A stretch of 64,000 nucleotides of DNA from Raillietiella orientalis. Its lineage: Eukaryota. The DNA lies in the NCBI GenBank assembly GCA_036172245.1, contig JAYWIR010000016.1, positions 2,294,001 through 2,358,000 of the forward strand, given 5' to 3'. Shown here piece by piece: positions 1 to 64,000 of the stretch (position 1 is the stretch's first letter; every line of letters begins with the position of its first letter). The notes under the pieces are model-generated. The model saw only the letters and a list, made by a program, of their open reading frames with translations, was not told the origin of the DNA and did no database searches. A program made the position numbers and the translations under genes.

Positions 1-56
1 TATAGGCTGATGTTTCTACATATCTAGTGAAATACTTTGATCACAGCATTTACTAC

Positions 57-1531
57 CAAATATCTGCCATCTTCACAACTAAGCAAATCAAAGATCCAAT
101 CTTCAACCAGTTGCACATGAGACACCAAAACATCAAAATTAATATGTGCCATGTCCTGAACATCAGCCAAATATGACAGATATCATGGGGATACAAAGCA
201 ACTAATACGTACGCTGATTCTGTTGAAAACTGATCTGATAACACGAGGAAGTATTCCAAATTCTGCTTCTTCCATTGCACATGATAAACCAGGTCCAATT
301 GCAGTATATGTTTTTCCAGATTGCTGAGATCCATATACTATTACTGTACAATTGTAACCTAAAATTGGAAGTGGTTAACTTAAATTCAGTTTTATATTCA
401 CTGAAACATCTCAATTTAATATAGTACCACCTGGCTACACTGTATTCACAGCACTCAAAAAGAAATAGTCTTATGAAAACAAAATTCTGATAAGAGATAA
501 TTCTGTCAAAGAGAATTTCAATACTGACAAGAAAGAAGTTGTAAGGTACCATACCTTCTCAGATGTACAGTTGCACAGATGTGAAAATGATATTAACAAA
601 TGAGAAGAACAGATAATTATAATGCCCGATTTCAACATAAGGACTTAAATGCAATTACTTCAAACTAACAGTATGATTTAAAACATATTGGGTACCCTTT
701 AGTTTTGTGACAGAACAAATGAGTAGACTGTACTAAAATCACTACTTTATCTTTAGTGCATCATGTTGACTAATACTCCAAAGAGAAAGCTACATGATTT
801 TCTCTTTTTCTCAGTTTTGAAATAAATCAAAAACAGCAATCTAAGTGACTGAAAGAAAATCATAGGCTACACAAAAGCAAACACCTAAACAAAACCTCAA
901 GAAAAATCATTAAAAAATCTACCAACACAATGAATGACTATAGGTTTACTGCAGATATATATTAAGATTTGGAGCTGTTCTATAAGCAGGTTGCTTCACA
1001 GTACATTTGGAAAGCACAGAAAAAAATCAAACAAACTATTTGTAACGACAATGCAGAGATGACATCATTAAATCTCAATCCAGCATAAGAAATGAGTTCA
1101 GAAAGGCACTGCTGTACAATTTCAAGGATTTTCAATGAAATAAAAAAACACGAAAGTACCTCACCTTCAAATAACAAATCAATCAATGGCTCAACAGAAT
1201 TCCTAAACACATCTTTCTGGCTACAATTCGAATCAAACACATGGTGTAATTTACATACAGTTCCATTAATCTGAACAGTGCTTTTGGTTAAAAACCTCAA
1301 CTCGAGTATCTGACTGGCAAAAGGTAACGAGGGCATGACCTGAAATATGAACATGCACCACTGATGTGATTCAAGACAAAATAAAAAACTTACTCGAAGT
1401 GAAACATATATTGGTAACTGATTCTCGTCATAATGCTCGCCAACAAAATCAGGGGAATACATATCATCTTTCGTATTTTGGGAACTATCCCCAAAGCTAT
1501 GCCTTTTGCTATCATTAAGATAGTAATACAT
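57..1531 (-). CDS. cos: Kinesin-like protein costa / KIF7-KIF27 type, N-terminal motor domain; partial, continues past window start. Coding exons about 1531-1394, 1339-1165, 358-213, 155-57; possible ATG-only upstream exon at 1653-1651
   Basis: Phase-consistent GT-AG splicing gives ...LPIYVSLR|VMP...HHVFDSNCSQKDVFRNSVEPLIDLLFEG|YNCTVIVYGSQQSGKTYTAIGPGLSCAMEEAEFGILPRVIRSVFNRIS|DMAHINFDVLVSHVQLVEDWIFDLL. This contains the kinesin P-loop GxxxxGKT and GI(L/I)PR motifs. The GPGLxCxxxExEFGIxPR segment resembles arthropod costa from memory, so the subfamily is less certain than the kinesin call. Confidence 0.85.
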
Positions 1532-4500
1532 TTCCTATTCAAAACCAATGAATTGACGACACATTTTTCCTTATACGACCCTGAAAACAAAAGAATTATT
1601 AAGATGGCAAACCGACTGGAGATAATGCAATGAGATCTCGAAAAACTTACCATTAATTACTTAATTAACATCGTCGACAGCTTAAAAGCATTCAAGCTCA
1701 CACCGTTCTCCTTTCTCTCGTCGATTCACTACCCGTCTATTTTGAATCTCCAAACATAAACTATGTGAACGATTTGGTGCCAAGGTAGAAAGAGCTTTTC
1801 TCACCAAATAAATAAAATTTTGTACGAACTACATGCAATACAGTGTAGGTAGGTGTATGTAGCGTGCAGATTGTTATGTTGTAATTTTTTTCCCTAACAA
1901 AAAAGTGATGTAACATAAATAACGACAAAGACTAACAATTAACGAAACTGTAGTCAAAAATCTCGGAAATTTATTCTGGCTTAAATAAACACTAAATACA
2001 GAAATCAGCGACACATTTTTAAGCTTCAGACGTATTCTACGTAAAAATAACGACTTTGTCACAAATGCTGATAGATATCCGAAGCGTTCGAAGTTAGAAA
2101 AATGAATTCTAAGGAAAGAATCAACCGATCTGATGATCAAATAAATGGTCCATCATCCTTTATACTGACTCCTTTATATTGCTTGGTAGCGATTTCCACT
2201 CCATGATATCAACTCTGGTGAGCAATTAAAATCAAAGACTTGAGCATTTTAATCTGTATTGATAAACAAAAAGGAAATGCAAAGCTAACAAACCAACTAT
2301 GCGATAAGATTAACGATTAATTTTGAATTTTTTACTTGGCTATTGGTTATGAAGATGCGAATTTGTGGAAAAGAAGTTTAGGAGCCAGGGTAGTTTTTTT
2401 ATTGTCATCCTTGATTGCAAAAAATAAAATCTCCTTATTGAAATACTTTGACATGTCTTAATAAAGTCTCGATGGTTACTGATTTTTTTCAATTTTCAAA
2501 ATTCAGAGGCTCATTCGTTTACGTTCTTATTTTCTGTGAATCAAGTGATATTGAGGAAGAAATCAGTTTTCTTCTGAGATTGCACAGTAGAAGAAAACGA
2601 GTTCTACATATGAGATTTGAAATATTTTTCGAGAAAAATGATTAACGAAGAAAACCTGTATTACTTTTATTAGTTCAAGCTTTTCCAAATGAATCGTTCT
2701 CACTTCCGTGATAAAAGAATATACTTTATACTAGTCACAGATTGCCTTTCAAATTCATCTACGAACACTTCTAAAATTCTATCGAAATTGTCCCGTTTCT
2801 GCATCCGACCCTTAAAACATCAACACTTCCTTCCACTTAAACACTTCCTTCCTGCCCAGCACCCCCGTTCCCACACACATAAATAGCATGTAATGGCACT
2901 GGAACGCTTCAAGTGAACTCGGAATGCATCCAATGCATACAAAATAGACGATTCAAGCGCTCAGCTACCATCATCTAGCACAATGGCGATCACTAAAGTT
3001 TTGAGCACTTTCCATCCTCAGTGCACGATTCCCAAACGTCCCGAAATTCCATCGAAGTGTTTCCAAAATGCGTTCAAATGATTACTCCAAAATGCACTGA
3101 ATCCTGGATTTCTCTACTGCTGAAGTTTTTGTTTCCTGGAATCCACGCTTGGAATCTTATTCATCTGGAAACAGGAAAAAACGACAAGATGCAATGACGC
3201 AACAGAGTGCTGGTGGCTCCACATTTCCCTCAATTTCTCATAGCAACCGACATGAGATTCATCAAAGAAAACTTCGATCTCGTACTCCAGTCCGAGATTG
3301 GTGGGATGAGAAAAGGGAGAAGTGAAGAGATGGGAATTCCCGTGCGTGCCCACACCGTTGCTCACTCCAGATCTCTCCGCGACGAGCGAACGATAACGCA
3401 ATCGAGTCTCGTAAGTCGAAAGAATGAACCAGACTTCTCCCTTAAATATTTGATGATGATACCCGTTGTTCCCTCCGGAATGCTTCCTGTCCCCTTTCCC
3501 AGCGAATTTCGAAAGAGCCCAGAAGATCCATCCTCCCACTCCCAGGGTGACGAATGTAGTGATATCTGTACGGAGGTTCAGTTACAACCAATCGCTCTCA
3601 GGATGCTGTCAGTCGCTCCATGACAGGAGGAACAAGAGGCCTTCAAAAAAGTCAGAGAGAGAGAGAGAGCAACCAGGAAAACAAACAAAAGGAGCTCCTC
3701 TGATGAGGGCGTGGAAACCGAGGAAGTCGTCCCACTGAGGGCGTTTCCCTGTGCTGAGGGATCTGGGTGGTGGTCAGCTAACAAATCAGGAGAAGGAGGA
3801 TACGACGGCAGGAAGCAAGTGACGGTTTGGAGATTGCTTGGCAACGGGGTTGGACGGCGGTGAGCAGGCGAGTCTCTTCCAGAGCCGTTAGGAGGGACAG
3901 AGGGATGGGAGAGGCGCATCTTAGGTGGTTGCGGTGACGATCGGAGCCGCTTCCTCTCGTGCACATGGAGAGAGTCTCCGGGGAACGCCTCTCCGGAGAA
4001 GATCGCCGAGGCTTGGTAGGTGTGGAGGCAGGCAGGCGCCGCCTCGTCTCGCTCTCCCTCGCGGGTTCATATCTAGCGGGGGAAGGTAGAACCCATCCCT
4101 CCTCGTGTAGCTAAAGGTGCTGCCGTCCGTGAGGTCCGGAAGGGTGCTAGAGGAGCTGGGCACGAGGGCAGGGAGGGAAAACGGAAAGAGGAGACGGAGT
4201 TCCGGCTGCTGAGGCCGGGATCTCTGAGGTGGAACCGCCGCCTGGAGGGAGCCAGAGCGGCGGCCCACCATCCCGTCCGGGTTCCGCCGGAGACGCCCGT
4301 GCGAGCGGGAGAGCAGTGGGAGGGGCAAGGAACACCCCGCTTGGAGAAACAGGAAGGAAGAGGGAGGGGTGAAAGCTCCTCCCCTCCCTGGGAGGGACGC
4401 GTGCGCACACGCGCTTTCTGAAGAGCGCGTCCCGGGTAGAGGGAGCGAGCGTCCTGGGAAGGGAGCAGGAGCGAAGCGGCAGACCCGCTCTGGAGAATAC

Positions 4501-5281
4501 TCTATAGGTCCTCGTCTCTGGGGTCGGAAGCGACAGAACAGGGACGGCCCATGCGTGTCCCGGCAGTCAGAAACGGAGCCCCTCCCCGTCTTCGCGAGAG
4601 AACGAAATGCTTCCGGCGGATATTTCCCGAGGAAGCTCCTGGGGAGAGCGGCTTCCCCAACTCTCAGCCTCCCCTGCAGGAACCCTCCGGGGGCTTCCCT
4701 CGAGTTCCCTGCCCTCCTTTCCCAGGGAACATCCCCGTCGGCAGAGCCCGAGGGGAGGGAGCGCGGCGAGGGAGCGCGCGGCGCCGTTGACTGCTTCCTC
4801 CTCCTCCTCTCCGGAAAGCTTCGCGGAAGGCGTCTTCTGAGGCAGACTGATCTCGGAAAAATTCCCGAGGAAAAAGAAAAGGGGTGGTGCTGGTGGTGAG
4901 GGGGTGGGGGGGATGCGCCTTTTGCGGGAGCTCGGAAACGGAAGAGGAGGTAGGAGCGCTCGTGGAACCTCCTCCCACGGCCCTCCCGGCTCCTCCTTTT
5001 CCCAGGGTACCGGCTGCCCCCTTCCTCCCCATTTTCTGCAAAGCGGAAGGTGAGGAGAGAAGGGAGAAACGGACGCCTGCGTGCTCCTCAGCCACGCCCG
5101 GCCATCTGACTCCCCCCCCCCTCTCCCTCTTCTTTCCTCCCTATCGACTCCCGAGTTCCTTCGAAGCGGCACCCGAGAGAAAGGGAAACCGAGGGGGGGG
5201 GAGGGTGGAAGCGGTGGGAAGGATCCCGGAAACGCCGAACGCAGCTGCATCCCGGTTCCTGAGAAGGACATTTCATCGATC

Positions 5282-5287
5282 TTTATT
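5282..5287 (-). terminator. Candidate polyadenylation signal (AATAAA) of the bHLH gene
   Basis: TTTATT on the plus strand, about 275 nt downstream of the bHLH stop codon, in otherwise very GC-rich sequence. Confidence 0.4.
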
Positions 5288-5562
5288 GGTTTCCCGTTCC
5301 CGTCCCGGGAGCCGTCTCCCGGGTGACGCGCCACTTCCAATTTCGCTACGCGCGCGAAGAGGGGAGGAGAGGAGGGGAAGGGGGAGTGCACGCGGGAGGG
5401 CGACTCCCTCCTGTGGGCGAGTCTTCCGCGCCTCCTCCTCCTCCCCCCTCGCAGTCCACCTCCTTACAGTGGCGCCAGCGGCAGGAGAGCTTCAGTCCTC
5501 CTCGTCCTCCGGGGGGAAGAAGGAGCGAAGGGGAGCGTCCGTCCGCCTCCCCCTTTCCCCCT

Positions 5563-7042
5563 TCAGCCCCCCTTGTCCCCCTCTCCCTGCCGCGCGGGCA
5601 GCCTGGGCACCTTGAAATGGCTCTCCAGGAGGCTTCCCAGCAGATACACCGACTCGGGTCCGCTGACCAGGCTGTCGTAGCCGGGCGTGGCTGGGATGGG
5701 CAGCCCGGTGCTCTGATTCATGTAGGCAAGCAGCCTCCTCATCTCCTCGATGGCGTTGGACTGCATGAGGATGTAGTTCTTGGCCAGCAGCAGCGTGGCG
5801 ATCTTGGACAGCTTCCGGACGGATGGGGAGTGGGCGTAAGGGATGACGGAGCGCAGCTCGTCCAGGGCGTCGTTCAGGTCGTGCATGCGGCGCCTCTCGC
5901 GGGCGTTGATGCTCAGCCGCAGGGTCTTTCCCTGGCGGCCCCTCTTGCCCACCTTCTGGGTCCTCTGCGGCCCGTCGGCCAGGTCCGGCGGAGAGCCATA
6001 CGCCCTCTCCAGGCGCGCGGAGCACTCCTTGGGCGTCCGGCTGCCCGCGAGGCTGCCACGAATGTCCCCGTCGCCACCGTCGTCGTCCTCGCCGAGGCCC
6101 TGACGCTGCTGCTGCTGCTGCTCCGCCTGCTGCTGCTGCTGCTGTTGGAAGTGGAGGTGCGGGTGACCCCACGCCTTCCCCAGGTTCTCCTTCTCGGACT
6201 GGGCGTAGCCGTCACCCTGCTCGAGCGCGCCGAGGTCCCTCTGAGGGTTCGGAGGGGCGTTGCTCAGCCTCAGCTCTCTCCGGGAGGCTGCGAGGCGTGC
6301 GTGGGAGGCGTTGCAAGGAGGGAGGTGAGGAGTGGGGAGCGAGGAGAAGACGCCGCCGCCGGCGTCCTGCTGCTGCAGCTGGGAGCAGCGCTTCGCCGCC
6401 GCCATCATCTCGCGGGGGTCGGCCGCCGACACGGAGGCGAAGTCAGCAGCAGCAGCGGCGGCGGGCGCGGAGATCCCGAACAGACCGAGGTTGCCCTGGA
6501 ATTGCAAAGAGGGGCAGACGAGCAGAAAGAGGGAAGGGCGGAACGGGGGAGGAGGGAACAGCCGCGGGGGAGCGACACGAGACCTTCCCCCGGGAGGGCA
6601 GCGTCCAGCCTCCGGAAGTGCCGTCCTCCTTCTCCCCCAAGAGAAGCCTGAGCGCTGGGTTGGGCGAAGGGGAGGCGGAGAGCGGGGGAGGGGACGAAGG
6701 CGGAGGCATGGGAAGAGGGCCGCTGGATCCTTCCCCCTCCTCCGAGCGGGAGTTCGCAGCGACTGCGACAAGCGCGAGGAACGTCAATGTCCCATTCAGG
6801 GAGTTCCCCGTTGAAGGTGAGCGGCAGAGCCCGTAGGCAATTCATGACAACCACTACAACGAACGGATGGCGAGCCAACACAATTCATTACCGTCCTTAC
6901 AATCAGCAACAATCACGGTAGATCGTTATTAGGGCGGCAGCAACAGTCCCTCAATGAGAATGAAGCGCGCCGAAAACGTGCGCACCCCCGCCCCCCCCGG
7001 TCCCTTCGCGTTCCTTGTTACATACAATTTATCACTCACCAT
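5563..7042 (-). CDS. Oli: Oli / bHLHe22-23 (Beta3, Olig-related) bHLH transcription factor, about 311 aa. Exon 1 = ATG only (7042-7040), intron 7039-6496, exon 2 = 6495-5563
   Basis: The bHLH domain [53 protein letters not shown] is the Beta3/Oli signature. An ATG|gtgagt donor and a polypyrimidine tract ending ttccag|GGC AAC join in frame (exon 2 is 933 nt including the stop). The N-terminus has poly-A and poly-Q tracts. Confidence 0.92.
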
Positions 7043-7115
7043 GCCGCGGTGCATCGCAAAACAAAAAGCAAACACACACACGCACGCACGCACACAGTGG
7101 CGGAAATGAGAAACA

Positions 7116-7187
7116 CACTGACGGTTTTTTGGATGACAATTAACCTTAGATCAACATAGAAATTTCTCTCTCTCTCTCTTTCTCCCT
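7116..7187 (-). promoter_or_regulatory. Candidate Oli core promoter: Inr-like TCAGTG plus an upstream (GA)n tract
   Basis: Minus-strand TCAGTG at 7121-7116, about 75 nt upstream of the ATG. A (GA)n run at about 7164-7187 is typical of GAGA-type arthropod promoters. Motif-only inference. Confidence 0.35.
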
Positions 7188-7625
7188 TTCACTTGGCACC
7201 ACCGAGCAGAAGGGAAATGGCGGTGCACTCATCATTCGATAAATCCCAATGAAGAGTTTTGCACTCTTTCGCTCTTTTTTCTTCACAATCGAGCATCGTT
7301 ACGAATTTTTTCGAATCGAATAAATAATTGCAACGGTGCTTTTTGAGAATGCACCGGGAAATACGTTTCAGATCGGCGGTTCGAAAAGTGAACAAGGACT
7401 TTGCAGGCATTTTTATTCCCGTTCATATCGTTAAATGACGATAATTAGTAATAACAGGTATTTTAACATTAATCATTGTATGCTATCCCTTAACAAGGTG
7501 AATTTTAAGCAACGCAATGTTCAATCTTGGCTGACGATGAAAATGTGCAAAAGAAGAAAGCAAATTCCAAATCTGAAACCAACAGACGAAATAACGAATT
7601 CATCTCTGAATTTAAAAATGCAACA

Positions 7626-7690
7626 TGCATACACACATATATATACACATACAAGCATACATACATGCATACACGCATGTGTACATACAG
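7626..7690. repeat. Degenerate (CATA/CA)n microsatellite
   Basis: atgcatacacacatatatatacacatacaagcatacatacatgcatacacgcatgtgtacatacag. Confidence 0.7.
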
Positions 7691-10600
7691 ATTTCTTTTG
7701 TTTTATAACTCGAAGTGTGAACCTTACGATCAAAACAATACTAATGAACTATCGTGTTACTCTTGAAATTTATAATTTACAATGGAAATAATCAGAGAAC
7801 GTAGGCTTACCTCCATCGTTTTTTTGCTGGCTTATCTCTGAGAAACAAAATATTGCTTGAGTCTTTGTACCATGATAGTGATTTCCAGTGATTTGCTACC
7901 AACGCCGTTCGATGTCGCCTCGTTTTAATGCTGACTCATTTAACAGCGCGTTTCTACAAGCTCCCGAAAATCATACAGAAGGGGCGGCGCTTGCATCCAA
8001 AATTCCTGGACCATTTGTTGGAACTGAATAGAAGGAAGAATGATGAACTCCTGCTGGATCCTCACTCCACTTTGATTTTGTTTTTCTCTAGTTCCACTCA
8101 AATTATTAAAACTGCAAGAACATCGGAAGTGCCAGTTTTCGTTATAAGTCTTTTTTTTTTTTTTCTAATCTCACTCTCAAAAGTTGGAGATCGAACTTGA
8201 TCTTGCACCAGCCGTTAAAAGCCATTCGCTCCGATTTAAATTTTCGTGACCGTTATTATCGTTTAATTTTTTGGAAATCTTTCGTTGACTCCGTGGCCTA
8301 TCGCTACCCATATCGTGTCAAACCATGATTTTGTATCACAAAAGAATAGAGCGAACGGAATTCCCTCTCGAGGATTTTCTAAAATGTCAGTGATGCACGG
8401 ATCTTTTGTATTCTACTAATCCTCACGAATCAGTCGATCAAAGAGGGGGAAACGGTCCATCTGCTAGCAGTATTCTACATTTATGTCTGCTTGTAGCTAT
8501 TCGTCTTTGGTCACGTTGCTAATGAGCATCAACACATAGCAGTGCATATAAATAGTGAATATGGAAGACGAAATGTAGATTTTCTTTCACCGCAGGACCA
8601 CATTCATTCTGTGGTCTGTTTTGCGAGTTTGCTTCGTTGGGGCATTGCGCCCACATTCTGCATTTTTGTATTTCTGCTGGCAAGGAGGGGAATTAAAGTG
8701 CACCTTTTTTCTCTTCATTTTTTATTTTATTTATTTTTATTTTTTTGTGCGTTTCCTTTTCGTGCATTCTGTTGTGCCAGTTTGATAAATTCGGCTTTTA
8801 TTAGATTCTCAAGGATAATTGTCATGAGAAAAGTAAATAAATAAATAAATGAAATGAAACTTCCTCCCGTTTCATTGTTTTCCTTTAACTTTGCGAAATC
8901 ATTTCTCTCCGTTGTTTAGTAGGACTTCCGGTTTGAGTGTGCAAACACAAACATGGAACAATGGAGGTCAAACAGCGAAGCTGCTCAGACTTCCAGAAGA
9001 AGGCGCGATTCGATCGAATCGTGCCGTGGTCCAGGCCTCTCTCTCTCTCTTTTTTTTTGATGGCCTCCTTGTTCCTTCCGTGTGCAAAAGAAAGAAAGAA
9101 AGAAAACCCCAAAAAGCAAAACGTGTCGTGCGCGTGCGAAGGGGGGGAGGGGGATCTTGGTAGGCCTGCGCGTTTCCCTGCTACGAGGAGCAACACATTT
9201 TGTGATCGAATTTCACGGTAATTTTTGATTGCCACCATTCGCGCCGTGTCGCGGAGGTCTTCGAAAAGACGCTGGAGATTAGGAAAGCAATCTAACAGTG
9301 ATGGCAATAAATTAGGAAAAAGAAGGAGCGCGCGAAAGTCCCGCAGAAGCTGCCAATCAGAACGGGACCCCGTTCGAATTCTATCTCGAGCGCTGCATGC
9401 TCCTTTCTAATATCAAGAATGCGTTTTATCTTCTCGGTTTATTATCGGGAGACTTTCATGATTTTCGGGAAGCTCACTCGTAAAACGGGAAAAAATGGAT
9501 TCCTTTTTTTTCCCCTCCCCCTGTTTTGGATCCATAAAAGGCGCTTTAAGGACTTTTTTTTGCAAGGGAGGAGGAAGGGGAGGAAAGGGGGAAGGGAGGA
9601 GGAATGCGGAAATATACAAATTCCAGGGGCGGTGACTGGACAAGGAGCGCGAGTCTCGGGTCGTCCAGACGAAGCCCGAAAGGGATGCGTCTGATGAGGG
9701 GACGTTCCTTTACCGCGAGCGCCCCCTCCTGCCCGACGTGCTCTGCTGGCTCAGGTGCCATCGATAGACGAAAGCAGCCATGTCCGTCGAGGAGTCGAAA
9801 ATCGATACCGACAGATGGGGAGCGTTCCCGCCCCGCAAGGACCGAACGATGCGAGAGAGCCGGGAATCGGGAGGGGGGAAGAGATGGAAGCCGCGTGAGA
9901 TCGTCATGCCCGAGAGGAGGCAGGCGGTTCAAGAACGAGGCATCTCTTGCAGCCGCGTTCGCCGCTTCGGGGTTGGAAAAGGGTAAAAGAGTAAGAAGGA
10001 AAGGGAGGGAGAGAGAAGGGAGTTTCAAGAACAATGGCAGGAAGAGGAAGACGCTTGAGGAACGGAGTGTGCCTTAGGAGAAGGCTGCGTTTCCCATCTC
10101 GAGACGGTCGGGAAGACGGCCGAAGACCCAGCCGAGGAGTTCCGCCTCCTCCTCTCACCAAAGAGAAGGAAGGGGAGGGAGCGGCAGTCACCAGGAGCGC
10201 GCCTCCCCTCCCACTCTCTCTCCGCTAGGGCCTGTCGTGATCGTCGTGGTCGAGGTCAACGCTCCCACCTCACCGAACTGCCCTACCGATCAAGATGCGC
10301 GCGCTCACCTCCTCCCCCGGGAGTCTCCCTTGGCGACCGACTCTCTCCCGAGGAGCAGTGGCCGGAGTATTTGGCTCCACCCTCATCTACTGAGCAAGGA
10401 ACCGGGGGCGAATGGAACAGGCCAGAAGTTGCCAGTCACTTCCCCCCCCCCGGGGGGGGAGGAGGGTGATCCTCACGGAAGAGGAGGTCACTACGGGGGA
10501 AGAGCAGCGGGCTCATGTTGAGGTCTTCCGGAATTATCTTTTAGGTGACGCGCCGCAGGAGAGGGGAGAGGGAGGGGGAAGGAAGAGGAACGAATGAGCC

Positions 10601-11849
10601 TCTTCCATCCTTGAGAGGATCTCCTCCTCCCTTCCCCCCCTTCTGTTTCCGCCTCCTCTTCGCGGTCCTCCACGTCATCGCCCTTTGCCACTCCTCCTTC
10701 CTCGCTCCTTGCCGAGGCCCGTCGCCCTCGACTCTTCCCGCTGAGGTCCGTCGCGTCCCTCCCTGTCGAGCTCCCGCGTTTCACGGGCGGCTGCGCTTCG
10801 AGGCTCCTCCAGGAAAATCCGGCCTCTCCGGAAAGATCCCGGGAAAAGAGGCGGAAAAAGAAAAAAAAAAGGAAAAAAAGGAAAAAAAAAAAGAGGAAGC
10901 ATCCCGATCGATAGCTCTGGGGGGAGGGAGGAGGTCGGAGAGGAGTCCTTCGCTGAGGAGAGGCGCGAGGCGCTTCCGGATCTCCCTTGGATTTGCTCGT
11001 CCCGGAACGCCCCGATCCCGAGCGTGGAAAGTTCCGGGGATCCAGAGGCCGCCGCCGGGAAGGAAGGAGCATATCTTCCTCCTCCCTCGCCGAGGAGGAG
11101 GAGGAGGAGATGCTCGAGGCGCCGGAACGCTCCCGGCATCCGCTGCTCCCCGCGTGCCGGGCGATTCGGAGGGCTGCGAGGCCTCTGCGTCCCGGAGGGC
11201 TGACACGAATGCCGCCGGCTGGGACCCCAGGGGGCCACTCAGGGGAGCGGAAAGGCGGGGAAGGCCTTCAGAGAAAGCAGAGGCGGCAACAGCCGGCCGG
11301 GAGGGGGCGGCTCCTCAGAGTGAGAAGGGGGGACGCTGGGCGCCATCTCGAGAGACCTCCCTCCAGGAAGGCTCGCCTCACCTTCCCGTTGCGCGTCACC
11401 GGAGGAAAAAAAAAAAGTCCCGAAATCCTCACCATTCCTGCGTGCCGCTTCCGGTCTCCCCTCTCCCTTTCTGCTCCCTTCCAGTCCCCCGCCTTTATCC
11501 TCACGTTTCATTCTCTCCCTCCCTCGCACACGTTCCACCCCCGTCCTCCCATCGCGCGTCTGTCCTTCCCCACGCAACCCGGCAGCCTCTCCCCATCCCT
11601 GTACTCCCCGATCCCCGTCTCTCGTCCGTTGCCGTTTTCCCTCCTATTCCTCACCTCCTGCACCTGGAGCCGTCTTTCATCCCCCTCTCATCCGCAAATC
11701 CCGGCCCTCCTCCTCCTTTTCATCCATCCTTCTGTTCGCATTCTCCCGCTCATGGTCCTGTCTTTGAGTCCTCGTCCTTATCTCCGTCCGAGTTTCCTCC
11801 CATCCTTGCACTCCGCTTCCGTGTCTTTCCGCGTAACTCTGGCCGCTAC

Positions 11850-11994
11850 GCGCGTTCTTCTTGCCGCACGCACCATTGGTTCTCCTACGGGCCGCTGTTG
11901 CCATGGGTGCGAGCCGGCAAAGCAACCTCATTTCCGTATCTCTCCGCGCACTTCGGACCGCTGAGCGCGTTCTTCTTGCGGCACGCACCATTGG
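11850..11994. repeat. 30-bp direct repeat, two copies 115 nt apart (11850-11879 and 11965-11994)
   Basis: gcgcgttcttcttgc(c/g)gcacgcaccattgg, 1 mismatch. Confidence 0.85.
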
Positions 11995-14900
11995 CTTTCC
12001 CGAGGGCAGCATCGGGCATATCCTGGACGCCTCGGACGCTCCAACGCTCTGCGCCTTCGCCCGTTGCCTTGTCCCACCACGGGTGGATGGCGGTTGCTCT
12101 TTTCCTCCTCCCACCGCGGCCCGGTGCACCTTTTCTGCCCCTGGAACCTGCCTAGAACATCTCATCCTCCCCCCTCCTTCCTATCCCGCAGCTCCAGATG
12201 CCTCTCGAGAACACGATGCAATTCTCAAGGACCCCTTACTCAAGAATCCTTGGGCTCCCACAGGCTGCGCGTAGCCGTGACAACTCCAGACTGCGCGCGC
12301 GCGCTCCGGAGGTGCGGTACTTTACGGATCCGCAAGCCCGCCCCGGAGGCGACTTTCTGCCCCACAGGCAGAGAGCAGTAGCCTTCTCCGCTCTACCTTC
12401 TTCTAGCCCTCCGAGGTTCACCGCCACCTTCCGCTTTCGAGAGTTCCGACGTATCTCCTTCCGGTAGCAAGTGCCAAACAAAAAGATGGGGGGGGGGGGG
12501 GAGTGGAAAGTCCGCCAAGGAAGGCATGGCAATCCACAAGGAGGGGGACGGGCGTCCTCCAGCATCCAGAATTTCTCCTCCCGGAGCTCTCGCCTCACCG
12601 AGAAGCATCTTGAGGAGGCGCCGCGCTCGTCCGCTGGCCGCCGATGGCTGCGGGCGCCCGAACACACAGGTGGCGTCCGGGTGCGGGAAGGGGCCAGGAA
12701 GACCACTTCGGGCCCAAGCTCCCTCCAGTCCCTTGGCGGAGCTTCCGAAGTCGCCGTGCCTCTGCGGAGAGGGAAGAAGCTCCACGACTGAAGGTTCTCC
12801 GCATGCTTCCGGACGGGCGGCCGCCCTCTCCTCGAGAGGCGGAGGGGGCCTCCGCTGGCTGCCCGAATGTCTCCGAAGGGAGCCGGCCTTTGCTGCATCT
12901 CCGTTGTAGTGCCAGGTCCGGGATGGAGTCTCACCTATCCGACGGAGTGGGGGCACACGAGTGCCGGGTACTCCCTCCCTCCTCCTCCCCCAAAACGATC
13001 GTGAGATGCCTTTCTACCTGGTGCAGATCAAAATCCCGAATGATCAAAATTCCAAAGGATCATGAGAAATAACTTTGCGTGTTTATTAATACACACGCTT
13101 GTCTTATTAAAAAGATCATTAAAAATAAATACACACGCTTGTCGTGTACATCAATACACATATTTGTATGTAGATTCTCATGCAAAATTTATTTTAAGAT
13201 ACATATTTATTCCTATTTATTAACGTACATATTATTAATACGAATTCTATTTTAGCATGATATGTCCTTAGGCCTTTGGATGCGGATCTCATCAGATTTA
13301 AATGTTCTGCGTTGACGGCACGCGAGTCGCAGTGGCGACTTCTGTGGACGGAACTCTTTTTTCTTCGCGTGCCGCGTGCTCCATCGAGGTACCGACTGAT
13401 AAAAGTGCTGATAAAAGATGGGGGGGGGGGTCCAGTGGGCACACTCTTTTTGGTGTGCTCGCAAGCGAATTCAATGTAGTGCACCGAAAAGTGCTGAAAG
13501 TAAATCACCAATCTTCACCCAACCTCCAGACGACACGTGCTGGAGTGCTCATCGCATCGGCGCCGAGTGCATTTGTAACTATTTATTTACACCATGTGTA
13601 ATAAAATGTTTTCGTTTTTCCTAAGCATATTTTATTTATTTAAAAATTACAATCATAATTCCAATAAAATCAATAATTCATTCGGGTGTGGTACCATATC
13701 GTAAATCATATACGATACAGCTATAATATTTCTCGGTTTTTCAAAGAGGTGACTCTGAGAACCCGAGAACTGTTAGCCGTTATAAATAGAATTTTGTTTA
13801 CTGCCGTTGCTACGGTAATTATAAAGACATGAGTATATGTTCCCATCTCAAACATTGATAATGTTATATCGCGTGGTGCAAGGTGAAAACATTTGCCAAG
13901 CGCGTGGATGTGTCCATCGTCCACGCTGATGATTTTCGCCGAACTCATAAATGCGTTCACTGAGCACGCTGATAGTCTTCGTCGGATGCATGGCACTCAA
14001 AGGGTTAATGATACTGACGTGAAAGGATGCGTACATTTATTTTTGTAGGATTTATAATATGAATGCGAGTTACTATGTGTACTAGGCATGTGCATGTGTT
14101 TTCAATGGTCCTTCGGGATCCGGGACTTCGGATCAGATCCCTTTCTGCCATATCTTTTGATTCCCCTCCCACCTTGGCGATGCTGCTGCATCTTGGGCGT
14201 GTTAGCATCACGGCGCGGCAACCACCAATGAGAGGAGGAGGACGCCTCCTCCGCTTCCTCCCTCAGAGGCCGTCTTGCCCCGCCCGCGGATGGGGCTCCC
14301 CGCCGAACGGCTGTCATCGGGCAGCGTGTGACGTGGGGCTGCGTGCTGCGCTCACGCTGCGTGCTCCGGCCACACATGCCGTACATTACATTACATGACA
14401 TGTCTGTCTGCACGCGCTGCAGGGCGTGCTTTCGGGATGCTGGACGTCGTGGAGCGATCAGCGAAGGAACCGAAGCCGACTGTGCGGTGCGTGGAATGCT
14501 GAGGCTGGGCAGCGAGGGACGAGATGACGGCAGTGCGTACCGCCTGGCACGGGTTCGTTCCTACCTCCGCCCGCGACCTCGTGGCAGACGGAAGGGCGAA
14601 GTCTCCATAGAGACGCGGCGTCGCTCGGCAGAGGTCCGGGGCGTTACCCCTTCGTGCCACCGCATCCCTCACGCGTTAGGTCCGGCGAACGGGCACCCGC
14701 AGGTCGCGCCCGGACGAGATGCCCCCTGGTCTCCAAGCCGGAGCAGCCAGAGGCGCTACCCAAAGGCAGGGAGGCCTCCTCCTCCGCACGGCCACCGAAC
14801 GCTGAAACGCGGCCGGTCGATGGGCGCGGTGGCCGCCTAGCGGCGCGCGCGCGCACTGCAAGCGGCGTCTTGCCGCACGCCGAACCGCGGCGCGAAACGT

Positions 14901-17900
14901 CACGTTGCCGCCCGCGCGAGAACGGGGCCGGCGTGCTATGTGCCCACCCCCCTTTCCTCTCCCCCCGCCCTAGAAGGGTGCAGAGAACATCCACTCTCCC
15001 CCTCCCATCCACCCCCAAGTCGCCTCGGCTACCCTCGATTGCATTTGTTCCTCCAGGAGTCGGAGGCTGGCGCGGCGCCCTCGCGCCGCCCCACTATGCA
15101 CCCCTCTTTCCCATCCCTACTTTAGAGTCGCCACACCCCCTGGCGCCCGCCAGCAAAATAGACGACTTGTGAGGGATTCAGGAGAGTGCCACCCTGTTCT
15201 CCGAGAAAAGCGCGTCTTCTGTCCCTTCCCCGAGGTTAACAAGGGAGGGGAACGGGCAGCACGTCGGTAGCTCCGGAAAACCTGCATCAGGGGCGGATCC
15301 TCTGTCAGAACCACGCACGGGAGGGAGCAGGAGCCACTTCGTGGACGGAGCCCTTCCCAGCCTTTCCTGGAACCGCCTGCCACCGAGGGCAGGTGGCAGC
15401 TGTCGGTGAAGCCGCGGGAGGCCCACCGGATGGATCGGCGCCAGGAACAGCTGGCTGTCCCCGCCCGCTCCCTCCCGTCCCGGACGAGCGTGTCTGTCCC
15501 TTTCCTCTCGAGCGCGCCCGTCCACGTGCCGGAAGGAACGCCCGCTCTTGGCTTCTGACTCCTTCCCTCTGCCTTCGGACGGACGGACGTGAGCTGCGGT
15601 CTGTCGAGCCCGACCGCAGCGCCTCTGCGGTGAGGCTCGGGAACCTCTGCCTCTGTTTCCCGCCTCTCTTTCCCCTGCCCCTCCGAGCACACGGGAATCC
15701 CTCCCCTCCTTCGTGGACCTCCGTCTAGTGGAGGTCGTGTCGATCGGATCCGGGGATCGGGGGGGGGGGGACGGAGAGCATCAGCGTCATCGCCTCCCCC
15801 ACCTCAGGTCATCCCATCCGAGCTTTCCCCTCCACCTCCCCCCAGGCTCTTGGAGGCATTTCCGGTGCTCCATCGAGCAGCTTCAGCAACAAAGGTCATG
15901 CAGGGGGTTGCGCGTCTTCTCCGGGTAATGCCTATTCGCTGCCCCTCCCCCTTCTTTCGCCTTCCCTACTGCCCTACACGAGCACCTGCCTCGCTCGATA
16001 CAAAAGTGGTGACCCGAGTCAGCCCTATGGGCAGGCGCGGGGACGAGCACACGAGGGTTCGGTCTCTGTCTTCTCCCTCTCCCCATCTCCCATTCTCCTC
16101 CTGGGGTGCGCAGCCATCCGACCCTTCGCTCCGCGCGCGGGCACCAGGCCTCCAGTCGTTCTCAGAGACGACGCACGGCGGCGCTGCTCGCCACACCCCG
16201 ACTTCCCGGGCACGCGCTCTCGTTCCCGAAGCTGCTGCGCCGGCTTTAACAGGGATGTCTTGGAGAGTGGCAGGCGTAGAAAGGGCGGCAAGGTGGGTGT
16301 AGCCTCTATGCACGTGAGCGTGCGCGCCTTTCATTTTCTCTCTCTCGTCGCGGCCTCAATCTCGGACCTGCTCGAAAGAGCAGAGACGGCACAAGGAACT
16401 GGCCGGGGGTCTATGGAGAATGAGAGTGGGGGATAGAACAGGGTAGAGAGCTGGAGGGCGAGCCGCCCCCTGTCATGCCGGCTCCGCTTCAAGATATCCC
16501 TGCTCCCGGGGTTCCCGACGTGGCACCTCGCCTCTGCACCTCTAGTGGCGTCCTCCTGCTTGAGGAGGAATGGGAGATCTGAGAAGCTCCCGGAAGTGAT
16601 CCCTGAGGGAAGGGGCTCCAACCTCGGGGCGCGTGAGGCCTCCACCGCAGGAGGTCCCTTTCCGCACTTAGGAGCGAGGGCAGTTGAGGTCGAGTCTCCA
16701 GAGACACCGACTGGGAGAACGGAGGGGGAAGGTAGGGGAAGGGGAGAGGAAAGAAGGAAGAGGCGCATGTCGCACACTGCCCCTTTTTCTCCTCAGGGCA
16801 ACCCTGCCATTCTGCAGACCAGAGGCCCTCGGTAGCCCTCGGAAGGGCGAGTGATCCCCTTCGCAGAGGTGGAAAGAGGTGCTGCGCTCCCGACGACTCG
16901 GGAACCCGTCCTGGGGATCAGGGATAGAAGGGGGGAAAGGCAGACGAGCAGACGGGTCCCGGGGGCCGCCGCGGATCTGCAGCGCCGTTCGTTGCCGAGC
17001 AACGGGGAGCTCCGGTATCGGCCAGACTTTCCCCCCGTCCCACTGCCATGGGAACGTCACTCGCCAGGGTGGCGCCTCTCCTCCAAGAAGCCGCTAACGC
17101 CGCCACCGGAATCGATCCTCCTCCTATTACTACTCTTCCCCGTCTCCTCGGAAACCGAGGAGGAGATCCGCTTGCCGGGGGCAGGGCTTCTGCACCTCTC
17201 CCCCGCCGTTGCTGCGCCGCCTACAGTTTCCGGGACGCCGTGAGTTCTTCCCGGAGAGGGACTTCGGGAGATTCCTTTTACCCGAGTTTTCCCCGAGTTT
17301 TCCTGGAGTCCTTCCGGGGGCTTTCCGGAATCGTTTCTCGTAAGGCTTACAACCCGCCTAGTGATTCTAGCGGCCCGTGTTCTCGGCCGTATTCCGGGGG
17401 CGAGGTCTCCCAGGCAACCGATGATCGTCCCACGGAAGGGCTCCTGGCAGAACGAAGGGTGGACTAGTGCGCGGGGAGTGGAAAGCTGTGCGCGCGTGGC
17501 CTCTCCTAGGAAATCCCGTTAGGCAGAGATCGCCCGCTCTCGGCCGCCTGCGCGATCAGCACCTCTCTCCCCCCTCTCCTTCCCGTCTGCTTCTCGTGTC
17601 TCCAGGGGGGTCGCTCCGCCCAAGGGACCCTCCCGGACCGGCTGCATCGGCCCGCGTCGCAGGTCAGGAGCGAGTTCCTTGGGCGGGAGGCGGGACGGAG
17701 GTCGGAGAACTCACAGGGTGCCCTCAAGGGGAGGAAAGAGTCGGTGGCAGTCCAGGGGCCGCTCAAGCTCGGGGGAATGGCGAGGCTGAAGCCTTTCTCG
17801 CGGCCTTTTGTTCTGCCCCCGTGACTGTCGGCAGCCTCGTCGCTTCCCCCCCTTCCGCACCAGACGGAGGTCTGGCAGTCTCCACGGGGAGCAACTCATG

Positions 17901-20900
17901 CCGAGGGTCCGCAGGATAGCCCTTGCCCGACAGAGAAGCAGCCGCCTCCGCGAGGGTCGTCCCCAAGGAGACGGGACGGCGGATGAGCTCGGATCGCTCG
18001 CCAGTCGTTCCCAAGAGACGGCGCGCTGCTCCATCCCGGAAGTTTCCTCCTCTCGGTCGGAGCATGGTGCTGATGGCGCCTCCCAGTGGGGGAGAGGAGA
18101 GGAGGAAGGAGACAACCGTGAGCGGTGCCGATGGGTGAGCTGACTCCTGCCACAGGGATGCTGGTCACCACCTGCGGAGGAAAATGGAGGCGTTCGAGAC
18201 TGCCCTGTTCCTTTGCACTCCCCCCGAGGAAGGTCGTCTGCCTGGCGACCACTGGTTGGCGGCGGCGGCCACCGCATGAAAGGAGGGTTCCGGTCGCCCT
18301 TTCCCGGTCCATCCCAGTCCCCTCCTCCTGCTGCCCGGTGCTCCACCACCTTCTCCGTGCCGTTGCGCCCCCGACCAACGCAGGAGGGGAGTGTGGGAGC
18401 AGCAGCCGTGGGCGATGCCAGGGCAAGGAGGTTGTCCTGATTCCTTCCCTCCTCCTTGCCTTCCTCCTCATCCTCCCTTGCTCTCAGTGCCCCCCTCCCG
18501 AGGTTTTCCCTTCAGAGTGTCCGTTCCGGGATGCAGGGACCACCGGGAGAACAAGCCTCCTGCCTCGGCCCTCCCTCCTGCTCCAGCATGAGGTAAAGGG
18601 GGAGGCCGGCGGAGGGTACGGGAAGGAGGGAACGCTGCGGACGCAGCGGCAGGGGAAGAGGCGACTGCAGCGCCGGACCCGAGAGCCGCCATTGGCACTG
18701 ACAACGCGCGCGCCTGCGCGGGAACCGGATTTCCGGCTTCGTGCGGCGGCGGCACCTTTCGGGCTGAGGGGGTCCCTGGCTCCAAGGGAGGGTTGCGTGT
18801 CTTGAACGCACGCACGTTCGCACACGCACGAAAAACTTGCGCACGCTCCCCTTTTTTTCCCAAAATAACGAGACCCTTCCCGCTCTGTGCTAACAAACAA
18901 CTTTATTCTGCATCTTCCGCCAGCGGCTTGCCCGGTCTTCCTCAGGCCCAAGGGACGGTGGAGCTCCTTCGGCTCTGCGTCCTCGACGGGAGGCGGACCC
19001 CTGCTTTCGGGGGGCGCGCGGGCGGTGCGACCTGGAATTCAGAACGAGTCAAAGGGCGGAGCGCATCGCTCTTGGTATGCGCTCACCCGCCCGCCAGCGG
19101 CGTTACGAGGCTTCCTCAGCCCTGGCCCGCCTCCCCCCGCTTGGCGCGCGTCACCGCCGGAGCATCCCTCTCCGGCGAGCGAAGGAGCGCCTTGTAGTTG
19201 AGTGCACCGCTTCGGGAAGATGGCGCGCGCTTCGTCTCGAGATGCCGCTCCTACCTTTGACAACGAGGTCTGTCCCTCCGTTCGCTGGAAGCTGGCGGAT
19301 CCTGGCAGCAGTGGCGTCAGCAGAGGCCTCCCACTTCATCCTCCTCCAGTGGGGGGGGGGGAGCAGGTCGCGCGAAAGCCTCCGTGCCTGCTGAGGGTCC
19401 AGCAGAATGCGTCCTAGCAATTGGCATTCACCGCGTGCCTTATGATTGCAAGAACATTAAGGCTAGCAGTGAACACGAATAGCATAGACTTTTGCTCCGG
19501 ACCGCACCTGCCCACCTTGGGCGGACTGAACGGAGCAGGAAAACACCGGAAAACCACCGCTACCACCACCACCATCTCCCCGGCAACGACACCAGCACAC
19601 GCACTTTGAGGAAGGGCCTGTCCGCGAATCTCGAGGAGCAAACACGACTCTCTGGAACGGGGAAGCTCGCAGAACACCGCGGTCGTCGTCGCCGCAACAC
19701 AGCAGCAGAGACGAGGCTGCGCCCTGACGACGCTCGGAAAATCTGGACTGCCGGGACGCGTGGGTCAGTCGCCGAGGTGCAGCTGGGAAACTCACCAGCC
19801 TGCGTGCCGAGCGCGCGCCTTCCCGACGATGTCCTCCTCCTTTCAGTGCGAGCGCAAATGAACGGCGGAGGAGCCGTTTCCAGAAACCACAAGCCTCACG
19901 CATCCCGGACAGCAGGGAACGGGAAGCCAACCCTCCATGCCGCGCTCGGCGAGGAGTGAGAACAGCCGATGTCTTTCACTTCGTCTCCGAAACGGCTAAA
20001 GTCGCCAACGACTCTTTTCCAAACAAACAAACGCACTGCTTCACTGTGGAAAATTCCAAAACACTTCAATGCTCCACACGAAACTCTTGCAGAATTGGCA
20101 CAACTCTCCCCCCCTCCCCCCATAAATATGGCTGTTACTCGTGGTGAACAGAGAACAGTTGGTTAACTGCTGTCCGGTCTATAAGACTACGGATCTGTCG
20201 CGCCCGGGCTTGGTATCCAAGCTGGTTCGGGCTTATGCGCCACTTTCAACACAAGGAAAACGTTGGCATCAGGCCTCCCAGATTCATTCGAGACTGGGAA
20301 TCGTTTCCATGGTTACGGAAGCAGAGCAATATCGATTTAAACAGCTGGGGTAGAAAACTTGTGTCAGAAATATATTCTTACAACATTGAATAGAAAGAAT
20401 ACTTTCTATAGTTATCGTTTCTAAAAATTCAAAACAGGCAGCAAAGGGAAAAAAAAAAAAAAAAAATCGACTGTCAAGTTTGTCACCATTCCTCTTACAG
20501 CAAAACACTGGATATAGTTTAAAATCTATGGATATATGGATATTTCATGAATCGCACCAGTTTTTTTTTTTTTTTTTTTTTATAGAGGCAAAAGATGAAT
20601 CGCGAACATTATTTACTAAAATATGGAGTGGTACACTCCAGGTCAGCTTCTAAACACGGTCAAATAGGTAGTCTACGTGACAGTCGATTCATCTGTTGAG
20701 TTTTGCAACTTTGCGAGTCTTTCAAACGCTTGTACACGCGACTTTATTAGGCGAATCGTTTTTTCTCTCGTATACTTATATCTTTTCTATAGTATCCATC
20801 GTGATTTACTCATTTCTATAAAATGGAATCCTTCGTTATTTATTCGATTTTTTTTTCCCGAAGGTGCAACATGCTGGCGGACAGAAACACATCAGCTACT

Positions 20901-22436
20901 TCCTGCACTGGAACAAGGAGAAAGGAAAGAAAAAAAAAAAAAAAATCAAAGCATCCTCTGCGCTTCCCCGGATCATCTGATGGAACCCTTGCATCCAGGC
21001 AACGGTGGCGGGGATCGTTATGCTGCTGCATCCCTTTTGCTCTAGACGTGAAAGTGGATGTCGGCGTCTTAACTTTGGTCAGTTAGACCAGAGAAATGAG
21101 CCATACCTGATGCGGCTTCTGGAAACCCTAAAAGGGAAAATCACCGCTGAATGTTTCAGTTTCCCGGGAAACCATCGAGATCAGGAAAACGCCGCATCCA
21201 GACAAGAACGGGGCCTTTTCAAATCAAACAAATGAATCACTTCGTCATTTTCGATGCAGTCATCAAGAGTTATGCATTGAGAACAAAGTTTGGAAAAGCA
21301 AAATGCTGACTTACTGAATTATTTGACAGAGGGATGCTGCTGCAGATTATTTATTTCGCTCGAACTCGGATGGAGACGCAAACTTCGGCAATGTACGAAA
21401 AGGAATGCTTCACTAGTTGTATCTTACACCAGCAATTCCAAAGGGGAACCTTTCCTCCTTTCCTTTTTCCTCTTTGGAAGAAAGAAGGAACTTGGTGCCG
21501 ATTCCCGCCTTTCCATAGACTTTGTGATGAGGCGAGGAGTTTGCTCTCGGAGCCGCGCCATTTCGCTCGCGATTCTAAAGGGGAGCTTTGAACGCCTTAT
21601 TCCGCCACATAGTGTAAACTGGATCACGTCACCATGACTACCCGCCTCGTCGATAGATGCACGCCGACGGAAGGGCACGGCTACCAAACACGATGTTCAC
21701 AACCGCCCTGGCATTTCTATTTGCCCTGCGACACGTTATTATACGTAGCCGATCGCGGCTGCTGCACATGCACGCCCCCGGGCCTGGGCGAAACGGGGAA
21801 TTGAAAAAAAAAGAAGAAAAAACCTCTCCACCCCTTCCCTTGCTCCCTGTCCTTCCTCTGATGATGTCGATTTGTCACCAGCTGTGTCCCCTGTGGTCAC
21901 CGGTAGTAGGCTCAAAGTAAGGAGAAGGCGAACCCGAGGACTGCTGGGAGAAAACGGTTATCGACTGGAGCTAGCCAGCAGTTCCAGGAAAAAGCGAAAG
22001 GAGCCCGAATCCCTGCGTGATCGAATCACAGTTTCCTCTCGTGTGGAGGGAGAAGGCAAAGCCCTCCCTGTCGGGCAGCAGCGAGACCCAGTCCACTCCT
22101 GGTCCGAACGCTGCACGGAGACAGCGCTGGAGGGGGCTCGAATCGTGGAGTCTTCGGAGAACCACGCTTTGGCGGCAGCGCTCTTCCGAGGAGTTTCTCT
22201 CTCCGACCCGCAGAGGTGCGCTGCCGGCGCCGCATTGTTGCTGGGAACTCTGGGAAGCCGCGCGCCATGATTGCCACTTCCGACTGATAGAATCCAAAAA
22301 ATCCGGAAAATGGCTTTCTTGAACGATACCCACAGCCTCTCGCCACCACCCCCTTCTCGGTTCTAATTCGATCCACGCCTCGCTAACTCTTCTGATGATC
22401 CTTAAATGCAAACATCGATTGGTGTCTCCCTGGAAA

Positions 22437-22490
22437 GTGTGTGTGTGTGTGTGTATGTGTGTGCGTGTGCGTGCGTGCGTGCGTGCGTGC
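22437..22490. repeat. Compound (GT)n(GCGT)n microsatellite
   Basis: Directly visible in the sequence. Confidence 0.85.
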
Positions 22491-25400
22491 CTTAAGCACT
22501 TTGCTTGTTTTTTTTTTTTATTTGTGTCTTCCGATTTTGTTGCTTGAAAGCGGTTGAAGAAGGAAAAAAAAAAAACAAAAACAAAGCAAAACAAAGAACA
22601 CTTCCAGCCCTCGCCTCGTTAAATTCCTGTTAAATAACTCGTTAAATATGTTAGCAAGTTTCGTGAATATGGAAACAAAAGGGTTAGAGGGGAGATTTCA
22701 ACGGAGGTAAGGGAACGGTGCTATCCATGTTTTGTTTCCTCTTTTTTTTCTTCTTCTTCATTTTTTTGTCTTTCCTTTGGAGCATCTCATCTCAGAAATA
22801 TCCGAAGGAACGGGATCCCGTTGTCGAACAAGGGAAGAAGCCCCCACGCTCTTGGATCACTGTTTCCACTCCACCAGTGTCTTTTATCCCAAAGCTGCTC
22901 CGCACGATTTGAATCGCTGTCCGCAAAAGATGAGCGATGACTCTTTGTATTAATGAGAGCCTGTACGCCTGAAGCTCTTTTTGTCTTTGATGAAATATGG
23001 AGCCTCCCTACGCCAGAACGAAACGCGTCCCCAGGATCCCCTTTCATCGATCGGCTTGAGCTCTAATCGATTTGCCGAATGGACTGGGTGCCGAGTGAGC
23101 ACGCGTTCGGGTTGCGGATGCCATCGGGGATCGAATTATCGGCTCCGGAGGCAGGAGCGTTCGGTGGGGTGAAGGGATGCTCACGGTGATCCGACAGACC
23201 TGCGTGGAAACGCTCGGTTGTTCTCGCGTGTGCTCGCTCGGGAAACGTCCCAGCTCTTCCTCGGCTCTTTTGTCTCGCGGATGAGACACGCGGATGGCTA
23301 CCGATGAGAGCCGCGGTTCAGGGCAGGAGCGGCGCCGTCCTCCCGGTTTGCACCGGGAGGGTGCACGCTCGGGGAGAGAAGGGCGGGGAACGGAACGCGT
23401 GCACGCCGAGACAAACACAGCGGGCCCCAGCATTCGTCGGTGGTATGGCTCGAGCCGACCACCTGGTTCGCCACGCCCAAAGCCCCGCCCAGCCACCAGC
23501 AGCGACTGATCTCTCTCCTTCTAAATAGACTGTTCATCCTCGCGAGCGCACTTTCAGGAACGCAGGACTAAGGAATGCACTTACAGAAACGGTGGGAGCA
23601 TCGGCACCGCCCACGCGGTGGGATCCTCCGGCGAGCTCGCGTCCCAGCTTCCGGAAACCAGGAACCCGGCTGTGCGTGTCGAACTCCGATCGCTTCGCCA
23701 AACGCTACGTGTGCTCAGCTCCGAGGGGAGCTCGCGTCTTCTCCAAAGACGTGTGTGTAACTTTGCGAGAAGCCGCGTGAGGGCACCGTTGCTCCGAAGT
23801 CTCGTCCTCGGGTCCTGGGGCTCGGTGCGCGCAGTAGATCGGGCTCCGCGACCAGGTTTGGCACTCGCGCTTCCCTTTCGTGGAACTGCCGTCCTGGGGC
23901 CCAGAGCAAGGAAGCCATCGTCCAGCAGCCTCTCCAAGTGTTCCAGCACCACGTACCCACCACCTCCAGCTCCATAGGAACTCGAAAGCACGTCTTGCCG
24001 TGCACATCTACGAGCATTCTCAAATAAGTGCGCATGCGCACGAGCCAATGCATACGAACCTATACACCTTGTGTTTATTCTCCACTGCAAATGAGTGTAC
24101 TCATTATACAGAGTGAACGATCCAAAACCAGGTCCTTCCCCGAGCCTCTGGGCTTCGAAATGCCCAGAGGCTGTCAAAGCCTCTCGCTCTGCATGGTACA
24201 GCGCCATGTTGACGAAACACTGCATGCTATATGCAGCTGGTCTCCGAGGCTACGGATACACGATGTACCTGATGTACTCGCTGAATGGAAGCGTGCGTTC
24301 ATGTTTACATAAAATTTTGCTTTCCCAGGTACACACGTATGCACGTGTGGAAAGGGAAGCGTGTGTGTGAGGACGCGGGACACGGGCGTCCTTCTGCACG
24401 CGAGCGAGCGACGTCTCCGGGAAATGGGTGGGCCTCCTCCGCGGCACGGACCGAAAGCACGTGCTTGGGCCTGAAACGGGGGGCGATCGCGTCGGATACG
24501 AGGACGCGGGCCGGCTCTGCCTTCCTGGACCCTTTGCCTTCCGTTTGGCACCATCCCCATCGATTCACGACCGGTAGATTGGCAGGGAATCGTGGGGATT
24601 AGCGCCTTGCTCGGGCCCTCTACCCCGAGTCCGTCATCTTGAAAGGATTCGGATGCCTGGAGACAGACTGGGATGCAGCAGTGGGAGATCTCAGAGCTGA
24701 GAACAGCTGGGAGGGGCGGAGGGAGGAAAGGAAGTTGAGAATCTCTGCGGAGACCCGAAGGAGATCAGAGCTGATGGTAACCGTGGACCCCACGAATTTC
24801 GAGATGCGGAGGACCGAAGGGCTGGAACGTGCGAAGTTTCGCTGGAAGCGGACTGTCGGGAGGAGACGGGGAGAAGACGCGGCTTCGCTTCCTGCAGGAA
24901 GGACGGATGTGCCGCTGTTCATCAAAGCAAACAGCCCCGCCTCATGGAGATCGCCCAAGCTGTAAAGTCCGCGAGCGAATGCTTCCCGGAGGCGTGTTCA
25001 GGAGCATCCCTGACGACGCCTCCTATCCAGAAGGCCCGCACAGTGAGAACGTCAAAAGAGCGGAAGGGGGGAAGTCCAAGCAGGAAAGATGAACCGACGC
25101 AACATCCGCGAAGAGATGGTGTGGAAAAGGAGCCGGAAGAGCGCTTTGGAATCCGGCTTCGTGTTCCCGAACGGATCAGGACCGAGGTCGCTGGTTCGTC
25201 GGTGGCGGCGCCGTTGCGTTGGAAACCACGCTGCGAAGAGTCGTTCCGCGTATTGAGAGAACGGGATGGATCGGTCCCTCGCCGCCCTCATCATCAGAGC
25301 GCACTATGAAAAATTTCCTTGCGCACGAGGCGGGCAAAGAAAAAGAGGAAGACAGCAGCCGAGAAAGAGGGGGACAGAGGAAGGGATACGCATCCGATTT

Positions 25401-28400
25401 CATGCTTGTCGTCGCTTCAAGAGCCTCGTGTGCAGCGACGTGTGCCCCGAACCAGGGGACCACGAACAAGGAAGCGTGTCGGCTGACGCTGCCCGGCGTC
25501 ACGCCGGAAGATGCCACGCGACGCGCGCGCACGGCCCCTTCCTCAGACACCGCTAATTGATAAAATCGAAGCGCACCGCGATCTCCATCGGAACGAAATA
25601 CGGGGGGTGGGGGTGCTCTTCTTTTTCGACCTTCTTTTCCGTCCCGTCTGGGCACGTCCCAATCCCCTTGGCGGATGGGATCATTCGCGGGTTCGCTTCC
25701 GAAAAAGCCACCCGAACGAAGCAGCGCGGGCACGTGGCTCGCTGCAAGCTCCGTGCATTTTGCATGCACGCGTTTCGCAGGGAACGCCATTTGCATGCAG
25801 CGGAGCTCGACCGCAGCTTCTTCCTCCTTTCCCGCCATCGGAAGACGCTCCGGGGAACAGAAGAGGCACCAACTGAGCACCGGTTTCTCACACTGGATGA
25901 ACGGGTGAGCCGCCACCGCCACCATTCCCGGTCCCGGGCCGCGGAACCCAAGCGATGGTGAACCGCCCACGCAGCTCCACGTCGGCTCCACCCCGCCACT
26001 TTCTCATTTTATTTCTTTGCTTATTTCACTGCAAGGAGCCGTCGGCCGGCGTTTCGGACGAATCGCCGAAGCGGCGGCACGGCGGACAGATGGCGCGGAA
26101 CGCGCGCGGGCGGATCGCCCGGAGCGGGGGAGGGGACTCGGCGGAACGCTAGGAAACGCACGGGACAAAAAAAAAAAGTCCATCTCCGTCTCCCCGACCA
26201 CGCTTCGGTACGCTTTTTTTACATGTACACGCATCTTTATGCACGTACGCATCCCGCAAACTCACGAGACTCACCAGCTGCTTGATTTTATAGTCCGCAT
26301 AGGAAGCTGTGGGGAAGATACTGAACGCAATCAATACAACTGCAAGGAATAGGTCTTCCTGGTGACGTCAGGAAAATTGATCTGTGGCCGTTTCGCTTCT
26401 TCTTCTTCTTCTTTTTTTTGCTGCGTCCGCATATACTTTAGGCTTGACAGTTTTTATGCACGCACAACACTCGGAACAGTGTTTTAGATTCAATGAGAAA
26501 GCGTCCAAACAGGAGGAGGAGGAGGAGGAGGAGGAGGAGAGGGGGGGGGGGAAGGACTCGTTAGTCTTTGTGTGCGCGTCTTTCTCGAAAGGGCCTATCG
26601 AGTGTTTTTGTGTCGCAGGCGATTTTATGTGCACCGACTTTTCGAAAAACACACAAACACACCACGAATGCGAAGGAAAGTCTGTTACTTTGTGTAATCG
26701 TTACCGGAGCAACCGAATTACTTTGCCTTCGGCATGAAAAAAGGGTGCGATGGCTGCCGCCATTTTCTGCTTGTGCGGACGACCAATCGATTCGTGAGCG
26801 CAGATCTCCTTATCCACCGCACACGAGAGGAGGATTTTCGTTTCTGCGGAAACGAACGGAAGGCAGAGAGATATCCGTGGGGACGTTATTGCCTTTTTAT
26901 CTGATGGAGCGTGGCAATTTCCAAGGAGATAAGGAATTTGTAAAACGAAGAATCACGCACGCCGTGCGGACACCTTGGGACTCGCGGACACACACACAAA
27001 GAGCACACACGGGGACGCGGGGAGAGGCGGGCACGCGTGCCCGGTGCGCGTTTCCGTTTCGGGGGTGGCCCGCGGTGAGATGCCGGCGTGGGCCGTGGCG
27101 GCGACGCGACCGAGGCCCCCCAGCCCGTGAGGAGGGCGCCACCGCGAGGAGGAGCTCCGGAACGCGCGGAAGGGCCACGCCTCGTCCTCAAAGTTGGTGC
27201 CCGTGTTTCCCGGAGCGCCTCATCCCGGGCCGGTCCCTGCAAGCGAGGGTGGCGCCACCGGTTCCCTGCCGGTGAGATCCCCTCCGCCCTGCTGGAGATC
27301 CAGGCAGGGTACAGACCGAATGTCGCACCCCCGCACCCCTCCCCCTTCGCCCCATGGTCTCACCTGCTCAACCTCTCCCTTCCTCGATCCCGGACAGGGC
27401 ACCCCCGCTTCGGAAAGTCCGTGCAGCGGGGAGTTGTGGGTCCCGATTTGTGAGGACCGGGGGCGGGTGGGACCCCCGGCGGGGAGGACTGCGGTGGAAG
27501 TCATCCCAGTTCCGGTCTCGCGCGTGCGGTGGCGCTGCACCGCCTCGTCTTCCCCCCCCCCCCCCCTTCTCTCTCTCTCTCCCTTTTCTCCCTCCCTCGG
27601 AGCGGTTCCCTTTCCCGCCGGCATGATGTGCAGCTGCTGCCCTCCACCGCTCCCGCAGACTCCGCCTCCTTCCTCCCTTCTTCGATCCGCTCTAGCGAGC
27701 CGAAGAAACGCGGCCACCGCCTTCCGGAGCAACGAGAGCCGGGAGCGAGAGAGGGAGGGGGAAGGAGAGGGGGAGGGAGGAGAGAAAGGAATCGGGCGAT
27801 TGGCTTTCCGCTCTCACCGCCGGGCGCAGGCAGGGAGGAGGGGCGGTGGAGGAGACGCGACCCCTCCCCCTTCTGCTCTCGCGGCAGCGGCACGAGCGAG
27901 CGGGCGGCCGCCGCTTCCGCCTCCGCAGCTCGACAATCCGCTGAGCGAGCGAGCCGCCCCGCCGCCTGGCAACCGGCCGGGAGGTGGGGGAGCGGCGGCG
28001 GCGGCGGCGGGCAACAATGGAGCGAGCGCAGGCGCGCACTGGGGCGTACCCGCGCGGGAAGCGTGGCGGCGCCGTGCACGCGCTCCCGTCGGTCGTCCCG
28101 TCCCGTTGGCGCAGCGCAGACGGCGTGCCAGCCTCCTCCCCCTCCCCCTGCCTGCCTCTCCCCTCACCCCTTCATCGTTCGAGGGACGACGGCCGGGCAC
28201 GTTCGGGAGAGCGGCGGCGACGGCGTCCCAAGGGACAGCGAGCAGCGGTGCGCCTCCCCCGCAAGCGGGGAGTGTCCGCCCCCGGTGCGCCCGTTCCCCG
28301 CTGCTCTCAGGGAGGTCCCCGTCCGAGCGCGCGCCTGGGATGGCAGCGGCCGCGGTCCCCTGCTGCAGAGGGGGGGGGAGGGGGAGCAGGCAAGGGAGGG

Positions 28401-31400
28401 ACTTCCCCTCACCAGCCCCTTTGTCCCCCCAACTCTCACACTTGGCCTGCTGTTGCGGGTCGGAGCCTGGACCAGGCATCGCAGGAGCCACCGCCCACAC
28501 TCCCTTGCGCTCCCTGAAACGCCGCGGCGCGCGCCCCACTCCCCTCCCTGTGCCCTCCTCCCACCCCCTTCGCCACCACACCGGCTCCGCCGTGCGGCTG
28601 GAAGTCGGGCGCGCTCGTCGAGGGGGAAGAAGCGCGGGAGAGAAATGGACGGGGGCGAGGGGGGGGGGAAGGGATTGTCCGCTGCTCCCCTCGCGCTGCC
28701 TGGCTTTCCTCCCCGACCATGCCCTCGGGAGTCGCGCGTACGCCCCGCAGCCCCCGCCGGGCAGGACGGGAAAACTTTCCGTCTGAACGCCTTCGTGGAC
28801 GGACGTCCCTCGCGAGCGCAGGCGGCCGCTGCCGTCTCCGCGGCGCTCCTCGCCGCACTCGTCGCCTCGATCGATTCGATGCCGCCGTGCCAACTCGCAG
28901 CCAATCGGAAGCGACGAGCGGCACACGGGAGAAACGCGCTCGGCCGGCTGTGCGGGGAGGGAGCCACGGACAGCTGCCCTGCCTCGCCGCCGCCGCCGCT
29001 TTCGCCATCCAGCGACGATCGGACGAAGCTGCCGGAGATAGGCAGCGGTTCCGCGAGAGGTGGCGGGCGGAGAGGCTGCCGCAGCTCCTTCGCTCGAGCG
29101 CCCACCATCCAACTCGATCGGGGGTCTCGTCCCTACGCTGCGTAGACCTCGGGGAACCTCATTTCGAGCGCTGCTGGGAAGGGAAGGAGGAGAGTCGGGG
29201 GGAAAAGGTCATCCGGGGGGCAAGCGAGTGCCGCCGCTGCGTTCCGATAGATGGGAACACCCGCCCTCCCCCTTGCTCCCTTTTTTCAATCCAGAGCGAA
29301 AAGGCCTTTGGGAGAAGATGGGAAGACTTTGGTCTTGTCCTTCGCTCTCGATCTGGCGCTTGCATCCGCGAGGGGGGAGAGGGAGGGAAGGCGGCCTCGA
29401 GCTACCCGGCGAGCGGTGGAATTTGCCTCCCACTTCACGGGAGCCGTGGCTATCGTCCCCCCCCCCCCTCCCATTCATCTTCCCTGCTGGACGGAGCGCA
29501 GGACTCCGCGAGATGGACGCATGGGAGCCTCGCCCGGCCGCCCGCAACTATGCCCTGAGTGGGCACGACGGGCGTTGGACGAGAGGATGCCGTCGCCAGG
29601 GGTGACGGTCCAGCCATCGGACGCGTCTCCCTGGTTACCTGTTGGAGGCCAGCTCAGGAGGGGCACGAGGGCGGGACGAGGTCTGCCCTTCTCGTTTCCG
29701 GAAAGCAGGACCCCGGTCGTCTCACCCCAGCGACACTCGCCACACCAAGCGCCGTCGCTTCCGAGGCAGTCCGCCACCCCAGCGAGAGCTCGCAGGAGGG
29801 CGGCGGCCGCAACGCGAACACTCTCCGTCTCCCCGGAGACGACGTCTGCCTCCTCTTCGGATCTCCTGCCGGTGTGTCGTTCGGTGGTCGGGTCCCGGGA
29901 CAGGAGGTAGCCGCTGCTGTGGACTCTTTCACGGGGCTCCATGGAGAAACCTTCAGCGCCCACGCTAGCAAGCGAGTCCTTCGAGGTCCAGAACGCTCAG
30001 CCTCCGGGCTCTCGCCGTGCCTTCGAGGTGGCTTGGGGCTTGCCGCGCCCTCCCTCCTCCCGTCCATCGAGGGAGCAGCGGTCCGGATCGACCCGGACCT
30101 GCTGGTAGTCACTCGCTTCGGGATTGCCCGTGGCTCGCAAGAGGTCGGCGCCAGATCTTCGAGTTTCCGCTCTTCCTTCCATGGAACGGCGAGGGCTCAC
30201 CACGCCTGTGGCTGCTACTTGGGTGCGGGGTGCTGGGTCCGAGCCTGCAGCCCTTCAGGTCCGCGAGTATCTTTGGCTCACAGCTTCCTGCCGTCTGCCG
30301 CCTGGCAACTGGTTCTTCGATGAGGAAAGGAAGAGGGGGAGGGAGGATCTACCGGATGTTCCGTTCTTCTGGTCCACCAGGATTCGCCAGAAGCCACCTC
30401 CACTCTCGAGCACATCCGATTTGTCCTCTCCGAGAGTTCTTCTGGAGGAAGGGTTTGGCCGTAAGAACTCTCGGAGGCAAGCAACGCGGGAGCTGTGCTA
30501 CAGCATCACGGATGAAAGATGCTACCGCCCGCGCGTATCCTTCTGCCGCCGGATCCGAAGAGGGAATCAGCAAAAGTTCTTCCTGGAGTGTGCCAGGCCC
30601 TCTCAGAGCCACGGTCCCACACTCTCGTGTTCATTCTCCTCAAGTAACCAGGGAGACGCGATCGATGCCTGCAGTGGGCCGAACGCTGGGGAGGGCGTGC
30701 CGAAGCGCCACGACACCAGGGGACGTCGAAATTGACTCGAGAGCCCGGCAGCCACCGGGAAGGTCTTCCACCTGGTGGCAGAGCAACCTCCCCACTCTCT
30801 GGTGCGCGTTGCCTTCCTATCCCCCTGTACCCTCGCGCCCTATCGTGCAGCTTCGTTGCCAAATTCTCTGGGAGGAATGCCGTGTCTCGCGCCCTCTGGA
30901 GCATCGCAGACGCCCCGAGGGCGGAACCTTCCCCCCGGATTCCATCCTCATCCCCGGTCAGGAATGGCTCTGGCTCTCCTGTGTCTTTGGCTGAGTCGGC
31001 GCGCGTTTCCCTCTGGAAGCTGCGGAGCGCATCTCGCGGCTTTTGCCGCAGTGCACATTTGCTCGCGTATTTCCGCGTTCGACGCCCGCGATGGCTTGCC
31101 CCACTCTCATCGTCACCCGCAAGATTCCCGTTCCAGCATGGGAGTATCCCCTGAGCTGCTTCGCCTCCGTTGCTCCTTTGAATTCAGGGAAAATTTTCGG
31201 GCTCAGGCGAGCCACGGGCCGTCTCTGCTCAGCGGGAAGCGATCGATAAATATTTGTTCGACGACAGTCCAATAGAGTGTGCTCTGATCGGGGAGGATCT
31301 GATGACGCGCTCCGCCGGCTCCTTTTGCGAGCACGCTGCTCTTGCCAAAGAGTCTCGAACCCCCCTCACACCCTCCCCCACCCCGGGCATGCATTCGCTC

Positions 31401-34400
31401 GAAAGAAATGCGCGCATCCTTCAGGGTAAATCCCAGAACTACACACGTGCACGCCTGCGAACCGATCTGGGACACCGATCTCTTCTTGTAGTCCCCATTG
31501 CACGTGAACGATAACGCATTATTCTTCTTTTCCTTGTTCATCCTCTCCTCATTCGTCTGCATCATCATCATCATATTATTATTCACCTTATTTTTTCGGA
31601 AAGTTCCAAAAGATCGGACGAACGTCTTTCGGATTCACGAGCCCGTCCACTAGATGGAGACAGATGTCAGCATCCGTTATCATCTTTCCGATAGGAACGA
31701 TCAAGGTGGGATGCGAGAAGATCGCGAGCTCTCCAGATCGGATGGGCGGCCCTTTCCAACCGTCGGTGCAACTGTCGGAGGTTTCCGGTGCCCCCTGAAA
31801 GTGCATTGGTCTCCTCCGACAGCCTCGATCTTCGGGGGCGCCGAGCAGAACGGCAAGAAAGTAAGGAGCGTCTTACAGGGGGAGGAAGGGAGGCGGGGAG
31901 AGCGATTGTGTGGCGGTCTGGGCTCCGACGCGCCCCCAGAAGAAAGGCAAGCAGGTTAGGGGCGCCCATTGCAATGCGGGGGGAGTATTCCGAGGAGTCG
32001 CAGGAAGGGGGACGAGGCAGAAAGTGCACGCCGCGAGGGAGGCTCTCCGGCGCCCTGTCGCGGCTCCTTCTGCAGTGCCCCAACTCAGGCCAGCCTGAAC
32101 TCCGGCAGCGTGGGCGCGCCGCATTCGGTCGCCAAGCGGCCGTGCGTCCCGGAAGCGGGGAAGGAAGGGCGGCGCGTGGTGCAGTCCTGTCGCCAGACAG
32201 AGAGGACCGCTCCGGTGTCGCAGCAGCAGGAAAGCTTGCGAGAAGCACCCTGGGGAGGGGGGGGGAGAACTCTCTCCCGACCCTCAGACGGTCTCGGCGC
32301 GAAGGTTCGAGTCCCCAAGGAAACAAGACGAAACGCGCAGAGGGAACGGGAAGGAGAGAGTTGCAGGGAGAGAGTGTCCCTGGGGATGCAGCAAGGAGCA
32401 CAAGAGCCCGTGGACACGCTGCGCGGAGGGGGAGAGACTGCCCGTCAGGGAGGCGGTCACCCCATGAGCAGCCCAAGGCAAAAGGATCGGGACGCGGGAG
32501 GAAGAAGCATGCGGACCGCCCGCTCTCCGCGGTCCGGTCTCCTGGATGGGGGAGGAGCCAACGGGAAACTGGCAAAGGAGGACCACTACCACCAGCAACC
32601 ATGGGAACGGGAGAAGACCCAAACGCGGAGGCGGCCGCCTCCGGCAAGAGAGAGCGGACGCTCGGGGACAGAGGCATCTGGAGGACCTGGGCTCCGAGCG
32701 GAAGTTTTTGCGTGTTCGGTGGCCCCTTCCCCTTCACGTCTCCCCTGGAGCTGGGGAGCGCCATGGGCTCTCGTTCCTCTTCCTGGGTGCCGCTAGTCGA
32801 GGAGGACCTCTCCCTGGAGGTGCGTCGGCACGGCGGCCCGCGCACGAAGAGGTGCCTGAGGGCAGAGAGAATTTCGACGCCCGCCTTTGAGGTCGCGCGT
32901 TGGGTCCCCTCAGGAAAGGGTGCCAGCCAGTTCGACTCGTGGGCTAGGGGGAGGCGGAGTCGAACGTGGAGCACGGTCTCCCGCTCTGGCGGGGAGGTGG
33001 AGTCCCTCCCCCCCCCCCTCCAGGAGCCACCCGCGGACACTTTCGTCGGGCGGGGGAGGGGCGGCCCGCGGCTGCCCTTGCCCCTCCCCCTCCCTTCCCG
33101 GCTTCTGCTCGAATGGCGCGGAGAGTGCGCGGACTGCGGAACGAGCCTCCGCGACTCCGCCTTCCGGGGACGTTCTGAGATCGGTCGCGTGCGTCGAGCG
33201 GGCGGGGCGGGGCTTCAAGGAGACTCTAGGACGCACCCGCGCGCGCTCTCCCGTGCGACGCGCGAAGCGATCCTCGGGAAGAGCACCTTCCCGCTCGTGA
33301 GGGAAGAACGAAAGAGAATAGAGGTTCAGACTTTGCTCGGGGCTGTTGCCGGGCTCCCGGGAGATCCTCCTTCCCTGCTTTCCCGCCGCAGGTCGGCTGC
33401 AGCTCCAGGCTCGCCTGACTCCAGTGGAACGACGGCGGCAGCCCGTGGATGGGGACCCCAGGAATGAGCGCCCCCTTCCGCCTGGGTCAACCCAGGGGCG
33501 CTGCAGCTGATTCAGCGCAGTTTCAGGTGTCATGGAGTTGTTGGTCCATCGCGAGCAGTCACTTCTTCAGAGCTCTGCCAGACACCGTAGGAGTCTTTTA
33601 GCTCCCTGAACATCGCGTCGTTCCCTGGGTTCGGGTACTCCGGCGACCTTACGACGAGTGCTCTCACTGAAGCAGGCGCTCCTCCGGTCGAGGAGCGGAG
33701 TGTTGTTCCCTTCCTTTTCTCCGCCTGGCCTCTTCCAAAGTAGCAGCAGGAAATTTCGAAAGGGGTAGCGACCTTGAGAGTCGCGGCAGCTCGTCCCTCC
33801 CTTTGCAGAGCAGGTCGGATCTCGTGGAATGGGGGTCGAATCCGGGCGCGAACGGCTGCAGGTCACCACTGCCCAATTTTCCCTTTTGGACGCGTGCTGC
33901 CATCTCGCTGCGCTTTAGCGAACTCGATGTCAGCTGAGGATGCAACGATTCGCGGGACGCGCGTACGAGCTCCTCCTCCGACGCCATCGGCACCTCTGCC
34001 TCGTCCGCAAGCTCCAGCATCCAAGGCAAGCGGTTGAGTCGCGTCGCGCGGGTGCGTCGGTAGTTTCCGAATTTCGCGTGCTCTCCGCTGAAGAGGGAGT
34101 GTCTGGACGCCTCCCGAGGAAGACCTTTGACCGGAATGCTTCCCGTCACCAGAGGAGAGCCGAGATGAGTTTTTGTGTTTTTGGACCTCATCTCACCGGA
34201 AATTTTGGATCCCAAACCTTTCTTCCGTCCAAAGCTCTCATCCAAGCATTTTCGCCGAAGATCCTACACCCCCTTCCCTGCTGGAAGCTTCCTCTTGCGT
34301 TCTCAAAGCATCCTGGGATTCCCGAGGAAAGGTGCATCTCATCTTCCCCGGTTTCCGATCCTGCTCGCTTCTCAGCGCCAAGGCGGCCACCAGGAACAGG

Positions 34401-37400
34401 CCTTCAGCGCAGTCACTTGGCGATGCTGGTCAGGATCCTCTGGAAGCAGCAGTCTGCATCTTGTCTTTCCACTTTCTGTTTCCGGGCGCTCGATGGGGTT
34501 GCTACCTTCGCCGTGCGTCCTCCGACCAGCAGCCCTAGATTCCAGGTCAGGTCAGGTACGAGGCCCTCCTGTATCAGACTGCTCAGATTCCTCCCCCTCG
34601 TTTACCGAGCCTGAATCGTGGCCTCTCCTGCCTTGGTCCAGGCCGCAGCTTCCATGCCTTTCTTCGGAGGCAGGGAAGCTCCAGCCTAGAGGGTGAGGTA
34701 CGTACAGAGCCATATCGACCGTATACTACCCGGTTCTCCAGAATCTTGGGGGCGAGGATTTCTTCCTCGTTTCTACAGACCATTTCCTCGCCATGGCTAC
34801 GGTCCAGCTTCTTGCCAGGATCCTCAAGGACATTGGCGGCCTCTTCCTGTTCCAGAAACGAGGAATTCAAAAACAGGAAGGCGAAGGACGGCTTTATGGA
34901 CCTGGTCCTCTCTTGAAGAAAAAGCTCCACGGCGCTCGTTGCCACCTCATCCGGGATCGCTCACGGCAGAGCAACATGATGCGCGGAGTGATCCCCACAC
35001 GTCCCGCGGACGCAAGCGTTGGAGATCGCCTCCCGGTGCCCGTTCTGGCGGCCTCGTGCCTGCGGTGCCTTCGCGCGTGGTGCCAAGTTTCGAGGTCTCG
35101 AACCCCGCCCGGGGAGGGAAAGATCGACGCCGAGAAATGGGGGAACGCGTCGTGGGTTTCGACCCCCCCCCCCTCCTCCCTCCCCATTCCACCCGCGTGC
35201 ACTGCGCAAACCACGACTGAGAAGCAGCTTCTACCGCGACACGACGACGATCTACGAGACGACTCGATCGGCCGGGACAGTGGCCTTTTTTCCTCTCACG
35301 GAGGATCGCTTGACTGCTCGCTTGATCTGGACCGGGGCTTGCAAGGGGATGGCTGCCCCTCACACAAACGGATTCTCAGCTCACGCAGCCTCACCGGGCA
35401 AGACGCGCGAAGTGGATCGGAAAGCGCCGAAACTGTGCGCCGCGAGCCGCGCAACGCCCGCGTGCCTGCTGCTGAGCACCAGCAAAGGGAGGAGGGGCAG
35501 TGGGGTGAGGGAGACCTGTGCCGTAGACTCGGCACGCTGGCTTCATGCAAAAAAGGCCAGCTGCCACCGCCGTCCCCAACTGCGAGGCACGCACGGAGGC
35601 AGCGAAGCGCGCCCTATTCCCCGGTTGGGCTTCCTGGTGCGCAAGAGGTAGTGGACTTGCCGAAAATCCATTACGCAAAGCGCGCGCGTGCGCAGCACCC
35701 TTTCGCCGGTGTCGTGGACAGTTCGGCAACCTCTACGAGCCCGCACCGGGAGCACCTGGCGTCTCGGTGGCAACTACGTGCATGAGAAATGATCCGTGTA
35801 TCTCACGGACTATCCTCTGAGGACCCCCGTCCCAGAAATGGCTTCATTTGCAGCGACTCCTCCGTTCTGCCCCGCTCTTCTGTCCGCATTCGTTGCGAAC
35901 ACTCAATCCGAGCCGACGAAACACCTCGATTGGATTTGAGCAGCGACCTCCCCAAAGTTGGGATTCTGCGTATGAACCTTGCCAGATCTCTTGAGAGGCA
36001 AAAGACTCCTCATCTCTTTCCGTGCTTTCGTTCATGCCATTTCCTGTTTTCAGCTTCACAAGCCATTCATCTTGCCGGGTCTGCTACGTATGCAACTTGC
36101 GTGCGAGATGTTTCCTCACTATGCGGTTTGTTTTGCAAGCTTCTTGCACTTCACGCAGAAGCACGAGGTTCGTTTCTGTTTTCGTTTGCAGTTTCTGTAG
36201 GTTGCTGATTTTTTTGGCATGTTTACACACATTCTTTCACGTCTCCCTAATAACCGTGTTTGCTACCCCACACGCGGCTCTTCGAAGCAAATTATTTCAT
36301 CATAAGAGATGTCTTATTGACGTGACGCGCACTGTGTAGAGAAGGCTCTCTTTTCTCGGCAGAGAGAACACGTAACATGATTATCTGAGAAAGTCATGTG
36401 TCCAGAGGGAAAATTCCATTTCTAAACTGCTACGTAATCTTCTCAGGAGGATGTATTATTCATGATTGTGATTAATTCGGAAATTCCTATGCTTGAAATT
36501 GATTCGGAACTGAATAATTAACTAATTCAGTGCCTACATCTTCATCTCGACGGTGAGATTCCATTTTCCGTTAGATTATTTAGCCTATTTGAGAAACCTA
36601 TCACTACCATTATCATCCTTCTGATTCGTCACTTGTGTATCTTCCGTTAACGACTTCCCAGTCTTCTCATTTCCTGGTGAATAATCTATACTACTTTACA
36701 CTCATGGATATACACTCTTTTTCGAATTTATAAAGCTCATTTTTTAAATTCCGCGTAGTTTTGTACATTATGGTATTGCTTCTGGTTTCGTGATTCTCGT
36801 TGGCTTTAAGCGATTCTTTCACGCTTTTGCCACATGCGTTTGGCAAACAAACCTTGTTTTGATGAATTCAGTAAAAGTTCTTATTTGAAAAATAAACTTC
36901 ACCCTCAATTCTGTTCTGTTCTCGCCTTCTTCACAGCTCGGTTATTGCACACATGAAAATGAAAATTCAGAAAATGAAATAAAGTTGAAAAGAAAATTTA
37001 GCAGCCGGGAACCCTGTCTTTTAAGCCTAGGACGGCAGAACTAATGTAGCTGGAAAAGCGCACGGAACGGAAACTTCCCACAAAGAGGAGATACAGTTTC
37101 AGGTGAGGAAAAATATTTTTCGTGTCCGAAATTCAGCAAGTTTCCTCCGGAAATACGATTCGCAATGTGAAGATTTGTTTTTCAAGAGTAAAGTGAGCAT
37201 TCGAAGGAATGCTCTGATCCTTTGCTCTAAACTGAACTGAAGTTTCATTCTGCGTTGTGCTTTTCCACGTTGATAGCGTTTACCATGTGAATTCAAATCT
37301 CTTTAGAAAATCCTCCTCCATGTAGCTTTTCCGGAATTCTTTGGTTCTTCTTTGAAATTGCCTTTCACGTTTAGCCCAGGCGATCCATATGAAAAATTGT

Positions 37401-37523
37401 TCACGTGGATTTCTAAAGTATATGGGAACTTTCCAAGCTCGTACACGCTAAAGTGATTCGCTATTCAGGAGATTATTAAAATGCTGAGTGCTAATTTGTC
37501 TGGCAAAGCTAATAAGCAGGGGC

Positions 37524-37557
37524 ACTTTTGGCACGGTGAATTCACCGTGCCAAAAGT
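37524..37557. repeat. Perfect 34-bp palindrome
   Basis: acttttggcacggtgaa|ttcaccgtgccaaaagt, two 17-bp arms with no spacer. Confidence 0.9.
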
Positions 37558-38146
37558 CATATCTATTTTTCCATTGTCCTTTATTTGTCAACTCGGTTTG
37601 ATTCGAACGAACTCGTAAATTGGTTGAATTTGGCGTCGAAACCAGAAAATGAATAAAGTGAAGTACAACGTGAAAGGACTCGACAAATCTGGATGTTACT
37701 TTGCAAATCACGTTCAAGAAATGACTCTGCTTTGCTTCTTCTTTTCCGATTCCAGCAACTTCTCCCTGAAGCCATCAGCTCCATCAAGGACAAGGTTCTT
37801 TTCTCTGGGCTGACAAAATTCTGAATACCCACTTTGCACCGTGTTCCTTCTTCGAATACCTTTTTGCTTCCTTTGAACAGTAATCATCCTCACAAGGATC
37901 ATTTTCGTCTTGTACTTGAAAAAGTGATTACAATTTTTTCGTTTTTTTTTCACGCTCCATGTAATCGCATCAAACTGGGCTTTACCATAAGAATCCCTGT
38001 TAAGAAGGAACACTACGGTCAGAATTAGGGACGACTTCAGTCCACCATCTTTCCTTGAATCAGTCGTGCAGAACTCTGCATTCGCAACAGGATGTAGATA
38101 CCGATGTATTTGTGCATGTATATATATATATATTGTGCGTGTACAC

Positions 38147-38892
38147 GGCCGGCGTCGGAGGCCGTGTAGTTACGGTGGTCTCCGCGCGTGGCACCATGCG
38201 TCGTGGGTTCGAATACTCCGAAGAAATCGACTCAGTGCTTCGTGGGTCCCGACTTCACCCCATAGGATGACGCTGGTTGGCCTACATTCATCCGGGTGCG
38301 GCACTGGTAGCGGTTGAAACCGGATGCCCCCGATGAGGGCCGGGACAAATGGGAGTCGACCTCCGGGTCCTTCCAGGAATCACGGAGTGGGAGCTCCCCT
38401 CCGGTTGTGAAGGAGCGAACCCTCTATTCCGGGGGGACCCTCCGCGTCGTAGTGATGGAGTAGGTGTGTCGCCACACCTCTCCAGAGAGTGCAGAGAAGC
38501 GAGCCGATCCCTTTGGGGAAGCTGCGTCCTTCTGAATTTCGGAAGCGTCCCTTCTGGGTCCTCTTCAGAGGAGTAAAAACAGGAGCGGATCCCTCGCGGG
38601 GGATCCCCCCGGAGAAAAAATTTCAGGAGTGGACCCCCCGGAGGTCCTCCGGAGAGAATAAGGAAGGAGGTCCCCTTCTGGATTCCCCTTCGGAGACAAC
38701 CAGGGTGGAGGTGATCTCCATTTCCGGGGATCCCTCCCCAGACGGGAGAGGAACGGACTCCGAGTCCTTCCTGGATTCATAGGGCGGACCCTTCCCGGGG
38801 TACTCCCTATCTTGAAGACTACCCACCCTCGAGTGGCGTGGAACCGTGTCGAAGAACTGAGAAGACAGAAAGGGATTTCCATCATATAGTAT
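38147..38892 (+). mobile_element. SINE-like (or MITE-like) GC-rich interspersed element with a tRNA-like head, copy 1
   Basis: A-box-like TAGTTACGGTGG (38167-38178) and B-box GGTTCGAATAC (38206-38216). GC-rich body in AT-rich surroundings. GTGTACAC on both flanks (38139-38146 and 38893-38900). The body is homologous to 63062-63658 (-). Confidence 0.6.
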
Positions 38893-40712
38893 GTGTACAC
38901 AGTACATATATAAGTTTATTGATTACTCGGAGCTCGAGTTTCCCTTTCTGGATTTATTGCCCATCAAGATATTGCTCTGAGAGCCATCGGTTATTTTATT
39001 TTATTTCTTCTGTCAAAAGCGTATACACGAAGGTCGCTTCATGCCACTACTTCCACTTTGTGTGAGTCATCTCAAGGGGACTCTGAGATTTTCGTTTTAA
39101 AATGTAAAATAATGATAGCGCATTCATCGTGCTACAGATATGATGACATCCCCCCGTTTGCTTAATGGATTCACTTGAAGAGATTGATCTGCGCTAGTTT
39201 GAACAAATCATTCGAATAAACGGTCAGGCCATTTCGAATCAAGCCGAAGTGCATTCTCGTAGCCGACTTCACAAAACCAAAGTGAAGTCAGCTACGATCG
39301 GAAACCTTTCGTGATTTCCATATTCGAAGGCTTCACGGAGCAGGGGGTGAGCATCCCTTTTGTTTACGAACGGCACGAGGTCGCGCATGCTGCGCTCCAA
39401 ACAAGAACTGTGCAACCTGTGCACCGAATCCTCAAGAACAAATTGCCTGAAGAAACATCCCCGTTGCTTACTCGTTGGTGTGATTCCCAAGGACTCTCTT
39501 TCTTGAGAGCTTCCATTCCACTCTGTATTCTTCACTCTTATCAGAACTGGAACTGACCGCAGCCATTTGCCTTCCTTGTTCGTAAAGCTGTCACCTCTAT
39601 AACAACGAAATAGGAATGGAGGCTTCCTTTGGGACCACGCTCATTTTTCATAGGCTTCGTTTTTCTGGTGATGCAAGTAAAAGAATCCAATAGTGTGCAC
39701 TCAGAAATTGCTCACGCCTTTAATTTGCAAAAAATAAATCCTTCCTCCCCTCCCATTCCTCCCCAAATCATCTGTAGCATTACTATCGCAAAATTGCCGT
39801 TGCATTTCATCAGCTTGCTGAATGTCATTTCGTGCAGATTGATGTTTCTTGCAAAGAAATTCCTCATCTTGCTAGTTTTAATACCTAATCTTTCAGTACT
39901 CCATTGATTATGGCAACGTCTCCTCATTTTCATCTTCCGATCCACAAACTCAGCTCTCTGAAGGAAGCTCTGGACCTAGTGTTCAATTATTCTCATGATT
40001 ATAATAAATTATTTCAATCTGCCATGATTGAAGACCGTATCATGGCATACCTCGCAATGATCAATGCCACCATCGTCAACAATCTGAACTACAATTGTGG
40101 GAGCTCTGCACTATCGTACATTCACCGAAGTATGGATACTTTATACATCACCATGTCTGGATGCATTGTCATACGTAAGGACAGCAGTCGGTACATTTTC
40201 GTGACGCATCGACACGGTCGGCATTGAACGAACTGCAAGAGTGAGGACTCGGTGATCGGTTCATGATGTCATGCTCGCTTTCACGGCAAAAACGTTGCAT
40301 GCGAGGCTGCAAGAGATCTCGGATGAGTTCTAGGAAATGTTTATGTGGGCTATTTCGTATTCCAGCGTTCGTTTCCACTTCCAAGTTACCTGATCACTCG
40401 AGAATCCCCAGAAAACAACATTTGCACGATCCTCTGCATTTTGCCAATCCCGTGCAAAGAAAAATTGCTGCGAAAATGCTGCTGCTAGGCTTTGATTTAC
40501 GGAAGGCATTTTCAGCGTTCTTCCCGTTTGCAGTAGATAGAAATACTGCACTGTAACCGTGCAGTAATGCAGGAGTCATCTCATAGGAAACATCTAAGCC
40601 TTTGGCAGAATAGTGGAACAGCCATTTTCTTAATTCCTGCACAGCAATGATTTTTCAGCCATCATTTAATGTTCACACTCAACTTGCATGATGTGTGTGA
40701 ACATCCACGCTT

Positions 40713-40752
40713 ATCGCTTCTCGCCCTTTTGGCTAAGATCAAAGTATAGAAT
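40713..40752 (+). pseudogene. U2: U2 snRNA 5' fragment (nt 1-40)
   Basis: atcgcttctcgcccttttggctaagatcaaagtatagaat versus the metazoan U2 consensus ATCGCTTCTCGGCCTTTTGGCTAAGATCAAAGTGTAGTAT (3 mismatches). Similarity stops abruptly after nt 40. Confidence 0.9.
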
Positions 40753-43700
40753 TCTTAGTGAACTGCGTTAAGCACACAGAAAAGCATATGAGAAGGAAAG
40801 CGAAGCTACCGTTCCGGAGACAAGGGCAGAAGCATTTCGATCAAGCATGATAGAAGACAAGCGTGTGAAGAATAGGGAATAGTGATCATCTCAAAACGGC
40901 AAAGGAAGTTACAGATTCAAGAAAGTAGGAAGCTTGGCCACGAACTGATGGCTCCGAGGAAACGAACGCTTGGCAAAGTACGATCAGTTGTTTCAACGGG
41001 CTTCGAAATGGAAGGGAGAACACGAGATTAAAAAAATTTACAATTAAGCAGATGAGAAAAGTGAGGAAGCTCGCAAGCGTTTCAAATGTGGACGGAGACA
41101 AAGAATTCTGCGAGTGGAAGTGAGTGAAAACGTTGCTGCGAAGTTTTGGGTGAAGTGTGACCGAGTTCCTCATCCAGAGGCTTGCAAACTGACCGTGTTC
41201 TTGGAGCGAATCGTAGCATGAAGTTGAGAAGTTACTTATCCACCTTGGACCTCGGACCATCGATAACGGAGCTTTCTGGGCATTTAGTATCAGTATAAGC
41301 CAGTGGACAGCTCTCGGAATGACAAGAGTGAAAAACCTTATAGCGCAGATTGCACAGAAATACAACCGCTTTAAGGTGACTCGGAATACTTCTCGAAGGA
41401 TGGGACGTTCCAAGGATAAATTGTGTGAGTGCGAGTTTTGTCTTGAGGAACTGCACTAACCAAGCCGAAAATGCTTGTCTTCAGTGCTGGAGAACAAGTA
41501 CCCGAATTTCAAAGTCAGTGCTGCCAGCGTGCCACGGACCAACTGTTGTCGAATTGTCGATTCTAATCTTGAGGAGCAATGTCTTCAAGATTCTGTTTTA
41601 TACCAAGGAGAATTCAATACTCACAACAGTATCTCTTCCTTGAACGCCAATACGTTGTTCTCAGTCTCCATTTCACTTTCGCTCGGTAATGAAACGGCTA
41701 GGCGTAGAAGTGTGCGTGCCTTACGATAAACAAAAACGCGGCCCACTTTCTCTGTAAGTGATAGTTATCACTCTTCATATCCAGGACTCGTCCCAGTAGA
41801 GGAAAACTGGGGCAAATGGAGAAAGAATTTCCTTCAGGTGGAAAACGACAAGGGGCAGTATCCCACGTCACCCATGATTTGAATTTGGGAAACTGATTCT
41901 CATATTCATTGTCATTCTTTTCTGTAACATCTCGATACGAAGCAGTAGCACTTTTGCACAGATCTTTGAATCATCTGAGCTTGTACCATGCAAAGTTCAA
42001 GATCTAACCTAACAGCTAAGAAACTCTAGTCCGTTAGATTTGCTGTGAAGTTTATGTTAAAGTTGCTGAGATCATTGATCCCTTTTTGCACGTGTACTCT
42101 CCTTGGAGACACTTGTACGTCCTTCAGGACCAAAACAGTCACATGATCAGCAGGTTGAAACTGAAACTGTGTCCTCTGACTTTCCTGCTGGAAGTGTAAA
42201 TGAAATCCATCCTTTAGCTATCGTGACGGAATGCGTTCTTACTTCTCAGAGTTTTGTTGCATGTACGTGCTTCCATTTTTCACTGCTTCAGCAGAGTTCG
42301 TGTCTGTGTCTCTTTCAGAATTCATTTCTGAGAGGAAAAGCAACGAGTTTTTCCTCTTTCTTTCCTTGAAGATGGAAGACAAACAAGTGCTTGAGAGTAG
42401 GGTGTGCTTAGCAATCTCGATCGGATTCAGCGCTTTTTTGAATCATGATGTGTCTCGAAGAGTGAACTTGGTTTCTGGGATTCGCAGACAAACCGCATGG
42501 TTAGTGGAAGGGAACGGAACAAGGAAAAAGAGAGAAGTTCCTTGGAGTGCCAGCAAACTGAAAGCCAGTACTAGCAGATGAGACCCAAGAGACTGCCTAA
42601 AGAAAAATACCCCCAAAACTGGATGCAAGATAATAATTTACTTGGAGCTGTCGTCTTCCTCATAAACTGTGAGAAGACGAGCCAAATAGAATCTCGTAAT
42701 ACTGAACCAAGAATCTGTATTGCTCCCACTGCCATAGCTAAGAGCTTTTCCTAGTTTCATTTCAAAAATTTTGGAGTCTATTTTTATGCATTTTTACCAT
42801 ACTCGAGTTACTAAATTACATCCTCTTTGATTAACTTTGAGGATCAAAATCGCGGAAATTCCCGAACGCCTTTCGAGTGCGCTCCAACCACATCCGGATG
42901 GATTCCTTGAATTCAACAGGAATAAGTTTTTCGAGACCACAGTGCCGTGGACACGGAAGCACTCAGATGTCGGAACTCAGAGCTATGAGGGATAGGAAAC
43001 ATATGCTTTTTCTGATTACCTCTGAAGCTGATAATCTCATGTCTCACGTCTGCTACTAAAGTTTCTAATAAATTCCATTATAGAATCATACAAAGCAGAG
43101 TCCAATTTCCAATTTTCCAGCAGGCTTCGACAGTTCTTTCGAGCTAAAAATTCTGCATAAGGCTCTGTCTTCCGGATGGCAGACGTGTGCGTCTCATCGG
43201 AAACAAATCGGAAAGATAAGGAGTAAGGGTTCCCATGACGGCGAGTAGAAGCGGCCGAATTACTTCCGTGCTGCATGCCATTGCATTCAAACCAACAAAC
43301 ACGCCTGCTCGGATTAACGTGGAAAAGTTCTATCCGGAAATTGGTCGTTGCTTTTTATGATTCCACAATGGAATTCGTTAGAGAGTACTCCTACTCATTA
43401 GTGTCATAAATCCTTTCTGTTGTATGGACGCAAGAAAATCGTATGATACAGTGGTAGCAACTCGTCCTGTGCTCGAGATCTGAAGTTCCTGCATTTAAAG
43501 ATACAATGAGACATTGGAGTCAATGGAGTAATTTTTACCGACCTAGACTCTAAGGCTCTAATTTAGACTTAATCGGTATCTAGATTTTGGTTGAAAGGAA
43601 AATCTCAGATTCATTTGTCCATCGCAACGGCTTAGGTCTCTGCATAAACGAAGCACGCTCAAACCTGAGACGAAGAATAGAGAAGAGCAACTGTACCTTC

Positions 43701-44186
43701 GTCGGTGAGCGGCATCGATGGATGGAAGACTCGAAATAAACAAGATTCCATAGATGCGAAAAATTTGCCATATATGGAATCACGACTTGTCCTTTATTAC
43801 GTACAATCCAGTCGAATTTACTATGTGAGATGCTTTTGTTTTGTTACCCTTACTCAGTAATCCATCGTCTTGGACCTTTATGAAAGTCACAAGGTCTCCA
43901 GGATGCTAGTGAACTCTGAGAAAGGAGTTTAAATGATAATGGCAATGGCATGTGGCAAGTGCTTGACAGCCATTCGGTGGCTGTCCATAAATCGGATAAA
44001 CGGGGAAATCTATCTAAGTCTTTGGGAAGATCAGAAAAAGGTTGATTTGTTTGTCATCATGATGATGATCCCCGTACGCTTGAGACTTCCTGGGGTTGCC
44101 CCGTTGTTTGATTGCTCAGATGTGTGGAGGTCACGTTCATTTGAAGCTCACTTTTTCTGGACAAATCATTGTAACGTTTCTCCTAG

Positions 44187-47100
44187 TCATGCTGTCTGGA
44201 ATCATTCTGATGGAAGTTGGTCTCATCAAAGTCCACGATTTTTTCGTAATCATAACGGGCAATGCTGTGCAGATCAGTAAGTGCCTCTTTGAAAATTGCA
44301 CTTTGAGGAGAATTCTGAAGAAAATAAATTATGCCTCACTAAATCCCTCGTAATCTGATGTAAATCACTTCCAATCACTTCCAATTCACTTCCACTTGTG
44401 TGTTAAAAGCGAATATGATTGTGACTTTATTAATGATCGGAATGTTCTTTTTGCAAGATTAGGGATTTTGAAGACAATAAAATTTGCACATACTATTCGT
44501 CCGTGGCCTCTTAGACGAGTATTGACGGATACTATCCAAAAATCATATTTCTTGTATTTCAGTGACTGGCGGATTCGCTTATGTTTGCATAGGATTTGCA
44601 CTGAATTGGGGTGAAGATATTTGTGGTTTCTTGGGAACCTCACTGTGGTTTCTCATACCTTCTCAGTATACATTCCAAACTCATAGCTACATAAGTGGGC
44701 TCAATGACTCTGAAAAAATGGATTACAAAATGCAGAGTTATGCGGGAGTTCCTGGATTTGCGTTTTATTTTTCCCAATCCTTAGCTTTTACTCTGATAAT
44801 AACATCCGTGACAGTAGGAAGACTAACTTGGTTGGCATTGTGTATACAAGGATTCTTTACCACAGGGATCCTGTATCCCCTAATGTCCCATTGGTGCTAT
44901 CATTGGGAAGGATGGATAAGGAATGGAGTGCTATTTTTCAGATTTATGGTAAGGTTTATTCATTTGTACGATTCGAATCCTGCGTGTGTATTTCCCGATC
45001 GACTGATATATCTGGAATTCAGTTCAATACAGGTGTCGAACCTTTATTCGTGCAGCACATATTGCTTCGTCAATCCTGGTTTCTCCTGTTCCGATTTACA
45101 AGAAACAGAAATCAGGATACGTCGAAGCCGAACATGTCGGCCATCTATTCAAAAAAAAAAAAATCAGATTTGGAGTTTTTTAAGTGGAAACTTGGATTGA
45201 TCTGATGATGACAGTTTCAGACTCGTCGTGGTTCATGGGTTGATAATTAGGGGTCAAGTTTCGATTCGCTTAGAGTGTAGGGGTCAGTCGGGAATTAAGG
45301 TATTGGGCTGCTGTAGGTTCCAGCCTTGGCTTTTTGGGTGGAAAAGTGAATGAATATACCATGGGCGTTGCTTCGCAGGTGAATGGGAGGTGGAAAAAAA
45401 AAAATATCGAAAGTGAATTGTTCCATCGTACATAGTCTCGAAAGAAAATGAGAAGGCGGTTTCGCTGGAACGATGCAAACTCTGTCTGGAATTGAAATAG
45501 TAAATGGTCTGTGATAGGAAATTCCTACTATCAAGATGAGTCTCTTAATGGCAGTTTAAATGAGAGTTGAGATTCGATGTCGGGGAAGTAATTCGGAGTT
45601 GGAATATTCGTCAGAAGAACTTCGGTATCTGGAGATCAATAAAGCCGAATGGGGTAGGAAGATTGGTGGAGAAAAGCACAGATGATCAACGTGAAAGATG
45701 TGCATGCGGAAGCCTCCTCGCTTGCATTCGGAGCGAACGCATGCTGGCTCGAGGCAATCTGCCATCAAGAAGCGTGCAAATTCGAATTGGCGACAAATAC
45801 CACAGTAGAAAAATTTGAACGAATCCGTAGAGGAAAGCTGAATCGACGGTGCGGTTTGTAATTGTGGATCAACGAGATCAAGAGACGACCTCAAGTATTA
45901 AAGGAAACATTTCTGTGATTCCGAGAACCCACATGCTTTGGCCTAAATGGCACTAGAGAATTCATTCTACCGTTTCCTGTAACAGTTGTGTTGTATACCA
46001 TTGACAACATCAACCTAAAGTGCGGAAATTATGTCCCAGTTCTTAAATGACACGATTTAGGCAGTCATCTTTAATACTCACTACTAAGTACAAGGAACCA
46101 CTCTTGGGTCTGCATCGTTCCGAGAGAAACGGCCATCAATCCTATGATGCGGAGCAGCACTTCCATTTCCAGGATTAACCTCTTATGTGAAATGATAGAC
46201 AAATGTGTATCAGAGGCTATGAAGTAATACGAGAAACCATCACAAATGGATGATGGCTTCTGAATATGCGACATCACTCTTTAGAACAAAACGGATGTCC
46301 GGTTATTGCGGATGGCGCGTAGCTGCCAAAAAGGATTGCTACGAAGGTTGGATAGGAACGATCCCTTAAGAGTCGAATGAATTCGAAATCCTTCTGCAGA
46401 AAATTCTTGTTTATTGCCTGCTTCCGTATTACATTAGTATCTGACCTGATCCTTTGTAACGGGAAAGGGAACGGGAACTAAATTCGCTGGCAGCCATCAC
46501 CTGGGAAAAGCGCACGCTACCGAAATAACAGAAATGGATTCGTTTCCACTGATGTTGCATATAGAAAATTTGAATCTATCATCGATCATCACAAATTACC
46601 ACTATTCTGAAAATTCACTTTGAATCACGGAAATATGGTTAAAGATCATCGATTACGTGAAGCATTTTGCATCGGAGATACAGAGAATCTACCTATGCAT
46701 CCATCTATTAATCCCGCTCGTGAATAAGAAAAACCAAACAAAAACACTGGAACTGTAAATTCGCGTTCTAGTAAAAGTATGGAGAGCAAACCTTTCAATG
46801 GCTTCTCACTTTTGAGAATTTCAATGCACTACATTTGTCTGATAAAAGATGAACTTCATCTTAAACGAGTCATCGGCTTTCCTGATTCAGTATTCCCGGG
46901 TCCCGCTGCTCCAACTACAGGGATTTCATATGCATGAGCAGAGTAGCTCTTTGCTCTCGTAGATAGCAGCAACGACTAGCAACGACACTGCCATAGGAAT
47001 GGTCAAAAGCAGAATCTAGTTGTGGTTTCGGGAATTTGAAGACAAAAAGGGTACAGATGCATGGGACAACGGATACAAAAAGAAGCGATGTATATGTACG

Positions 47101-50100
47101 GACCGTAGTCTCCAAAGTTCAGTAGTATGATAACATCGATATTTCCCAGTGAGGAGACGAAGTGCTCCTCTAGGAATTGCGCACTTATTTGGACATTAAA
47201 AGAGCTGCTGCATTCGAGTCTTGAATGACTGAATCTCCAGAATGAGCACAGAACTCTTGGTTCGGAAAGGAGGAGAGTAGGAGTTTCTGGCGTCTGAGAA
47301 ACGCTTGCTCTCCCTTCTTTCCGTGCCAAGGGTTCCAGAAGACATTTTAGATCCGCACAAGACTGGAGATAGCTGATTTGAGTGTGTAGAAGAGTATGGA
47401 TGGAATTTCATAGAAATCTCGAGAGCTTCGAGTCACTCACTACTTTTCACAGTTTCTCATCCTTCACTTTCGCACAGAGATTGATTGTGCAGAGCAAGTA
47501 GCACGAATTTAAGCAGCTGAAGCAGCAGTTGCCATTACTGCATTTCCTAGTCTCGTGATCAGTAGCGAGAGCTTTCTGTTGGGTGCCTCTGCTTAAGAAC
47601 TCGAAATCTATAACATTCCGGTCAAGTTCCCCCCCCCTTTCCCCCTGTCCCCCCCCCCCCCAAAAAAAAAAAATGGCATAAGAGGATCACTTGATCTCCT
47701 TGTGCAAACTCCAGACCTGAATCTGTAGCGGGAGTTCTCGGCGACAGCATGAAAATTCAATTCCCATATACACCATGTGCGTCCAGAGTACCACACAAAA
47801 CCACAAAGGAAAACCTCTCTTTAGGGCTCCTGATGCCTCCCTGTCTGTGCAACTCTTTGAAATTCGCTTTGTGGCTCTCATGTAGGTCGATGGCTCACAA
47901 GAATGATACTTCTTGAGAGTATCTCATTGTTTTATTACACTTTCCTCTCCTTGGAAAGTGTAATAAAACACTGAAGCATTCTCACTCAAGGTAAAGCACC
48001 TACATGCCATTCTGTAAAGTGAAAGCACATTCGAGGCAAATAAAGACAGCATCCGCGCTTTGTAGTGTTGACCACTGAATGATACATCGTCGCACTCCAA
48101 AGAAAGCACCGTCATCATCAGTAATTTTCTGGACATATCTCGAGTTTGGTGGATCCTAGCAAAACAGCCAGTTCCTTGATGAAAGGAAACTGAACTTACT
48201 AGCAGGATAACCACAACTGGATCTGTACCGCACACACAGCTTTGGGGCTTGCTCTGTGTGCAAAGCGGTACAGACTGACCGCATAATCATTGCTATGCAT
48301 CGGAGGGTGGGAAGGTATGGTAGGATAGCACTGCGTTCTTGAAAAACCTGCACAACCCGCACAAGTCTTAAGGAGCACGTGACGTGAATATACGAGCGTT
48401 GACATGGGTCTGGCGTTTGGCCGACATGACACGTGTTTTTTCTTTGACGCAGCAAACCAGCCAACGTGTTTAGCCATCACAAATGCACTGGTGCATTTGT
48501 GATGGCTAAACACGATTGTGTTGAGTTAATTTAAGTTCAGCGACAGCACAACCTTGCCGGCGCATTCTTCGTCGACATCTTCACCGCTGCATTTTAGGAT
48601 AGGGGAGGAGGAGCTGTTCTGCACGCGACTGCTGGAGCTTCCGCCTTGAGTGCTGCCTTAATCTTAGGTAGAAGGAATGTTACAAACACTGGATATACGT
48701 ATGCCTCGATCCCGGCAATGGGCCCAGGTTTCTGTGTATTAGGTAAATACAGAAATTAGCGAATTTCTATTTTTCCGGACATTTTGCTGGCGATGATGAC
48801 TACTTTGTCGACACAACTGTACTAAAGATAAAGTATGTGATTTTCAGTGTTATGTGTGTATGTCCAAATTCGTTTGGAAGAGCAACTAGGAGGCAGACAA
48901 ATCGTTATGCTAGGAACTCTCAACAGAGCAGCCACTTCCTCAACGAAAAGAAAGAAAGAAGAGTATCTACAACTATCCACAGAAACAAACAGATGGAAGT
49001 TAGCATTAGTTGAAGAAGCGTGCGCTTCATGAAATTGTTTTCGGGTAACTAAACGCCTCCCTTTCCTCTGAAGAGAATTCTAAGCTCGATAGCATCAAGC
49101 TCTTCAGGAATGGTTCGATAGAATAAATGGACGCGGTAAAGAGTTTTCCCGGGTCGACACCGTCACCGTCGTTTCGTCGTTTTTGCCGCCATCTTTAATC
49201 TTGATTCACTACCATCAGGAGGCATAGCGAAATCCGTAAATTTTACGCAGCCACAACATGGAGATTCGAAATGAAAGTGCACACCACTATGAGGCGATCA
49301 GACCAACTTCCTTTAAGACTTATCTTGAACAAATCAGCAAAGTCGTCATTCGTGGAAGCTACCTCAGGACAGGAACTAAGACGTTTTTATTTGGAAATGG
49401 AGTCGTGGAACATTTTTCCGTATAACGTTTCTGTGCAAACGAAATTCCTCGATGCACTCCGCGGAATTGACATCCTGCTCTGGCGTAACTGCATGAATTG
49501 AGTGTTTATCTTCCATGGGTGGATGAGCATCCTGCTACAGCTACAGGTAGTCGATGCATTCTGCATTGACTGATCGGAAAGAAACATTGCTTCAGAGTCA
49601 TCTGCTTGTCACAAAACCCAGCGGGAGGCTGTTTCTGCCACAAGGCATTGTATGCATGCCTCCGGATGCTCCAAATGCATGTTTCTTCGGAATCGCACAC
49701 ACATATGCAATTGGTACCTATTCTTGTGTCTCTCTTGGATGTTATGATATTTTTTAAGGGTTGATGCACGGATATGCACAAACGCCTCCGAGCTTGAACT
49801 CTATATATGCACACTAGTGTAGCAGGACATGGGTGTTGCCTCATGAGCTGTGAACAATATTTTCCGACAAATCGCTTAGAATCCCTCTTTCTCTCAACAA
49901 GGCCAGTTTGCATCTGTAGTCTCTATATTTGTCGAGTCCACAATGTTTGTGAGGTTTCTCGTGCCAAGCGTGCACTTTCCTTGCTAATTATGGTGACCTT
50001 ACAACCTTGCCATTCTTGAGACACTGCCGCGGACGAGAAAGGTGCAATATGCATTCAGAATCCACTTTCCTGGTGGTGTTTCTGATGGCAGGTGTTTTTT

Positions 50101-53100
50101 TTTTTTTTTCTGGAATCTTCAGGTTTCATCATGCTGAGCATTGCCTATATGATAATCAACGGAGCTTCCAACGTGAGATTATCCATACTGTGTGCAGTCG
50201 ACGCTATCGGACTCTCAATCATGAACACCCTCGTGGGGTGCTTTGGAGGAGGCATTGCCGCAATGTTCCTGTTATCTTGTGTGCACCGTCAGAAGGTGGA
50301 ATCCTACCCACAACTGATGAGGGTCATTTCCTGTTCCTTAGCTGGGCAGGTACCGGAGCATCTTCTTAGGCCAGTTGTATTAACGCATTGCTAAGGTTGC
50401 TGTGAGTGCTGGATGCGATACATCACGACCTATCTTTTCTTTTTTCATTGCATTTGTGGGAGGAGTGCTTTGCTTTTACTGGGCAGAATATGTAAAAGAC
50501 AAATATGGTATTGAAGATTCCATGGACAGCACATCAGGTAAATTTTAATTTCTTTTTTGAAGTGCGTGCATGACTGGAGGAATTCGGGACTGTCTCTTAT
50601 CTAGAAACTCCTTGATTAAAATCTCGCTGATTCGAGTCAATCCTTGGTTAGCGATTCTTTCATCTCGTTTTTATGTCCAGAATCATTCCCGTTACTTTGC
50701 CATAAAAAGATAAAGGCAGATCAAATCTCTGACATAGCTAGAAGATTATCCGTGCTTTTGCTCTCCTCCCAATCACCGCTCGCAGTCCCTTCTTTCCATG
50801 CTGATGAAGATAACAACCGCACCGTAGTAGGAAGTGATGGAGTTCCCTTCTTGAAGAGCTCTGAGTCGATCGCTGTGATCTTCGCACTCTTGATGATGAT
50901 GTGGTTCCGAACATATGGTTTGTCTGTCCCGTTTACGGGAAGACCTGCTTTCTAAAAAAGTCATGAGTCTATCAAAAAATACTTGACATTGTTTGATCTC
51001 GAAAATTCTCCCACTTTACTGAGGACTGCTCTGGAACATACGAAATAGTGAATTTTCCTTGATGGAGGTAAACACCAACATGCTCTGAATACATCGTTAT
51101 GGCATCTGCACAGGTTGTTCTTGTGAGTAGGCAAGGTAATTCTCCTAAGACCCTTGACGACTGTTCAGAAGATAACAATTTCTCCAAACACTGAGATGTA
51201 CCGATTCATCGTCCAGAGGTGTAGTGTACACGAGTTTCCGAACGGGGTTTCTTCGCGTTGGAAAAAGGCTGTGTTTTCGCTCTTTGGACTTTGGTCCAAA
51301 GAACGTTTAGATAAATAACAGATCTGACTTTGATAGAGTCGTCTGGTGCACTCAACTCTGTTAAGTGAATAATTGCCCTTGGACACATAACTAACTAACA
51401 CATAACTAACACAAAATGATTACATGAGATAGAACTGGAGTTGAAGGAAGCAAGAAAAAAAAGAGGGAACAGTGCACCATAAATAAACCAAAAGATGAGA
51501 GTTGTGAAGAGAAGTGCCGTCTAAGCATATCATATTAAACTCCGCAAGATGTGGTGCATCCTAATTCTGGTGCTCCATAGTCAGTCGGCATTAAAACAGC
51601 ATGTGCTCATGACCTGTCCCAAATTCGTTCTTGAGAATGGGACTAGAGGGAAAGAATTGATAAGGACAAATCAAACTTCACGAAGACTGCGGTTTGTGGT
51701 CCGAAAACGTTTCGTAAGAAAGAATACCAAGATACAAAGACCATGAAGTGATCCTCCATGTCCTTATTGGTGGCAGCTAGAATCTAATGAGAAGCAGAAA
51801 CACGTATATGGAAATAATCGTGGAGTCTGCTTCTAGCATTGCAGAATATTGCCAGCTTCGAAGATCGTAGTGGCGGAAATTGCTTCGTCCAAGGATCACC
51901 AGCGAGTGAGACCGATTTCCCGTGTTTCGATCGGATTTCCATTTCTGAGCAGCTGAGCGGAGCTGCTGTGATTAGGGACTGTTTCTGTAGTCATGGAAGC
52001 ACGTGCGATGATGCGATAGCATTCAGGATTCGTTACTTAGGAATGGCCATCCTGGAGATATTCCACTTCATGATGCTCCTCTAATACTGGACCCGATCTT
52101 TACTTATTTTAGGCTATAATGAAACTGTTGAGTCCTCTCTTGCATGGCATTTTAGGCCGTCCGTGCATTTGAAACGGGACTGTGGAATTCAGAAAAATAA
52201 GCAACAAACCATTAAAAAAAAGAAACGGAAGGCTATAAGTGCATTTCCGATTCTTTTTTTTTTTTTGCTAATGCAAGAACGCTTTAGAGATCTTTGATGC
52301 TAAATGGACCTTCGTTGCTGTTTTTGGTTTACGCATTTTTATCACCATTACCAATCGCCTTGTGAATCTCAGGACTGGTGTATTTGGGAGGTGTGAGTAA
52401 GAATGAATCTTCAGGGTGCATTTGCTCCTCTCTTGACGTCATCCTCTTCCTAAACTGTCCAATGTTTACGGATTTGCACTGCTCTATTGCCAAGCTTGCA
52501 ACTGAAAAACGTGAAATGAACTCTCTCGTGGCAAAGAACAAGGAACTCTTCTTCCTCCCAATTGAATAATACAACGCATCTCCATTAGGAATCCTCAAGC
52601 GTGGACTGAAGGGGTCGTTTCTACATGAGAATCCTCTGCTTGCTAGGTTGCCCATGAAAACCCATCATGCAGCACGTCTGTCGTAAGAAAAAGAGAAGTG
52701 CTGAAGAAACTTGCTTTCCGAGAAATTTCCTCTGAAATTCCTGGAATTCATTATGCACGAAAGTTTTGCGATTTCCTCTCTCTGAGGAGGTTGGCATTTT
52801 CCCGCGACGTTCATCTCTTGATTCAGTTCGCCGTCCGCGAATCTTTAGGGTCTAGTTTTCTTTTAGAGAAGGTCCTCCTTGCAGTGCGCTTTTTTCCTCG
52901 GTCGATTCCATCTTCCTTTTCGAATTTCTCGGTCTCTTGGTTGTCCTCCGTCTTTGAATGAATGACAACATGAGATTGCACAAGTCGCCTGGTAGGTGTT
53001 GTATCAGACAAGGGCGATGGACGGGGTGCAGAGGTAGAAAACAGCTCGCAGTAGTGTAGTATGGCTTTTTTTACCAAGTATTATAGAGTCAGAGTGGACC

Positions 53101-53567
53101 TGATCATACAGGAAACATCAGCTTGTTAGTGTTCTGCTGGAAGGGCGGAAGAATGGCTCGAGACAGCTTGCGCTCTCCGTGCATTGCTTTGGTAAATGTT
53201 GCATCTGGGTAGAGGGTTCTATTTAACAGGTCATTTTCTTCCTGGGATATGGAGTGCGCTGATCAGTCCATTTACTAACTTCAATCACACTTGGGTGGAA
53301 TCGCTGACCACATTTGCTTGGAATTCCATAGCAACCACTTACTTATGTGCGTTCGCATTTTTTTCCATCTGGTGCCTGTTGTGTTTGCTGGAATTCTACG
53401 GAGCTTTGCGCCTCCGTGTTGAAGACATTGAACACACGGAGGCGCTGCACGATCGAGACATACAGAAGCGCTTCCAAAATGAGATACCGGAAGCGATGCA
53501 GGGAAGAGTCATGAATCTAAAAGTTATGGCGAAGGAAACCAAGCAAGGGCCTGTTCCACCAAACTGA
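44187..53567 (+). CDS. Amt: Divergent ammonium transporter (Amt/Mep/Rh superfamily). Exons about 44187(or 44120)-44276, 44563-44948, 48598-48742, 50123-50349, 50396-50537, 53230-53567; true 5' end uncertain (about 43.9-44.1 kb)
   Basis: Phase-consistent splicing yields Amt motifs in the expected order: MLSGIILMEVG, GGFAYVCIGFALNWG..GFLG, GILYPLMSHWCYHWEGWI, DRGGGAVLHATAGASALSAALILGRR, INGAS, IMNTL, SLAGQVAVSAGC, GIEDSMDSTSGHFLPGIWS. AATAAA at about 53659. Confidence 0.88.
48465..48514. repeat. Perfect inverted repeat, 24-bp arms with a 2-nt spacer, inside an Amt intron
   Basis: cgtgtttagccatcacaaatgcac-tg-gtgcatttgtgatggctaaacacg. Confidence 0.92.
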
Positions 53568-56500
53568 TGATGACTTCGAGAAATTCCCAGCCGCAATCCA
53601 CACAGCTGTTCTAAAACTCGAAGTAATCAGCATTTACAAAAAGAAGTGTTCCTACTGTAATAAACATACCTGCACCTTAAAGTTTAATTTAAATAGCCGT
53701 CGTAAAGACATTCATAAAAGATTTATTTCTAAGCTTTCTCCGCTTTCCGAAGGATGCAAAAAAATTCCAGGAAGCGGACGCCTTGTTTCCAAGGTCCATG
53801 CTTAAAGACATTTTCGCTGTTGCAGCTACTTGTTTTTTTAAAACCCAATGGGATTCTATGACTAATCCGAGATCCCTTCTAGGGTAAACGAGATAATACG
53901 CACATATAATTGAGCACACGTAAATACGTGTGTGCACGTTCAGTTGCATAGATCTGTGACGGAATGTAAACGATTTTTAAGTGTGCAGGAGGTCACCATC
54001 CATTCAGAAACTGGAACGACCAGAGCCGTCGTCATCAGCGAGCCAACAGATTTGTTGTCTTGAGATCTACTCGAAGTCTGAGGCAGCGACCAGAGGTCGT
54101 ATGCAAATTGTGCCCAACTGGCAATACAGCGATTAAGAGGAGACGGAAACGAGGAATTGTGTCTCTGTATAGAAGTGAAATTTCTGCCCCTGTGTACTAC
54201 AGGGACCAAATTTGACAACCTATGCGTTACTTTTCTGGAACGAAGTTCTTCGTGGATTTGCTATCATCAGCCTGTCATTCTGTTTCAAAGAAATCCATGC
54301 TGGAAAGCAAAAATCGAATCTCGATGTCTTAGCTCATAACTCCTCCATGAATGAAACTATGGGATATATCGCTTCAGGAAGAAAAATATGTTCCAGCACA
54401 TATCGCAACAGTCCAGTAATTCTTTGATCCCCTGATGACGCAATTCTTTGGTATTCTTTCAAGACGAATACGGACAGACCTCTATTCATTCTGCAAATGG
54501 AGGGTGTGAGATGCAAAGCAAAAAAAGACATGCTTAGAATGCTTTAGAGGTCTTCCTTTTCGTGTCTTTCTTTGGCTGTCGCCTTTTGTACACCACTGAC
54601 CACTGCAGTGCATCTAATGCGGTCGTGAATCACGAGCACGCCGTACTTACAGAGCTATGGAAAAGTCACACCACAGTGGTCACAAAACTCATTTATTGCT
54701 TCTACAACACCTCAATCACATACTCTAATTGAATAATACATGCAACTTGCTGTAGCATCCGAAAATCCTCGCCTACAATCATTCACTACAGTAAACCGAT
54801 TTCGGAAGTTACGAAAACTTGAACCATTTTGACAATACTGCTACAAGAAGTGAGGTCCACTGATTCCGAATCTGAAGTACTCTAAACAAGCACTGTATTG
54901 GAAAACTCAGGTGGAACCAAATTGTTTTCTTCAGCTTCCACCGAGAGTCAACATTGACTCATGTGGCCTATGAAGCTTATAATCTAAAGTTATATCTAAA
55001 AATAGCATCTAATCGAATCCAAACTTTCACTCAGCATGGACATCAGTTCACCAGCTCTCTACATTTTAGCCAAACGCCTTCAATTTTTTACTGCATCAAA
55101 GTATTGAAGGTAGCATGCTTTCTCTTTGGTTACAAACTGTAGGAAACAAGAACGAATAAGCTTACAAAGCTTCCCAGTAATCCTAGAGCCTGCATTATTT
55201 GCTGCTCTCTCTATAGCTGATAGGAAACCTTCCTGTGCGCATCCCCACACAGGGAGAATTCAGCCGAAATTAACAAATCATTGGCCTACTGATTTGTCAC
55301 TTTGCACTGTAAAGTGCTCAGTCATTTCCACTTCGTGCCACCATTGAAAAATCTGTAATGCTATCCAATCTGGGATATTTCAAGTGGTTGCAGAAAATTA
55401 GGTGCAAAAAATCTTCCTAAACTGTTGATATCTATGCACAGTGCTATTCAGCTGTCCTGTCTTAAACGCTGTGGCATGAAAACTAAGCAAATGCTTATAT
55501 TCCTTTGCTGTTGCCTTTTCTGTGGAACTTCACGTCTCCAGAAACACATCATCGAAACTCTTGCATATCTCCGTCCGTTTGCTCAAGTCATCTGTTGCCA
55601 AGGTTATGAAGCGAGCATGAGATTCTCTTCTCCTTAAATTGTAATTAGTGAATCATCTCGAATTATGGTTCCATAATTTGAGATCTGGACCGTGAACAAA
55701 TACCGATGCCACTGGCGACTACTTGTGTGTAAGCAGCAGAAGATTCACACGGTTTTCGAGGAGCCGTCTTTACTCTGAGATCGATCATGCCATGTACCCT
55801 TCGTCATTCTGACGTTTTTAAACGGTATACTCATCTGACAAAATATCATCCTCATCTTCCTATAATAAGGGAAAGTAGAAAACAAATAATCGATTTGAGA
55901 AGAGGTTCTGACAGTCTTTTGGAGCACACAGAGTTCGCGCGACACTTCATAGAACGGAACTATGTCTGAACCTATCGAGAGATGTATAGTATCCTTTATA
56001 AGCTATGCATATGGTACAAAGCAAACACCTCAAGGTCTACATTTAAAAGCTTCGACTCGCATACTCTCAGTTGCACTGGATGTAATGACCTATATTTTTA
56101 CCAAAGCAAACTTGAATATTTCGACTTTCTCATTTTCAGTGTCCTGTTGGAGTGTAGTCTGCATGGCAATTAGTTCCAGTTTTATCAGAACACACACATT
56201 ATGTACATCGGACACTGTTTTGAGCAATAAGATGAAGCTCCCATTCTCTGTCGAGGGAGCAATAAAGTGCAATGAAGTGTTATTCGATTTCATATCTTTG
56301 AAAGGAGTTTGTCCGATGTGCTTTTAGCAGAATGTCTTTGCTTTGTTTGTCACTCCTAACAGTTAATGGATTTTTTGGTCTCCTTGCACTTGACGGTATT
56401 CTTCAGCGGTATTCCTTTGGTACAGTAGCCTGATATTCTTACTTACGTCTGTTAAAACTGTATTTATCCTTTTGCCAACAAAAACGTGTTGGCTTTGCAA

Positions 56501-58591
56501 GTTTGTTGCATACTAGCATATCCCCAAAATGTGCTCATTATTTTTGACTTGCCGATGCATAAATTCAGCATCTGCTTCCTACATCTGGGAGTACTTAGAT
56601 ACTCTTGGATTATTTAAGTTTCTTCCTAAGTACCGAGGTTAGTATTACAGCATTTTAATGTTGTAACTTCCCTCATATACATCTTAAAATCCATCATATT
56701 TAATTTAAAGCGCATAAATATTGATTTTTGCTTTATTGTGAGGATGCCTTCATTCCTGAATGAATAAAAAATTGGCCATCGAAATATAGGGATGGACAAC
56801 ACGAAGGGTATATGCAAAAGGAAAAAGTTTACAGGTTCAAAAATGTCTTCACTTTATGTTCATTTGCTAAGAGCTAACAGGAAAATTTCTGTCTAAAATG
56901 TTTCTGCAGATTTAATTGATTGTCGAACAACCACTTATTATCAATTTTCGACAACCGAATACGTAAAGTGCATAAGCAAATTCAACTGTTTACATTCGAA
57001 AATTACATGCATTAACTTCCAGCTGTTCCGTTTCTGAGGTTTTTCTTTTGTCTGATGTTATTATTCGATCCACTGTGTTGCTCTAATGCCGTTTTGTTCT
57101 ATCTCTTCCACTCTACACGCTTATCCATTAAGCCTCCTAGGTCCACCAAATGGCATCACAGAACTTTTGCCATCTCCTGCGTTCGTCCTGCTATTGCTTC
57201 ACTGGCCCATGGCCCCTTCACAATTCTATCTGAGTCACGAAACAGAAGAGAGTGAAAGAAATAGCTCGATCGATCGAAGATTGAGGTCAACAAGGTGGAA
57301 GCAAAGAGAGAAAATCGGCACAGGCAGTCACGTGGACAGGTCCCCCGACTTTGCTTTCCAGGTAAAGATTGGGCGCATCACTTTGCTTCTCTTCGGATTA
57401 GAAACTTGTGTGTCTGCCTCTTTCCCCATTAGGTTCTTGAAAGCATTAAACTTTATCCTTCACATAGCCCTCTTTGGCAGAGGGAACCTCGCTGAGCACC
57501 CTCGGGTTTCTGGCAGCTGGAGGATCTCGGGTGGTTCGAACGGCTGCTCTTCAGCCGCGATGCTTGCCCGACCTCGTGTGGAGAGCCTCCGACGGGTTTG
57601 GTGCTTTCTGTGCTCTCAAAGTTTGGGATCTCGAATTTTGGGGTTGGTGCCGCCGAATTCGGCATTGACTGGGGGAGGAGGATGGGGGGGGGGGGAGGGT
57701 AGCTGCAATCCTGCCTGATTTCGGTCAAAAGCAATCGTTTATTGACCGGGAAAATGAGGGCCATTCTGCAGACATCGGCCTATGAATATCAGGTTCCTAT
57801 TTCCTCTTTATTGTGCTTTAATGAATATTAGTTAAGTTTTCTACCGATCACTTTCGATACCATGGACGTAAATGTGAAAATGGTTTCCTGGTTGCTTATG
57901 AGTGTTGAAGAAATGAAACCTTTTTGAATGAATCTAGATGTGTTTAGCTGTGAAGTACATGTGTTTGTTGCCCTTTATTTAAGAGCAGTGAGATTTTGTA
58001 ATGTACTAGGGACAAACTGGCAGGAATTCAAGTTGTGGGACTCCTCTTTCCAACACTAAGAGTTATGATTATGACCCTTTGTAAATGTCCTTTAAGTTAA
58101 CCATCGCAAATGATGGTTTTGGTGGATATTTCCAGGGGTAAGATACTTTGTTAAGACAAAAAAAAAAAAGCCCAGTTAACGAAAAAGATTTGAACACATG
58201 TATATTAAGCATTCATCAAGCACCTGAAAATTAAGTATTAACTGAACATTATGTAAAAGTGTGAATTGATCAAATGATAGAAACCACTAGATCACTTTTG
58301 TTATTATCATCTACGCTTAGTTTTGAATTTGGCTGTTGAAAGTGTTACTGCCTATTGCCGCATTACTTTAAAACTTAATTTTCGGTCTGAATTGTTCAGT
58401 GTAACAGCAACTGGATATGAAAAATATGGTAGGAGTAATAACTAAAATGGCAATGTAAGCATCCTTATCAAGAATTCTTCCATGATTATGAATGGATATC
58501 ACACAGTTCAGGTTATTAAAAGAGTGCAGTTTTCCAGATTCAGTTTCAAATCTTTACTTTTCAGCATGTGGTAATTCCGTGAAGTTAGGGA

Positions 58592-60766
58592 ATGGCTGAA
58601 ATAATGGATCCTGGATTTGATTATAATGGTAACAGATCATCAGTTCAGCTTCCACATGTCTCTGACAAGCATTCAAGAACAACCCTTGATGAGATAAACA
58701 GAATGAGAGAACACCATGAATTGTGTGATGTTACCTTGAATGTTGGTAACAGAAAAATTCATGCTCATAAGTACATATGTGTACTCATTTTATATATCAG
58801 ACTTTAATCGGTATTTAGAGTTATTTTATCTTCATGCAGTCCATATTTTCGAGCAATGTTCACTGGGGAATTGGCTGAATCCAGGCAGACTGAAGTGACC
58901 ATCAAAGAAATTGATGATCATGCAATGAAATTACTGATTGATTTTTGCTATACATCTCATATAACTGTTGAGGAAAGCAATGTGCAAACCCTGCTTCCTG
59001 CTGGTACAAGCATGTTAATGGTTGTCATTTAGCTGATATTTGCATAGCTTGCTTAATGCAACTGCAAGAAGTTCAAGAGGTGTGCTGTGAATTCCTCAAA
59101 AGACAGTTAGATCCTTCCAACTGTTTAGGAATTCGTGCCTTTGCTGATACACACTCTTGTCGTGATTTATTGCAGATAGCTGACAAATTTACTCAGCACA
59201 ATTTTCAAGAAGTATGCATGCTCTTAATATATTGAATGTTGATGTTTAGAGCCTTAGGTGATGGAAAGTGAAGAATTTCTGCTTTTGCCAGTTAATCAGT
59301 TGATAGATATTATTTCTAGTGATGAATTAAATGTAAGATCAGAAGAACAAGTATTTAATGCTGTAATGTCATGGTTGCGGTATAATATTGCTGACCGTAG
59401 ACTGTATTTATCACAGGTATGCTTCCAGCTCATGTTGCATATTTGATGCTGCTGCTTATGTATCAGGTGCTTCAGCACGTTCGCATGCCTTTGATGAGTC
59501 CTAAATTTTTAGTAGGCATTAGTTCTGATTCTCTGATTAAATCTGACGAAACTTGCCGTGACTTGGTAGATGAAGCTAAAAATTATTTATTACTACCGGA
59601 AGATCGGCCCTTGATGCAAGGACCCAGAACACGTCCACGAAATCCAGTAAGAAAAGGAGAGGTATTGATCGCTGGTAAGAAATAGCAGCAGCAATATCTA
59701 TTATTTGAGTTGCTATAAACAGTAGGAGGTTGGTGTAGTGGGGATGCCATTCAGTCTGTAGAAAGATATGATCCCCAAACTAAGGAATGGCGATTGGTGA
59801 CCCCTATGTCCAAACGAAGATGTGGAGTAGGAGTTGCTGTACTTAATGACTGGTTGTATGCAGTAGGTGGCCATGATGGTCAGTCGTATCTGAATAGCAT
59901 TGAAAGGTAAATTTTGACACACAGTGAATGGAGAATATCCTGATCTAGATATGACCCACAGACCAATCAGTGGAGCAGTGATGTGGCACCAACAAGTTCC
60001 TGCCGTACTAGTGTGGGCGTTGCTGTTTTAGATGGTTTTCTTTATGCAGTTGGTGGACAAGATGGAGTGTCCTGCCTCAGTGTAGTAGAAAAGTGAGCAT
60101 AGCAGCAGCAGTTTATGACTGTTATTGACTGCTTATTAGATATGATCCCCAGAAGAATCGTTGGTCACGAGTGTCATCTATGAACATTAAAAGATTAGGA
60201 GTAGCAGTTGCTGTTCTTGGAGGTTACCTATATGCTGTTGGAGGATCTAATGGAACATCTCCTCTTAGCTCTGGTTGGGAATTTATTTTGAGGGTTGGTC
60301 ATCATTAACTGTATCAGTTGAAAGATATGACCCCCGTACCAATCGTTGGACCAACATGGCATCAATGAACACCCGAAGAAAGCATTTAGGGTGTGCTACC
60401 TACAATAATTTTATGTATGCTGTAGGTGGACGTGATGATAGTACAGAACTCTCTAGTGCAGAGAGGTATAATACTCAGACTAATCAGTGGAGCTCAATTG
60501 TAACAATGAATTCTAGAAGAAGTGGGGTAAGTGGTTTGCCTGAAATGTTGAACGTATTTTATGTCAAATAGGTCGGTTTGGCTGTGGTTAATGGACTTTT
60601 GTATGCTGTTGGTGGTTTTGATGGAAGTGCCTATCTAAAATCCATTGAAGTATATGATCCAGAACAAAAAAAATGGAAGATTGTTAGCTCAATGAATTAT
60701 CGAAGGTTGGGTGGTGGTGTTGGGGTGGTCAAAATACTCCAACATGATACCTATATGAGGGAATGA
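58592..60766 (+). CDS. dbo: Kelch-like protein diablo / KLHL20 (BTB-BACK-6xKelch, Cul3 adaptor). Exons 58592-58770, 58819-59003, 59048-59211, 59258-59416, 59467-59674, 59723-59906, 59949-60092, 60140-60273, 60318-60526, 60572-60766
   Basis: [65 protein letters not shown]...[25 protein letters not shown] linker. Kelch repeats: [60 protein letters not shown], then [10 protein letters not shown]. All nine introns are GT-AG and in phase. Confidence 0.96.
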
Positions 60767-62165
60767 TAGCATTGGACAGTGGGTATGAGGAACAACTTCT
60801 TGCATTATGTGATCAGGGTTATGAATCTCAGTTTCAAATCATGCTTATCCATCAAGCTATCCTTGTAAATGGCCTTAAATATAAATAAGGAATCTATTTT
60901 AGGATGCTTTTTGGAGACATTTTATTTTACTTAAAAAGTAGCTTGCTGCCAGTTCCAAGCATGTTGTTTGACTATACCCCATCATATTGTATTTTTCCGT
61001 ATTTATATTCTTGAATAAAAGTTTTAAGCGAAAATTTTAGGTATTTTTTGGCCTTTGCGGTCATGGTAATTAAGCCTTATTTTTGAAACTGCTGTTAATT
61101 TAATAACACTGACTGCTGGTAACATTTAGAGTCATCGAAAAAAATTTTAAGGAACGAACTAGTGTATGCAGAATTCAGGTGTATAGAAGCGATCAATACC
61201 ATAAGTATGTGAAACGAGATCAGCTCCCAATTGAATCTGCTATTCCGATGGAAATACATCGGCATTGATCTGATAGGAAACCGAATTCATGTACCACCCC
61301 AGGCGTAATTCTTGCTACTTAAAGAATTAGTATAGGGAGATAATCAAAGGCATCTCCCTTTTAGACGAAAAGGAGAATCAATACAGGGGAGCGGAATGTA
61401 CACGAGACGGTCCATCAAGTTAAAGAGAACCGGACATGCTTTATTTAGGGAAAAGCCGAAGTCAGCATTCGTCTTATTCCAAGGGTTTGGTAGTTTAGAG
61501 AAAACGACGCCAGCTCAAAGAAACGGACATTTGGTGACGCTGCAAATGACCAAAATACGTGAGGGAAGAAAAATAACTGTCTGTCTAAAATTTGCTTCCA
61601 TTAATGTTCCTATGAAAGTGGAAAGCGTGCATTTGTTTGGTGGAGTTAGGCAACGCAAGCAGCCGAGTTGTAGAAACAGAAGGCTAGAAGAAGGACTGTG
61701 GAGTGTAAGTAAGCTTACTTGTTTTGGAAGGGCCAGCTTTATTCACAACCAAGCGGGCCCTAAACTTCTCAGAACGTTACCGAAGCAGCCAAAGAGCTGA
61801 TTTCAAAGATTCGTGGGTATCACAAGCAATGATTTGGCACAGAATGGATTCAGAGATGCTTTTAAATCACGAAAATGTAGCGGTAAAACTGACATGGGAA
61901 CAGACGAGACGTGGTTCTCTTTTATTCTGATGAAGACTAGCGAAAACAAATGAAGACCTCAACGAACTCTTTAAGATGCTGAAGTTGGCCTTTCGAATTG
62001 ATCGTTCACTCTCAAAAGCATTTCAATTGCATGAATGATGATGATGCTTCAGTGCAATAGGTGCACAGTTCTGTACAATTAGGGAGAAGCCACTGGATTC
62101 GAAAGATTTGAGATTGCTTCCCGTATTTTGAAATCCAGCCATGAGAAAATCGAATTCTTAGCCAT

Positions 62166-62378
62166 ATTTTATTTAACTCATCATCATCCAGCATTAAATA
62201 TCAATTTTTAATTAATTTCACTCTGATACAAAACTAAACATATACTTCTAGTACTCCCATAGTCAAATTCAACCATATTTCCTTGCACATAGCAATCATT
62301 TTATTTAACTCATCAGCATCCAGCATTAAATATCAATTTCACTCTAATACAAAACAGAACACATATTACTAGGACTTC
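62166..62378. repeat. Imperfect tandem duplication, about 80-90 bp unit, copies starting 132 nt apart (62166 and 62298)
   Basis: attttatttaactcatca(t/g)catccagcattaaatatcaattt...cactct(g/a)atacaaaac occurs twice. Confidence 0.85.
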
Positions 62379-62456
62379 TAAATCATTAACTTACAGCCAA
62401 CCTAAACAATTCATTTCACACGAAAGTACCACCAGCACACATGGGATGATAGCCCA

Positions 62457-62509
62457 AGCCACCAGATAGGTCGCGTACCAGATATTAAGCTGATAAGAAC
62501 AGATTCTAT
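62457..62509 (-). pseudogene. U2: U2 snRNA internal fragment (nt 34 to about 69-85), lacking the 5' end and the Sm site
   Basis: The minus strand reads atagaatctgttcttatcagcttaatatctggtacg, matching U2 stem IIa. It is followed by gcgacctatctggtggc, a possible stem IIb. No Sm-site AUUUUUG follows. Confidence 0.88.
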
Positions 62510-63061
62510 TGAATTCACAGAACGGTACATGAAATTTAATGCCGCTCGTCCTACATCCTTATTAGTTGCCTGATTTTGTCATTCGCACCACTACAAAGAT
62601 GTAATTTGGGAAATCTGTGGCGAATGTGTGATGCGGAATGAGTTCAGACTCAAAGAACTTGAATTCCACACAGCATAAAAAATAAAATCATGGAAGAACG
62701 TTGGTTGAAGCAAGCAGAAATAGGTGAATGATGAACCAAATTGGGAACGATGTTGAAAACAACATGGACATTCTCTATGGTAAATAATGAAATCTTGGAA
62801 TCTAGAAAGGAGGAAACCTAACACGCTACAGTCATTTTTCGTCTGGATGCCCTGATCCATGGTTGTGCTCAATGAATGTTGCGATTTCCATGACGAGTAA
62901 CCCTTTTGTAAGTAAGTGATCTGCTGTATCTTTGAGTATATATTCTGCATTCTATGAATTGAATTGAACGCTCTTTATTTTGAGACATTTTGCATTTTTT
63001 TTTCTTTTGGTTCTCAAAGAGTGCTGAAAAACCGTTCGCCTCCTTAAGAGGGGAATTCACG

Positions 63062-63658
63062 AAGCTCTTTAACACTGTCTCATGCCACCCGAGGGTGCAT
63101 GTTATCTTCACGTCAGAGTACCCTGGGAAGGTACCTCCCTATGAATCCAAGAGGCTCTGGAGAAAGGAGTTCTTTCTTCTTACTTTTGGGAGGAAACCCG
63201 TAAGGGAACCCTCGCCCGAGCTGTCTCCGAAGGGAATCCCGAATGGAACCGTTCCCTCGTTCTCTCCAGATGGGTCCGCCGGAGGGGGTCCACTCATTTT
63301 CTTTCCGAAGGGAACTCTCAAAGGGATCGCTTCTTGTTTTTATTCCTGTGAAGGGAACCCCAAAGGACGCTTCCAAATTTCTCTAAAGGGCCGCTCCCCG
63401 AAGGGAGCAGCGCGCTTCTTGACACACTGGATCTCCATCCAGTCTTGGGGGTCTTCTCCCCTAAGGAGGAGGATGGCTCCATTTTCAAAACCGGAGGGGA
63501 ACCCTGAAGGGAACCGACTCCTTGATTCTTGGAAGCATCCCCGAGGATCGACTTCCGATCCCGGCCAGTTCATGGAAGCATCCGGTTCCCACCAGTGCCG
63601 CATCCGACGCTGCACGGACGTGTCTTTCGTTCGCTCCGCGCCCGGTGTGTCGACTTCT
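63062..63658 (-). mobile_element. Copy 2 of the GC-rich interspersed repeat at 38.1-38.9 kb (diverged, opposite orientation, no tRNA-like head visible)
   Basis: Collinear shared blocks: tgcggcactggt..aaccggatgc..ggccggga; agtcga..cttcca(a/g)gaatca(a/c)ggagt; tcccctccggtt; tggattcatagggnggnnccttcccngggtactc..tgaaga..caccctcgngtggc. Confidence 0.75.
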
Positions 63659-64000
63659 TTTTCCTAAGTGGTTTGTGTGGATTCGGTGGTGACGAAGGAA
63701 GCAATGCCTGACACCACCACCAACGAAGGCAGGGGAAAGACGCCCTCATCTCCCCCAGAGGCTATGAAGGTGGAGACGTGCGCCCCCACAGAATCGTCCC
63801 TTGAGCCAGCGAGGGCTTGGAATGCGTGACTGCGGCCCTGTCGCCGGCAGCCTGGCCGAACAGAAGGCCTGCATTGAGGAGGGCTACAACTAGTCCTCTT
63901 CTACAAGGTACTCCTCTACACTTATATAGTCCGGAGAGCGCGGCCGCCTTGTCGAAGGCGATGTACGCTCACAGCGTACAACAAGAGCTTCGTGCGATGA

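Follow-up and report, generated by a model that had tools for sequence, protein, structure and literature searches.

Two pieces of U2 snRNA pseudogene sequence, 21.8 kb apart and on opposite strands, were found in the analysed stretch of DNA (64 kb, hereafter the window). The search of the whole window against Rfam at E ≤ 1 gave 15 matches, two of which were to U2 and corresponded precisely to these pieces. Hence, Rfam bore out the claim of the original prediction that two parts of U2 are present here, at 40713-40752 (+) and 62509-62458 (-).

The 5' piece (40713..40752, plus strand) represents U2 nt 1-39, as judged by the Rfam alignment and the sequence. It forms the confident portion, model positions 1-39, of a longer match to Rfam U2 (RF00004) at 40713-40814 (+), scored at 28.8 bits with E 5.7e-4 in a search of 501 nt. 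The piece spans 40 bases for 39 model positions owing to an extra A that follows GAUCAA; the other changes relative to U2 are G12C, G33A, and U37A. The 3' piece (62458..62509, minus strand) represents nt 33-84 with the stem-loops IIa and IIb, again by the Rfam alignment and the sequence. Its Rfam match at 62508-62458 (-), with 40.1 bits and E 1.1e-6, covers model positions 34-84, and the A at 62509 equals U2 position 33, so the register of this piece reaches back to nt 33.

In the Rfam alignments, both pieces read AUAGAA in place of the intact GUAGUA, the branch-point recognition box of U2 (the consensus is visible in the Rfam alignment). The gathering score for RF00004 is 46 bits and no U2 match at this level was obtained, the two pieces scoring 28.8 and 40.1 bits. 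With the scores below the gathering level, the mutated branch-point box, and the 3' piece deprived of the Sm site and stem-loops III and IV (its Rfam alignment ends at model position 84), a functional U2 gene was rejected as a candidate.

The two pieces share U2 nt 33-39, which in both copies carry G33A and U37A and read ATAGAAT where U2 has GUAGUAU. The left copy of this 7-bp duplication lies at 40746..40752 (+), and the right one, inverted with respect to the left, at 62503..62509 (-). The presence of the same altered heptamer in both pieces, already pointed out in the original prediction, was confirmed by the sequence and by the Rfam register. The bare 7-mer would attract no attention: the window has 13 occurrences of ATAGAAT or its complement, and an equally good local alignment arose in 663 of 2000 shuffles. 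Judged from the sequence, it is the identical U2 register together with the same two substitutions in both heptamers that is beyond chance. According to our rough estimate, two independent copies diverged by ~10% would share both with a probability of ~2e-4. Since the same two substitutions occupy otherwise invariant positions in both copies, the changes appear to be older than the split. An exact metagenome scan with a 20-mer (the heptamer followed by U2 nt 40-52) returned one locus; it lies in an apparently bacterial coding sequence with no Rfam matches and was thus set aside as a chance match.

The shared substitutions could also stem from a common master copy. Each piece would then belong independently to a dispersed family derived from U2 (a SINEU-like SINE or pseudogenes from an ATAGAAT master copy), one being cut short at the 3' end and the other 5'-truncated, with an overlap that arose by chance. 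SINEs with short U2-derived heads are known in crocodilians, and the copies mobilised by LINEs are usually 5'-truncated (PMC4494074). However, the window contains just the two U2 matches, and a second copy of either flank was not found within it. Retroposition does not produce copies keeping only nt 1-39. Neither a poly(A) tail nor a flanking direct repeat was detected, the best candidate duplication flanking the restored pseudogene being equalled in 394 of 2000 shuffles. The odds of a chance overlap of 0-15 nt are, by our own estimate, ~1 in 5. Furthermore, SINEU is reported in PMC4494074 from crocodilians only and the window shows no link to crocodilians; searches with its bHLH, Kelch, and Amt-like sequences gave at most relatives at the level of the domain, scattered over the animals. 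An origin of the pieces from a dispersed family seems, altogether, unlikely.

Content of the interval and sequences at the junctions

The 21.75 kb interval between the two pieces consists of host-type DNA, with a KLHL20-like retrocopy and weak ammonium-transporter-like ORFs. The KLHL20-like processed pseudogene at 58637..60757 (+) was recognised by tblastn and by the Pfam families BTB, BACK, and Kelch. It corresponds to residues 14-583 of the 584-aa KLHL20 in a single 2.1-kb tblastn block; it is intronless and frameshifted (reading frames 2, 1, 3, 2), with the Kelch repeats spaced by ~185 nt. The two ORFs weakly similar to ammonium transporters lie at 44526-45197 and 50086-50391 on the plus strand (Pfam PF00909, E 2e-7 and 1.4e-3), and searches of PDB and of databases gave no relatives of either.

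The lack of a reverse transcriptase (RT) or transposase ORF beside either junction, as initially noticed, held up in a broader search. None of the 120 ORFs between ~36 and 64 kb (28 + 92, each of at least 70 aa) matched an RT, transposase, integrase, or endonuclease family of Pfam. The six-frame read-through of 40753-43754 and 62510-64000 revealed no Pfam families at E ≤ 1 in any of the 12 frames. The interval was therefore covered by ORFs of at least 70 aa throughout and by read-through in its first 3 kb, and the read-through on the right side ran to the end of the window, 1.5 kb past the junction. No tRNA genes were detected in the search for tRNA-derived SINE heads.

A perfect 8-bp palindrome is present at each junction: AGAATTCT at 40748..40755 spans the left one and TGAATTCA at 62510..62517 abuts the right one. 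The likeness of the two junctions in the pattern GAATTC-n-GAAC, proposed as a weak end motif, does exist but does not go beyond chance, being matched in 355 of 2000 shuffles (308 of 2000 when the heptamer was included). The GAATTC motif is frequent locally, with 33 sites in 36-64 kb. The junction-adjacent sequences proved unrelated, as 355 of 2000 shuffles in the direct and 1286 of 2000 in the inverted orientation reached the observed scores. The suggestion that an element family carries the U2 pieces as its ends finds no support in this lack of similarity in either orientation, which also speaks against both replicative intramolecular transposition and recombination between two copies of an element. 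When terminal inverted repeats were sought at the two ends, the best candidate was a 7-mer, matched by 355 of 2000 shuffles. At the second breakpoint, neither an inverted duplication nor clear microhomology was found (1286 of 2000 shuffles).

Just upstream of the 3' piece, at 62517-62550 (-), two weak Rfam matches to group II domain 5 models were obtained in a 501-nt search (E 0.097 and 0.98). They would be in agreement with a split U2 gene joined via a group II-like intron, or with a group II intron inside U2. However, these matches are far under the gathering scores (19.5 vs 53 bits and 16.5 vs 40 bits) and are missing from the whole-window Rfam list at E ≤ 1. The upper helix as aligned has no loop, and the stretch folds no better than its shuffles (z -0.56; 53 of 200 fold as well). 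As just 8 nt separate the domain 5-like stretch from the U2 piece, there is no room for domain 6, and the mutated U2 box itself argues against such an intron. The whole-window Rfam list and the shuffle folding led us to regard a group II intron as refuted, and next to no credence is left for it.

The U2 pieces are flanked on the outside by an old pair of inverted repeats, with the left copy at 38293..38858 (+), 1.9 kb outside the left piece, and the right copy at 63063..63606 (-), 0.55 kb outside the right one. The two copies (38293-38858 vs 63606-63063) are 66% identical over 595 columns. Each of them is similarly oriented to the nearby U2 piece, as would be expected if a 560-bp repeat, a spacer, and a U2 pseudogene had been duplicated together in an old inverted segmental duplication, followed by separate complementary deletions in the U2 copies. 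However, the spacers between the repeat and U2 differ in length (1855 vs 554 nt) and show no similarity, and two independent deletions would be demanded that left exactly complementary U2 parts. The U2 pieces are also far less diverged than the repeats, with ~5-6% private changes vs ~17% per copy; our own binomial estimate of the joint probability of this gap is ~0.002. A segmental duplication is hence a very improbable source of the two pieces.

A proposed inversion and the origin of the two U2 pieces

On the most plausible reading, a single altered U2 copy was interrupted with a 7-bp duplication and the two pieces are its halves, so this part of the original prediction is retained. The second part, that a target-specific mobile element was the cause, found no support in view of the opposite strands of the pieces, the host-type interval, the lack of an element protein, and the unrelated flanks. 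Considering the layout and the sequence, we suggest that a small chromosomal inversion, and not a mobile element targeting U2, may well have split the U2 pseudogene, a reading to which we assign a probability of roughly 55%.

In the 5' piece the broken end points inward, whereas in the 3' piece it points outward, and the pieces occupy opposite strands, so that reversing 40753-62509 gives back an uninterrupted U2 sequence from nt 1 to 84. This layout cannot result from a simple insertion, which needs both pieces on the same strand. The complementary extents (nt 1-39 and 33/34-84) with the 7-nt overlap in one register count for the inversion; the opposite-strand layout merely doubles the odds relative to a random layout. 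The inverted 7-bp duplication of a unique sequence, with no repeat common to the junctions, fits what is expected of a staggered break, a mechanism of inversion formation put forward in Drosophila (PMC1885836).

The process would have started from one U2 pseudogene of ~nt 1-84, already disabled by G33A, U37A, and other changes. A break inside it, staggered by 7 nt (U2 nt 33-39), may have been followed by filling in of the overhang, and the segment 40753..62502 may then have been joined the other way round to a second break. The positions and strands of the U2 halves point to this segment of 21,750 bp as the inverted one. The outcome would be a plus-strand copy of nt 1-39 at one end and a minus-strand copy of nt 33-84 at the other, with the heptamer at each. 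We infer three steps here: that the pieces were once one copy, that a single inversion event took place, and that the 7 bp came from a staggered cut. The second breakpoint, with neither a duplication nor clear microhomology, counts against the inversion model, which also leaves the perfect 8-bp palindrome at each junction without explanation. The closeness of the break, within a few bases, to the Utopia/Keno site at nt 38/39 is likewise a coincidence that a plain inversion does not explain.

Alternatively, a U2-site-specific nuclease or element, either a Utopia-/Keno-like endonuclease or a Dada-like transposase, may have made the break in U2, with a stagger of 7 nt. This could have happened through an insertion with a later rearrangement and loss of the element, or through an aborted integration repaired as an inversion. 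The overlap of nt 33-39 ends no more than one base from the nt 38/39 junction of Utopia and Keno (PMC4640811), and Dada transposons, described without terminal inverted repeats, leave duplications of 6-7 bp in the small-RNA genes they enter (PMC8869645, PMC3706591). They can also swap the duplicated target for another sequence on one or both sides, which could explain why the heptamer is altered at both junctions (PMC8869645, PMC3706591). The KLHL20-like retrocopy indicates that retroposition was active in the interval. Against such a nuclease, neither the 120 ORFs nor the 12 read-through frames beside the junctions revealed an element protein, and the terminal or sub-terminal inverted similarity of the junction-adjacent sequences is no greater than chance. 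The opposite strands would require at least one additional rearrangement of an inserted element. The 3' flank of Utopia begins at nt 39 with a target site duplication (TSD) of 0 or 20 bp (PMC4640811), in contrast to nt 33 and 7 bp here, and no U2-targeting lineage is among the Dada lineages considered here (PMC8869645). Finally, the target box in U2 was mutated before being cut. The action of a nuclease of these kinds is doubtful.

A more speculative proposal, to which we would give still less weight, is that an undescribed U2-specific nuclease or transposon left the 7-bp cut signature. It might be, e.g., a U2-targeting Dada-like lineage with the replaced ATAGAAT on both sides; its action would have ended in an inversion, and the GAATTC-centred palindromes could stem from the processing of hairpins at the broken ends.

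If the inversion is the true cause, the locus represents a cleanly resolved micro-inversion with a breakpoint readable to the base, which is possible only because the cut fell in a recognisable small-RNA pseudogene. Breakpoint duplications could then be as short as 7 bp, far under the range of 46 bp to 1.9 kb in Drosophila. The inversion would provide a marker for comparative work in the lineage and would not be surprising. The locus would carry more weight only if many such breaks turned up at this position of U2, as a new nuclease or element targeting U2 would then be indicated.

Comparison with known systems

The non-LTR retrotransposons Utopia (NeSL-related) and Keno (Tx1) have their junctions at U2 nt 38/39; the U2 genes disrupted by them are devoid of the first 38 bp, and the 3' flank is U2 from nt 39 (PMC4640811). 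Their TSDs are reported as 0 bp in arthropods and 20 bp in reptiles (PMC4640811). Upstream of the 3' junction, these elements encode an RT together with an endonuclease, which is restriction-like in Utopia and AP-like in Keno. The locus studied here resembles these cases (PMC4640811) in the U2 copy broken in the branch-point box region near nt 38/39. In contrast to them, the 3' piece starts at nt 33 and would start at nt 39 only if ATAGAA were given to the element, and the overlap is 7 bp instead of 0 or 20 bp. No remnant of an RT or endonuclease was seen (no Pfam families in six frames of 62510-64000), and the flanks, which occupy opposite strands, are separated by 21.8 kb of host-type DNA.

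Dada transposons possess short sub-terminal inverted repeats equidistant from the duplication, one of them also present in the target gene (PMC3706591). The likeness to Dada (PMC3706591, PMC8869645) concerns the 6-7 bp size of the duplication, the absence of terminal inverted repeats, and possibly the altered duplicate on both sides. The 7 bp found here fits the size of the Dada TSD, which lies within a multicopy small-RNA gene, but the copies are inverted and 21.8 kb apart, and there is no element body between same-strand flanks. Neither the DDE transposase expected between the flanks of a Dada element nor any other transposase family was detected in the 120 ORFs, a result limited to families with Pfam models. 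Significant sub-terminal inverted repeats are absent (the best 7-mer was matched in 355 of 2000 shuffles), and U2 is not among the Dada targets considered here (PMC8869645).

The crocodilian SINEU with U1- or U2-derived heads (PMC4494074) is similar in that unrelated sequence follows a short stretch from the U2 5' end, e.g., in the heads of SINEU-1J and SINEU-3 (the latter of 32 bp). Unlike SINEU, for which many dispersed copies with a common body and a poly(A) tail are expected, the locus has no poly(A) tail and no body found twice in the window, and SINEU does not explain the complementary 3' piece.

Of 29 Drosophila inversions, 17 were reported to have non-repetitive sequence duplicated in inverted orientation at their co-occurring breakpoints, and staggered breaks were given as the cause; the shortest duplication was 46 bp, the median 321 bp, and the longest reached 1.9 kb (PMC1885836). 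Compared with that set (PMC1885836), the duplication of 7 bp falls below the shortest one and is nearer to the size of a transposon TSD, the segment of ~21.8 kb is very small, and the ancestral state here is deduced from the present layout. With the inversions of the Drosophila melanogaster group (Ranz et al. 2007, PMC1885836), the locus shares breakpoints devoid of a common repeat and an apparently ancestrally single sequence that is now inverted at both ends of the segment.

Two U2 pieces sharing an altered heptamer

Searches with the Rfam U2 model located a 5' piece of U2 snRNA at 40713–40752 (+), aligned to U2 positions 1–39 (28.8 bits, E 5.7e-4 in a 501-nt search), and a 3' piece at 62508–62458 (−), aligned to positions 34–84 (40.1 bits, E 1.1e-6). 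U2 position 33 corresponds to the A at 62509, which extends the 3' piece by one base. Both scores are under the gathering score of 46, as expected of fragments. When the entire window was searched at E ≤ 1, two of the 15 Rfam matches were U2, and these were the same two pieces. In the Rfam U2 alignment the 5' piece carries one inserted A, plus G12C, G33A and U37A. The alignments of both pieces place the heptamer ATAGAAT (GTAGTAT in canonical U2; 40746–40752 and 62509–62503) at U2 nt 33–39, with the identical two substitutions in the branch-point box. The original prediction of U2 pieces at these coordinates, both with the doubly substituted heptamer, was thus confirmed.

As a bare sequence the common 7-mer is meaningless: it occurs 13 times within the window, and an equally good alignment was found in 663 of 2000 shuffles. 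An exact metagenome scan with the heptamer plus U2 nt 40–52 yielded no usable hit. The signal, as read from the alignments, is the same U2 register together with the two shared changes. This shared double substitution indicates a common origin of the pieces, and their complementary extent and 7-nt overlap suggest, most simply, two halves of one U2 copy. The two halves are on opposite strands; the 5' half has its broken end facing inward and the 3' half its broken end facing outward, so reversing 40753–62509 rebuilds a continuous U2 1–84. Had an element simply inserted, the two halves would be expected to share a strand and to flank the element.

Content of the interval and of the rest of the window

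In the Pfam scan of 120 ORFs of at least 70 aa from about 36 to 64 kb (28 + 92), only an ammonium transporter (one ORF), BTB, BACK and Kelch were above the cut-off, and no reverse transcriptase, transposase, integrase or endonuclease was found. Six-frame translation read through stops, covering 3 kb past the left junction (after 40752) and 1.5 kb past the right one (before 62510), gave no family at E ≤ 1, which bears out the earlier remark that neither junction has an RT or transposase ORF beside it. The interval between the U2 pieces holds two weak ammonium-transporter-like ORFs, for which closer relatives were looked for and none found, and a KLHL20-like sequence (58637–60757, +). The latter covers residues 14–583 of a 584-aa relative, nearly the full coding length, in a single 2.1-kb block with three frame changes (frames 2, 1, 3, 2), which marks it, by its sequence, as a processed pseudogene.

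The window DNA is animal. Its composition changes sharply between 4000–36000, mostly 52–70% G+C with dips to ~45% near 8–10 kb and 20–22 kb, and 36000–64000, the part with the U2 pieces (37–49% G+C). The GC-rich left part has long ORFs in every frame; when the 24 longest there were scanned, the sole match above the Pfam cut-off was the bHLH domain (E 1.3e-16) of a single-exon BHLHE22/23-like ORF (5566–6408, −), whose database relatives matched in that domain only, about 30% of the query. The only Rfam match at gathering level in the window was a mir-124 precursor (19416–19484, −; 56.5 bits), about 13 kb from this ORF. In vertebrates, MIR124-2 and MIR124-3 are found near BHLHE22 and BHLHE23, so the linkage may be old.

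Junctions and surrounding repeats

No similarity between the junction-adjacent sequences was found in either orientation. The GAATTC..GAAC likeness proposed as an end motif at both junctions proved to be at chance level, 355 of 2000 shuffles equalling it. Perfect 8-bp palindromes, with a base rate of 0.004 per position, are present at the left (AGAATTCT, 40748–40755) and the right junction (TGAATTCA, 62510–62517). Such traces would be expected where hairpins had been opened at broken ends. Since the heptamer itself supplies part of the left palindrome and GAATTC is abundant in the region (33 sites in 28 kb), we treat them as a curiosity, which the inversion discussed below does not account for. 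A separate hairpin with a 10-bp stem (40669–40704, +), 9 nt upstream of U2 nt 1, has a free energy of −15.2 kcal/mol (z −2.8), a value matched by 3 of 200 shuffles; its arms carry GTTCAC/GTGAAC, and GTGAAC recurs 7 nt past the left junction.

Just past the right U2 piece, on its 3' side, there is a tandem duplication (62159–62376) with a unit of ~131 nt and 79% identity by BLAST (sub-blocks 98% and 82%). Directly upstream of that piece, a weak match to group II intron domain 5 (62517–62550, −; E 0.097 in a 501-nt search) could hint at such an intron at U2; it fails on score, is missing from the whole-window Rfam list, has a fold z of −0.56 and does not fit the intron anatomy. We regard it as a chance match and the intron as extremely improbable.

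The two regions resemble each other significantly in one feature only, an old pair of inverted repeats lying outside both U2 pieces and bracketing them (38293–38858 versus 63606–63063; 66% identity over 595 columns). It contains degenerate TTCCCTTCGG-like motifs and had no match among protein and RNA families. Its two members may stem from an old repeat family, or the pair may be tied to regional fragility. It also raises the idea that a segment was duplicated in inverted orientation and that its two U2 copies then lost complementary parts. This origin is very unlikely, the spacers that separate the outer repeats from the U2 pieces being unrelated and the repeats far more diverged than the U2 pieces.

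A putative inversion and related systems

The likeliest cause of the arrangement, with a probability of roughly 0.55, is a putative ~21.8-kb inversion with one breakpoint in a dead U2 copy. The copy would have been cut by a break with offset nicks, and the stretch between the nicks, once filled in, would have come to lie at each end of the inverted segment, the two copies facing opposite ways. The opposite strands taken alone merely double the odds for this reading. GC skew is mostly positive within 40–62 kb (9 of 11 windows of 2 kb) and negative in the flanking windows (34–40 kb and 62–64 kb), as expected of an inverted segment in a skewed region, the sample being too small to be evidence. 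A weak point is that no mark was found at the second breakpoint, where the score for an inverted duplication was reached by 1286 of 2000 shuffles.

It is doubtful that the pieces belong, independently of each other, to a U2-derived repeat family and overlap by chance. A master copy would account for the shared substitutions, and crocodilian SINEs with U2 heads are described in the accessible part of PMC4494074; a copy retaining nt 1–39 alone would, however, be an abnormal retroposition product, and neither a tail nor a flanking repeat was found, nor were the flanks present a second time in the window.

We consider a cut by a U2-specific nuclease or element similarly unlikely. The retrotransposons Utopia and Keno have their junction at U2 nt 38/39 in the portion of PMC4640811 available (Keno properties as given there and in PMC4494074), at most one base from the end of the overlap, but the 3' piece begins at nt 33 and not at nt 39. 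Dada transposons, as far as the excerpts of PMC8869645 and PMC3706591 describe them, make 6–7 bp duplications, are without terminal repeats and can have the duplicated target replaced on both sides, yet none of the Dada lineages described in the former excerpt targets U2. An element would also require one extra rearrangement, and we found neither its remnant in the ORFs and read-through translations nor a sub-terminal repeat signal beyond shuffles. From the predicted mobile-element split of U2, the division of one copy with a 7-bp duplication was retained, and no evidence pointed to an element as the cause.

In the Drosophila melanogaster group, duplications of the kind invoked for the inversion accompany 17 of 29 inversions, according to the accessible text of PMC1885836. 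The 7 bp found here are far under the 46 bp minimum in that text, a further weak point, but the pattern of two U2 halves with an inverted duplication matches the staggered-break model, and the putative inversion would be a further instance of an event type already known.
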